Origin: Raillietiella orientalis
Lineage: Eukaryota
DNA: 64,000 nucleotides
NCBI GenBank assembly: GCA_036172245.1
Contig: JAYWIR010000054.1
Location: 124,001-188,000 of the forward strand
Direction: 5' to 3'
Shown here: in pieces, positions 1 through 64,000 of the stretch
Numbering within the stretch: the first letter of the stretch is position 1
How the letters are laid out: each line of letters opens with the position of its first letter
The notes under the pieces: model-generated
Database searches by the model: none
The model's input: only the letters and a program-made list of their open reading frames with translations
Told to the model about the DNA's origin: nothing
Program-made: the position numbers and the translations under genes

Positions 1-97
1 TGCGGAAGCCTTGCCAAAGTGGCGAAGCAGGGGACGGGGTGGGGAGCGCAATGCCTCCAAGAAGCCGAGTGGGTGAGCAAATTTTGCATTCGCTCCC

Positions 98-1183
98 GTG
101 ACGGACCGATCGTGCGAGCGGCGGAGTGGTCCGATGCAGCCACCACGGCGGCCCCACCACCACCCGGCGTCACCGCCAGCATTCCCACGAATATGTCGCG
201 AGCCACCGAACGAGCCGTCTGACATAACGCACCTTCAGTGCTCCGCACAGTTTCCGCGGGCAACGTGCGATATCCCCACCGGGCATCGCCTCGCATTCGC
301 TCTTTTGCCTTATAAGGACGGCCGCGTGGAGCAGACGGCGGTAAAACGTTGCTGTGCAGTGAAGCCTCTGGAGGTTGACCAACTTGCTTTCTGCAGACAG
401 TTCGAAAAAAAGATGTTCGCACAAGAAATCAAGGAAACCTTGGGAACCGCAGGTTCGAATCAGCTGAGTCCGCGGCAGAACCTCCATCCGTCACCACGTG
501 ATGTTCCAGAAAAAGATCAACGAGAAGCGGTCCAGGTTACCCATGCAGGAAGGACTTGGAATGATGGCATTTGTGCGACACCTGCAGTGCAACTTCAATT
601 GGCTATCATCAGAGGGGATCTGGAGGCTGTAAAGGTGCTTCTGAAGAAAGGGACCGACACTTCGGCTCGGAATGAGCATGGGAGCACTGCGCTGCACCTC
701 GCTGTTATGTACACGAAGAACTGGATCATAAAAATGCTTCTAAACCGCGACGCAGACGTGAATGCGACGGATGCGAATGGCATGGCACCCCTGCATATTG
801 CTGCTCACAAAGGATCCTTCCCTGTCGTCTTGGAACTCCTAAATCATGGAGCAGACGTGAACTGTGCAGTGCGCGTGGAGGATGACGCCAGTTCGCAGGG
901 TTCCCTACTCCAGAAGAGGAACAAGGGAATTCCCGGGTCCGCTCCACCTTCCGATGACGGAGCGCCTGACGGGTGCGAAGGGAGAGCTCCTTCGAAGTAC
1001 GTGAATGGAACAACTCCCCTTCACGTCGCCTCCTACAAAGGGCGCTGCAAAGTGGCGAAGTTCCTGCTGGAACACGGAGCCAACCCCAACGCGAGGGACG
1101 AGAATGGGATGACCCCTCTACTGGTAGCCATTAGACGGGAAAATATCGGAGTGGTGAGTCTCCTCCTGCATCACAAAGCTTGA
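98..1183 (+). CDS. Ankyrin-repeat protein, intronless (true start uncertain, possibly ATG ~414; may be truncated)
   Basis: About 5 canonical ankyrin repeats from ~590-1180 (GSTALHLAV, GMAPLHIAAHKG, GTTPLHVASYKG, GMTPLLVAI; GADVN/GANPN linkers), with a low-complexity insert between two repeats. Confidence 0.85.
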   Translation: MTDRSCERRSGPMQPPRRPHHHPASPPAFPRICREPPNEPSDITHLQCSAQFPRATCDIPTGHRLAFALLPYKDGRVEQTAVKRCCAVKPLEVDQLAFCRQFEKKMFAQEIKETLGTAGSNQLSPRQNLHPSPRDVPEKDQREAVQVTHAGRTWNDGICATPAVQLQLAIIRGDLEAVKVLLKKGTDTSARNEHGSTALHLAVMYTKNWIIKMLLNRDADVNATDANGMAPLHIAAHKGSFPVVLELLNHGADVNCAVRVEDDASSQGSLLQKRNKGIPGSAPPSDDGAPDGCEGRAPSKYVNGTTPLHVASYKGRCKVAKFLLEHGANPNARDENGMTPLLVAIRRENIGVVSLLLHHKA

Positions 1184-2039
1184 ACGCCTGCACACCGAGG
1201 AAGTCCGATCGACTGACCAGACGGCTACCTTCGGGTTGTGGAACGTGGAGTCTCTGCGTGTCGATGTTGCAGCAGTGGTGCTTCTGCGAGGAGAGAAAAA
1301 GGGCAAAGAAGAGACTAGAAAGTATGCCAGTTCGATGGAGGAGATGACCGTGCCTGAGGAGATTCGAGGAGCTGCCATGCCAGAAAGCATTGCACAGCAA
1401 AGGGTTTGATGTACCCTATTCCCGTAGTTCTCGCATTCCGACACTCTATGTGAAGGATTATTTTAAATGACATTACCAGGGGTAAATAAATGGTTTTTGA
1501 AATAAGCATCTCTCACATCACAAATTGTTTTTTTTTCCACATTTCTTGTTATCAAACACTGCACCAAAGTGATGGGTACTCGCAAAACTGAGATCCCCCA
1601 AGAACTTGCCTGAATCCCAAGTCTTTTTGGATTATTTGAGTTCTCCTTTTCACTGAATTTCTTGAGTCGAGTGCCTTGATGCTCCTTGAAGCAAAGATGG
1701 GCGAGTGATTGAACCCTGAGGAAATTATTTCTCTTTCAAATCAACCCTTGCCCGAAGGGTACGAGGTTCTCGAAATCACTTCAGAACCTGCTACGACTTG
1801 ATCAAAGCAAATCCAAGAAAACGAAAGTGGAACAGCGGCGTCCTTCGACACAGAAGACGGATCCCTTGGCAAAGGGACCCACAGCGTTGCAGCGAGCATG
1901 CTGGCAGTCCAATGAAAGAAGCGCACCTTACCCTAAGTGAAAACAGCAGTGAGATCTTCGCTCCTTCCGAGATCTACTGAAACCCATAATGGACCCAATG
2001 CGAAAACAGTGCGGCAAACATCAGCCCCAGCTTCTTACC

Positions 2040-3260
2040 CTCATGCAGCTGCGCACGCGCTGCATTTGTGATCGTCGTAGGTATCTAGGAACCATTATTT
2101 AGTGGCGCTGGTTGTGAGCGCCAGTAAACGGCAACCGAGGCAGACCCACAAATCTGACAGCGTGCCACACTCAAGACGGGGTTATCAGGGCTCACCAACT
2201 ATCAGCTTCCGTGTGCTGCATACGTGAAGATTACACCGTTTGTTCGCACCTGATAACGAATGTGCTCGACCACGGAGACCAGCGCACGGGAAACGGAAAA
2301 TTTATCGCGCCGATCTACCGGCGAGCGGAAATCTTTTGATCCGAAGAAAGCTTTCATTTCGATTCCCTGAAATGCGCAGTTCAGTGAATCCCAGAAAATG
2401 CCTCTGGCCTGCAAGACACGACGAGGATCCCTCTCCCGGCAGTTGCTGCACCTCGCAAATTCTTCTTTGACGCGACATTTTGAGTCCCATTTCAAGGTGC
2501 TGCTCGGCTTTTGCCTCGCATCTCTCCTGCCTCTTTGCAGAGTGACAAAGAACCACGCCACCGGCAAACATGGTCGCGACCACTGACCACAGGAGCAGAC
2601 CGGAAGAACCCGGAATGGTCCGTCGCAGAGCGTGAACATGCTCCGGGACGACCGAAGGGCCACGGCGGTTCAAGTGGACCCACGAGCGTGTGACTCTCCC
2701 CGTTCAACACGGTTCGTAGGTCCAGTAAACCAGAAAGCAAGCACGTGAACCTGAGATGGCGGACGTGCGGTCACCAACTCGGAGTTGCACAATCACCCAA
2801 CAAATAATGGGGGACCATGCGAGACAACCCCCAGAATAATCAGTTACCCACGCTTTGAGCGCAGGGCTTGCGGATGCAATCGTTCCTTGGCTACCTTTGG
2901 AAAGCAGCTGGGCGTAAACGGTTGCTCCAAGGAGGAGCATTTTGCTGAACACCGCGCGAAGCAGCAGACGACAAGAGTGCCGCAAGCACACTTGGATCCT
3001 ACCGTCGTTTCTGGCTTCAGGCCAACACGATCGGTCAAGAAGCACGTCTTCAGTTGTCTCGTTAGCGAGCCAAGTTCCAGAGTTCATGAAATGAGGAATC
3101 CGCGAAAGGTGAGACGAATTTCCCTGATGGAACGCGCAGCCATCGCGCGCGCACTTCCTGGCGAACGGCTCGCCGCGCCCACAAAGCCCATCCCCGTGAA
3201 GGAAAAACCGCAACTACGTTGGCCCCCGCGGTCCACGAAATTCGGTCCACCTTTCGCGTG
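2040..3260 (+). mobile_element. Highly decayed Gypsy/Ty3-like LTR retrotransposon pol relic
   Basis: Scattered motifs in shifting frames: YLGTII (~2082), SVNPRKC (~2381), TDHR (~2582, RNase H TDH), EHAPGR (~2634), HPTNNG (~2794, integrase HPxTNG-like). No intact ORF. Confidence 0.4.
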
Positions 3261-4246
3261 ATTCCACGAAGGAAGATCAAAAAGCTTTCCAAATTTCCGA
3301 TGGCACGTTCCACGTTCCACTGCGCCTCCAGGAAAACACATCTCCCAGCGTTACGTGGCCGGTCGAATGTTGCATCCAAGGAACAGGACACGATGCAAGG
3401 ATTTTTTCCTTTTTTTTTTTTTTTTTTAATAAAAAAAACACAAAAAAGGAAAAGGGAAAACTTGAGATGCCCACTGAATGCCCTCGCCGCAGACCTACGT
3501 GAGACAATGAGTGAAAGGGCAAAAGCAGTCGCACAGCATAATTTGATACGTGCCAAAATTTCCTTAGCCATGCAAATTTCCTTCGCCAAGTAATGGGACT
3601 TTGCGAACACTGCGAGGTTTATCCGTGTTCAGGGATCACAGTTTTCCCTTCCGGGTGCAGCAGCAGATTGCTGTGGATGACCACCCAACGAATTACGGTG
3701 GCGAACAAACGACAGAGCGATCTCTGAGCAGAGACTCAACAGTTCGCAGGGACTCTCTGCATCATTTATACCTTCTGGTCCTTCAGATTCACGAATTTCA
3801 TGTACCTTGAAACCGAATGGTAATCCTCGAACGTCTTCCTTGTCATTTGCTTGCCGAATCCCAGCTTTCCCTTTCGCCAGACGGATTTTTTGTCAGCTGC
3901 TTCCCGAGGCTCGAGGCCTCTCGATACTGGGTTGAGACGGGATGCCACGCATTCACATTTCGAGCACGTTTGACCACCTTCCTTTCGTTCCACCCCGACA
4001 TTGGGCGGTCATAAATCGCTTACGTATTCGTAAGCAATACGTCCCGGGTATCCTCTTTCTTCCAAAGTCAGTGTACGGATGCGTCTGCATGTCTACAAAG
4101 AAACGGGAGGGGGAAGGGAGGGAAGAGGAAAATGAGACGAGAACTTTATGGGCACAAAAAGAAAACGCACGGCATAAAACGGTACTAACGAGGAGAAGAA
4201 CACACGTGGCGAGAAAGGGCCGGGATATACCAATACCACCACCGCA

Positions 4247-4283
4247 CAGCAGCAGCAGCAGCAGCAGCATCACCACCACCACC
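4247..4283. repeat. (CAG)n/(CAC)n trinucleotide microsatellite
   Basis: Visible run cagcagcag...caccaccacc. Confidence 0.85.
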
Positions 4284-4744
4284 GTTGCCAACCAACTGGC
4301 GGGCCACTCTGCCCCACCATTCGTTTCTCCAGACGCACCCGGCGTATCTTAGAACAACTGAACGCAAGTTGAGAGCGAGCACAAGCAATCTAGAAGTTTC
4401 CCAAAACGAAATGGGTAAACATTCTATTGGAATTGCATTTTGCATGTAGGGAACCGAGTGCAGACGCCGTTTCGTGGAGTCTGTGACTCCCGAATCCATA
4501 CGATTCATTCTCTCGCGTTGGAGGAACCCCCCAAATCTAATGGGATTTCCTGAAAACGGTTGATGCACCACTTGCCCGTGGACCGCCAACAGGTTTCCAA
4601 CCAGGAAGAGAAATCCGTCCGATCGCGAACCACCGCGGCCACCATCCCCACGACGCATACGCGACAAGAGTTTGCCAAACAGATTCCTGCCCTCCATTTA
4701 CGATTCGCAAATGCAAAAAATTGGATTGCCTAATGGTTTTCCGG

Positions 4745-4768
4745 GGTGTGTGTGTGTGTGTGTGTGTG
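4745..4768. repeat. (GT)n microsatellite
   Basis: Visible dinucleotide run just downstream of the stop of PAP2 gene 1. Confidence 0.9.
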
Positions 4769-4829
4769 ACGGTTCTCACGTCGGGAATCTCAAACAAAGG
4801 GAATCGCTTTTTATTTAGCTCTGCACACG

Positions 4830-7800
4830 TTACATCGCCCATCCGCGATTGATTCCAACGCTGTCGTTGGTGGAGGCATTTTGGATTGCACGAGCTACAT
4901 ACTTGGGCCACCATATGTAACAAAACTGCCCACCAGTTAGCACGCGGGTCCACAGTGACCGAGGAGCACCTACTGTAAGTACTGCCACGACAGCTCCCAG
5001 TATGCTTCCCGCCAAGACGTCGGTGGGATGGTGCTTGTAGTCCGAAATACGGGAAAGGGACGTAAACAGGGCGGCAGCTAAGCACAGGAATTGCAGGAAC
5101 GGTCGCAGCAGCTCGCTGTTTGAGGCACAGAATCGAACTTGGAGATAAATCTGCGTGGGCGCCGTAAGAGGCACACGTGTTCAAAAACTTGCTCACTTAC
5201 CGCCAAGTACAACATCGTATAAAACGAATAGGATGCGTGACCAGAAGGAAAAGACAGCCTTAGGAAAAATTCAGAACAATCCCCAAAAATTAGTCTGTAC
5301 TTTACATCACATCCTTCAACACCCAGTTGACTCTCTGGGTATTAGAGCATCTGTAATCAGTAACATATTGCATGGGTTGAGTACAGTCATCATCACCCCA
5401 AACAGGATGACAGGCATCCATAAAGTGGGGTCGCAAACGACCTACGCTGTATTTCGCAATGTCGGTGAAGAGCTGCGAACACGCAGCACCAAACAAAAAG
5501 CATCCGACAGTTTCATATATAGCTATTCCCCAGAGGGGCAATCTGAAAGATCCTATAATCACAGGAGGAGCACGGGGGCGTTTTAAACCATCTGCTAATT
5601 CACAAAATATCATCTGGTATACAAAACACAAATCAAATACCGAAACAAGAAACACTTCACAAAACAACACTTTATTGAACGTTTGTCAAACTTGCACACT
5701 TGAAGTTAAGCAACAGCATTAAGAGAAAAACTCTTATTCTGGCAAAGGAAACACTCCATCCATCCAAACAGACACTTGGGGCACACAAGGGTTCAGGAGA
5801 GAAGGGAGAGGGAAGGAGGGAAGAAACGAATACTTACAAATGCCGCGGGCACCAAGGTGCCCACTCCGTACAGGACTGCGGTGGAAATGGTGGACTCCTT
5901 AAAAGGGTATCGTAACGAAGCATCGTTACAGAAAAATCCTCGTTTGTAAGGCTTCCCCAGAAGATGAAAACAGAGTACTGAGATACCAGCTGGAACATCA
6001 AAGAGAACAATATGAAAAAATAAAAAAATGCACACGGCCGTCAGGAAGAAATGAGAGGAGGAAAAAAAAAACAGGCATGCACTTGCAAAGAGTTCGGAAC
6101 TCTTTTAACCTCGACATATTTGCGACGCAGTCAAGAAACGCTTTAATCGGTGCCCATGGCTTTCGGATTTTATCTGAACAAAAAATGGGTGGCACTCGCG
6201 CACCACATATGCTGACGGCAAAGTGACAGCTGAAAAGAAAAGTCCGTACCCATGGAATACGGAAGCATATGACAAGGCAGTGTCGGTACACTAGTTGAAA
6301 AACACACACACACGAGATAAAGCACCTCTTTCCTAATGCTAAGGGCACTCTCCTCATACCATCGAGGGGGCAACCCAATCTTCGGCTTCTTTGTACATGG
6401 AAATCGCGGCTCATTTAATAAGTGCATGTATCGCCTGACGACCGGTGACTGCTGGCTTCTGGGATGCTCTTTCCGCCACCCTTTTTCCGAAAAGCACGGG
6501 AACGTACCCTCAAAGGGTTTGTGAGATCGACGACTGGAGTTCAGCTCGTCGGACTCGCACGTCGACAGGATCGCGCCTGCTGTGTACACTTCAAGTGATG
6601 CTGCGAGCATCTCGTCTTCGGCACAAGTACAAGAAGGGCTCCCAACCTTGGGCTCTTTCCACGACACCGTGCGGAACATCCGCCCCACGGGAGGAGACCG
6701 TGCACACGAATAACGGGTGGGACACTCGCTACTCGCATGACCTGGTCACGGCCACACGAATCGTCCTCCGTGTCAAAACCACACACCCACACACACAACC
6801 ACTCCACAAACCGCGCGCCATGCCCACTCTGGAGTCAGCACACCTTGAAGGGCATCCCTGTTCAAAAATCATACTTATGGTGGTTTTTTTTTTTTTTTCT
6901 TTCCACTTTGCAATTAAAACAATTCGCTTCGAGTGATTCTGAGTATTTTTTTTTCCTGGCAAGGAATCAGGCATCACTCTGGGATGATGACCTTGTCCAA
7001 AAGCCTTCAATCTAAATTCAGACGCGCAGTTCTTCGTTGGAACATTCGATAAAGAGCAAACCATCCAAAGCATCCTTAACATGGCTATATGTGGATCATA
7101 AATGAGCAGCACTATGAATCGACAAATTAATCAAGTTACTTAACACGTGTAAAAAGAAATAAAATAAAATAGTTTTTTAAAAATCCGGCCTCACTTGCCC
7201 AAAACCTTGGTCCTTGTAGTCAAGATGGGTTCCGAACAGACTTACTTTAAGGATACACCATTAAAAACCTAATGCAAGTAAACCATGTATTTGGGTAAGT
7301 GCCAACGTCAGACAGACTTCAGCATTTAAAACTTCGCAAATTAGCTATCAATGTTATTTGTATGCAAGGAAACTAACGAGCATTCGTAATAGCTTACTAT
7401 TAGCAACATTAAGAATGATGTGTGTCTTAGCACTTCAGGAAAATTCCATTACAACAAGAGGCTACCTAGCCATCAAAATTGCACTAAAGGCACTTGGTAC
7501 TCAATGAAACCAACAACCTACCAAAAAACAAGTGCTAATCACTTTGTAAATCAAGGATCCATGCAATGGAATTATGCTATGTCATAAGTGTGGCTGAGAT
7601 CCTCATTTTGGCACACAAATACAGAAAACGTAGAACCCTCTGGCAAAATCTAGGCTTCAGCACACTGAATGTTAAATCTCTGAGTGAAATTACTTTCTTG
7701 CAAACATTCACACATTCACGACCTTCCAAAGATTGGCGGGCTGAAAAATGACAACATTTTCAGCACAGACAATAAGGATGTCCAAATAAAATCTTTAATT

Positions 7801-9763
7801 ATTTACTTTCTCATACAAATTTGATTGGTGTCGAATAATGTTTTTGGGGGAATTTCCAAAAGAAAAATACACTTGCTACATGATCATTAACAAGATCCAT
7901 ATCCTTTGAAGCTTCCAATTAATAAACTTTTTTGAATTCTTACTCAAAAAATATTATGCCCAGCCCTGTTCTTAAAAAGTTTGCAATTTGTAATGACAAT
8001 ATTGGACTGAAATTTTCGAACCGTTTGTTTTTGGAAAGTCCGATCGGCAAAGTAACAGCAAAACCTCCCAGAAATTCCGAAAGAACCAACAAAATGAAAT
8101 AAAAATCTGTTAAATACACAAGCCAGAAATATGTGAAAAGACTTGAAAAATTCAACATCTTTTGTAGAAGAAAAAAGGATAATTAAACAACACATTCTGA
8201 AGTTATCCAGAATTGATCCATGAATGCAATGTTTTATGGAGTTTTAGTTCACCTGATTGAACTTTGTCTTTATTGGAATGATTTAAAGGCAGGCACACAC
8301 AAAAACACCAGGTTGGATGAATTTTACATTTTACATTTGCACAGTACATATTCCATCTCATTAAATTAATGATTCAAATAAACAAGAACTTAATGCTCCA
8401 TAAGGTTTATTTCTTGTAAAAATCCATTATGATTACCATCTTTAGAAAGAAGTTTGTTTCAAGATACTAACTAGAGTACCAGTTGAGTCTATCCCACAGT
8501 TAATTTCTAAATTTCTAATGTTAAAATACTGGAAATTAGTTTTGACCAGAATAAATGAAAATACATCCCACAATGTGAAACCAAATGTAAACATTACTGA
8601 CACATCAACTCATTAGATAAAGTTCTTTCAGATGATTGTGAATGCAAATCAATGCATTTAAAGAAATTTCATGAGAAACATGATCCCATGCATTTTCAAT
8701 TTCAATTGAAACAAATTTCAGTTCCATTTAATCAAGAAAAACACTGAATCTGACTTTGTAAAAACTACACAACACTAATATGTGCAAGTAAAAGTTTTGA
8801 ATACATAATGTAATGAAAAAAAAACAAACAAAAACAAAAACAGAGGAGGAGGAAATAGAAAACCTAACTTCTTGCATATCAGTAAATGTTAATAGTGCTT
8901 GAAAATGAATATGATAGTTTTAGGAAAAGGCTCGACGTCGATGTTTCTTCAGCTAAACTTTATACTTTAAAAGTTAAATGCCAAAAACAGTTGTGTTAGG
9001 TTCAGAGCAAAAAAGTAAACTTGCCAAAAAAAAAAATCAGGGCAATGAGAACCCAAGAAACCTCACTGGTGAGCAGAACTCCACGAAAAACAGACTGCAA
9101 ACATGCAGAAGAATCCATCCACAAGCAATCCTGGGAAGATGGTCTCAATCACTGGATGATGCAATGATGGTATCAAGGTTATTAGCAATGTGCATGCACA
9201 ATTTTGCCCAGCACCAACTGCCACAGATCAAGGAGCAGATAAGCAAACAAACTGGCAAAAAGGTTTGAGGGCAAGTCAAATGCCAAGGAGAAAATGGGGG
9301 GAAAAGACAAAAAAAAAATTTTTGCTTTTTTTCTGTGAACGTGTGTTGGAATTTTTCTGGGGACGATGTGCTTCACAATGTATCTTTCACTTTATCCAAG
9401 ATGTTTTCAAACAGTGCCCAGTCTGACCGACACTTGTACATATCCCTTGTACATCTGGGAAAAACGGTCATGCATGTACAGATAGGCCGCCTAGCGGTGG
9501 GAAACAACACGTGCCAGACGTACAACGCATACATTTCGGCAGCACGTTTGCCATGTGTGTGTACGGTACGCTGAAACACACTGCAAGGCATCACGATACG
9601 TACACACCTGCGTACGCTCTGCACGTACACACACACCAAAGAGGTGTAGCACGACCACTGTGTTCGGCCCGAGGGCAAAAGTTGGGAACTTTTCATATTT
9701 ACCTGACAGGAAAATAATTAGATCCAGCATCAGTTTCAAAAGAGATTCGTACTTGGGTTTCAT
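4830..9763 (-). CDS. wun: Lipid phosphate phosphatase (PAP2, wunen/PLPP family), 6 coding exons: 9763-9703, 5989-5838, 5613-5306, 5258-5201, 5150-4974, 4925-4830
   Basis: Spliced product reads MKPKYESLLKLMLDLIIFLS-AGISVLCFHLLGKPYKRGFFCNDASLRYP...KYSVGRLRPHF (C1)...LSFPSGH (C2)...SRISDYKHHPTD (C3). All introns are GT-AG with compatible phases. The first exon is less certain than the others. The symbol denotes the family; orthology is not shown. Confidence 0.92.
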
Positions 9764-10299
9764 ACTTCTCTTTTCCCACCACCAGTGCAGCGCCACACCG
9801 ACCTAATGCTCTACAAAAATTTCTTCCAGATGAATGAGCTATTCGCATCGAATGTCATCTTTAACTTCAAAAACGATACAAGAAAATCCCAGTTTCTGAA
9901 TACAATGGCGGTACATGTACAATGCAACGCATGAATACCGTTAAGCAGATACTTTTGTACGACCTCTATGCCTTAAAAGGGACTCGTGTTAATTTTTCAA
10001 GCTTATGAAAATCCTTGAAATACACGTATGTACTGTATTTACACGCATGTACACTGTATGTACACGTAAATACACGTATAAAAAAAAAAAAAATGTACTA
10101 CTCTATCCGATATCGCTACGATTCACATGTGGGACTCTTTCTGTTTACCATCACTGTGTAAATTCACTGTGCACGTTCAAAGGTACAGAAACATTTCCTT
10201 TTTAATTTATCTCTACAGCATGACAGATAAAAAGTGATGACGAAACCACAGTTTTCCCCCCTCCCCCCATTACAGACAACTCTGGGTCCCCTCCCCCCC

Positions 10300-11200
10300 C
10301 CTTAAAGCAAACATTTTCCAGCTATCCCACTCAACGACCTGCACGGCGCACCACCGACGGGCACGGCACCACCACCGGCACTACCGTCGCTGGCGTCCTC
10401 GGGCCGAGATTTTCGCCCGGGGCGATCCGCGGATTCCCGGGCAACGTCACCAGAAACCTCCGCCTTCCGATCGTCCGCCAGCATCCCGGGCACAGAAACC
10501 GTGTTCGAATCGCATCCCGTTACTCCGGAGGGAAATCACGGGAACCACGAACGACGCTTCCCAACGCCGCCGCCGCGCCTCTCTCCTTTTTCGACGACGA
10601 GGGGAAGCGTTCGGACTTTTCCCCCCCGCCGTCCCGAATTCGATCGCCATTTTTTTTTTTTTTTTTTTTTTCTTCTTCCACCGACTGACCGGCGAAGGCA
10701 AGGCGAGCTTTTGTCCTGCGCCTTCGTCCTCTTTCGAGAAGCTCAATCCTCCTGGCTGACCCGAGATGCAGCCTCGGGGGCGCTTCGGGAACCGCGGGGG
10801 CTGACGGAGCCGCTGAAGGTTCCCCACCCCCCCATGCAACGGAACCCAAAGACCATCCACCCAGGGCGAACAAAAGATTTTCCTTACTCACGCGTTCGGA
10901 CCCGACGTGAAGTCTCGAGGGCTGCCCTCTAACAGCCCTTCGAATTCTCCAAGCCTGCATGCCGCCCTCGCGCTGGAACGAAGCTTCAAGAGGGCTTTAC
11001 ACCACAGCAGCACGGAGACACAGGTGTCTAATTAGCAAGTTAAGACAGTGTGTATGCATGCATAACGTCACGGGAGCGCGTCATTTAACTTCGGCTGCTG
11101 AGGACGGATCCCCATATTAAGCAGCCTTCTCATTCGGGCCCAATTTCCTGCCGCCGACCGTTCTTTCTTACTCCAGTTCTGCGGTTTCGTTTTTTTTCCC
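10300..11200 (-). promoter_or_regulatory. GC/CpG-rich region upstream of PAP2 gene 1 (candidate promoter or 5' exon)
   Basis: Abrupt shift from AT-rich intronic DNA to CpG-rich sequence just 5' of the first coding exon. No specific element identified. Confidence 0.3.
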
Positions 11201-12299
11201 TGCCCGGTAAAGGAGTTATCGATTTCCTATCTGGTTTCACGACCGTCTCCTGTTCCTTGGCTGCAGTCGACAAACATTCACTCTTAACTACGCACCGCAG
11301 TCAAACCTTTCATCTCGTTCGGGGAGCCCTCCACACATGCGTCTCATCTCCGCGTGCGATACATCATTCGCAGCATCCCAGCACACGAACTGCTGGAATC
11401 TTTGCAAACGAATCTTGGGCCGAAGTGGGTGCACGCCTGGACACGTCAGCGCAAGCTGTGGCGAATAGGCAGCAGGGCTGCATGATGAAGCTCTCGCGTG
11501 AGGGGACTTCAGGCGTCTTCAGCATCTGAGCATTCTGACCATTGCCAACCACGAAGTCTCGATTTGGGCTTTTTCGTTTCCCCCCATCACGCAGTCGTCG
11601 TTTTCTTGTTCTCATGTCCATGCGTTCTCGTTTGCCTTCGTCGATGTTTTTTTATTTATTTATTTTTTTTCTTATGCGACCTCGGGTGAAATTCTGACCG
11701 GCTTTTTGCTCATTCCTTTCGAGTAGCTGCATTCTTACTTCGTGATGTCAATGAATATGAGAACTCTTCGCATGTAGGGGTCATTCAATCAATCCGGAAC
11801 TCAACAGCAACTGCTACGTGTTTATGAAAGATCAATTACACGGCCATATCAAAGACTCGTTACAAGTAGGACTAAGAATCGTATTGAAACTTGCTAGTAA
11901 AGTCCTTCATTTTTTTTTTTTCGGCTCGATTCTCTTTGCTGAAAAGTGTTTTAAGGACATCGGCAGTTTTAGTAATATCTCATTTGCAGAGCCAAAGTCG
12001 AAATCGAGCCTTTTAAGCCTCTGTTAGGTTCCAAAGTTTCTCTTATATCGTCTCCTTCTGTTCGATTTCAAAGTCGACTACAAGAAGCGCTGCATTTTTT
12101 TTTTTCCTTTTTTTAAAAAAGTAAAAGAAATCTCGTAGTATTCTTGTAGAAGCAAAAAGTCATGCTGTGTCACAACTATGGATAAAAAGGCAGCCACATA
12201 CAACCCTGAGAAGAGTTTTGTGCTTTGGCTTGGCAATCGTATTATTCATTTAGTATTCTTCCAAAAAATGACCTCCACAATGCTGAAAAACCTTGGAAA

Positions 12300-12850
12300 A
12301 AGCCAAAAACAAAAATTCTTGCTGGGTGCTCATTTAGAGGAACCACAGCTGCTCCATGTGGCCATTACCATTTACGCATCCCCCGCGAGAGGGGGGTTCG
12401 CCTTTTCGGACACTCTTTTCTCACCAATCTTCAACTTCTGGGCTCATGCCCGCTTCCGAAACAAAGGCTTGTATTGCTTCCGGCTATAGTCCACTGGCCC
12501 TTGTCGGAAATCGGGCAACGGAAGCATCGCGAAACTCTTATCCACGAATAGCGAGCTTCACTGAGTTAAACGGATGAACATCTGATGGGGACATATTCGG
12601 CCTAGACGGTGCTGGAGCATCAGCGTCCAGAGCAGTTCTTGGTGGCCAGCGTTGTCGTGGTCAAATCGACTGTACAGACGGTGGCTGAATCAAGCTCCCT
12701 CCACTGATGTGACTGCCAAACTTCTGGGTGGTTTACCGAGCTTTCTTGCTCCGCGCCTCTCGCGCCGGGAGCACGAGACTGCTCTAGAAAAGATGACAAC
12801 CCATGCAAGTCTTCGTCCTCCATGATGGAGAGGTGACGAAATGGCTCTGC
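12300..12850. mobile_element. LINE AP-endonuclease fragments (plus ~12300-12560, minus ~12600-12850)
   Basis: Plus strand ITIYASP (NIYAP-like). Minus strand PEVWQSH followed by SRFDH (DxW and SRxD-like). Confidence 0.35.
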
Positions 12851-13149
12851 CTGCAACAGAAAGCGAGCACAAGCGGCAAAAATTTATGAAACTACCTATC
12901 TTCCCTCTTCCTCTTCGCAGTCCCGTTCTTCCATCTTATGCGATCCTCGCGTCTGTGATTCACTTCCTCATTCGTGAACCCACGGTGGAGAAGGCACGAA
13001 TCCCCCCGTTTTGTTGTGTCTCTTTTATAAACAGCCATTCGAGCGTCTCCGCACGTGAACTATGTGTGGTTTTAAGCTTAAGCATTAGGTGGAGAGAAGA
13101 AAAACTCCGACTTTTGCCTTAGATATAAAATCTGTGAAAAAGAAAAGAG

Positions 13150-14733
13150 TTCCTTTTAAGAAGGGAAAAAGGCTCGAAAATAATGTGGTTTGGAGGCCGA
13201 GAATGGCGGTCACCGATCGCACCATCATTCAAATGGCAGCCGACCTTTTCCAAAGGTTGTACTCTTCTGCCACAAAACCCAACAGTGGTTCATCCACAGA
13301 GCATATATTTTTTTGCGGCGCCCCATCTGAAATCGGGCTGTTTCCATAGATATCTGGAAATCGCATCTCCCGTACTACCACAATTCCGTCTGACCTCTTA
13401 CAATGGGAAATCTGAACTTTGCCAGCGGCCGCGCGTGATTCCAAACGTTGCGGGTTCGAATTCCCGTAAACCAAGAACGCAGAATCGACTCTTAGTCCAT
13501 TCCTGAATGGCGAGTTTCTCTTGCAGGGACGGGCTGACCTCTGGAACGCACTCATGGCTCCCCTCCTCCGGACCCTGCTGTTTGTTTGTTCCTCCCCCAT
13601 AGATATGAAAAAGCTGACCGAGGACTTTCCGCGAAAAACCTCTTGGGGCACGCAGCGGTCCTGGGTCTGCTTGAAGACTTGTGCTCTCCGAGTCGGAACG
13701 CCAGACTCTATGTTCTTATGCTAGAAGGATGGAGCATCAGCTCCACTGTAGAAGATTATCCCTAGCGGCGAAGTTCTGGACCACCCCCTGGTGCGTCCCG
13801 GCCAGACTCATGGCCAAACGAGCAACCGGCGCTGAGTCCCGTGCGTTCCCCGTGCATGACCCTCCGGGGTTGCCCCGATGCGGGTGCCAGCACCAGCAAA
13901 TGTTCTCCTTGGTCCAGGAGAACGGTGAATTTCCTGCGGCCTCCGCCAACCGTGGTTTACCGGAAACAACAGGAAATGGTTCAGGCGTGGATGGAAAGAA
14001 ACGGCACGAGCCCAGAGCAATCGCGATGACTCTCTGACCGTTGCAGGAAGCCATGGACTGCCCAAGGAAAACCACCTGGGCACTGAACACCCCACTTGCA
14101 GCCGGGCTGAACGCAATCCAACAAAGTGGAGATAGCGATGGTCTTGCGAGATGGGAGGCACCCCGTGAGATCGCAGGAAAGAAGCTGCTGGGATGCTGGA
14201 CGGCGCATTAACTGGCTGATACGCATGCACTCATACCGCCCTCCTCGAAGGAATTCTCCTCTGACTGCAACTTCTGGACATTCCTCCTGAAGAGGCAGAA
14301 ATATCCTCAGTATTTGTGGACAGCTCCACGTTTCCCCTGAAGTGGCGGGACTCGGAGTTGTGGACTGCTGCGTCGGGCCATCCCAGGCAACACACGCCTC
14401 CACCACTGGACAAGGGGGAGTGCAGCCGCAGATCGCACCAGGTGCGGGAAACGGGAAACTTCCCTGCACCGGATGTTTGATTATGTTGCCTTTCTGAGTG
14501 TCTAGGAACGCTTCGCCGTGACCCTCCCCACTCCCGATGGACAACGGCAGAGAGGTCTTGCGGCGCCTCTTCGCGCAAGACTCCATGTCGCCTGCAGCTT
14601 CTCTTGCAGCTCTGTGCTGCCTTCGTGGAATCCCAGCAGCGAAAAGCGACGACGAGACAGGCCAGTCGAACGGTGGGGTCTTTGCAATTGTCTGCATTTT
14701 CATGACGAAGGCGACAGGACGGCCACCTCCCTG
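13150..14733 (+). mobile_element. Decayed L1/Tx1-like LINE ORF2 3' part (family A)
   Basis: FQRLYSS linker (~13250); degenerate CCHC region (RLHHWT...RCGKRETSLH); C-terminal PAASLAALCCLRGI, which is shared with the copies at 16.6, 36.4 and 42.5 kb. Confidence 0.7.
13420..13540 (+). mobile_element. Fragment of the tRNA-headed retroposon (head only)
   Basis: B-box GGTTCGAATTC at 13453 and downstream CGAGTTTCTCTTGCAGG match 14765-14850. Confidence 0.55.
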
Positions 14734-15790
14734 CCCGCGTCGGAGGCCTTGTGGTTAAGGCTTCCGCGTGTGGCATCATGCGTCGCGGGTTCGAATACTT
14801 CGACAGAGACTCTGACGCCACTGCGTCGTCGGGTTCCGAGTTTCTCCTGCAATGGCGCTGGTTGGTCGAGACATTCGGGCGTGGCACCGGTGGTCGTTTA
14901 AGCAGGGAGGCCCATAATGAAGGCCGCAACAATGGGAGTTGACCTTCGGGTCCTCCCAGGAGTCAAGGAGTGGGGAGTTCCCCCTCCTATCGTGCAACGG
15001 AGAGCGGACCCCCCCACACCGGGGGACCCCTCCGGTTTCAAGATGGAGCAGGAGCCCTCATGCGCACCTCTCCAGTTGTTCAAAGGAACGGACCTTCCTA
15101 TTGGGGGTCCCTCCGAGTCGTCGCCTCTTCACAGAGTGTGCACAAGGAAGCAAGCGAGAGCGATTCCTCTGCGGGAAGCTGCAGCTCCCCTTCTGAATTT
15201 CGGAAGCGTCCCTTCGGGGTACTCTTCAGAGGAGTGAACGGGAGTGAACAGGAGCAGTTCCCTTGCGGGTTCCCTCCGGAGAAGAAATTCCTACTAGCGG
15301 ATCCTTTCCGGGTTCCCTTCGGAGAACATGAAATGGAGAGGACTGCTCTCCCCATGGAGGGGGTGTCCTTCCAGAGAGAATGAGGAAGGAGATTCCCTTC
15401 GGGGTTCCCTTCGGAGACAACCAGAGTGATAGGAACGGACTCCTAGCCCTTCCTGGATTCATAGGGCGGACCCCCATCCCGGGGTGCCACCTATCCTGAA
15501 GAATTACACTGAAGAATTACATGCCCCGCTGCAGGCTGCCGCGGGTGGAGGGGCGTGGAAACACAACAGTGTGCTAATGTTCAAAAAGAGCCACGAGGCA
15601 CGCGACCGGCTCTGAGGTACTTAGTGAACCAAAAAAAAGAAAACTCTTAAAAAAAAAAAAAAAAGCTGAAAGAAAAACAGCGAAGTCAGAAGAAAAAGAA
15701 AGAACTCAAGGATTCCCATCGTCCTAGGCCAATAGTAACGATCTCCTCGTGGGGGTCGCTACTGGCCTTTAATAAAAAAAAAAAAAAAAA
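14734..15790 (+). mobile_element. tRNA-headed non-autonomous retroposon (long SINE-like) with UUCG-hairpin array, copy A
   Basis: A-box-like GGCCTTGTGG(TTAAGG) at 14745; B-box GGTTCGAATAC at 14788; tandem TCCCTTCGGGGTTCCCTTCGGAGA units at ~15160-15450; hairpin 15726-15768; AATAAA plus poly(A) to 15790. Homologous copies occur elsewhere in the window. Confidence 0.75.
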
Positions 15791-16090
15791 GAGGAGGAAG
15801 TTGCCACCATGCTCCAGAGGATGCCGAGGATGCCAGCAAGAAATCTACGATCCCTTCCCTTCCATTCCCAGCACATTTTTAAACTGAACTTTTGTGTGTT
15901 TTTTTTTGTTTGCTTTCTTCTTTCCCTTCTCTCACCTTTCCTATGAGGACCTCATCGGAGGAGCTACTCATGAGAAGCAGCGCCTCCCAGGCATCTCCCT
16001 TCGTAGTGGTAATGTCAAGCCACTACGAAGGAAGACATTTTTATAATTCATGTAACTTTTTTTTTTTTTGTAAATATTTTTTTCAATAAA
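15791..16090 (+). mobile_element. Diverged 3' UTR of Tx1-like family A
   Basis: GAGGAGGAAGTTGCC...GGATGC...GATCCC matches the sequence following ORF2 in the 16.2-17.2, 36.5 and 42.3 kb copies. AATAAA at ~16085. Confidence 0.55.
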
Positions 16091-16117
16091 CTCTTTGGAG
16101 CGACTTAGTGAAAAATA

Positions 16118-16200
16118 AAGGATGAGGCCGAGAAATAGGTGCGTCGTGGGTTTCGAGTATCTCCCCATAAAGATGACGCTGGTCGTCCTGTTCCGGTGCG
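16118..16200 (+). mobile_element. Fragment of the tRNA-headed retroposon body
   Basis: GAGGCCGAGAAATAGGTGCGTCGTGGGTTTCGAG is nearly identical to 35350-35390 (minus) and similar to 45705-45735. Confidence 0.6.
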
Positions 16201-16229
16201 ACACTGCTTTGTCATCCGATTGCTCCGGG

Positions 16230-17200
16230 ACGTGTATTTATACAAAAAATAAACATACAGGTCAGTGGTAATACGCACGCATAAATATACTAAAAAGAAC
16301 CTCGCGAGTACCGGTACGCAGACCGGTGAGGTCCGCCTCGGCAGCATACGGGAAGAGAAGACAACAAAAAAGAAAACAAAAACAAAAAAAACATATATAC
16401 GGAAAAAATTGGGAGGGCTCGGAAAGGGATCAACGGGTGCTGGAGGCCGTCCTCTGCATCCTTGCAAGGATGCCGGCAAGTTCCTTCCTCAGGATGCCCA
16501 GATGGCTGTACTCATGAAGGGGACGGCAAAATGGATGGCACCCCTGTCGTTCTGGCCTCCACTGGCGTTGCTCCATGCAGTCACGGTCCCGCCGCGTGGG
16601 CAGCAAAGTGCTGCTGGGGATGCGGCCGCAAGAGGGCGTAGCGCAGGAAGAGGCGCTTCAGAACGTGTCTGGGGTTGCAGATAAGAAGGGACCCCAACCC
16701 CTTCATCCGCAGGGACGCAGCCATGCGCTCCCATAGAAAGCTGAGGACCACACAGTCCACGAGCAGGTGCGGGAGGGATTCTCTTTCCCCGCACCTGCTG
16801 CAGTTGGGGATCGCACTCTTCCGGGTCCAGTGGTGTCGGCGGGTGTTGCAAGGGAGGTCTCAATGCAACAGCAGGATCGCCGACTCCTGTCACTTTAAGG
16901 GGAGGACAGCACTGTTCCAGCACGCTGGGGGCCACTGCATTTCCTTGCAGCACTGGCAGAAGCCACATACCCACGTTTAGTGACCGGAATTGAAAGTCGA
17001 CTCTCCGGGGTCCTTCCAGGCATCAAGGAGCCTCAGGAGTCCGTCTCCGGTTGTGAAAATTAAGCCGCCCCCTCCTTGACAGGGAATCCCCACCGCGTGC
17101 CATGAAGAAAGTTCCTGGGAAAGTTCGCTCGCCAAAGCGGACTTCACCAGGGTCAGTCTTTGTTCGTTTTTCACGACTGCCGCCAGCAGTTACTCTGACA
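16230..17200 (-). mobile_element. L1/Tx1-like LINE 3' fragment (family A): CCHC tail plus 3' UTR
   Basis: RHHWT...PNCSRCGERESLPHLLVDC zinc knuckle, ASPAALCCPRG motif, and the conserved 3' UTR hairpins. Confidence 0.8.
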
Positions 17201-17561
17201 CGTAAGATGTCGCTTCCCAGTGACCGTACCTCTTCATGATTAGAACGTGTGTTTCGATCAATGGCCTGTTTCAGAACGCGTGACTTCTGGGAACGATCCA
17301 CGCTTGCGGTGTCCTTTTCCCAGGGTAATCCAAACAAGGAAAGAGGCTACCATTTGTAGTCTCTTTGTTTTTGTCTTGATGACATTCGGACTTGGTGGCT
17401 CCCTCTCATTAGGGAGAGGGTGCTCCTGCAGCACCTCCTGTTCTGCTGCGGGCGTAATGAAAGTCTTCGCTAAAAGAGTAGCCTCCTGTGCACTGAAACA
17501 TCAAGGTCAACCGCAGGGAGTCGGAACTCAATCGAACGAGCCTCTTTCACCGAGGTGGACC

Positions 17562-17640
17562 GCGAGTGACCTAGTTGAAAAGGCACGGGTGGATGAGATC
17601 GCGCGATCTGGGATGGTCAGCGAGTGACCTAGTTGAAAAG
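17562..17640. repeat. Exact 21-bp direct repeat pair separated by 37 bp
   Basis: GCGAGTGACCTAGTTGAAAAG at 17562-17582 and 17620-17640. Confidence 0.9.
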
Positions 17641-17989
17641 AGACGCGATCATGCCCAGCATGGGCGTGATCACGGAAGTCCAAAGCGTTCGATCTTTTCG
17701 AGGTCTGAAGCACCGATCCCTGTCTTCAGAGAGGTCTAAGCTCCTGAAGAAGACAACATTGAGCTCTGGAGAAGGCAAAGTCTTCGCATCCAGATGAATC
17801 TGAGTCCGAGGAAATGCGACTGCCATCTACGGGCTTGTTTTACTTTGCTATATTGATGGATTGCTTTCTTTCTTCTTGTTTTTATGCCATGAGTCATGCT
17901 TTCTACGCGCTACAGTAGACCTAGAGACACCTGTACACGATGAGCAACGAGATGCAGCCTAGAGTGCAGTTTTGGTGCATAGCCGTAAT

Positions 17990-20720
17990 TTTTTTTTTTT
18001 TTTTTTAATATGGCTTGATATCTGATGACGCCGTGCTGCTCCACTTTCTCTTTTTTTCAAAAGTCTTTGTGCCGCGATCTTCTCCGCAGTGACGGATGCA
18101 GCTGTGCTCCCTTTTCCCCTTCCTTTCTTCGACGAGTGCCAGCTCTCCTGAGGAGAACCTCGGAGACAACCACCAATGAGGTGCTTTGATTCGCCTTCCT
18201 CGACTTGTTATTTGAGTTTGGGGATGCAGTTAAGCAGGATCACACTTTTTATTCTTCACAGTCTTTTTTTTTCTTCACCCGGGGAGCTCGCTGTTCCTAC
18301 TTCTCTTTGTCAACACACCGTTCTCCGGCTTTCTTGTGAGAGCGGGTCGTTGATTTTTTCGTGTTGTAAAGAGGCTTCGGTCTCTTCCGGGATTCTCCCT
18401 ATTATGTGGCTCCAAAGTCCCGAGTGTATCGGATACACGAGGCCACCACGTGGTGCCTCATCTCTCCGAGAACTCGCTAAGTACTCCAAAGTCGTGCAGC
18501 ATCGCATCGTTCTCTGGTTGCGAGCGGACCTACAATGAAGGCATGCACTCCGCAATGTTTCCCGTCAGCTGTAGGACCACTTCTTGATTTTCTCCCCATC
18601 TGCTTCTTCCAGTAGAGCTGAATGTTTCTTCTCTGCTCTCCAGCGGGCAGCAGACGTTCAGGGACACTATCGATTGTCTTTCTGAAAAATCAAGTCGGGA
18701 CTTAAGGGGGAATCCACCCTGGAACACCCTTCCAGTTTGTTAAGACCATGGTCCCCTTCATCGTATTTACTGCAGAGTTCTTCATCCTCCTCAATATCGC
18801 AGCGAACAGACGAGAGTGCCTCTTTCAGAGTTTCACGGTATGAGGCAGCATCTTGTCCCACACCTTACGGTGCCGACATGAGCGATCCACTTCCTTCCTC
18901 TTGGCCTCCTCTGATGGGTAGAAGGTTGGATCGAGTCGGGTGGATGGGTGCATAGTCTGGGAACTGGAATAAAGTCCCCGGTTGTGAGAAAGTAGCTTGA
19001 TGCCCGGTGCGGTCTCACACACTGCACACTGGTCCAGGTGCTCTTTGATCAGGGCTTGCCAAGCGTGCTCTCTTTTCGCTGCCCTCACGCCGGAGGCAAA
19101 CTTTCTTCTCGTGCTGCTGTTATGGGTGACATCATCGATCGTAGTTCTTAGCTGTCGACCAATGAATTCCCAGCGGCTTCACTTCTTCTCGAAGATATTC
19201 TTCCTTTCGGTCCACAAACCCCCAGTATCTCCGCTGGTCCTTGAAAATTTTCCGTAGCAACTGCTGTTCGAGATCCTTTTCCGAAAGTGGTTCGAGTGGA
19301 CCACTTCTCAGAGAGTCTGCCGGATCAATCTGAGAGTAATCTGAGACAGTTGTCCAAGGTGAACGCATGTGATTCATCGTCCAGCTCCATTAGTCCCTTG
19401 CAGCCCTTTTTTCCTCTCTCCATACAGTCACTCGTGGGCTGCCCGGGCCCGGAGACGCAGGACTTTTCTTACCTCCCATCGACCTTCCTGGTCTCTGTGT
19501 TGCCATTCTTTGGATGCGTTGCTAGCCTTGCATGGTGGATAAGACCGGAAAAGAAGAAAAGTCTTGAGAGCTCCATCCTTTGCCATGATGAAAGGCTACC
19601 GTCCAGAATGCAGTTCGCTTCCTGGCAGATTCCTTCCTTTGACGGATGGTACTCGAAGATTTCGATTTCAAAGGGTCTTCCCAGGTATTTGTAAGCCTCT
19701 GCTAAGGTGATGAGGGAAATTCTCTTGTTTTTCACTATGCTTTCAACTTCCTTGAATCCTCTGCGAGTTTTGCCTCTGAGGCGAAGCGAGGCGCACTTCG
19801 CTGCGTTGATGGATAGGCCTGCACGCTCCGTCAAGTTTTCAGAGTGGACCATTCCTTGCCTTTAGTTCCTACTCTTCCTTGGCTAGGACGACGACGTCAT
19901 CTGCGTATTCCGAAACCATGTCCTCCCCATAACTCTTCCTCATGGCGCGGAACACTGGCTTCGTAGCCATAATGAATAGGAGTGGTCTCAGTGCACAGCC
20001 TTGTTTCACCCACAGAGAGAAAGTCCTCGTTGTCGTTGACTCCAACTGCGTGTAGGTGGAGCTCTCGGAGCAAATACCCTCTACGTAGTCCTTGCCTGCC
20101 CAAGCCTCCTCTACTGTCCCCGAAATCATCTCACGAGACACCGTCCCAAAGGCTTTTGCAAAGTCTCTAAAGACGGCGGGGACGGCCCGGGAACAGCGGC
20201 GAGCAGAGTCGAGTCTCGTCGGGAGAGCAAAGTTCTGTTCAAGCACTCTATCGAAGGGCAAGAGGCCCTTCTGCTGAGCTCCATTCTCCAGAATCTCCAG
20301 TTCCTCAGCGTATAGCCCGTATGTACCTTTGCTGACGGAGATTGATCTCCTGTTGGAGGCGTCTTCTGCCGCGGCAGAGCCTTTTGGAATGAGCGCAGTT
20401 CTGGTGCATTTCCAGTCCTCCGGGATCCGACGAAGCCGCGGCACTCCAGAGCCGCCGCTGATCTTCTTCTCCGCCGAGTTCTCTCTGGGTTCTTCCTGGA
20501 TGTGCACAGTTTGCTTGAGGAACGCGCCATGTCTGAAGGACATCTCCAGCTCACAGACAAACGATTCTTAATCAGCTTTCAGCATAATCTTCTTGCACGA
20601 GACCATCCAGAAGGAGCCAAGGCCAACATTCAAATTCTGCAATAAGAACGGAAATCTCTTGAAACAGTGCGCCTTCTGTGGGTAAAAGGTCGAACATGCG
20701 CAACTACGTGATTGGCCCCA
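17990..20720 (-). mobile_element. Decayed R2-group (NeSL/Utopia-like) non-LTR retrotransposon: RT + CCHC + restriction-like endonuclease
   Basis: Motifs in the expected order: IPEDWKCTRTALIPK, QKGL, DFAKAFGTV, VKQGCAL, YADD, GLSINAAKC, YKYLG, LSSWQR, RSNLLP, degenerate CxxC..LPH, PDLI, NVCCPLE (DVTxPFE-like), PEND. Many stops and frameshifts. Possible poly(A) at 17990-18006. Confidence 0.88.
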
Positions 20721-20989
20721 ACTGGAAGAGTCGCGAAAGGCAAGGCAAATAGATAAAGAGTAGCAGCTTGAACTTTTCCCAGCAAGCGCACATAGGCTCC
20801 TCTCTTGAGAACATGGAGATGAAGGCTCTTACCCGAATTTTTATTGCCAAGGGATTTATTTAGAAGAAATAAACAAACAAATTGGGAACTTAGTTCCTAA
20901 ATAGGACAAAAACAACGGAAAGGAAGTCCAAGAGATGGTTCGCCGACAGATAGGTCGGTTATAAGGGAGGGAAGGGTACAGCCACTGAA

Positions 20990-21250
20990 TAAATTAAGGG
21001 TGCATGTGGACAGCGGTCTTTGTTAGTACCTGGTCCTTTTTGCTCAGTACCGGCGCGGAACGAGGGCGATCTCCGACTTGACTTCCTCTTCCAAGTGACC
21101 ACCTCGCAGCCATCCACGTGGAGACCGACTGCCACGCGATTGGCCTTCCTAGGCCGCGCCCGAGACTAGCAGATGGCGGGCTGTGACGACGGAGTGGATG
21201 CGACATCTGGTTGAGGGCGCCTGACGAGAGTCCTCTGAGCGCGAAGAATG
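20990..21250 (-). mobile_element. L1/Tx1-like LINE RT-thumb fragment (family B)
   Basis: VGDRPRSAPVLSKKDQVLTKTAV is homologous to 21950-22180, 44760-44860 and 57760-57860. Confidence 0.7.
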
Positions 21251-21439
21251 ATGTGTGTTAGAAGCGTTTGCGAGGGTAGCTCATGCTCTTCCAAGGATCC
21301 CTACCCCTTACAAGAAAAAAAAGAGGGCCGTCGAATCCCCAAATATTACGACCGCGCACGTTTCAACATCTCGCGAAGACCGGAGAGAGAACGTGAGGGC
21401 AATCGACGCAGCTACCCTTAAATAGAAACCGACCCATCC

Positions 21440-23180
21440 TCTGAGAACATGAACCCGGGACAGTTCCGAGGGGCCCTTTGCATCTTCTGGTGCCGGCCAT
21501 GAAACGCCCAACTCCTCACGTCGCAATGATGAACAAAGTCCGGTGGCCACACTGCGACCCACGCGGTATGGAGCCCCGCAGTCATAAGAACAGAGGTGGA
21601 GAGACCACGGTCTCAAGCAACATCCGCTTTCCTGGCCTACAGGGGAAATGCATGGACTCTTCACACTGCTATACAGGGGTCGCTCGTACCACCCCTTTTC
21701 CTACTCATGCAACGATGCTCAGGAGTGCCAAGTGCAACCGTGCTTTGATACCCAGAAGTGCGGCTCTTCATTCTTACTCGAAAGCAGCAGTTTTCCACTA
21801 GGTCACGCCGAATGGGTTTATTTGCCATGAAGAAAGGAACATGTGGGGAACCGGGTTCCCCAAACGAAAACAAGAGAACAAATTCCAAGAGAAAGGTTCA
21901 CCGACACGCAAGTTGGCGCTGGATCAGTCCGAAACGGGAGGGAACAGTAACTAAATAAAGGAAGGGAGGATGAGGACAGGGGACTTTGGTAGTATGCGCT
22001 CCTTTTCACTCAGTACCGGCGCGGAACGCCGGAGATCTCCGACTCGAATTCCTCTTCCAGGCGAGTCCACCTCGCAGCTGTCCTCACGCGGGCGGCCTTC
22101 CTTCGCCGCGTCCGAGACTTCAGCAAGTGGCGGGCTGTGACGACGTAAGGGATGCTTCATAGCCTTGAGATCACCTGATGGCACTGATGCTCGAAGAATG
22201 GCCTCAGCAAGTCCATGGCGGTGTCATCGGGATGCAATGGCACCGGAGGCAGCCTTCGCCCCAGATCCTAAAGAGCACCTCAAACAAGTTTGGGGACGTA
22301 GCTCTTCTGGGAACGAGGTGCCAGCTCGGACTGCACTAGAAAGCCTAGTGCAGAAACAGAAGCACATCCTGTTTCCACCTCAAGGGGAACATCGAACTTC
22401 TCATGCTCAAGAAAGGGACCACAAGTTCTTCGGGGACCACACACTAAGAAGATCGCTCTACCGAAACTGTCCGTTCGGCGGCGAATGCGGAGTGGCGGTG
22501 TCCATCAGCTCAGGCGCCTTCCAGCCGCCAAGGAGTTCGGCCATTTCTGCAGTGCTGCACTCCCACTCCTCCGGCAGGCAACTGTCATTGCTTGCCCGTA
22601 GGGCATACAGCTCTGCAAGCCCCCCGTAGCGAAAAGGTTGCAGTTTCGTATCTCCTACGCGGGTGACCAATCATTGCAAATAGTCTTCATGTTCGAATCC
22701 CCCTCAGCATGGGAAGTTCCTCAAGATGTCGGTTGCATGCGAATGCCATCCGGAATCGCAGCTGGATTTGCTTTCCCCATGTCCACAGCAGCACTGAAGC
22801 ATGCCAATACTCCAGTTACGAGGCTGCCACGGTGTCTGCCGCGTGAAATCTCTTTCCTAAGGTCTGATCTGGTGTTGAGAAGTCTGCCATTTCAAAGCAG
22901 CTCAGTGGGCTGGAAGACTTCAGGGGAAGCAAGGTACTGGAGTCCCAAAAAGTAGTCTGTACTCGCTATAGGAGTACTCGCTCTCGGTGCGAGCCATCAT
23001 TCCTGTGTACCCAAGCAACGACAAGGTGCTGAGACTCAACAGGAAATCAAAGGAAAGCGAGCCGGGAACCTCAAGAGGGAGGTGGTACGCAGACAGCATC
23101 CAACGCTCCCGGGAGATGCGTTCGAGCCACCGCAGGAGAACAGCAGACGGACGAAAGAATTCTAAGCCACCACTGCTGGA
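21440..23180 (-). mobile_element. L1/Tx1-like LINE RT fragment (family B)
   Basis: Degenerate RNW-SIGML, NGQ, KQ(G)C..SAL.F, LSEKERILPKSPVL (LSxxGRxxLxKxVL-like) and EELGV (GGLG-like). Nucleotide homology to 44.2-45.2 and 57.3-58.0 kb. Confidence 0.75.
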
Positions 23181-23499
23181 ATAGTGAGGCTGTTCAAACT
23201 TTGGAAAGTGGGGTAAATTTTCCCCTGGGGGTTCCGTGGACTGCCTATCGGGATGGTTATTTTTTTTTTTTTTTTTACACGATAGTGTTATGACAGCAAC
23301 GCACGACACGATGAACCCCGATTTCGCCGTGAGGTTTCGCGTCACCAGCAAGCACAGGGGTGCCAGGTGTACTTGCTAGTCCCACCGAGTCCTATCGCTA
23401 GAGGACAAATGCAGTTCAGCCATCCCTCCTGGACGGCGGTATCCATTTGAGAAGGCAGTAAGGGGTAAAGAAAGAAAACAAGCAGACCAACAGATGAAG

Positions 23500-23960
23500 A
23501 TTTGGAAAGCCTTGACTTCTCCTCCCCCTGACATGGTCCGATTCGCTCGTGCATACCAATGTGAGCGGAGTTCACGAGGGAGAGAGCAGATCGCCCGCGC
23601 CGAAGTTGCGTGCTGCAGGACGACACACACCGCAGAAGGCTCTTAATTATCTGGTGTGCCGTGCTCGTCTCATGGGCAGCAGGCAGGACGGTTCGGAGAA
23701 CCCAGTCAAAGAGGCGGCTCAGAAACGGTGGGAGCTGGCGTTTCTGGCAACCGACTTGATCCGGGTCTCTTCGAAGGATGGGCGTCGGCCGTACGAGAAA
23801 GGAGACAAAAAAAAGAGATTCGACTTTTCCTCCTCTTCACTTCCAGGAGAGCACCGGTGTCCATCGGACTTTGCTCATCATAACGATGTGAGGAGCTGGA
23901 CTTTCCGTGGCCTGCGCCCGGGGGTTCAAACTGCCCCTTGGGACTTTCTTTAGTTCTCCT
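23500..23960 (+). mobile_element. LINE AP-endonuclease C-terminal fragment
   Basis: NRLD (SRLD-like) at ~23750 followed by SDFAH (SDH-like) at ~23865. Confidence 0.35.
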
Positions 23961-25085
23961 ACTGAGTGGGCTTCGGTTTCAATTCAAGACGATGCTGAGT
24001 TGATTGACCTAAATTTCCTTCTCCGGTCTCCGAGAGATGTTAAAACATGCAGGTGTGCCTTGGCTTGGGCGTCAGCCTGAGTTTCGTGGGGGTTGTAGGA
24101 ACGGCAAAGGCCTCACGGAAACGTGAGATTCCCCGCGTGCGTGTGAACCGCACGAGACGCGCAGCGTTTCAACTGAAGGCGTTCCTCGTTGAAGACATCG
24201 TCGGCAACATTTCGGCCATCAGCCAGGTGGAAGCACTCGGGCGAAATCCACAAGGAACAGCAAGAGTGTCGACCAACACAGCCCCGTTCGGTGCTCCACG
24301 AGCGCAACGCCGTTCTCCCAAGCCGCGTTCATGGCCCGAGAAGATGGCGGAAAGTGCCGAAGAACTCTTCCACACGTTCCCTCGAGACATCCGCATGAAT
24401 TTCAAGTGCGCCCTTCCGTCCTTCGTGGCTTCGCACGCTTCTGCGATGCCACTTGGCACGCAGCAACGCGTTCTCCTGCCAGACTCCAACTCGTCTCGTG
24501 TTCGGTCTTTCGTTCTCATGGAAGCTCCCTCCTCCCGCGCAGCCCGGGGTGAAGAGGAAGGGAGTTCCGGAAACACCCCCGTGCCTCAAGCACGGGCCTA
24601 TTCTTCCACGCACCCACCCCGCCCGCCCCTCGCCGTCCCCGTGCCCGTCCGTTTGTGGCCGGTGGTGCGCGGGGGGACGCGATCTCGAATGGGATCAGAT
24701 TCCCTCGCCGCATTATCAGCAGCAGCGGCCCCACGGGGCACAAAGCAAACTCGAAGACTTCCTTGTCAGATAGTGCTCTTTCGAGTGCTCTGGAGCTTTC
24801 GGCGGTTTCCAGAGCGGGTGGGGGGTGGGGGGGATTTCAAAAGCTTCCGGGAATGCAGGAAGGTCCTTTCCGCAGAGACTTCGGTTTATCTTTTTTCTGT
24901 TTTCCTTTTTTTCATTTCTCAGTGGCGAAAAGAAAAAGAAAAAAAGGAAAAAAAAAAGGAAGCAGCGCGGGGGAGGCTTTGGAACAGGGAAACAAACCCC
25001 CCCTCCCCATTGCGACTCCCCATTCACATCAGCCCTTTGCTGCCTCAAGAGATTTGCTACAGGAAGATTGGCTCAGAATCCCCAA

Positions 25086-26130
25086 CGATCAAATCTCGAA
25101 AGATCTTAAGAATAAATACTCATGCTTATCATTCACATTAATATATATATATATATATGGTAGATTAATATGTGTCGTAAAGATTATTCGAAAAATATAT
25201 GCTTATCATGTATATTAATATATAGATGAAAACGTAAGTTTATTTTTAACATGCGTATTTATTAAAATAATTAATAACATTACTCATATATGTACTAAAT
25301 ATTATAAAAAACAAATTTATGTGCATATAACGTATTTTAATATCTACATGTATAAACATTGATCAGCATACATATTACCGATACAATTAATAATATGTAT
25401 TAATATATCAAAGGTTATGAAAATTAACATATTAATATATATTAATACATACAATGAATATGCGTGAAATGGAAATACAAATAATAAATAATAAGAGATC
25501 GAAAATAATTGCAGCAATTTAAAATAGGGGGAAAAATTACAAAAGAAACAAATTGAAAGAACCGACACGAAATTTTGCATCTCATTTTCTCATTTCCAAC
25601 AGTCAACAAACGGAACTTTTGCAGGAAATGACGAATTCTATTTACAGGATTTCCATGCTTCGATAAATACATGTATTTATAATTCGTTACTTATATACTC
25701 GTTTCATATACATTTATTATGCATATCAGCATATTTTAATGTACATAATAAAAACATATATTTATTTTTATAATGCTTGATATGCTGATGTCAATATTGA
25801 TATCAATGCATATTTATACATATATATATATATAAATTGATCTATGTATATTAATATATAATAAGCACATTATGAATTATATCAATAAGATGTACGTCCT
25901 TAGATATTGATACATGTATATGCTAAAATAAAATTGCTATAGATACTATGTATATCAAATAAATATTAATAAATACCTATGTTGACATAAATTTGCATAA
26001 TAATATACATAATGAACATTATTTTTGACAGTCATCATAATGTATATCACTATATACTAATCTATATATAAATGTATGTATCTAACAAGTATATGTATTT
26101 ATTTTTGAAGGTCTTTCGGGATTTTCATCG
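25086..26130. mobile_element. AT-rich fold-back / MITE-like element, copy 1
   Basis: Imperfect terminal inverted repeats (left CGATCAAATCTCGAAAGATCTTAAGAATAAATAC; right reverse complement CGATGAAAATCCCGAAAGACCTTCAAAAATAAATAC), long AT-rich inverted arms, and a core homologous to 62700-62810. Confidence 0.75.
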
Positions 26131-27329
26131 GCAGCGGCTGCAGGGAACATCTGCCTGCAGAAGTCTTTATGGCTTTTTTCCAAGCCTAGCGGGTTCGCAT
26201 TCTCTTCTCCCTGGCTGGAAAAAAGGAAAAGCAAGAAAAACTAGAAAAAAAGGCGATGCTGGATGGCAAACTTCGAAGGGGAAGCTCGTCGTACTTCCTG
26301 GTCAAAAACGCGAGATTCCACTGCAGGCTCCTGAAGATTCCCCAACAAGCGAATGCTGCAGCAGAACATGGCAGCGCTGGCATGAGATGAGGAGAATCCT
26401 CCCTGGAGTGCTCTCGATGGGATATCTCCTTCCTCGGTATGCTCTCCACTCGAAGGCACATGGCGCCAGCGCATTGCCTAGAATGAACAAGAGGGCGCGT
26501 GCTTGTGACGTCAGAGCTACTGCAGCAAGGCAAGCCGTCGGAAGAAGATGCACGTGGATGGACGAGAACCGTGATATCGGGAAGAGCGAGGAAGAGCATG
26601 ATTGCTGCGGACTTTTGAGCTCCATCGTCTTCAGATAAGCAGCCAGCTCCTCCTCGAATGCCGCGCGCGCTCTGAGCTAAGTCGCCCGAGAGAGCGACGG
26701 AGGCAAAAGACTTTTTGAGCATCTGTTTCAAACCAAGCTTGAGAAAGAAAGGGTATCCGTGGCAACCATCCAACACTTCGAAGCGGCTGTTGGCGACCTG
26801 AACTCCGGGAAAGGGCGCGCGAAAGGATCTCTCTGGCCTGTTGCCATGCTCGGCAAGGACCACGCACGAAGGAAACTGCTTCCGTCGCAGTTGATGGCAA
26901 TAGCGCCTCGCAACGGCACTACGGAGGAATCTTCCGGCGTGCTGGAGCTACCCAGTAGCGCCTTGAGTCCCTCTCGAGCAAGGCTTTCCTTTTCGGTGGG
27001 ACCCAATGGACTTGCGTCGTTAGCATTTCCGGAAGCTTATTTCAAGTTCTTTGGGTCAGGGGAAAGATGGATTTCTACCCTCCCCCCCCCATGCGTGAAA
27101 GAGGAGACAGAAAAAGGGACGAAGGCGAAACGAAAATGCAGAGAATGGTTTTGGGTTGTCTCCAGAGGAAAGGGATCGCTGCTCACAAAGGGTGCACCAG
27201 CAGCAATCCTTTCCTGGATGAGGCTTCGCCACTCAGGGGGAGCTCGCGGTGGAGCTGCTCCGAGACAAGGGCATGCCAGCAACAAGAGTATCCTCAAGCA
27301 AAGTGAGGAGTCGGGGAGGGTGAAAAATG

Positions 27330-27535
27330 GGGACGGAGGAGGAGAGGATGGATGGAGGAGGAAGAGAGATGAAAGAGGAGGAGGGATGAAAGAGGAAGAG
27401 GAATAGAGGTGGAGAAAAAGGGATGGAAGAGAAGAAGGAATAAGGGTGAAAGAGGAGGAATGCAAGAGGTGGAGAAGGAGTGATAAAGAAAGAGAGATGG
27501 AAGAAGGGGAAGAATGGAAAAGGAGGAGGAAGTAG
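27330..27535. repeat. Polypurine (GA-rich) low-complexity tract
   Basis: About 200 bp almost entirely G/A. Confidence 0.85.
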
Positions 27536-29249
27536 CCTCTCTAACTCCCTGTAGCCTGTGGGAGTTCCCGCGTCCCGGAGAGGCGGCTGGAACCAGTTCC
27601 TCCCGGAAGGAGCTCTCGGCTTCGCAGCAGAGTCTCCGTGAGCCTCGGGTTGCCTCCGCGTGACTTGCAGCTCTCGAACGAAGCAGCCGGGGACGCCGGC
27701 CAGCTGCCTGAACCACCTTCAGCAGCTACCTGCCTCTTGCAGCTCTCGAGATGCGTCGGGTGCGGTGAACCCTGCGCGCAAGAGCTCTTCCTCATCCTCC
27801 CGGCGTCCCACTCTCCCGCGAAGAACCTGCACGTGTTTCCAGAGCATTGCCGATTCGCTTTCTGGCTTGCGTAGGGATGACCTTCCAATGTCATGGTCAC
27901 TAGTCGCGCTCCCTGGCGCTTCGTTCGTAAAAAGGCAAGCAGGGATGAGATCTTTCCCATTCCTTTGCGCACGCTGCTGGTGCTTTTTCCTCAACCATCT
28001 CTTTTATGAATACGCGGTCGTGTCGCCACGAGAACGCGTCGGGAGTCTTCTGACTGCTGTGAGCGCTTGATCGAGAGGACCCTCGACTGCCTTCCCAGTA
28101 GTCAGCTAACGCGGCCGACTAAAGACGACAACTCGCCTTCAGGCTGGCCAGCGGGTCGGCTAACCGTCTCCCAGAGAGACAAGGGACCATTCAGCTGGAA
28201 AGTTGCTCGCTGGTTCTCAGATGGCAGCACGTGGCGATACTCTTCCCGAGCTGGCGTTTCGCTCGTGCAGCGAACGCCGACACCTCCCACGAGAGGCTAG
28301 AGGGAGGAAGGTACGGAGGGATGGGATCCTCCCAGGGTCTGCCACTGGATTGCTGTGCCCTCCAAAACAGCTGGAGGTGACCTGCAGCGACCTCGTGTCC
28401 CGGGGATGGCACCTCCGAAGAGCTTCTGAAACGTCCCTTTGACGCCCAGTGGTCCAACTCCTGCCAGTTGGTCATCATTCGAGCGGCGATGGCGACTGCA
28501 ACAGGATTTAACAGAAGACGGGCCAGCGTCCCAATAGATGAAATCAAAGAGTCAGACGAGAGAGTTCCGACGCATGCGGTCCTTCCTCTTCTTGACCTGG
28601 AGGTCGTCCTGGAGAGTACAGGAAAGAATTCTTCATCATCTGAGCGCAGAGGTTCGCGCCCCTCTTCCACGGTGGCAGGAATTTGGGTGACGACACCAGC
28701 GCTGCCTTAGCAGCATCCTTCATCCGGACGCTCAGGGACTCTGGAAACGGAGTTTCTGAATCTGGATGAAACAAAGGATTGGAATATCCTCTCGTGGTGT
28801 GAAACTCCTCCCACAGCGGCAGCAGACTGCAGATCCTCTCTCAGTCTGAAAGGACATCCTACCTGCCTCCCCTCCGTGGTTAAGGAGAGAACGGCCACCC
28901 TGCTCTTATCCCATCAGTTCGATTCGCTGCCGTCGCACCACCGCGTCGGTGGTGGCTCGCAGCGGCGAATCCCTGCGTTCTCATGACGACTCACTGATCT
29001 CCTTCGATCGACCTTCTCGTTCAGGGCTGCCAGGTGATTTACCTAAAGTAGACGGGCGAGATTTCTCAGTGAGTCACGGGCCGGTTCAAAATCAACATTG
29101 ACCAGCTCTCCCTAGGGACAGAACGAGGAAGGGAGTGGAGGGGAAGGGACGGAAGACCCACAAATAAATGGAGAGGTCCATCTCAGTGATGAACTCGATT
29201 CCTGAGGAATTACGTCAGAAAGGAGGGAGGGAAGTACCCTCCTGCCCGG

Positions 29250-30280
29250 ATGCGGTCCGTTGTTTCCAGATCTGGCCACATTCGTTCTCAATTCTGGCCA
29301 TCACCGCTGCTCGCGCGTGGCGGAAAACTGCCGGCAAGGAGTCAGGAGGACAAGGACTGAAAAGATGCTCACCGTCCTGAGCGGGCACCAGGAGCACCTT
29401 GGACCGTTCCGGAAGCACGCGCGGAGGGGGATACCGCCGTGCACCGCACTGGATGTGTTCCCAGAAGTCACGATGAGGGTCCTCGCTATCGGGGAAAGAC
29501 CAGGAGAGCCGGCAAGATGGCGGTGCGCTCGCGGCGGCGGCGAAGGACGGAGGGTACCCGAAATCATTTCCGAGTGTCAAGAGTCGAGGAAGCAGTGGGA
29601 AGGGGGAAGAAGTGGGTACTCTAGGGTGGAGTCAGCCTATCCAGAATTGCCCGATGGTTCCCCTCGCACCCTACGTCCAGGGAGGGGTCATTCGAACGCC
29701 CTTCGTGTGCAGGCGATGGCAGTGACCAACGATTTCCTCCTCCTCCATTTTGGCGACCACTGCAGCCCGCACGTGGCAGAAGGCAATCCGCGGGCAAGCT
29801 TGGGGAAGTCCACATGGTCTTGGACAGGTGCAGACTGAGTTTCCTCAGCGATGAGCTCTCATCCCTGACGCAGCCTTTCCCACTCCGGCCGAAATGGTGC
29901 GGCAGGGTTCCCACCATCCTGCATGGGTGCCATCCTCGGGCACCCTGTCCGCTGAGGCGTGGCGTTCTGGCCACAGGCAAGAGCCTGCGCCACCAGCAAG
30001 ATGGCTGTCTTCTCGGAACGTGGAGGAAGGGTGGAGGTTTCGGCCAGGAAGCCCCGCATCTCCAAGTTTCAATGGTGGCGTTCCGATCACCCTTGCGGTC
30101 TCCGAGCGAGGTCTCTGGGCGTGGTTTCGACCTCCAGACGGAAGCAGGATGCTGCCCGGAAAGCAAGGGAGATTCTCACGTCCGAACGCAGAGCGCAGGA
30201 AGCCTTGGATCCCGCTCTTCTGGAGTAGCTGCCCTCACGAGCGAGCGCTCAATTCCTCCGGAAGTTGAACTTTCCTGAAC
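29250..30280 (+). mobile_element. Tx1-like LINE ORF1 zinc-knuckle remnant plus AP endonuclease
   Basis: CARGGGEG (CxxCGxEGH-like), LG..MVLD (GDFN region), SDH at ~30082 and RK-LDPALLE (WKLNxxLL-like). Confidence 0.5.
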
Positions 30281-30699
30281 GCACGCGCCCTTCCGTGCTC
30301 GGGCGATTTCCTTTCGGAAGGAAAGCAAGGTGTGGGTCGCTGAGCCTTGGCGACTGATTCCTCGGAGGCACAACCTCACAATTGGTTTTCGCATCCGCAA
30401 CCAAATTTTCATGCCTTTAGTGCTTCTCTCCCTAGAGAAGTTCTCAAGGGATTCATCCTCTCGGTTCAAAAATTGATCGGCAGCCGAACCCGGAAGTATC
30501 CTTGTCGTCTGAGCAGCTGATCGGCGACGCAGTTACATGCGGAAGGAGCAGAGAAGCCTCCTCGTAGGAAACCGAACGCTCCTTCCGGTTCTTACATTCG
30601 TCCTAAGAAGGCGACCAATGCGGCGTTCCTGTTTTGGCTCGTGGAGTCAGGAAGGCCGGAGACAAGGTGTACGAAATCCCTGATGCCCTTTCCTCGTAG

Positions 30700-33600
30700 T
30701 GCAGCCATATCCGAGGACAGATCCCTCCATTTCAGATCAATTGCTGGAGCTTCAAATGAAGGCGCTTTGGAATTTCCGGGTGACGTTGATTGCCTGGGGA
30801 ACGCGGAAGACCTTGCAAGTTCGCCCGTTCTTCCTGAAATTCGCAGTGCAGCTCGTCGTCTCTAGCAGACACCACTGTGAGCAGTCACGGAGGACCCATC
30901 TCGTTTGGTCGCGGCTCCTGCAGCGAGTGGTGGGGAAGCATCCTTTCAGATTTCCACCACTTTATCCTAGCAGGTGAAGGAGAGAATGCATTCCCAACTC
31001 ATGTCCTTGCTCTGCTGGCTCACGCCCCCCTTCTCACGTGCTGCTTCTTCTGCGCCGGAGCTTCCAAGTTCTTCGTGCCTGTCGTCGTTCCAGAGATCCC
31101 ACCACTGGACAAATGAGGAGCTAAATCGAGGAAGGTGAATCAGGATGAACACTGACTGAATGGTGATGAATTCTAGAGGTGTTCTCTCGGGAAAAAGAAC
31201 TGGAGTATTATGAGGATTAGAAGGGACGGAAAGGTGTTGAGGAATAGAGTACGAGACAGTGAGCGGGGGTGCCTGTCTTTTGGAAGAGCGCCATGCGTTG
31301 AAATGGATTCAGGGAGTAGGCAGAGAGAGATGGTAGCCATTTGGTGGTAGGTGAGTTGATTGCGTCAGCGACAGCTTGTTGCAGTTGTTGTGTCTGCTTT
31401 CCCTGCCCCGGAGCGCCTGGTTGAGGTTGCCGATCGTGCACTTGGCTGGGTCATCAGGGTGACGGAATCTCAACGGGGATGCGGTATTCGAGAAGTGGAG
31501 TTTGTTTTGGTGTAGATGGAGAGGATGAGGAAGTCAGTTGCTCCGTATCATATAAGGAAGAGATGTTTACTCGACCTCCTTCCCTGGTCATGACGAACCT
31601 GCTGAAGAATGTCCTCCGAACAGCAGTACCATGCAGATGCTGAAAATGAACCACAAACTGGCAGAGACCTCGAAGGGATCTGAGTTTCAAAATCTTCTGG
31701 TTCATTCATCACCCTGCTAAGAACGTCTTCTACATGGCGAATCCCAAGTTCTGAAAAAGCGGTGGTGACAATGCGGCAGCTCCGTGAAATGAGCTTTCCA
31801 CGTTTCCCATTGCAGGAGCTCATGAGGCGAGCCAACAAACTCATGCATTTGGAATGCATTTGCACAGTGCAAGGCAGCGGTGCAGAATCCCTTGCTGAGA
31901 ATCGCCCAGAGAGAAGAAAAGGGCTGCTTTCTGTGAAGGGTCATTTTTCCCTTTGCAGAAGGCTTCTTGCGTTCCTCCGACCAGAATCCTCCATTCAGCG
32001 TACCACTAACTCGAGAAGCTTTCCCGCGAAAAGGTGAGGAACTTTCGCGCAGGGTGCGGGATGAAAAGCAGAAGGGTGAAATCTCGTTGTTAAGAGGCAT
32101 GAGGCTACGGTAGACCCAAAAGGAGAGAGGTTGTATCTGGCAGCAAGCCAATCTCAAAACCTGAACCAGACTTGGCGCTCCAAGCAGAAAACCGAAAGGT
32201 CATCCTGGTGGTTTGCTGCTACCTCGAATAGCCGACGAAAAAAAGGAAAACAGAAAAATAGCTGGCGATAACACTGGAGGAGGCACAGCGCAGGAAAGAA
32301 TGCAAAGAATTGGCTCTCTATTTTTCCTTCAGAGGAACGGAAGCACCCGTCCACGAATCGGTGGTAGCTGCATTGGGATCACAACATCCCTCCAAAACGG
32401 CGCTCGAGATCTTTTGGACAAAGGCGGACCGGAGCAGAGATACATGGCGATGTGTTCCGGAATTCAGCATGTCCAGAACACGGGTCAGACACCTCGCCGA
32501 AGCTACCAACGGGATGGAGAACGTGGTCAAAGTCTTCAGCAAGGACATGCGTCGGGGAGAAAGCAGTTCCAGACGTATTCGGAGGATGCGAGACCTATAC
32601 CCTGGATGAGACTGCTGCACAGTAATAGGGGCTCTGTAGGGAGTAAAGAATGTACCACATCACTGCAATGGTTTCACCGGCATGAATGGTTCCTCTCTGA
32701 ATGAAGAAGTTGGGATGCACCTTCATGAGTCGGGTGACAGCAGCCGTTGTTGTGCCTCTCCCCTAAGGATGGGAGGAAGCAGATGATGGAAGAAACCGTC
32801 CATCATCTGTTTGCAATGTTCCCGCGGAGGAGAGCAGCAACAGCAGCAATCCTGCACGATCTTCAAGCAATACAAGAAAGCAATGGAGTGACAACTCGAT
32901 TCGTATCGCGTTCTGACCTCGTAATATCAAGGGAAAGAATCTCACCGATGCTGACTGGGCTCGATTTTTTGGATGTCCGGAGGGAATGTCACGAACCCTG
33001 CATTCAAGTCAGCGGTCACTTGGAGCATGCGGCGCTCAACTGAAATACCTCGGCCCTGTTTCTAGTAACTTTTTCTAGAAAATCAATCAGGAAACAACTC
33101 GTTTGCGGGGATTGTGGATCTAAGAAGGCCGAGGATTCAACTTTGATGGGTCAGACGTTGGAGACTTTCTCACGCCAGCGAGCGGGCGCCCATCTGGATT
33201 GAAAGGGGCACGGTGAATCGGAGAGAGCGAGGCTCTGTGCAGGTGGACTTCCGTTTTCTTTTTTTTCAAGGACGTCCCAATTTGGCTTCGTTGATATGAA
33301 AGGCAGCGCCGAGTTTGCTTCCTCCCGCTTGCCAGCTGAGAACCTCCCTGATTCAGACTGGAGGAAGGTTCCGAGACTTAGCAAAAGATTTGTTCTTTCT
33401 GTAGCGCGCGCTTCCCAAGTCGCAGTACCAGCGGATGCTGCCAGCTCCTTCGCTCAGACATCACATAGGGTGGAGGTGCACAGGAGCGCGATGGGAGTTT
33501 GGTCTGCAGAAGCGATTTCATTCCTGGAAGGGAGCACTTCGAACACGGGATGCGCAGCACGCTGGAAACCAAGACCAAGTCTGGTTGCTGCAACCGCCGC

Positions 33601-34560
33601 AACTCGTTGGAAACTTTTCTTGACGATCGTTTTCCAAACTGCTAAAAATAGAACGGGATGGAATGCATGGCTGGAAGTTCATTCGATTTGTGGAAAGGAG
33701 TTTTCCCCAAGAGCAGAAAAATCTGCATTAAGGAGGTGGCCATGGGGATCCGACTTTTTCTTTAGCGTTCAATGGACCACACGAAGGTGGCTGCAGAGGA
33801 GACCAAACATCGCCATCCAAGACCGCGAACATTTATCGGCCAGTGGAAACGTCCACGAAGTGCGACTTCCTCAGTACAAAGTGCAGATGCAAGAGTTGAC
33901 AGCCTACGAGTCCAGGGCGCTTTGGCCAAACCTTGCAATGGACGGAGGTGAACCCCCCAAACTCCGGGATTGTACCTGCCGCCAAAGGGCACTGCTCAAG
34001 GAGCGATGGAGAAGACGTGGGCAGGGTCGGACGACCCGTTCTGAACTTGCGAGCTGTTCTGAACAGTCCGCAAGTTCATAACAGGGGACAATGCCTAATG
34101 GACAGCTCCGGACAGAACACTAGCCACCGAAAGCGTCTCGTGGACGTCCGAATTGCCTGAAGAGACGTGAGGCGACCTCTACTGTTTTATCGCCAAAGGG
34201 TCCTGTGCGACCGACAGAGGAGCGAGAACCCCTAGGATGGACGATGCCCGGCATGTGGGACCACCGGGACGACTTGCGACTACAAGAAATAAACAAACTT
34301 CAGATCCTATGAGGACTCACTGATGGTCGAGGAAACTCGTGCTGTGCACCCAACCTCATGATGAAGGAAAACATCACCTCCTTTATATGGAGCACCTTGT
34401 TAAGGAGGACAAAGGGTCGGGGGGAAAGGGAGGTGCAAGTGACGGAGAGGGACGTCCTTATGCATTCTAGGAGAAAAGAGGTTGGCATCAGAGGGTGCTT
34501 GAAAGTTCCAGCCTGGAGTGTCCGTCAAAATCTGCAGAAAATCGAGCACGCCCCAAGACG
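30700..34560 (+). mobile_element. Decayed BEL/Pao LTR retrotransposon (gag-pro-RT-RH-INT relic)
   Basis: Ordered motifs: CFL..GHFSLC (~31925), ARDLLDKG (protease, ~32402), HLHE..D..AAVV (RNase H-like, ~32718), WKFI..LW..KSALRR (~33672-33736), AVLNSP (~34052), VQV..DVL (~34433). No LTRs recognised. Confidence 0.7.
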
Positions 34561-34609
34561 TACCCTTGCAGAGGACACCTGGTGTGTTAAGTAATGAAGG
34601 ATCTTTTGC

Positions 34610-35465
34610 CTCGTCAGGGGGAGCTTTTCAAGCACCGTCCACGCCAACTGAGGGTGCGTGTGACTCTTCCCCAGTAGTTAGGGGGTACCCCAGGAGAGGA
34701 CCACCCTATGAATCCAGGAAAACTCCGAAGGAAGGAGTCCACTCATCTTATGCTTCGTAGGGGAACCCCGAAAGGAACCTGCGCCCTGGTTGTCTCCAAA
34801 GGGAAACGCCTTTTCTTTATTCTCCCCGGATGGACCTCCCAGAAGAAGTCGCTCTTCGTTTCTTCTTCAGAGGTGACCTGGAAAGGATCCTTCCTATGAA
34901 TTTCCTCTCCGGAAGACCCTTGCAAGGGAACCGCTCTTCGTTTCCTCTTCTGAAGAGAACCCCGAAGGGAGGTTTCCCAATTTCTCTGAAGGGTTGCTCC
35001 CCGAAGGGAGTGGCCCTCTTCTTGACGCTCTGCATAATGCAGCGGGTGGGTGGGATCTGTCTGAGTGTCCCTTCGCATTAGTACGTACTTCTTGAGCAGA
35101 TTCACTTTTGTTGATTTGGATGGGTCCTGGAGAGGCAACCTTTCGGAGGGAGTATCAACAGCATCCATGGTGTGCGATGGAGGTTCTCCATGCGAAGGGG
35201 ATAGACAGAACTGGAAGGGAACCCGCTTCTCGATCTCTGGAAGGACCCTGGTGGGTGAGCATTCAATCCCGGCCACTCAACGGGAACACCCAGCTTCCAG
35301 CGGTGCCTCACCAGAAGCCTGCAGACCACCTGGAGCCATCCTGCGGGGGAACTTGAAACCCACGACGCACCCCCATTTCTCGGCCTCGGTCCTCCGCGTG
35401 GGGATTCGAACTTGCAATGCTGGGTGCTACCCGCGGAGACCGCAGCCGCCCTCGGCCTGGTGCAA
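34610..35465 (-). mobile_element. tRNA-headed retroposon with UUCG array, copy B (3'-truncated)
   Basis: B-box GTTCGAATCC (35402-35411, minus), shared body, tandem CCCTTCGGGG units at 34700-35010, and shared TTCCTGGATTCATAGGG block. Confidence 0.75.
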
Positions 35466-35499
35466 TGCTTGAAAGTTCGACCTGCTCAACGGAAACGGC

Positions 35500-36830
35500 G
35501 TCTTCCTTGACCAGTGGCGGCAGGCTGCTCAGACGGGAACGCCTCTCCCGCTCGTCTGCTTGTTTCCCTTTTGCCTCGGAAAGGATTCAGCTGTGAAGGT
35601 GGCTCGCATCCCTTGCAGGAGTTCCTGAGGGAGTTGCAACCCCGTTTTATTCTCTTCCAATGCGGCGATCATCCACTTGGGAAGCTGCGGAAGTGGAAGG
35701 GAACGGCGGGGCTACTGGTCGAGCCAGTGCCTTCCGGAGTCAAGTACCACCGCGTTTCCTCGATCTCATCTTGACGACATCAGAGACAATCCTTATGAAC
35801 AGATCCGCAATGCGGGATGAGTACTGCCTTAAGAATCTGATCACAGATTTCTTGGGCATGTTGAGTATGGCCGTCCAGTCTTGCACGAGGTCTGCCGTCA
35901 CCTGCTCCATCCCTTCGACCAGGCTGAAAAAAAGGAAATGCGCTTGCAGTCGACCCTTCGTAGGACAGCGATGTTGCGGCGAAGTGGGAGGTTAAGATTA
36001 CGATCTCTGGGAAGGAGAGGAAGATAGGAGAGTGGAAGACGGGCCAGCTTACAGACGCTGCGACCCCGAGTACGCCTCCCCATGGACTTTTGCGCTGGTG
36101 CGCGCTGCTCGATGTTCCCATTGAACATCTGAAGTGGCCCCCGGTGCTCATGAACACCTCCACCCTCCCTTAAAATGGTAGGAGTCGGCTCTACTGTTGC
36201 AGCACTGGGGACTCCCCTGCAACGCCCGCCGACACCACTGGACCTGGGGAGCGGAGGATCCCAATTGTGTTAGGTGTGGGGAACGGGAGTCCCCCCCCCA
36301 CCTCCTTGTGTATTGTGTTGCCCTTCGGCCCCTTTGGTTACGCTTTGCCGCGGCCATCGGAATCCCCTGCGGCAACCCCAGGGACGCCTTAAAAGCCCTC
36401 TTCGTTGCCGACGCCCTTCGGCCTGCGGCCTCGTTAGCAGCCCTGTGCTGCCTTCGCGGGATCGTCGCCGCTTGGAGCACGGCTACGGGAGGACCCCGCG
36501 ATAAGGGTGCCATCCAGGGCGCCGTCCAATTCCTGAGGAGGGCGTCGCGATGACCCCACCTGGATCCGCGAATACGGGAAGAGCTTGCTGGCATCCTGCG
36601 AAGGATGCAACGACCCCAGCAGCAACAGTGATTACCTCCCGTACCCCCCCACTTTTTCTTTTCTTTTTGTTTAGTTTTTTTTTTTTTTGTTTTTCCTCCA
36701 TCCCCCTGCTGCCGTGGTGGACCGTACCGGTCCGCGAACCGGTGACCCGGCAGGCTCTGTATTTCTTCGTGCGTGGCTGGAGCACTGGTCCAGCCACAGC
36801 ACGTCTTTGTTAAAGTTTATTTCTTAGTAA
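35500..36830 (+). mobile_element. L1/Tx1-like LINE 3' fragment (family A) with best-preserved CCHC tail and 3' UTR
   Basis: ORF 36197-36553 contains CVRCGERESPPHLLVYC (C-X2-C-X7-H-X4-C) and PAASLAALCCLRGI, followed by the conserved hairpins. Confidence 0.85.
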
Positions 36831-37854
36831 ACGCCCCGGCGAAACCCGGGTGAAAATCGACCCTTCGTAGGGCGCTCGCGTGAAATTTTCCGCAAATAGA
36901 GAGCCTTAGGAAACGCGCAAAATGGATAAGAACGGAAAGGCGCACCGTGCTTCCTGGAAGAAGCACAGAGCAGAGCATCGGCTGTGAAAGCACGCCAGGG
37001 AGGATCGTCCCCGCACCACGGTGAGGACCGAACGAGCCACTCCCCATCGGAAGGCTTGAGCGCCTCACTTTCCCACGCTTTCCTTTGCAAACTTCTCATG
37101 CCCCAGGGTGGCTGCGAAAGAACTCGTGAGCCACGGATCCACCCATACCGTTCACAACAGTTCCCGAAAATGCGTTTGCGGAGGAAGCAAACCGAAGCGC
37201 TTTAGATGGCAACCATAGCCACAGTGGTCAGACTCCATCCTTCCTCAGTAACTCACGCGTGTGAATTCTGGACTATGCTGAGAGGATCCAGGAACATAAT
37301 GTCGTCAACCACATTCTGGATGTATCTTCCGATCAACTTCAAGTAGGCTGCGTGGGGACGGGCCGCGTTCTCGGGGCGAAGTGAGCCCGCACGTAACGCC
37401 AGCGCCTTTAGCAACTTCGTTGCATTGCGGTAGGCGGACGATATCAGGCGGAGTTCGGGTGGAAGTCTGTAAAATTGCAATTCGAGATAGGCGTGTCGCC
37501 AGTCCGGAAACAGACACTCGGGAGCATCCCGGTGAACAGCCCATTCTGTTCTAACATCTCATACTTACTTTCTTCGCAGTGCTTTCTGGTCATCTTTCTC
37601 TAGTCTTTCACTCTGGAGCAAGGCGGGACTCGAAGACGCTTGCAAAGAGTCGGCTGCACTGCTGTGCAGTTCGATGTTTTGCAGTGAGAGGCCAGCAAGG
37701 TCTGTCAACCAAGCTGGAGTGGCTCCATGTGCTGAGGAGAGATCGAAACAAGTTACTACGGCACGCTTCCCTTGACGATCTGCCAACCGAGCTTGCAAGC
37801 CGGACTGCTTGTACTGAAACTTGTACAGGTCCGCGAGGCGCATCCGCTTGCATG

Positions 37855-37950
37855 GACAAGTCCAAATCAACAAAAGCGAATACGCTCAAGATTTACGTAC
37901 CAATGCGAAGGGACACTCAGACAGACCCCACCCACCCCTCCATTATCCAC
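37855..37950 (+). repeat. Isolated internal fragment of retroposon copy B
   Basis: TCCAAATCAACAAAAG...ATGCGAAGGGACACTCAGACAGA.CCCACCCACCC closely matches 35045-35121 (minus). Confidence 0.8.
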
Positions 37951-40399
37951 GACGTCATGCTTGGAAGTTCTTTCAAGAGTGCTTCGGGATAGCAGTGAAG
38001 ACGCGAACCACTCACACACGATCCGATCGTCAATCCACTGTTATCCAAAGGAGCCATGCAGAAAGAGATTTACCAGTTGCGGCTACAACCAAGGCGATGC
38101 AGCACAGGTAGTTCATCCTGAGGCCGAGTGCTTGCTATGGACCTCGGCCTAATCTCCGAAAACCAAATGGGGTTCTCGACGTTTCCGCGCCTACAGATTC
38201 TGAAAAGACGAACGTGCAGCACGGCCTCGTGAGGAATCTTCAAAAAGTCAAAAAATTGGAGCATTCCGACGTGTCGACTTGACTTTACGGCATCTTCCCC
38301 TTGGGACGCCCATTAGCAGCACGCAAGGCCTGGTGGTGCCGAGGCGGCATTCACTTGCGCGCCCTGCCGTGTCCCAGCTGCCCGCACGGTCCCGCCCACC
38401 AATGCATCTCTGCTTTGGCGTAACAAGACTTCTCCAGAACTGATGAGGTTTGCATCGCTCAGAGGTCTCCTTGCCACCGCGATGGCGAGGCTCTCGCAAG
38501 CATCCAACGAAAAGAAGGACTTTCCGTCCTCTTTAACGGATGCTTCCCAGCAGCCAGAACCTGCACCCGACTTCTCCCCAGGTGGGCAAAAGTTGAAGAA
38601 ATCGCAGATAAGAAGAATGCATTCTTTTTGTGCATTGTCACTAGGAAGGTACCTCGAAATGCTATGGAGATGTTGCGAAGCTGCAACGTGTCTTTTCCGT
38701 TCAGTTCTCTGGCCTTGTGCTGAATTGGGTGGCCGGTCCGTTTCCTGGAAGCCCTCTCTACTTCGGGGAGGATCCAAGAGAAATGGCTCCTTGTTCTCAG
38801 GCATCCAGCAGCTGCTCTACGACTCTCTCCTCAACGACGCTGGGAGACGGGCATCGTGACAGGGTCTGCAGCCGGCGCAACGGGGCGGTTCTTCGCTCCT
38901 CCACCATCTTTTGGCTGTTCGTTCGGAAACGATCCGAAGGATGAAACCAGACAGGCGGTCGGACCCGAGTGGGGAAGGGAGGAGGCGACTGCTCAGAACC
39001 ACCAAATCAGGCCCTCTGCAATGGAGGTACCTCCACTGGCAGTGCAAGAACCGGGGACCGATCTCTTGGGTTCACCTGCGTTCTTGAAAAGCAGGGTGGA
39101 CCTCTCATGACTGGGCAGCTCCTTCCCGCACTTCTTCCTTCGGCTCCACCTTTGGCGGCCAAGCAACAGATGGCATCCGAAACCACTAGAAAGACGCCTA
39201 TGTTTGACCTGAGCGCCGCCCTATCTCGCGGGAAGGTAGTCGGCGTTCCGAAAGGCGCCACTTGAGGAAAAAGTTTCGTGTGCGGGTGAATTCTAGCCTG
39301 TGGCTGCTTGCCCTTGCCTGCAGAAATCAACGCCCCTTCATTAAAGGTGACCAAGGAGAAGCTGATTTCGCTTCAGAGGGCACTGTGGATGTTGTGCGTA
39401 TGTGGCAGATGGAATATCCGTTGCTCTCAACCGCTTCTTAATCCGTCAGGGGTGTGCTGGCAATCGTTCATCTCGGCTGGCTACTGAAGATGCTCCTTCG
39501 GTGACCAGTGTCTCGATGCTGGTGGCAGGCTCACTCTAGCATCTTCATCTTTCGCGCGTGCACGAAACATCTAAAGTTCCCTAAGCACTTTATTCTTCTC
39601 CGTGTCCGCTTTCTCACTTGCCACCAGCGCCTTAGGGAGTCCAACTCTCCCCTCTCGGCGAACGGGCGAGCCGTCTTCTTCCCCCATCCGGTCGCCTTTC
39701 TTTGTAGCCCTCCCACACGGACAAGCGGCGTCGAGTGTGACCACTCGGTTTCCTCCTTGCGTACTCCGGGTCCGTGCGGTGGTGCTACCAGTCCGTCTCC
39801 CGGGATACGTTGGTGCGAAGCCAACAGCTCCCGTTTTTTCCTTGATCTCCTTCTGTGGCGACGCCCAGCAGATGGTCGCGTTCCCGTGGTAACGGAGCGG
39901 CGGTTTCCACCGGCAACGGTCGAGGTGGTGCGCCGACGACTGCGCCTTCGGGCATCGCCGGCACGTCCAGTCGTCAGGCGCTCCCGAAGGGGCAGCCGGG
40001 GAGCCGCAGGTGATCCCCGGGATGCAAGAAGGGCTTCGAGGTAGGACTGTGCCACGCAGGGCACGCCTCCCCGCAACCCGGACACTTCCGGATGGACACG
40101 CCATGCCTCCTCGGGTCGCTGAGGAGTGCTGCGTGCCCCAGCGGTGAGTTCCGTTCTCCAAAGATAAACCGCGGAATTCTGGGATTCCTCCCTTGCCCTC
40201 GAGCGCTGAACGCCCCGTTGCCCGCGAGGAACCACAGTGGATGCTGACTGTGGTGCAACGGCTGCAGGCGGCCTGATGGTAGCATTCACGCGCGGGAGCT
40301 GCTGGGGCATCATCGCCTCTGCTTTCAAATCTAGGAGCAGCATCCGCAACTGCCTGCGGACATCCCTCGTGCTCTCCTTGGTTGCTGGTTGCGGCACCT

Positions 40400-41720
40400 C
40401 ACTGCCCTGAGGCTGGCAGATGAACTTATCCTTCCAGTTAACTCTGTTTCCTTTGGAAAATCAAATCATGGGAGGTCACGGAAGGTCACACTTGGCTTGC
40501 AGGTAGGAGAAAGGAACCACGGTCGTCTCTCGTGCCTCCAGGAGGAAGACAGCTGGATGCGGGAGGACGGTTGAGGTGCACACCCGCGAAGCTTCCAGCC
40601 GGAGGAAGGGAGAGGCAAGGATACCCTCCTGGCGTTCCCAGTACAGAAGGATTCAGGGTCCATCTGAAGCGGAGGGCGTCGCTGTCGTGAGAGGAGGGGT
40701 AGGGCACAGCTCCGACCTTGGAGTGAAGGCGCGCGAGTGCGCTCATGCACGCAAGTGCCGATGGTACGGGCAGGGGAGCTCCCAGATCGCTTTCCCCGTC
40801 TCCTAGAAATACGTGCCGCGGAGAGCTAACGGAGGTGTTTTGAAGGTGTCAAAGCGCTGCGCCTATCAGCTGACGGGGCAGAAAGACGTCATTCCCCAAC
40901 GGAGAAGCCAATCAAATCATGAAGGAATGAGCGCTCGTCCGGCGTCCTGCCGAGAGGCGGAGCAACATATTCATTTATACACGTATACATATAAATATAC
41001 ATGTGAGCGCGGCACGCAAATGGCGGATGGAGCTGCCGTTCTCTTTGCCTTCATTGCCGGCAAATGGCGGCACCTGCCACGCTTCCCGGTCGCCCGCTGC
41101 GCCCTTGCGCAGTCTCCCCGCTCAACAACATCCGCGTTCCCTGGTGGAAGCTGCCAAGCGACGGATTCTCTTCGCCGCCATCCCTCCCACGCCGAGCAGC
41201 TCCGGGTGCGCACCGTTGCTTCCGAAGGTGCCTTCCGCGGGAGATCGCAAGAGCCATGCGCGTCCTTTACCGTCGACGGATGTCTCGTCGCAGAAGCATT
41301 CAGGGAAACTAGAAGTCCATCGCTAGGGTGGGTGGGACGCGAGCGGCTCCAGCGCTCCCCTCCGCGTCTTGAGAGCAGCGTCTTCATCTGCCGAGTCGCC
41401 CGAAGTAGGCGGGCAATCTATCGGTCGCCGGAACGCTCTCTTTGGGACGCCAAGCACCCCCGACATTTGGACCATTCTAAACACCAGTTCAGATAGATGT
41501 CCGGTGATGGCACAGTTGAAGATGAACTGCACCGTACCAGAGGCCGGGAGCTGCAGAGGGGGAAGGAGGACTGTCGGAGCAAGGATTGTTGATGAAGTTG
41601 CTTTCCGGTACTCCTTCCGTTCCTCGGGATGATGGAAGCTGCCGTCCTCGGAATCGCAGCATCCTCCCCGGAAAGTCCGGCAGTTCCCGAAAGCTTATCA
41701 CAGTCACGTAGGAGAACCCA
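40400..41720 (+). mobile_element. LINE AP-endonuclease relic
   Basis: Ordered degenerate motifs CLQE (~40532), AGD (~41237), PDIWTILN (~41459) and ARI-D (~41578). Confidence 0.45.
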
Positions 41721-42119
41721 AAGGAGGGCAGGCGACTCGGGGAAGCGACAAACGCCTTCAGGCTGTGTTGCCAGAGGAACAGGTGGGTGCTGCCAAGGGA
41801 ATACAGGTATTGTCTGCCGCTGCGCCTTCCACACAACGCCCTCTGCCGTTCCACGGAGGCAAAAGACACGCTGCAAGCGTTCCGAAGCTTCTTGCAGTCT
41901 GGTGAACGCTCCTTCCCCCAGAGCCTGTGGTATTCATCGCTCAGAATATAAGTCTGTCGAGAGGCGCCATCCGGCCTCTCATCCTGGCAACCCCCTGGAA
42001 CTCCCCACGCGATTCCTTGGCAGAGCTCCCACCGGATCGCAGTTGCTGTCCTTGCACCACGAGAAGATTCGGCATGCCACGAGCTAAGAAGCTGCTTCTT
42101 GGTTTAACACCCGGTAACA

Positions 42120-44140
42120 CAAGGGCGTTTATTATAAAAATAATAAACACATAGATGTGAGACCATTGACCCTACTTCGTCCGAAAATGTTCAGGACCTG
42201 CCGAGTTACCGGCAGGCAGCCTGGCGAGGTTCGCCTCGGCAGCGAAGGGGAATGGGGGAAACAAAAATAGAAATAATGCAAAAAATCAGGAGAATTAGGG
42301 GAGGGATCAATGGGAGCTGGGGGGCATCCTCTGCATCCTTTCCAGGATGCCGGCAAGCCCCGTGAGAGTATGCCCCAAGTGGCGCTACCTTGCTGCCGTC
42401 CGCAGGAAGCACAGGGCGAAGCAGATGGCGTCCTCCTTTCGCGTAGCTCCAGGCTGCCACGATCCCGCGTAGGCAGCAGCAAAGAGCTGCTGGGGATGCG
42501 GCAGGCAAAAGGACGCTGCTCACGAAGAGGTGTCCCTGGGATTGTCCATCAGTGCACCAAAGGCCGTTGAGTAACGCAAACACAGGGGCCGGAGGGCAAC
42601 ACAGCCTACAAGCAGGTGCGGGAGCTAGGACTCCCGTTTCCTGCAGCTGCAACAGCTGCAGTCCACAGCTCCCCGGGTCCAGTGAGACCGGCGGGCGTTG
42701 AACCGGAGGTCCCAGTGCAACAGCAGAAGTGCCGATTTCTCCCACTTCAGGGGGAGGAGACCCGGTTGTTCTTCAGTGCTAGGAGCCACTCGAGGTCTTC
42801 CTGTGGGATTTCCAGCAGCTCATCCCACCGTAATAGTCCTTTCAGTGGGGCACTTGAAGTCGCAAAGTCCGTGAACTGGCCCGCGGTGCAAACACCTAAT
42901 TTCTTCGTCTGAAGACCTATTTTGCAAATGACCTCCCATTTGACCGACTGGTGACTGCCCAGGTGCTCCCTGAGGGAGGACAGTGCCGCGGCTAGGGAAG
43001 TGCTTTGCACCCACGCACACGTGGTCAGCTGCACAACGACGTCCTGCAGCAAGCGGTTGTTATAGAAAAAGTTCAGCAGTGTCTGTGGCATCTTTAGGAT
43101 CGCTTCGTTGTTCTTGGACCGCGTGGTTTCCTGGAACCAGGCACAACCGTTCGCGGGCCGGCAGGAGATCAGATGTTGGTTCCGGTCAGCTTGGCCACTC
43201 GCTGTAGCTCCTGTTCGCTGCGGGACACGTCGCATTGGTGCGGCCGCGACAGGGACGAACACAGTTCCGCCTAGCCGGTGGCTCTCTTGACCAGGCATCG
43301 TGAGATCTCGCACTAATTCGTGCTTGAAAGCTTCGCCACTAGGACAAGCGTCCTCCACTGGAGGACCCGCTCCAGGCGCTCCAACCTGAAGAGGCCGAGG
43401 TCTCGGTCGGGATGCGGAGCCCACAAGTCCTTCAGGCGAAATCGGAACCTTCTTGTGCTCCAGAGGACTATTCTCAAGAGGTCCGCCGTCCACCTCCTTA
43501 TACTTCTCGGTGGGGGCAAACAAAAAACGGGGAGGAAGAATGGGGCCACGAACGTGTTCCACACCGCGGCCCGTTCTGACAAGAGAAACTTGAACATCCT
43601 GGAACGGGCCGATCACTGACTGCCTTCTGGAGGATGGACCACACCTCCGCTGAAAAATAGTCCCCCAACGGTACACCGAGGTACTTAAAGTACCGAACCG
43701 TGGGGATCCAGTCCAGCTGCCCTGCTCGCGTTGAACCGACTGCTACCACGGACGATTTCGCTCTGTTCACTTCTCCAGTCCTGACCAGCGGCTTGACAGC
43801 TCGAAGAAATCTTCGAGTGCCGACGCCGGGGTAGACATGGGGAACAGCAGCAGAAGACCGCCCGCATACGCTGACACAGCAAGTGTGCTTGGGCATGCGA
43901 GTGGCAGGCGAGCCAGAGTCTCCCGGGCCTTCTTGGAATGACCCCTGAAGAAAGCGCCCTCTCGTATCGGAAGAGCTGGGAACTCCTCGCCATTATTTGC
44001 CTTCCTCTGAGATGGCGCTGGATACCAAACGCATCAGAGCAGTCTCCGGCAAACCACGAGGCCATCTCGTGCTAACAGCAGGGGCCGGAAACTCCCGCCC
44101 CTCCGTCAGGCAACTGTCGTTGCTGTCCATAGGGCAAGGG
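42120..44140 (-). mobile_element. L1/Tx1-like LINE 3' half (family A): RT, thumb, CCHC tail, 3' UTR
   Basis: VSAYAGGL (decayed YADD, ~43865), VNRAKS, FKYLGVPL, LLSERAAVWNTFVAP, DLGL, degenerate zinc knuckle, AALCC, and the 3' hairpins. Confidence 0.85.
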
Positions 44141-44149
44141 AGCGGAAGG

Positions 44150-45160
44150 GAGTTCAAGGAGAGGCAAGAGTTCCTTTGAGTTCTGCACCACTGCAACAGC
44201 GACCAAACTCCTGGGCGGCTGGAAGGCGACTGAGCTGATGGAAACTGGCACTCCGCATTCGTGGGCAAGCGCGGGGACAGCTTCGGTAGAGCGATCTTAG
44301 TGTGTGATCCCCGAAGAACTTGTGGTCCCTTTATTGAGCATGGGCAGTTCGGTATTCCCCTTGAGGTGGAAACAGGATGTGCTGTTGTTTCTGCACCAGC
44401 CTTTTTAGTGCAGTTCGAGCCGGCGCCTCGTTTCCGGGGGAGTTGCCTCTCCGAATTATTCCAGGTACGGGACGGTCGAATCGTTCCCGCACCTTCTCGT
44501 GGCCTGCGGTGCCTTTCAGGAAGTTTGGCGGAGGCTCGTTTAGGAGCTTCAGGAGTCTTGAGTCCTCCTGCTACGGAGGACACCATCATGAACCTTCTGC
44601 GGCCATTCTTCGTGTGCTCAGGATTCTCGGCAGGCGCTGTGGTCTCAACGCCATGTTGCATCCGCGACGTCGTCACAACCCTCCAGCTGCTGGAGTCTGG
44701 ACCGCGGCGAAGGGTGGCCTTTCGCCCGCATGAGGACGGCTGCGAGTGGGTCTCAACTGATAGAGGAAGTCGAGTAGGAGATCTCCGGCGTTCCGCGCCG
44801 GTAATGAGCGAAAAGGAGCGGATACTACTAATGACCACTGTCCTCACCTTCCCTTGATCTATTTGGTTACTGTTTCCTCTCGCTCTGGACTCACCCAGCA
44901 CCAACTTCGTGTCAGTGAACCTCATCTTGGAATTCGTTTTGTTGCTTTTGTTTGGAGAGTGAGGTTTCCAACTTTATGGTAAGAATGAAGAGCGGCAGCC
45001 CTTCATCCTTACCATAATTCTTATAACCCTATAGCTCCGGTGGCCACCCTGCGTGTCGCAGTGTGGCCACCGGACTTTGTTTCTTGTTACGACCTGTTGG
45101 AATTTCAATTGGCCGGCACCTGGCGATTCAAGGTCCCCCTTGGGGTTGTCCTAGGTTCGT
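44150..45160 (+). mobile_element. L1/Tx1-like LINE RT fragment (family B)
   Basis: (KQ)GCAVVSAPAFLVQFEP and MSEKERILLMTTVL; collinear homology with 21440-22540 (minus). Confidence 0.75.
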
Positions 45161-45640
45161 GTCCTCTCAAACGCAGTCACCACACCTAACGGGAGATGAC
45201 CACCATGCCAATGCGGTCACTGGAAAGAAGTGTTTCGCTTGAATATTTCCCCAGGGTGCACGGATGTCCCACGGTAAGCCGAAATGATGAACATCCACGG
45301 GGTGTGGCTCAAACGAAGCACGAAGGAAGGTCTCTGGAACTATGACGTGCAGCAGTTATCTTTCGTCTTACCTTATCTACTTTTATTTTTTCCTTATTAC
45401 GGTGATTTCTAGTAAACTGCTGGTTTACCTGGATCCAGCAGCATTTCGAACCATTCAAAGTGGCCAGTGATCATCTTCAGTCAAGAAGAGTTCTGTAGAA
45501 GGAACGCGATAACTCCGTCTCCATTCAAGTACTTCATCTTCCACAAAATTGGATCATCGCCCTTTGAGCAGACGCAGTCTCTATGGCACGCAAAGATCTT
45601 TTTTGCTTTCTAGAAATACGAAACTAAGAGCGACTCTCCT

Positions 45641-46810
45641 CCCGCGTCGGTAGCCATGGGGCCACAACTGCGGCGCGTGGCACCAGGAGTTGAGGGAAGG
45701 GCGGACGCCGAGAATGGGTGCGCCTCGGGTTTCTAGTTTCCCCGCAGGATGGCGCTGGGGGAAGGCAGGCACGTGCGCGCTGGAGACCGGATGTCCCCCT
45801 TGACTAACAGGAATCGGGAGTAGACTCTCCGGGACCCTTCCTGGAATTCATACGGGACGGTTTTCTTCATACGGGGGATTTTTCTCAGTTTTGCAAATGG
45901 AACCGACCCAACAAACGGGGAGACCCTCCATCGTGTTGCATGGAGCTGGTTTACCCGCTTCGGGAGTTGCTTCTCCATGGTGTAAGATCCGTGCTGATCC
46001 CTTCGGGAAGCTCTCTTTCGAGGAAATTGGAAGCACCCCTTCGGGATTGTCTCCAAATAGAGGTTTCATTGCAAGTTCCCTCTGGAGTTCGATTCGGTGA
46101 CAACCAGAGCTAAGGCTCCCTTTGGAGTTTCCTGCCAAGCGTAAGGAAATGAGACTCCTCTTATATGAGGCTTCAGGATTGAGTAGGATGCTCCTGACGA
46201 AGGTGTCCCCTACGCATTCTTAGCTGGCGCTTTTCCAGGCGCCATGTGGTGGCATGGTGGAGCGCCTCCAAAGGATGCAAACGGTTTTTCAGGAATTACG
46301 GCGAACCCCAAAAAGAAGACGGTCATCAGCGTATAGGCGGAGCGTAAATGGGAGAGCAGCCGCGAGGTCCTCTCCTCCCCTTTCCTCCTCCCTAAGCAGG
46401 CGTGACGGCACAGATGCGCCGGTTCCCTCTGCCGATAGTCGCCTCTGGTTCCCCTGGGAAGAGGGCAGAACAATGTCTTGTCCCTACCCTGGTCACTGTG
46501 CTTATGCTTTCCTATTCTCCCAGGAGATGCCCTCCTTATCTTTCCTATTTCCAGAGGGCCTCTGCGGGAATAGGGAAGGAGCAAGAAGACGACAGGCTAG
46601 TTTACTTAGGTTAGGTGGCGACATCATTTCCCTATGCCCAGGAGGGTGGACAGTTCTTGCATAGTTAGCGAACCAAAAACCAAAGAAAGAGGAAGAAAAT
46701 GACAGCAGAAATAAAAGCAGCGCAACCAGAGGAACCCGAAAATTCCCATAATCCCAGGCCAGTAGCAACCATCTCGTAAGAAGGCTTTTTTTTTAAAAAA
46801 AAAGAAAAAA
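45641..46810 (+). mobile_element. tRNA-headed retroposon with UUCG array, copy C (diverged)
   Basis: Starts CCCGCGTCGG like copy A; shared body GCCGAGAATGGGTGCG...CCCCGCAGGATGGCGCTGG; CCCTTCGGGA units at 45995-46050; shared tail TTAGCGAACCAAAAA...ATTCCCAT...AGGCCAGTAGCAAC followed by an A-rich run. Confidence 0.7.
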
Positions 46811-49800
46811 ATCCGATGAGTTTTTCTGAATACGAGGGAGGCACCTCCGATGGCTTGTGATGCATCACCCTCTAACATAGGATGCAGTCCCTAAACATTT
46901 TGGTAATCCATGAAACTGAAGAAGCAGCGAAAAGTGCAAGGAGCTGCCACTGTTGTTCGCTGGCACAGGAGCACTACCCGAGCTGAGGAAACCAGAGTCG
47001 GATCCCTGGCACCCAACGAACCAAGGGAGTCCTGAAGGCTTGGGATCACCAGTGTAGAAGAGGAAGAAGAGGAGGGCACAGTCGATTCAGCGGAGCCGAG
47101 ATGCATTTTGGGTAACCTGCTATAGCGAATTGGCAGCGTGATTTCTGCAGGATTACCATCTGGCGCAAACGGCAAAGAACAGAAGACCCTCTACTAGCAC
47201 TCACCACTTCCACCAGAGTTCAAGAAAAAATGGAATCAGCACTTGCGTGGCATAGAACCTTTCTTGTTCCTCCCGGATTCCGCCAAGGCAAGCAGGCTGA
47301 AGAATGGGGCTTTCTCTGCGTGCTTTTCCGCTTGAGCCTTCCAGTTGGTTCCGGAGTTCCAGGACCCGAAAATATTGTGGGTTCTAAGTAGCGACAGACA
47401 GTAAGCTGCAATGGAAGCTATGAGGGCTGAATTCTCCCGCTGCTGCATGTGTGCTCTTTGAGCGTCCTCTTCCTCCTGCCACTGTGCCATGCCGCATTGA
47501 GCCCGTCTCCTTAAAATTTGATTTATTGTTCCACGCGATGCAAACTCCAGGAGGCAGACGAATAGTCTGGAGATGTGCAGGTGTCTCATCCCTTAGTCAG
47601 TACTTTAAACCGTCAAGTGCAGGTGCTCGCATTCCCAGGCTACCCAGCAAACCGCCTACTGCGTCCACGGAACGACAACGCCTTAGAAGTAACTCAGGAG
47701 AGCGCCGATTTCCACCAGTTAAGTTGAATGTTCTTTTAGGGGTGACTCCGCGCGCTGGCTGGCCTCTTCGGTTATTGAGGGACAGCGGTGGCCGACTCGA
47801 CGGTTATCTTTCTGTCGCGCGGGGCACTGCCTCTGTTAGGGATCTCCTTGCGCGGAGGTCCTGAGAGATGATCCATCCGTTCCATCGTCATCCTACTCAA
47901 ACTCCTTCTACTCTTCTTTTTCGGTTTCCCTTATTCTCGTTCCTTGCTGTGCAAAATCTCCACATTCCATCGCTTCAGCCTCTGAGCGAATCAGAGTTCC
48001 TCGGCGATGTGGCCGCAGGATAGCTCACCGGTTCTTTTGCAGCCACCCACCCGAAGTTGTGTATAAAAAGCTAAATGGGAATCTCCAACGACTGCCGGTC
48101 TTCCGGTATGCATCTGCGTCCCATGGTGCGCATGCGCGATTTCGTTGTCCAGCTTTCCTGAACCAGCGCCTGTAACTGCTGGCACCCTATAATTCCAGCT
48201 TCTCTTATCTTGTCGTAGACGGATTCGAGCGTGTATTCTGCAGTGCAATTTCTCGCGAAGGCTGCGAAGCTTCGCGCCTGGTTCTGCCATTTCCTACACT
48301 TGGGATTTCGTCCTTCGGACGTCTAGCCGCCCGCCAGGATGCCGCCCACGCTCGAGTCCACTTGAACTCAGACCTCGAGGATCTTCCAGCGCAAAGGGCG
48401 CCATTCTTTCCAGCTCGAATCGCAAACTGCTGCTCTTCGTGAGATCTCTTTTGCTTGGTATCACCGGGATGCCATTCCGAAAGATGCAGACCGTGCCATT
48501 CACGAACTCTCAGTTGTTAAGATGTAGAAAACTCGGCAGCACACCTTGATCCTTACAAGTTCAAGGTCACCTCCAGGTGTTTCGGGGCGAAGTACACGCT
48601 TGCACAAGCAGCCGTATCCGCAGTTCCGAAGCCGTCAACTGAGAGCAGCGGCGTGACCTTCATCGATTGTCCCATAATAAGGTGCAGGATGTGGACCTCA
48701 CTTGCTAAATTGGTATCCGAACTACCAAATGTAGAATTCGCATCCGCTTTAATTTTTCCTCGGATTCCATGCCGTGGCTGGTGGGCAGCCCTGCCCTTTT
48801 CCTGCAGCCCGCTGTGTATTGCCAGCGCGGGTGGTAAAGCTGTGGTTCCCGGAAAAAACGGATTCCATCACTCCCCTGCCGAAGTGTGCAGTGACTGCAG
48901 AGGTTGCCGACAGGAAGTACGTTTCATGCTTCGGAGATCCTACAGTTTCTCTGCTACCGAATTGGCCTCTTCATCTCCTCTAGAGGAAACGGAGATTCAC
49001 GTAATCTGCTTTGTACAGAAGGACGGTCCATCTTGCTCTTCCAGTGTACGTCGGGAAAGTGTCCGAAGCTCGAGTGTGCTTCCTTCTTTTTGGGAGTCTT
49101 CTTTCGAGGTTGCCGAGCTCAATCGTCGTGTTGTTTTTGGGATGCAGGAATACCATGGCGAATTTTGGCATCGACTAGGGCGTTTTTGCAGCCTTGTAGC
49201 GAGGATGCCCGTCTTCCTCACTCTCTCTCTCTTTGCGCAGTTCCCCCTCCTCTCCTGCAGCTGCGAGCACCCACTCGCACATTTTTGTCTCGTCTTCTTT
49301 GCGCTTCCGGACGTGAGTCAAGTATCGTGTCGTCTGATGGAGAACGGCAAACGCACGCAGGCGCCACACCGCCACTTCTCTTTCGCAGCGCTCGCAGTGC
49401 TAGTTGTCGGAGGAGACTTCTTCGTAGCTCCACGCATCCGACGTCCAGTGTATCAAGCTACTGTTTCGGAAGAGCGCGGGGCGCGGCGAATGACCCCTTA
49501 CACTGCGTTCCGGTGCTTCCTAAAAGAGGAGTAGTGGACCGGTTCCGGAAGTACATTAATAAACGTCCATCAGACGACGGGAGAAGAGCAGGCACCATGC
49601 ATCCGTCCCCTTCCACAAAGTAGTGTCCTGCACTGACCAATGCAAGAATGGGCGACACAGTCCTGCATCCGGGAGCGTCCTCGGGGGGAAGGGTTGCTCC
49701 CGGGACGATCGTCGTTCGCTCGATGAGGGTGCTCGCGATGTTCCTGATGACAAGGTTTGCTGGCCAGCTCCAGCGACTCTTAAGGGAAGCGGAGGCACAC

Positions 49801-52626
49801 ACAAAACGGACCTCCGCGCACTGACTGCCCGCAGGCCGAAGCACCCTACAGTCGACGGGCGGAATCGCCGGGACAGCTCAACCGGCGGGACTTATTGTTC
49901 GTTGCGCCGGAACGCTTGCACTGGCACGCCTCGGAAGAACCAGCTATAGAAGGGGAGAATATGGGAAGTTCTAGGATTGGGAAGATTCCTCGCTGTCGGG
50001 GGCCAGGAGGACGAAGGAGAAAATCTCTTGCGAATAGCAGGCCCACCCGGCGGTGGCAGACGCAGCCCACCCGAGGACGTCTGGAAGAGGGCTGCCGGGC
50101 GGGGCAGCGCCTTATCCGGCAAGTGGCGTACCAGACACAAAGAACAAGGTATGCCGCGCAACTGGTTCCACTCACTTCGGAAATCCCTACACGGGGAACT
50201 GGTCGTTCCTCATCGAGCGCATACTCGTTCTGCCGAGGATCAGAATCCAGTGTGGTCACCGATCGCTTCAAGGCTGCACAACTTTTCGCCTCAAATGCAG
50301 AGGAAACAAACTCCCTCGAGTTTTTCAGCTACATCTGTGACGACCTGCTGCGGAAAGTTGGCTTTGGCGGAGACGCTGACCGGTTGGCGTAGGGAATACG
50401 TGGGCTACGCACTCCAGGCAGTTTCTGCTGAGTCCGTGGAGCTCTCAGTGTGGATGTTGTCCAGGTGATGCGATGCGCATCCGCTCTCCAGCGCCTGGCA
50501 TGCACTCCTCTCGCCTGCTTCGGCGCAGTTCGCATGGACGCCGGCATTGGCTCGGTGTTTTGGATTCCGCACCATCACGGGAGGGACGTCCCTCCAAATC
50601 TTCCTCTGGGGGAAGTGAGTTTCCTCTTCATAGTCTCTTTAACTATGAAGAGGAAAGCAGGTTGCAGAAGGGTCGCGAATTACTCTCAGCGGCTAGAGGT
50701 ATGCGGAATCCGCGAACAGGGATACCAGACTCCAGTTCCTTTTTCTCTTTTCTAAAAGCACAGGATCTTGTTGGCGCTCTCGAATTCTCCGGATGAAGAA
50801 AATGATTTCCTTTCATTTCAGGTTGGATTCCGAGCAGGCGTGTCGGACGTCGAGATGGCAACAGTGCCCACATTCTACGTGCGACTGCTCTTGACCGGGA
50901 TCATGGGTCAGTGAATCTGGTGTTTCCATGCACTGTAGCGGTTATTTCTTCGAACACCAATTCGAGATATGGTGATCGAAAGAGTTCCTTGCCCTTTCGG
51001 ATCACATCGAAATCTCCTACCGTCTTCTCGGTCGATTGTGATGCATATCTTCTGTCGCCTACTTCCTGAGTGCTTCCTTCCACGGATCAGGGTTTCTTAG
51101 ATTCTGAGCTTAGCGTCAGGCTGCTCCAAATTCGCCTTCCGTATTCCTGACGTGAGCATGGAGGCGAAGGATCCCAGTCGATGTAGCCGGTTGTTCCTCG
51201 TGTAATTGCGGGAATGAGTTCAATAGCCGTTTTGCAACAAACCCTATCCAGAAAAGCTCTTAGCGATGATGCAACTTGTGAACATGGGCGCAGCGCTTGC
51301 AGGATCAGCTGGTTTATCTTGCCTAAGAATGTCATCTCGCATGCCGAACGCCGCAAGGCAGCCGACACGAGGCGCAATGCCGCGGCACGCGCTGAGAACC
51401 CAACTCATGTCATCCTAGAAGATGCTTTGGCTTTCACCAAAAGAAAACACGAAGCGTCCTGCATACGAAAAGAAAAGTAGCAGAGGAGAGAATTAAGGTA
51501 GCAGCAGGAGACGGGACAACACCCGCACGGGCAAGCGCGGGTTAGGAATTGCCCATCGAGACGAATGTTTCCGAAAAAACTACCGGACGAGTAGTCGAAG
51601 AATGCTTTCACAGCACGTCACGGGGCATATCTGGAAGTGCGTTGGTTGAAAGTGACCATGTCGGCGCTGCCTATTCGAGCCACTTCCCCCTTTTGTGCTC
51701 CTGCGATCCTTTGCTCGCACGGCCGCATCCCGCGCGCAGGAGTCGCTTTTTCTTTCCGAAACTTCCCAACCGAAGGGACCTTCTTCGCCAGCTTTTGCGT
51801 TTCCACTGTTCTTCCGCGCGTATTTTTGGAATAATCTCCCTTGTTCATCTGCGCTGGTCGCCTTCTTTCTCCACTGCTGCTCTGGCAGGAGCAAGTAGGC
51901 GATTGTCTCGTGCAAGCAGCTGAACGGGTACCTTTTCTTGATCATCCTCTTCGTCATCAACGACATCCTCCTGCCCCTGCTCCCGATCTTCTGAGAAAGG
52001 TTCGCTATAACTCCCCGCAAGGGTGACGAAAGCAGTGAACAGGAAAGAACCACATAGCTGCTCCTCAGCTTTAACATGAGGTGGCATCTTTCGTACTGCG
52101 TGCACCTTCGCAAGTCCCAGGTGTGCCGCAAGCTAAAGAAGCGCTGGTGCGTCTGGATTCGAGCTCCTTTAATTGACTACTTGCTTCTGCAGAAGCGAGC
52201 ACGTTTCTCCACCCGAGGATCGAATTTGACCTAGGAGTGAGGCCAACCTGACCTTCGAGTTGTGTTCTAAGCCTGCACCCTCCTATCCCACCCTTGCTGC
52301 TACCATTCAGGATCAACTGCCAGGTGGCCTTCCGTGTATCTCTTTCTCGGCCTTTTGGAGGCCGCCTCAGAGTTCATCCCATCGTTACTTCACCCTTCTT
52401 TGGTCTTGTCCGTCTCGCCGAAATCGGCGCTTCTACCGGTCTCGACCCATTCTTCCCGAACACACAGTAGCCACGTGGTACGCAACAACTTCTACTCCTG
52501 ACAGTCCTCATTCTCCATAGCAAAGACTACGCGAGAGGCTTCTTCCCGATCTCACCGAGGTTAAAAAGGATCAGCCTCTTTGGCATGCCACCAATCGATT
52601 TGTCCTACCTTCTCTCTTCTTTTCAG

Positions 52627-55600
52627 TTGTGCTCCCGAAGATCTACTTAAAAGTTTTCGGAATCACCAAAAGAGGATTCTATTGTGACGACACATCTATA
52701 CAGCTTCCGTACATCAAGCAAACGGTCTCCGAAGCTCAGCTCATCACAGGAATGCTCGTCACGGCGACCACCATCGTAAGTGAGAAACTACAGAGTAGGA
52801 TGGATCGACGGCGATTTCGCCCCGGAGACGTTGGCCATTCCGTCTACCCATTTTTACCTTCCAAAGTTGCACCCGGTTCTGGAACCACAAAGGTTTCCTG
52901 TATCCTGGAATTGGTCGTGTGATGAGGCAAACCTATCGGCTCCTCGTAGAAGGAGGGGGGAGGAAATCGGAGCACGCGCCACCGCAACCGCTCCCAGGGC
53001 TGCCGACTGCAACGCTGATTGTTACTCAGAATCCCGGGTGTTCTCATCCACATGCGCGAAGACAAAGAGTGCAAACGGACTCGGCGAAGACGAAGAGGAG
53101 CCAATTTTACAGGAAACTGAAACCTCGTTTTCGAGTTGAGCCTGCTCCGAAGAACTTCGCTCGCGGAATTGTTTCCAATGTAGGAAGGTATGGTGGAGCA
53201 GCTAGCCAAAAGGCTCCAGAAGCACAAAACGGCCTTAGCGAATCCGAAAAGAGGAGCTGGTTTTACCGGAGACTAAAACCTCTGTTCAGACTGGAAGGTG
53301 CTCTGTGGAATGTCGTTCATGGACTCCTTTTTTGATTGTGAGAACGTCTGCTGGGGGAGCTAGCAAAAAGGCATCAGACTATAAGATTCCATGGGAGTCT
53401 CGCAGCTCAGTGAAAGCGGAAAGCTTCGAGCAGGAAGGAATGCCACGTTTCAAGAAAACACACGTGAGCTCAGGAGCCGTTGAGAAGGAAAAAAATGTGA
53501 TGAATGGTTGGCAAACCGTAGCACACCTGCTTTAATCCTACTTGAACAGCTGGCAGCCCTGACAGCCGAGCTGGTTTGGTTAAAGCTGCCGCTCGGACCT
53601 CGATCGAAAAAAGTACCTGCCATTCGGCCTTCAAAATGCATTTGTGAGCCTTCGCTGCAGCAGTCGGAACTCGAACATTGTTGAAAGAGTTCCTTCGTAA
53701 ACAGGAAATGTTTCACTATTGTTGAGAGAGCTCCTTAGCCTGCAGCGGAAACTGCGCCATTGTTGCAGCGGCTCTCTCGGGAGAAGCGGAAACTGCGCCA
53801 TTGTTGAGAGAGCCTCAATTAAATTGTGCGCTCCCTACTGTGAATGTACCATCGCGGTCGCGCAGGTGATATCGCGCGCAGCCGTGTTGCCGCCCCCTAT
53901 CAACAGAGGAAGAGCGCACTGCCGCGTGATGCAGTTGATGGGGTCACGAGCCATCTCACGGTCGGTTTCGGACGCCATCTGTGAGGCGACTCGAGACTTC
54001 CCGCGGCAAAAGGTCCGTGTCATGATTGCGCAGCCTCTTCAAACTCTGCGCTGCCAGCACCCCGCTTGATGAATAACGGCTCTTGTGAAAAAGAGATGCG
54101 TGATTTCTCTGCTTGCCTTTCACAGGTATTTCGTAAATGTCTCTGAAAATGCTTTCCGATCACTTATGTACTTAAAACTTCCTTTGAAACTAAACAATGA
54201 CTTGTACAGTTCCGTCATTGCGTCCCTCATCTTCATGAGTTTGAGCGCTGTCTCGTTGACCGTTTCCTTTATGCTGTCGAGTTCTTTTCTACCTTCAATT
54301 TCCGCTACGTGTCGATTCAAGTAGGGTATTCGGGAGAATGGTGCAAAGGTTAAAAACGGAAGCTATTTCGGAGCTGCAAAGCCAACGACATTTTTTCCAC
54401 CTGGAACGTATCTTGCGATGAGTGGTGTACAAACACAGCCGACATGTGCATCAAAAAGCCTGGAATAAAGAGGTTTTGCCTTGGGACATCCGAAGGAGTA
54501 AGAAAGGACGCACCTTTTCTTGCCGGTGGTTTTCGGATTCCATTGGACGTTTGTGACTGCATTTCAAATGCCACTGAAGATTCCTCAATTCGCAGTGTGG
54601 TTCCGAGCTTTTCAATTTCGTTTTTGGCAAATCCATTGAATTTTCTCTTCTATGCTGATCGCCACACGTTCTAAGATTGAGGGGTAGTGCAGGATGGGAA
54701 GCAAACGGATTGAAGAGTAGACTGAATGAGTTAAGGGGAACGTCAACAGAAGCATCGCTTGACTTAACGGAGTGCGAATGACTTTTGCAAACGCATTTCC
54801 AGCCATACCTGCCGCGTACCGACAGATCTTCTCTCTTTCTTAAGAGCACTCAGCTGATTTGTGATCCCATCTGTGTGATTAACGAGATGTTCATCTAGTA
54901 AATCTGCGAGAGCACGTGGGATTCTGTTCGGCCACTGTTACTGCAAGGACATGAACCGGAAGCCATCGACATGGGTTCGAGGGCAATATTTACCACCTCA
55001 CTATGAGGCGCGCCCATGAGCAGTAATACCGGCTCCAACAGCAAGCATGGTGACTTTAGAATGCATTTGCATATAATGAGAAGAACGCCGACAAAACAAC
55101 GTTCAATAGTGGCGTAGTTTGCTTTCGGAGCACACATTTATCTACAGGGGTGCGCCCTACTATGGGAAAAAGGTCCTCCAGCAGCTCTCTTGAACCCCAT
55201 GACGTTTATCACGGGTGGTGACAGATCTGTAACACGTTTATGTTGACAAATGAAAAGGGCTCGGAGTCCATGTTTGCGTACAAATTTGTACATTGTGTCC
55301 ATTTTGCGTCACGTCTGATTCCAACTGAATTGCAGACGCTACCGTGCGAGCTGAAGGACGGCGTAAATACTACTTCCCTGATAAATGCAGGAAATGAATT
55401 GTCTTACTTTCTGTCGGGAGCCGTCATTTTAAAAGGCATTGTGGACATAATGAAATATTATGTCGGGAGACTTCGCCCGAACTTCAGCGTCTGTAAACCA
55501 AAATGGGAAGGCGGCTGCACTGCAGGAAAGTATATCACTAACTACACGTGCACAAATACAGACGTAAGCGAATCCACCCTGCAGGATGCTAGGCTAGTTA

Positions 55601-56182
55601 AAGGGGGAAGGGTCACAGTCCTCTAACGTGCATTTCAGACTGTCATTCCCTTCTGGTCATTCAGCAGCTTCATTTTACACAGCCACCTATTTATCTGTGA
55701 GCATAAAAAACATGAAATCCTTATGTATCTTTTCGAACAGCGCCAACTGGACAAATGCATCCGAAAGCCATCCCTTCTCTTCGCAACGAAAGTCTTTTTT
55801 TTTTGGATAGCCACTGTCCTATCACTGACACGCATTTGGGACCATATGCACCACTTCACAGACTTGATAGTTGGTGGCATCCTAGGGGCTTTGATGGCGT
55901 TCGTGATGGTGGGTACAGCTATCATTGCTCCTTTCGTCCACTTTGCCTTTTCAGCGTTTCTTTGCATGGTTTGATAAGCTTGTTTGGAGTGTTGCAGAAT
56001 TTGGATATTATTTTGGACCTCTTAAAGTGAACATGAAAGTCAGTGACGCAGTAAGCAGGAAGATAAACGATTCCTGCATGTGCCACTCCCACAACGGAAT
56101 TTCAAACGTGCCGTGTGGCGATCACCTGCAACACAGGACGATTCTTCCCGATGGAGCAGCTGTTCCAGTGATGCAAAGTTGA
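52627..56182 (+). CDS. Second PAP2/wunen-like paralogue, possibly pseudogenised. Exons: 52627-52775, probable ~52893-53520, 55336-55592, 55639-55696, ~55741(or 55723)-55908, 55955-56182; first exon not located
   Basis: KRGFYCDDTSIQLPY, KYYVGRLRPNF (C1), LSFPSGH (C2), TRIWDHMHHFTD (C3). Intron positions and phases match gene 1, including the identical 58-bp exon. It has a GC donor, a doubtful acceptor and two frameshifts in the loop exon. Confidence 0.85.
53085..53400 (+). repeat. Diverged in-frame 156-bp (52-codon) tandem duplication
   Basis: KRSQFYRKLKPRFRVE...GAASQKA versus KRSWFYRRLKPLFRLE...GGASKKA; AAGAGGAGC at 53093 and 53249. Confidence 0.85.
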
Positions 56183-56599
56183 CACAAGTGTACACGACCA
56201 CAGCGTGCAGGATACGTGCAAGCGAACATTTCAATGAGATAGAAATCACGCATTAAAATGAGTTGCAAAGGAAAAGAGAGGTCTTTCACTTTCTTCCTGT
56301 TGAGCTGGTCTCTCTTTCGCTCCCTGCCGATGAAGACCTGATCTGCGTTCGGTTCGAGAATACCGCCGATGAGTCGGAGGTCATTCTGTATAAGATCGCT
56401 CTTGCAGTTCAGAGAAAGAGTGATCCATCAGGTGATCATGTATTTATTCTTTAACATCTTTTGGGAGCCACGCCTGCTTCTCATATGAGCTGCTTGCATC
56501 GGAGCTGCTGTGTTTTTTTCGAACACCTCGTGTTATGTGAAGATGTTGCGCGCAATCGCCACGTAGAAAGGGTTGTTTCCCTCTAAGGCGCCAATCGTA

Positions 56600-57960
56600 C
56601 CCTCCTCGACCGATTTCCAAAAATTTCTCTACTCTACTCATCCCCACATTCCTGTTCTCGAAAGGGAGGAATCCCCGAATGCGCCATGCCATCTTCCGCC
56701 GGCAGTTGTCATGGAGAGCAAAGTAAGCGAAGATATGCCCGTCGTTTTCCCAGCCTCTACTCTGTTCTTGAAGCCCCGAAAAAGATGGCCACTCTGGCAA
56801 ACCGGTGGCTCCATTGCACGGAACCCTTTGTACAATCCGACTGATTCGAAACGATAACCCTTCGACTTCTGGAGGCTCTGGAAGAAGAGGAAGAACCGTT
56901 TCAAGTTCAGTGGATGCAGCCAGTCAGCTCTCTGGGACGAGGGCGGCAGGTCGGATCCCTTAATCCCTTCAGTCTCTTGAGTCAAGATTGCCCATTAGAC
57001 TCGAACTAGTGGATCAAAAATTTCCGTGGTGGTTTCCTAAGAGGGCCACTCTCCCTGCTTTTCGTTCCAGGTGCGACCGGCAGAAGACGAGACCCACCTC
57101 TTATGCGGAATGGATGTCGATTCCTTTTCTCCACTTCCGGCCATCAGCTTGCTCGCGTTCGGTTCGGTCACGATGACTTCTCTACAGAAAGCAAGGGGTC
57201 GTTGTCTCCGCGTCGAGACACGAACTTCGACAAGTTCCCTCATCTTTGTATCTCTCACGGCTGCGTCAACGCACCGGGAGGTACTATCCCCTAGGATATC
57301 TGACGGGATGCAATTTCTTCGGCACCACTGGAGCAGTTACGAAGCTCCTGGACGGCTGGGAGGTTGGACACAGCATTTGCAGGCAAACGGACAGCTTCGG
57401 CAGAGCAATATCCTTAGTGTGCCCTCGAAGTGGGAACAAGATCTGCTCCTGTTTCTGCACTAAGCTTTCTGGTGCAGCCCCGACCGGCACCTCGTTCCCG
57501 GAAGAGCTAAGTCCCCAAACTTGTTTGAGGTGACCTTTAGAATCTGTGGCAGACGCTGTCTCCAGCACCACTGCATCCCGAGGACACCGCCATGGACTTG
57601 CTGAGGCCATTCTTCGAGCATCAGTGCCATCAGGTGATCTCAAGGCTATGAAGCATCCCTTACGTCGTCACAGCCCGCCACTTGCTGGAGTCTCGGACGC
57701 GGCGAAGGAAGGCCGCCCGCGAGAGGACAACTGCGAGGTGGACTCGCCTGGAAGAGGAAGTCGAGTCGGAGATCTCCGGCGTTCCGCGCCGGTACTGAGT
57801 GAAAAGGAGCGCATACTGCCAAAGTCCCCTGTCCTCATCTTCCCTTCCTTTATTTAGTTACTGTTCCCTCCCGTTTCGGACTGACCCAGCTCCAACTTGC
57901 GTGTCGGTGAACCTTTCTCTTGGAATTTGTTCTCTGTTTTCGTTTGGGGAACCCGGTTCG
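56600..57960 (+). mobile_element. L1/Tx1-like LINE RT fragment (family B)
   Basis: GPLSLL (RPISLL-like), PVSALSFLVQ, VADA (decayed ADD) and LSEKERILPKSPVL. The 3' ~540 bp is nearly identical to 21845-22420 (minus). Confidence 0.8.
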
Positions 57961-58149
57961 AAGTTTTGTTTGTTTATTTATACTCAAGTAAACGCCCCAA
58001 CGCGAAAGGGCGAAAACGGGATGCCATTTTCTAGAGCTGGCAGGGCAAGAAAATGGCAGCTTGTCCATAGGGCAAAGAAGTTCTTCTTTGCCCTGCAGAC
58101 GCTCATCCTCTCTCTCCTGGAGTTATCTCATCGACTGCTTTTATAAATA

Positions 58150-59500
58150 TCTCCCCCCCATCATCGTTTGTCCCATGAAGAGCGCGACGGCAGAGCGAAC
58201 CTCTCTTGCCGCAGCGCTGCCCTGAGGGAGCAAATCGGCAGTGACGCACCGGATAGGTTCCCTGTGAAATTGCTTCCAGGAGGAACCGTCAGGTGGATGA
58301 ACCACTCGCCTCTGACAAATGCTGCGACTACCCCAAGTGCACCATCGAGTCGATCCTCAACGGTCTGTGCACAACAGGACCAAGGGTCCTACCACTTCCT
58401 TTGTGCACCTCTTTTGACCGCTGGGGTTCTTTAGCTGCATATGACTGTCAATCATTCGTGTGACGTGGGCTGCATAGATGTCGCTGGAGTATCCGATGTC
58501 TCATCGTCAACAATTTCTGTTTCGGAATTCCAAGGTCCCGCAGCACTTCCGGATCTCAGGCTCCCAGAGATCCAACGATGAACGCACAAACTCTGCATTG
58601 CTTCCCCCTCCCCTCTGCTCAGCTGGAGGGCTACTTCCTTGTACTTTTCCTGTTTTTTCCTCCTAGCTGTGCTGAGCGCCTCTTTTCCACCTTCGTACTG
58701 ACAGCAGACATTCAGTTCTATGAACCGGTTTTCCTTTTTCCATCACAAAGTCCTGTCTTAATAAGGAGTTCGTTCCTGGCACTCTCTGGTTAGTAGACTC
58801 CAGGGTACACTTTGCTGCATCCACCGCCGCCATGCTTATCATCTCTTGAATCGAGTCGTATCGCTCAGTGGGCAGATGAAAGTGTCTCCTGCTTCTGTTT
58901 CATTTGAGAGGCAACATTTCATCTTCCGTCCTGCAGCGCCGACACACGCGATCCTCTGGTTTCATCCTGGACACAGCCCAGATTGGAACAACGCTGGCTG
59001 CGTAAATGAATCTATAGTCCTAGAATCTCAGGGACTCTCCATTGGTGATGAAGAAGCTTGAGGTGTGAGGCATGCTTACACACTGTATGACTCCCTTGAC
59101 TGCGGTGCTCTTGAACGAGGGGTTGCCGCGCGCGCTCTCTCTGCAGTGCTCTCACGCCAGTGGTGAACCTTCTCCTCATGTTGCTGCTGAAGATGACGCC
59201 ATCGACCGTTAGTTGTTGGGCTCTGCATCAACAAATCTCCAGCGGGCTTTTGTCCTTCTCAAAGCCTCCTTCCTCTGGACCACAGGCTCTGGATGTCCCT
59301 GCCACTCTCTACGAATTCTCCGGAAGTGCCTGTCATGAAGTCACCGGGGTCCTCATCTGTTGGTGTTTATAGGATTCTGTCTTGGACCGCCTCTTTGTTT
59401 TCCTATAAGCAAACGCTCCGGGGTACCCGGGTTCCGCGCTCGCCGGCAAACCGCGTGAGCGTCTGTCAAGACAAGGGTGCCAACTGCCTCCTGTGCGCTC
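58150..59500 (-). mobile_element. Probable decayed LINE 5' region (AP endonuclease)
   Basis: Weak ordered motifs HGGGG (~58830), DIYAA (~58475) and GSNF (~58270). Confidence 0.3.
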
Positions 59501-62379
59501 CTTGTTGACGTGGGGCGTATTCTTTTTGTGAAAACCGAAAATACATTCTCTGTTGTCATCATAGGCAGAGTTTTCGATCTAAACGGTTCCCTTCCTCCAA
59601 AAAAACTCCAGGCAAATTACGGGATTAGGAGACATCCTTACGTAGGATTGTGGTGACGTGAAAGCGAAAGATCTGTTGTCCAAGCAGAAATTTCTTTTTC
59701 TTTCGCTGCAATTTTTTCTTGGTGTGTTTCTAGGAGTCATGTAAATCTCTCTTTACGGACTGCCTTGGATGCATCGTGAAAAGCGATAGTCTGATCTCAT
59801 TTCACGAGCAGCTGAGAAAAACGAGGGCAACCATCCATGGCTTCGTTCGCGGGTCTACCAAATGTGCTTGACAACGTCCTTTCTCTCCTACCATTCCGCA
59901 AAACGCTGCGAGGCGTAACAGGTGGGAGACACGGGATGCTTCAAGGAGAAAATCTTCCCGAACCGAACCGATAGGCAATGACGAAGGATCCGGGAGGCGG
60001 GACGCCTTTCGGGATCGCACCAGAGCTCAAGTCCGACTTCGCCAGGAAGGAAAAAGGAAGCTTCGGGTGACGAATCATTTCCGATGTCTTTCCCGAGCAA
60101 AGAGGGGAAGGTGCGGCGCTTTCTCTTTTGCGATCGGGCAAGTCATTCGACGCGCTGGGAATGAACGACGGGCGCAAGAACAGAAACGATAGAGAAGAAG
60201 GCGCCAGAGGATGCGAGTTCGCTGGCGCTCCTTGAGGACGGCATTTCTCTCGAACAGGGAAGAGAGAGAGAGAGAAAATGGGGAGGCACCTTTTCCTGAC
60301 GAAAAGGAAGCTGCGTCCGCTTCAACCTTCTTCGATGCCTTCTTCGGGACACTGGTGCCGAGGGCGCCGCACACACGCGAAGAAGCGTGTGCCCAACATG
60401 GAGATGCGCTGAATAAATTATTCGGTGCAACCGAATTGCACTGAATCATTCAGAAATACGAGTGAGATCGACATGGAAAAGATTACGATTTATAGATAGG
60501 AAACACGTGTGTTATTTCTTTGTTCAACCTGAATATTGCACATCGGCACACATAACGATGTAGAAAAGTAAACGTGAGCTAAAGACTGAGGTCTCAGTTA
60601 CCTGTGCGTGAGAAGCACGTGGGTTTATGAGCTGCTTGGGAAGGAAAAAATCGACTCGTAAAAAGTTTCAGAAAGCAAATGCTGGAGCTCTGTTTTGTCT
60701 GTGACTCTATTTGTCTGTGTAGCCGTTTTTCAACGACTTTGCGCTGCAGTTGCCTCGTTAGCAAGTATGGTGGGCGTTCGCTTCTGCTGTGCAACCTCAG
60801 GTTTTCAGAAGTCGGCAGAGCGAAAACTAAATTTGGTTCAGAAAAGATTTCACCACGCGCACGGCAGGCACCTCGCTTTCGAAACTCACAGCAGCTGATG
60901 GTCACTAGAAGGGTCACGGTCGCATCCAGCAACCTCCAGCTTCAGTGAGGATACACCGTTCTTCCACCCCTGAATCTATCAGACGATCGACCCTCAAGTG
61001 TTTCGAGAATTCTGCTGTTGTTTTCCCCAACACATAATTATGGGATGCTGTAGGCTCTTCTCGTCCCACTGAGCATCCAGGACATAGGTGCCAAGAAAAA
61101 TCTTGTGGCAAACATCACACGTCTTTCATGAAGTTGCACGATTCGTTCGCCGCATGATGTTGTACGATTTGTTCTCCTTTGTAGAGATGCATGGGTTCTT
61201 TTCCTATATGCAAATGTAGTCACACGCATTTCGGGACTGGCTTTGATGCGTTTCCGGATCTACATGTACACTATCGCCATGTGAATGCGCTTTTCATGCA
61301 TATGGACTTTGAGCGAATTGCTTCCTCTAACCTTGCTGCTTTGACAAGTACAGTGTGCAGTGGAACACGTATAATACATAGGGATATTGCGTGTGTAGAC
61401 CCATCTTCGAGAGCATCGAGCGTGTCATGCTGCACACAGCTGCGCACGTGGCTGCTACCACAGGTCGGTCAGCACGCACGGTCGCGACACGTGCATTTGG
61501 AGCCACGCGTCTTAAGATGGTACCTTTGATTTGACTTCTTTGCTTGCATGCGAAACCCTACAGATAGCTCGGCGGGATGAAAAGCTCCCGAAACGTGAAA
61601 GATTGCCCCTTTGTGGCCCCATGTTTTGAACAGGCAGCAAACTTATTTACTGCAGGGCTTTCTTCCTTGCTACCAACACCACCGACCAGCATCTGCTGCT
61701 TCTCTCTCGACCCGATACTGCCATGCTTAATAATCTGGGCTTGCAGGCTGGCATCAACTGCAGATCTCCTCAAAGGTCATAATGCAGCCATCCGAATGCG
61801 ATAAACCGCATCCTTTGATGGGCTTCCGATTATCTGCTCCCTTTTATTTGCGTGGAAAAATTTCATTCACCTCTTTCATGTTTAAAGATGTTAGAATGAA
61901 TCGTCAATAAAGATCATCACTCCAGATGCATTCACACACTAAGAAGCCATTGGTCTAGATAGTGTTTATCTCGCATGCGAAGGAAGTTCCATTAATGAGT
62001 TCCAAAGAGTTCACTTCCATTAATGATCTTATGCTTAAGTGGTGCCAGTATAGTGAAATCGACACGTATAGCTAGAGTAACTGCTGCTTTACCGGACCTC
62101 CAAACTAATAATAATGCCTTTTTTTTTTCGTTGATAGTCCGAGAGAATCAACCAATCCGTCTTTTTAATTTCCTCTTCTTTTGGCTCTTTCCAGCAGACC
62201 GCTTCTCTCTGCATTCTCTTTGGTCTTTTATGTCCGAATTATTCCCTCTTTGGAGTGTGGTTGCTTCTAAGAGCATGCAAGGAAGACTGAGTGCATCTTT
62301 GTTTCCATGCAGAAACTGTCAGCCGACCTAAATCGGCGTTCTGTGCGTAAATTATAAAATGCATTTTCATGGCTTTGGT

Positions 62380-63236
62380 TCAAAGTCCCGAATGCTGAAA
62401 TCTCCAAGGATCATGAAAAATAAATAAATGCGCTTATTTTGTGCACCAGAATATATATTTATATATCATAAAGATAATGTACATGTACATGTGCTTATTA
62501 TGTATGTTCATACATAGATTAAAAGATAACTTTATTTTAACACACATATCTATTAATATAATTCGAAATAATTATTGATATCAGTATGTATGAAAGATTA
62601 CAAGAATGAATACATGTCTTTCTTATATACATTGATATGCATAACAAATACATATGAAATGAATATATAGATATTCAATTATTAACATATATATTTACAG
62701 AACAGTCAAAATCCTGAAAATAGAATTCGCGATTTCCTGCGAAAGTTTCATTTGTTGAATGCTGGGAATGATGGGAAAATGGAATACCAAATTTCCATCT
62801 TGTGTTTTCGTTGATTTCCATTATTTTTTCGATTTTCATGGTTATTTTTTAAAATTTGATATTTACACATGTTGGTTTAAATATATATTTATTGTGTATG
62901 TAAATATACATTAATAAGCACGCACGTTTATTTTTATAATCTTTCATACAAATTAATAACATATTCTACATATTATTCGTTCCATTAATTAATTACATTA
63001 TTATTTGTATTAACAACATGTATTGCAATAAATACTGATAAATGTGCATGCTGAAATAAATTTGTCTATCAATGAGATATATAAATATATATATTAATAT
63101 ACATAATAAGCACATGTATTTATTTTTTATACGATCTTTATAATGCATATTAATCTATGTATATATACTACTATATAAAATAAATATATGTGTTTGTTTC
63201 TTATGATTCGAGATCTGGCGTTCGGAATTTTGACGA
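62380..63236. mobile_element. AT-rich fold-back / MITE-like element, copy 2 (core inverted relative to copy 1)
   Basis: Internal inverted repeat TACATGTGCTTATTATGT at ~62486 and ~63101-63118; ends resemble the copy 1 TIRs; core GCAGGAAAT..CGAATTCTATTT.CAGGATTT is shared with 25620-25650. Confidence 0.75.
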
Positions 63237-64000
63237 GCACCGATTTTAGTGTATGCCTCATTTCACGGAGCACTTTTTCTAATGTCACTGATGCCACACA
63301 TCAAGACGCAGATATCCATGCATGCAAATGATCCCTAAATACATCATAAATTTGGATTCTGTGAAAGCATTTCGTTTTCCTAATGATGAGAGCTCGATAG
63401 CATAACGCATAAATAGGCGAATCTCTTAGAAAGAGGAGTATATCTTTTCTTTTAGTAATACACACAATAGATGATTTAGGAATCATCATAGATTCTGCAT
63501 TTAACCTCCAGTTTTCCCTTCGCCTCGTCCGTTTACCGACGAGGATCTGGTTTTCTTCCAGGCTTTCTGGTATTTGGGTAGCTGATGCCAGAGATTTGCA
63601 AGACTTCACCTGTGCAGCATGCAATGCTGTTCTTCCTCTCTTGGTCATTTCCCACCACACCGAGGCTCCGGGTTCTCCTGGCTGACCTGGGACCACATGC
63701 TTTCCTTAACGACGCTGAAAATATATGAACTGCCATCGAAAGTTGATGTGAGCGAAGGTGGAAAGGACTCCGTCAAAGATAAATGGACAAGATTTATGAG
63801 TCCGATTTGCTCCAGCTGCAGATGTGATTTTTTAACGGTTGGGCTTGAAGAGAAATCCAGAAGATTCCGCGAAATTCGGAAAAAGCTTACGACATTCCCG
63901 TAAAAGTCATCACGTACAAGTGATGCTGCACAGTTCGGGAATCCAAGGAAGTGCCAAACAAGTTACACACGTTCCCGCTCTTAAGGTTTGCACTTGATTT

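Follow-up and report, generated by a model that had tools for sequence, protein, structure and literature searches.

A long tRNA-headed SINE family of Raillietiella orientalis with a candidate self-primed route of insertion

We describe a family of non-coding, tRNA-headed SINEs of 0.8-1.1 kb, with at least three subfamilies, whose copy ends point to two routes into the genome of R. orientalis. Copies with an A-tail carry the footprint of target-primed insertion of the L1/Tx1 type. A second class, at least half of all copies extending into the 3' region, breaks off at the terminal hairpin's foot and is without a tail, a target-site duplication or an A-rich nick signature; in some of these copies the sequence runs on into a short, reversed piece of that hairpin. 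From these footprints we consider it probable that the SINE RNA has two fates, the LINE route and self-primed reverse transcription from a folded-back 3' end. That the main spread of the family is not target-primed, the terminal hairpin serving as a built-in primer and the RNA-cDNA being captured at chromosome breaks in at least half of the copies, is a larger claim, toward which we lean only slightly. The second route is well supported as a sequence footprint; its biochemistry is what we infer from that footprint.

The family, its anatomy and its copies in the window

The three long elements that a sequence-only reading had grouped together in the window, the stretch of 64,000 nucleotides of contig JAYWIR010000054.1 analysed here, all belong to the family (copies A, B and C; Table 1), B and C being old. 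Copy B is 74% identical to the young majority sequence and 84% to the old one; for copy C, in which about 280 nt at 46365-46644 have no family-profile match, the values are 68% and 76%. The same reading listed three fragments, two of which stood, at 13420 (weak, 13428-13530) and at 16118 (16120-16208), whereas the one at 37855 did not: 37861-37957 matches a foreign patch of ~100 nt within copy B and has no family-profile match. Both boundaries of copy A are fixed because the old L1/Tx1-like LINE that it interrupts resumes at 15791; a sister copy of the host LINE on its left gives a weak zf-RVT match (E 0.005). The first base of copy A, the G at 14733, is taken as element base 1 because GCCC starts nearly all full-length copies. 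Comparison of the junctions with empty host sites shows that this insertion deleted ~8 bp of target and made no duplication. Copies A and C are tailed and copy B is internally truncated, and all of the evidence for self-priming comes from elsewhere in the genome. A decayed reverse transcriptase (RT) resembling that of another element, L230, also lies in the window, at 19469-20567.

Table 1. Coordinates of family members, their parts and the host LINE in the window
Feature	Positions	Strand	Basis
Copy A: complete young (Y1) SINE copy, tailed class	14733..15790	+	983/1037 identical to Y1 majority sequence
tRNA-derived head of copy A, colinear from base 1 with host tRNA-Arg(CCT) save a 4-nt insertion	14733..14805	+	48/73 identical
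Pol III A-box-like motif	14744..14754	+	sequence; position and 44-nt gap to B box tRNA-like
Pol III B-box-like motif	14788..14798	+	sequence
Second, degenerate B-box-like repeat	14831..14841	+	in 3/3 subfamily majority sequences
Hairpin-rich body	14930..15560	+	fold; core about 15202-15452, with modules of ~40-47 nt
Internal A-rich segment; internal priming site in 3'-truncated copies with duplications	15626..15708	+	6/10 copies ending here have a duplication of at least 10 bp
Small hairpin; its 3' end, 15722-15725, is the stop point of the tailless class	15709..15725	+	end mapping of copies
Terminal hairpin ending in T-run (T3 here); proposed self-priming element, putative Pol III end	15726..15770	+	fold; T-run census; inverted remnants in 13 other copies
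A-tail; the AATAAA in copy A is copy-specific	15771..15790	+	tail census
Host: 3' part of old L1/Tx1-like LINE, left of copy A, outside the SINE	14334..14732	+	window self-comparison
Host LINE resumes right of copy A	15791..15958	+	window self-comparison; flank comparison
Copy B: old-subfamily copy, 3'-truncated internally, foreign patch at 35023-35120	34580..35449	-	380 bits to old profile; 641/764
Copy C: old, divergent, tailed (T9 then A-run)	45641..46810	+	family profiles and fold/sequence comparison
Weak head fragment	13428..13530	+	15 bits, E 3e-5; under the 20-bit floor of the main profile search
Old-subfamily fragment, second B-box region	16120..16208	+	profile match; 76/87
Old-subfamily fragment, absent from the sequence-only reading	16936..17113	+	103 bits

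When copy A was searched against its own genome (210 Mb, 491 contigs), with the best 40 of 4,005 candidates scored, at least 45 matches were listed, the full-length ones among them being 82-88% identical to A. The copy number is roughly 9,000-20,000, a few percent of the genome. This estimate is based on ~270 kb, with five copies in 70 kb of arbitrarily chosen regions, four in 92 kb of tRNA flanks, three in 46 kb of LINE loci and six profile hits in the window, where two of the six are parts of copy C and a reversed control sequence gave one hit. We sampled 70 copies of subfamily Y1 (~1,075 nt without tail; median 4.3% from its majority sequence), 21 of Y2 (~830 nt; median 5.8%) and 39 of the old subfamily (~930 nt; median 15%). 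The three majority sequences are 73-79% identical pairwise, and the young copies are mosaic, with all four gametes found in 343 of 444 variant pairs. Copy ends recur at fixed positions: the start lies no more than 10 nt from base 1 in 55 of 70 young copies, and complete copies share the stem-loop, T-run and A-tail end.

No open reading frame survives in the majority sequence, the longest stop-free stretch being 156 aa; the frames of the copies have no Pfam match, and an Rfam search of the window and of six young loci matched the family to nothing known. With fixed ends, about 10^4 copies, target-site duplications and no conserved reading frame, the family answers to its earlier description as an unusually long, structured, non-autonomous retroposon, and the ncRNA alternative given with it is not indicated in the sense of a housekeeping RNA. 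That reading had also allowed for the SINE being the 5' UTR or ORF1 of an autonomous LINE, which is not so among the intact LINEs examined: the SINE profile does not match their ends and finds separate insertions only. The sole profile hit upstream of a LINE open reading frame (locus L231) was rejected as a decayed internal fragment that the sister LINEs lack.

A tRNA-like head with A and B boxes had been predicted, and both box-like motifs are present in copy A. The suggested tRNA-His origin gives way to another parent: against 36 types of host tRNA (62 tRNA hits out of 63 scored candidates), tRNA-His ranks 10th-26th (11th, 24th and 26th of the 36), and the best match is tRNA-Arg(CCT), at 48/73 (66%) for the Y1 head and 46/74 for the old one. 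Because the Y2 head is closest to tRNA-Thr(AGT) (49/69), tRNA-Arg is the likely but not the certain parent. ARAGORN and Rfam called no tRNA in the head, which is predicted to refold into a long 5' hairpin, not a cloverleaf. There is no other T4 within the body, which lends weak support to Pol III transcription because 55% of shuffles contain one. The element would be transcribed by Pol III from its A and B boxes through its own T-run.

The 3' end has a fixed order, consisting of an A-rich stretch, the small hairpin, the terminal hairpin, a T-run of T2-T6 (mode T3), 0-4 mixed bases and the A-tail. Across 40 tailed copies (43 census rows minus three false ones) the run is T2 in 6, T3 in 20, T4 in 8, T5 in 4 and T6 in 2; host tRNA genes have T4 or more in 30 of 30. 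The AATAAA that had been taken as part of the complete end does not behave as a signal, since it occurs in 5 of the 40 true tails, always within the A-run (one further copy has it deeper in the tail), and upstream of the T-run in 0 of 40.

At the core of the body lie six to seven degenerate modules of about 30-49 nt, each a stem-loop with a purine-rich linker, among about two dozen predicted hairpins. These modules are what the earlier description called a "tandem-repeat core"; Tandem Repeats Finder did not report them, and the array is not dominated by UUCG loops: copy A has five CUUCGG motifs, and C(UUCG)G closes only 2 of 26 predicted loops. The predicted fold of the young majority sequence is much more stable than those of its dinucleotide shuffles (z -7.3, span 80), and relative to shuffles sense and antisense fold equally well. 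Rare changes amount to 0.033 per site and copy in stems and 0.031 in loops, with no CpG hypermutability; the copies decay neutrally after insertion. Sequence constraint in the source lineages is supported. The module core is 89/95 (~94%) identical between the young and old majority sequences, in subfamilies that differ by ~25% overall; polarised source-lineage changes number 31 strong-to-weak versus 28 weak-to-strong, against 78% strong-to-weak in the decay of copies (p 1e-5), and the source lineages hold ~63% G+C despite an A+T mutation bias.

For RNA-specific structural selection acting on the hairpin array, support is only partial. Common Y1 variants are depleted in stems (21/582 versus 24/312 in loops, p 0.01), but this depletion vanishes if the structure of the old subfamily is applied. 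Between subfamilies, stems are less diverged than loops in four of six non-independent comparisons, and pairs are kept above the null in three of six. The ratio of G-U-forming to A-C-forming changes in Y1 (329:285 for rare changes, 8:6 for common ones) is not significant in the expected direction, and in the old set it is reversed (146:186). A helix predicted to close the body over a long range (about 193-211 with 1017-1031), which has a high probability in Y1 and Y2, was rejected: 28-40% of shuffled 15-mers equal it, and the same segments are paired elsewhere in the old subfamily. As to what the array might do, multivalent binding of LINE ORF1/ORF2 proteins or shielding of a long Pol III RNA is our guess.

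Two classes of copy ends

Duplications of at least 10 bp flank 29 of 46 tailed copies (a set that includes one misfiled hotspot copy, L017), 6 of 10 copies ending in the A-run and 11 of 18 other truncated copies, versus 1 of 16 copies ending at the hairpin foot (Fisher p 8e-5). One mismatch was allowed, and the control, mismatched flank pairs, gave 2%. Target-site duplications, which the sequence-only reading had proposed to look for, are therefore present in the tailed copies; they measure about 9-17 bp and have an A-rich start, with 42% A at 9-16 bases upstream of the copy (n=39). In six tailed copies, comparison with empty host sites (sister copies of the host repeat) shows a net duplication of 6-11 bp. 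Microhomology is frequent in A-run and other truncated copies that have duplications. The tailed copies thus show the footprint of L1/Tx1-type target-primed insertion, for which an enzyme of that type would be the natural agent. The genome contains many L1/Tx1-type LINEs with open endonuclease-RT frames of ~1,180-1,250 aa and CCHC-knuckle ORF1s (survey of the best 150 of 3,358 RT candidates). Relatives of the LINE RT reach only ~30%, and a search with a phosphatase exon gave no match. Because none of the LINE regions examined shares its 3' end with the SINE, we only infer the pairing of SINE and LINE. On this route, the RNA would gain an A-tail, or present an internal A-run or microhomology, and would then undergo target-primed reverse transcription by L1/Tx1-type machinery.

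The size of the second class is apparent from the 15-mer that precedes the terminal hairpin: of its 408 exact matches genome-wide, only 85 have the six-base continuation. A census of all 43 matches on contigs C1 and C2 gave 21 that continue in sense, 20 that stop and 2 that are inverted, the 43 containing one duplicated locus, one doubtful sense call and both arms of locus L298. Among the 5'-intact census copies, 9 of 12 sense copies have a duplication versus 1 of 10 others (p 0.004), the latter set overlapping the 16 hairpin-foot copies above. The left flank of the second class has 27% A (n=31), versus the 42% of tailed copies (p 0.002), and a T-rich nick at the 5' junction is not above background. 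Since these left flanks are without the A-rich start, the second class was never made up of ordinary insertions that later lost their tails. Two copies ending at the hotspot do have duplications, of 14 bp (clear, with microhomology) in L297 and of 13 bp in L259; thus, ordinary internal priming ends there too. Only for L014 did the second class allow an empty site to be rebuilt: there, ~13 host bases have given way to 23 nt copied in inverted orientation from the right flank, an outcome that fits end-joining. Chimeras of the SINE with another RNA were considered and rejected, with no distant duplication found behind 19 hotspot copies (230-2,600 nt of flank, mostly ~230 nt).

Thirteen tailless copies run on from the stop point into A2-3 followed by 7-28 nt of the hairpin in reverse. 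Twelve of these are exact sites of an inverted-junction pattern that was searched genome-wide, with 0 sites for the control pattern, and the thirteenth is L285. The search pattern itself dictated eight bases at the start of each of the 12 junctions; the antisense match has 0-2 mismatches and reaches at least 10 nt in 10 of the 12. An A7 run within 100 nt of the junction was found in 0 of 12. Where length allows, the type of the remnant is that of the body, Y1 hairpins being joined to Y1-type bodies and Y2 hairpins to Y2. All five inverted copies with both ends available start at base 1 and have no duplication; in two more the head lies outside the stretch examined. Remnants also occur in 46 second-class copies that were not selected for them, a set with a few misassigned rows. 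Three of the 46 score at least 10 for the antisense hairpin (control 0.01%, p 1.5e-8), and 11 of the 46 score at least 4 (control 3.9%), leaving 35 of 46 below 4, with no recognisable primer remnant.

At one locus, L298, a sense copy that is complete up to and including the hairpin and TT, and has no A-tail, is fused directly to antisense sequence starting at the hotspot. Judged by its order of parts, this is the whole of the predicted fold-back intermediate; its arms differ by ~15% and by a 35-nt gap, which leaves room for two separate events. The single-A form of the junction has three sites in the genome, one a decayed sense hairpin and two of them truncations, with no inverted hairpin.

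A self-priming model and its alternatives

Read along one strand, the inverted junction has the 3' arm of the hairpin, U2-3 and then the complement of the nearest unpaired base on the upstream side of the hairpin, as would be expected had the U-end of the RNA primed its own reverse transcription. In the mechanism that we propose, the Pol III transcript would be a hairpin-rich RNA of 0.8-1.1 kb ending in a stem-loop and UU-UUUU. The U-end, paired at the foot of the terminal hairpin, would prime reverse transcription on its own molecule, so that cDNA synthesis would begin opposite that same unpaired base and proceed to base 1, the product still attached to the RNA primer. RNase H would strip the RNA paired with cDNA and leave the hairpin attached, and second-strand synthesis would copy the cDNA and, at times, part of the leftover primer, giving a reversed remnant of up to ~30 nt. 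The product would then be joined into a chromosome break without endonuclease staggering. Host L1/Tx1 ORF2 protein is the likeliest enzyme, because human L1 ORF2p is reported to extend RNA hairpins in vitro, including a uridylated Alu-derived one (PMC10830420).

The tailless ends might instead have arisen in DNA, if ordinary target-primed insertions were rearranged later and palindrome-triggered fold-back or template switching deleted tail and duplication and sometimes inverted the hairpin. The terminal hairpin is indeed a quasi-palindrome, the mosaic young copies (343/444 variant pairs with four gametes) would fit, and fold-back replication can yield a structure like that of L298. We nevertheless regard this origin as unlikely, given that a site once target-primed would retain its A-rich nick signature, which is missing to the left of second-class copies, and that the tail is kept in 0 of 13 inverted copies. 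Moreover, the junctions have A2-3, including bases that are unpaired in the hairpin, where a simple inversion or a flap-trimmed DNA end predicts one A, and the three single-A sites are the decayed sense hairpin and the two truncations. The sharp end point and the absent duplications would also be accounted for if a nuclease cut the RNA between its two 3' hairpins and the cut form were inserted by a different, duplication-free RT. A LINE of the R2/NeSL type is present; the L230 element, whose RT comes without an apurinic endonuclease hit, adjoins 28S rDNA, and the decayed RT in the window (19469-20567) is of similar look. A cut alone, however, cannot give a reversed hairpin with A2-3 or a fold-back copy, no hammerhead, HDV-like or other ribozyme family of Rfam was matched (E up to 5 in the window and up to 10 in six young loci), and no distant chimera duplication lies behind the 19 copies searched (230-2,600 nt of flank). 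Cleavage is thus improbable as the general explanation, to about the same degree as rearrangement, and could still apply to part of the remnant-free copies.

A more conservative reading makes the family an ordinary long SINE and all of its tailless copies "tailless" L1 insertions, whose priming relied on complementarity to the target at a single-stranded spot. This follows the accepted model (PMC5322556), and such a class exists in the family, where duplications, in many cases accompanied by microhomology, flank 6 of 10 A-run copies and 11 of 18 truncated copies of other kinds. We consider it very unlikely for the hotspot class, since the defining duplications are found in only 1 of 16 and 1 of 10 hotspot copies and since reversed primer remnants are not predicted, so that the 13 inverted copies contradict it. 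It is hardly credible, finally, that the family consists of retropseudogenes derived from a host Pol III RNA that has a cellular job of its own, the hairpin array being its functional scaffold. The ~94% identity of the array core between subfamilies ~25% different overall, the ~63% G+C kept against the A+T bias (31 versus 28 changes where 78% strong-to-weak is expected, p 1e-5) and the depletion of common variants in stems (21/582 versus 24/312, p 0.01) would suit such a role, but selection on mobility equally predicts constraint in the source lineages. Against a host RNA stand the at least three source lineages of differing length, about 10^4 copies, the lack of an Rfam match, the equally good folding of sense and antisense relative to shuffles and the G-U versus A-C asymmetry, which is not significant. 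Self-priming alongside the LINE route is accordingly the reading that we carry forward.

Relation to known retroposons and significance

SINEBase counts as tRNA-derived SINEs those with at least 60% identity to a tRNA over at least 60 nt, at least 100 copies and a length below 1 kb, formally below 700 bp, and its 2012 survey held 175 families of 75-662 nt (PMC3531059). The present family has in common with these a tRNA-related head (66% over 73 nt), A and B boxes, a non-coding body, a tail and more than 100 dispersed copies. It differs in its body, which is an array of hairpin modules, and in its length, as the young subfamily measures 1.08 kb without tail. Identity to tRNA lies above the threshold in Y1 (48/73), old (46/74) and Y2 (49/69) alike; the 408 exact 15-mer matches and the estimate of 9,000-20,000 copies exceed the required number, and the element is non-coding and no part of the intact LINEs examined. 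Y1, at ~1,075 nt, is over the length limit, and Y2 (~830) and old (~930) are under 1 kb and over 700. In terms of the distinction between stringent and relaxed SINE/LINE pairs, as drawn in PMC3747384, the tailed class has the A-tail and the variable duplications with an A-rich start of relaxed SINEs mobilised by L1/Tx1.

T+ SINEs (B2, Can, Dip, Ves) are described as having a Pol III terminator, post-transcriptional polyadenylation and AATAAA (PMC9599045, PMC8466645). Our family resembles them in having its own T-run directly before the A-tail, of variable length (T2-T6), with short mixed bases at the junction and no other T4 in the body, and departs from them in having no AATAAA upstream of the T-run, where a long stem-loop stands instead, and in a context that is not of the mammalian type (no CpG decay). 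The tailless retropseudogenes made by L1 are target-primed and have flanking duplications in the account of PMC5322556. Like them, the hotspot copies are 5'-complete, 3'-truncated at defined positions and without an A-tail; unlike them as there described, the hotspot class has reversed primer remnants and lacks the duplications and target complementarity that characterise them, which other truncated copies of the family do show. Twin priming of L1, according to PMC2912911, inverts the 5' part of the element while its poly(A) end and the duplication are preserved. Here, too, part of an element is inverted within one insertion, but, set against that account, the inversion joins the extreme 3' U-end head-on to a base inside the element, and the copy has no tail and no duplication.

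Self-priming has been proposed before, for U3 snRNA pseudogenes (Bernstein 1983, whose title proposes genomic integration of self-primed U3 products), for BC1 RNA (Shen 1997) and for cytosolic Alu cDNA (Fukuda 2021), as these studies are cited in PMC11485995, PMC3820591, PMC1687206, PMC4476161 and PMC10760644. The precedents so cited and the present case have in common that cDNA would be primed by the 3' end of the very RNA being copied, a Pol III transcript or small RNA; what sets the present case apart from them, as far as those citations go, is a genomic junction that would retain the primer, in a high-copy SINE and as a putative main route. The end point of the copies is that at which the RNA would prime from its 3' end, and the remnants put the primer next to the first base of the cDNA, as a self-primed retrocopy should. 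Our literature search, in which few subscription papers were covered, found no SINE with retained reversed primers. What appears to be new here is the insertion mode, a probable self-primed route made visible by inverted primer remnants at copy ends.

Self-priming was an early model for the copying of small RNAs into genomes and has been revived for cytosolic Alu cDNA; target-primed insertion nevertheless became the accepted route of SINE integration. The length of the family, to 1.08 kb, and its hairpin array are a separate and lesser oddity. The mark left by the family is specific and searchable, a U-ended primer in reverse precisely where the cDNA begins, and it belongs to a large class of copies; the old question of self-priming can therefore be tested in vitro and by genome scans. 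The finding suggests that self-primed cDNA is heritable and not just an immune by-product. If the family does spread mainly by self-priming, the LINE would be needed only as a polymerase, and equivalent reversed-primer junctions may lie unnoticed at the ends of further SINEs and of small-RNA pseudogenes.

Junctions of SINE copies with other sequence

Toward its 3' end, the old Tx1-like LINE contains one A-run at which several copies of the tRNA-headed SINE are inserted, namely the complete Y1 copy that begins at window position 14733 and those of loci L004, L006, L008 and L306. Their junctions differ from copy to copy, with target duplications of unequal length and, in one case, a deletion; thus, the SINE copies at this A-run look like independent insertions into one site. 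The 3' end of the same LINE also adjoins internal SINE positions, at ca. 600-715 on the majority sequences, in L298, L299, L326 and L221.

At L313, a SINE copy ends at the hotspot, the foot of the terminal hairpin where tailless copies stop, and its last ca. 18 bases then recur beyond that end as an inverted repeat. This fold-back is of a different kind from the primer remnant, the antisense hairpin stretch after two or three A's that is attributed to self-primed reverse transcription. In L241, L243, L245 and L258, 3'-truncated copies lead into a short foreign stretch, an A-tail and then the flank, as if truncated SINE RNAs had been tailed or joined to other sequence. Within copy B, an old minus-strand copy, a patch of ca. 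100 nt from outside the SINE family is 87% identical to a segment 2.7 kb away. Separately, the start of a young copy lies downstream of a 5S rRNA gene copy, at a distance of a few bases.

Neighboring elements and gene-like sequence

Intact LINEs of the L1/Tx1 clade start with a U4 or U1 snRNA, either complete or nearly so, and finish in a short hairpin with about four A's, without a poly(A) tail; head-to-tail arrays of ca. 5.6 kb are frequent among them. Another element, in L230, combines N-terminal zinc-finger-like motifs with a reverse transcriptase (RT), and no apurinic endonuclease match was found in it. It adjoins 28S rDNA on the opposite strand, and a decayed RT in the window resembles its own. 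The window also holds a dispersed repeat family distinct from the SINE, one pair of which is 93% identical over 539 nt. Gene-like sequence comprises an ankyrin-repeat frame, recognized by Pfam, and exon-like pieces judged by eye, which we take, on a likeness also seen by eye, to resemble lipid phosphate phosphatase (PAP2-type) genes; the one such piece scanned gave no Pfam match.

Coordinates of the elements and gene-like features
Feature	Sequence	Positions
snRNA-headed LINE sites	L223	7149-7288, 1879-2014
	L235	8627-8764
	L231	6679-6841
	L232	1230-1300
Site of zinc-finger-like/RT element and 28S rDNA	L230	1-1635, 4807-8553
Decayed RT	window	19469-20567
Dispersed repeat family	window	21848-22386, 57422-57959, 44576-44958, 20855-21250
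Patch in copy B	window	35023-35120
Segment matching patch	window	37861-37957
Site of young SINE copy and 5S rRNA gene copy	L012	2589-2707
Ankyrin frame and exon-like pieces (listed together)	window	77-1183, 5302-5685, 52521-52922, 55222-55626

Variation among SINE copies

CpG hypermutability was not found in decaying copies of any of the three subfamilies (in Y1, C>T stands at 0.042 at CpG versus 0.033 elsewhere), suggesting that CpG methylation is absent from these repeats. Among Y1 copies genome-wide, 343 of 444 pairs of common variants fail the four-gamete test, and linkage between such variants is lost beyond 30 nt, which together suggest that source copies have exchanged sequence heavily, by recombination, gene conversion or template switching.
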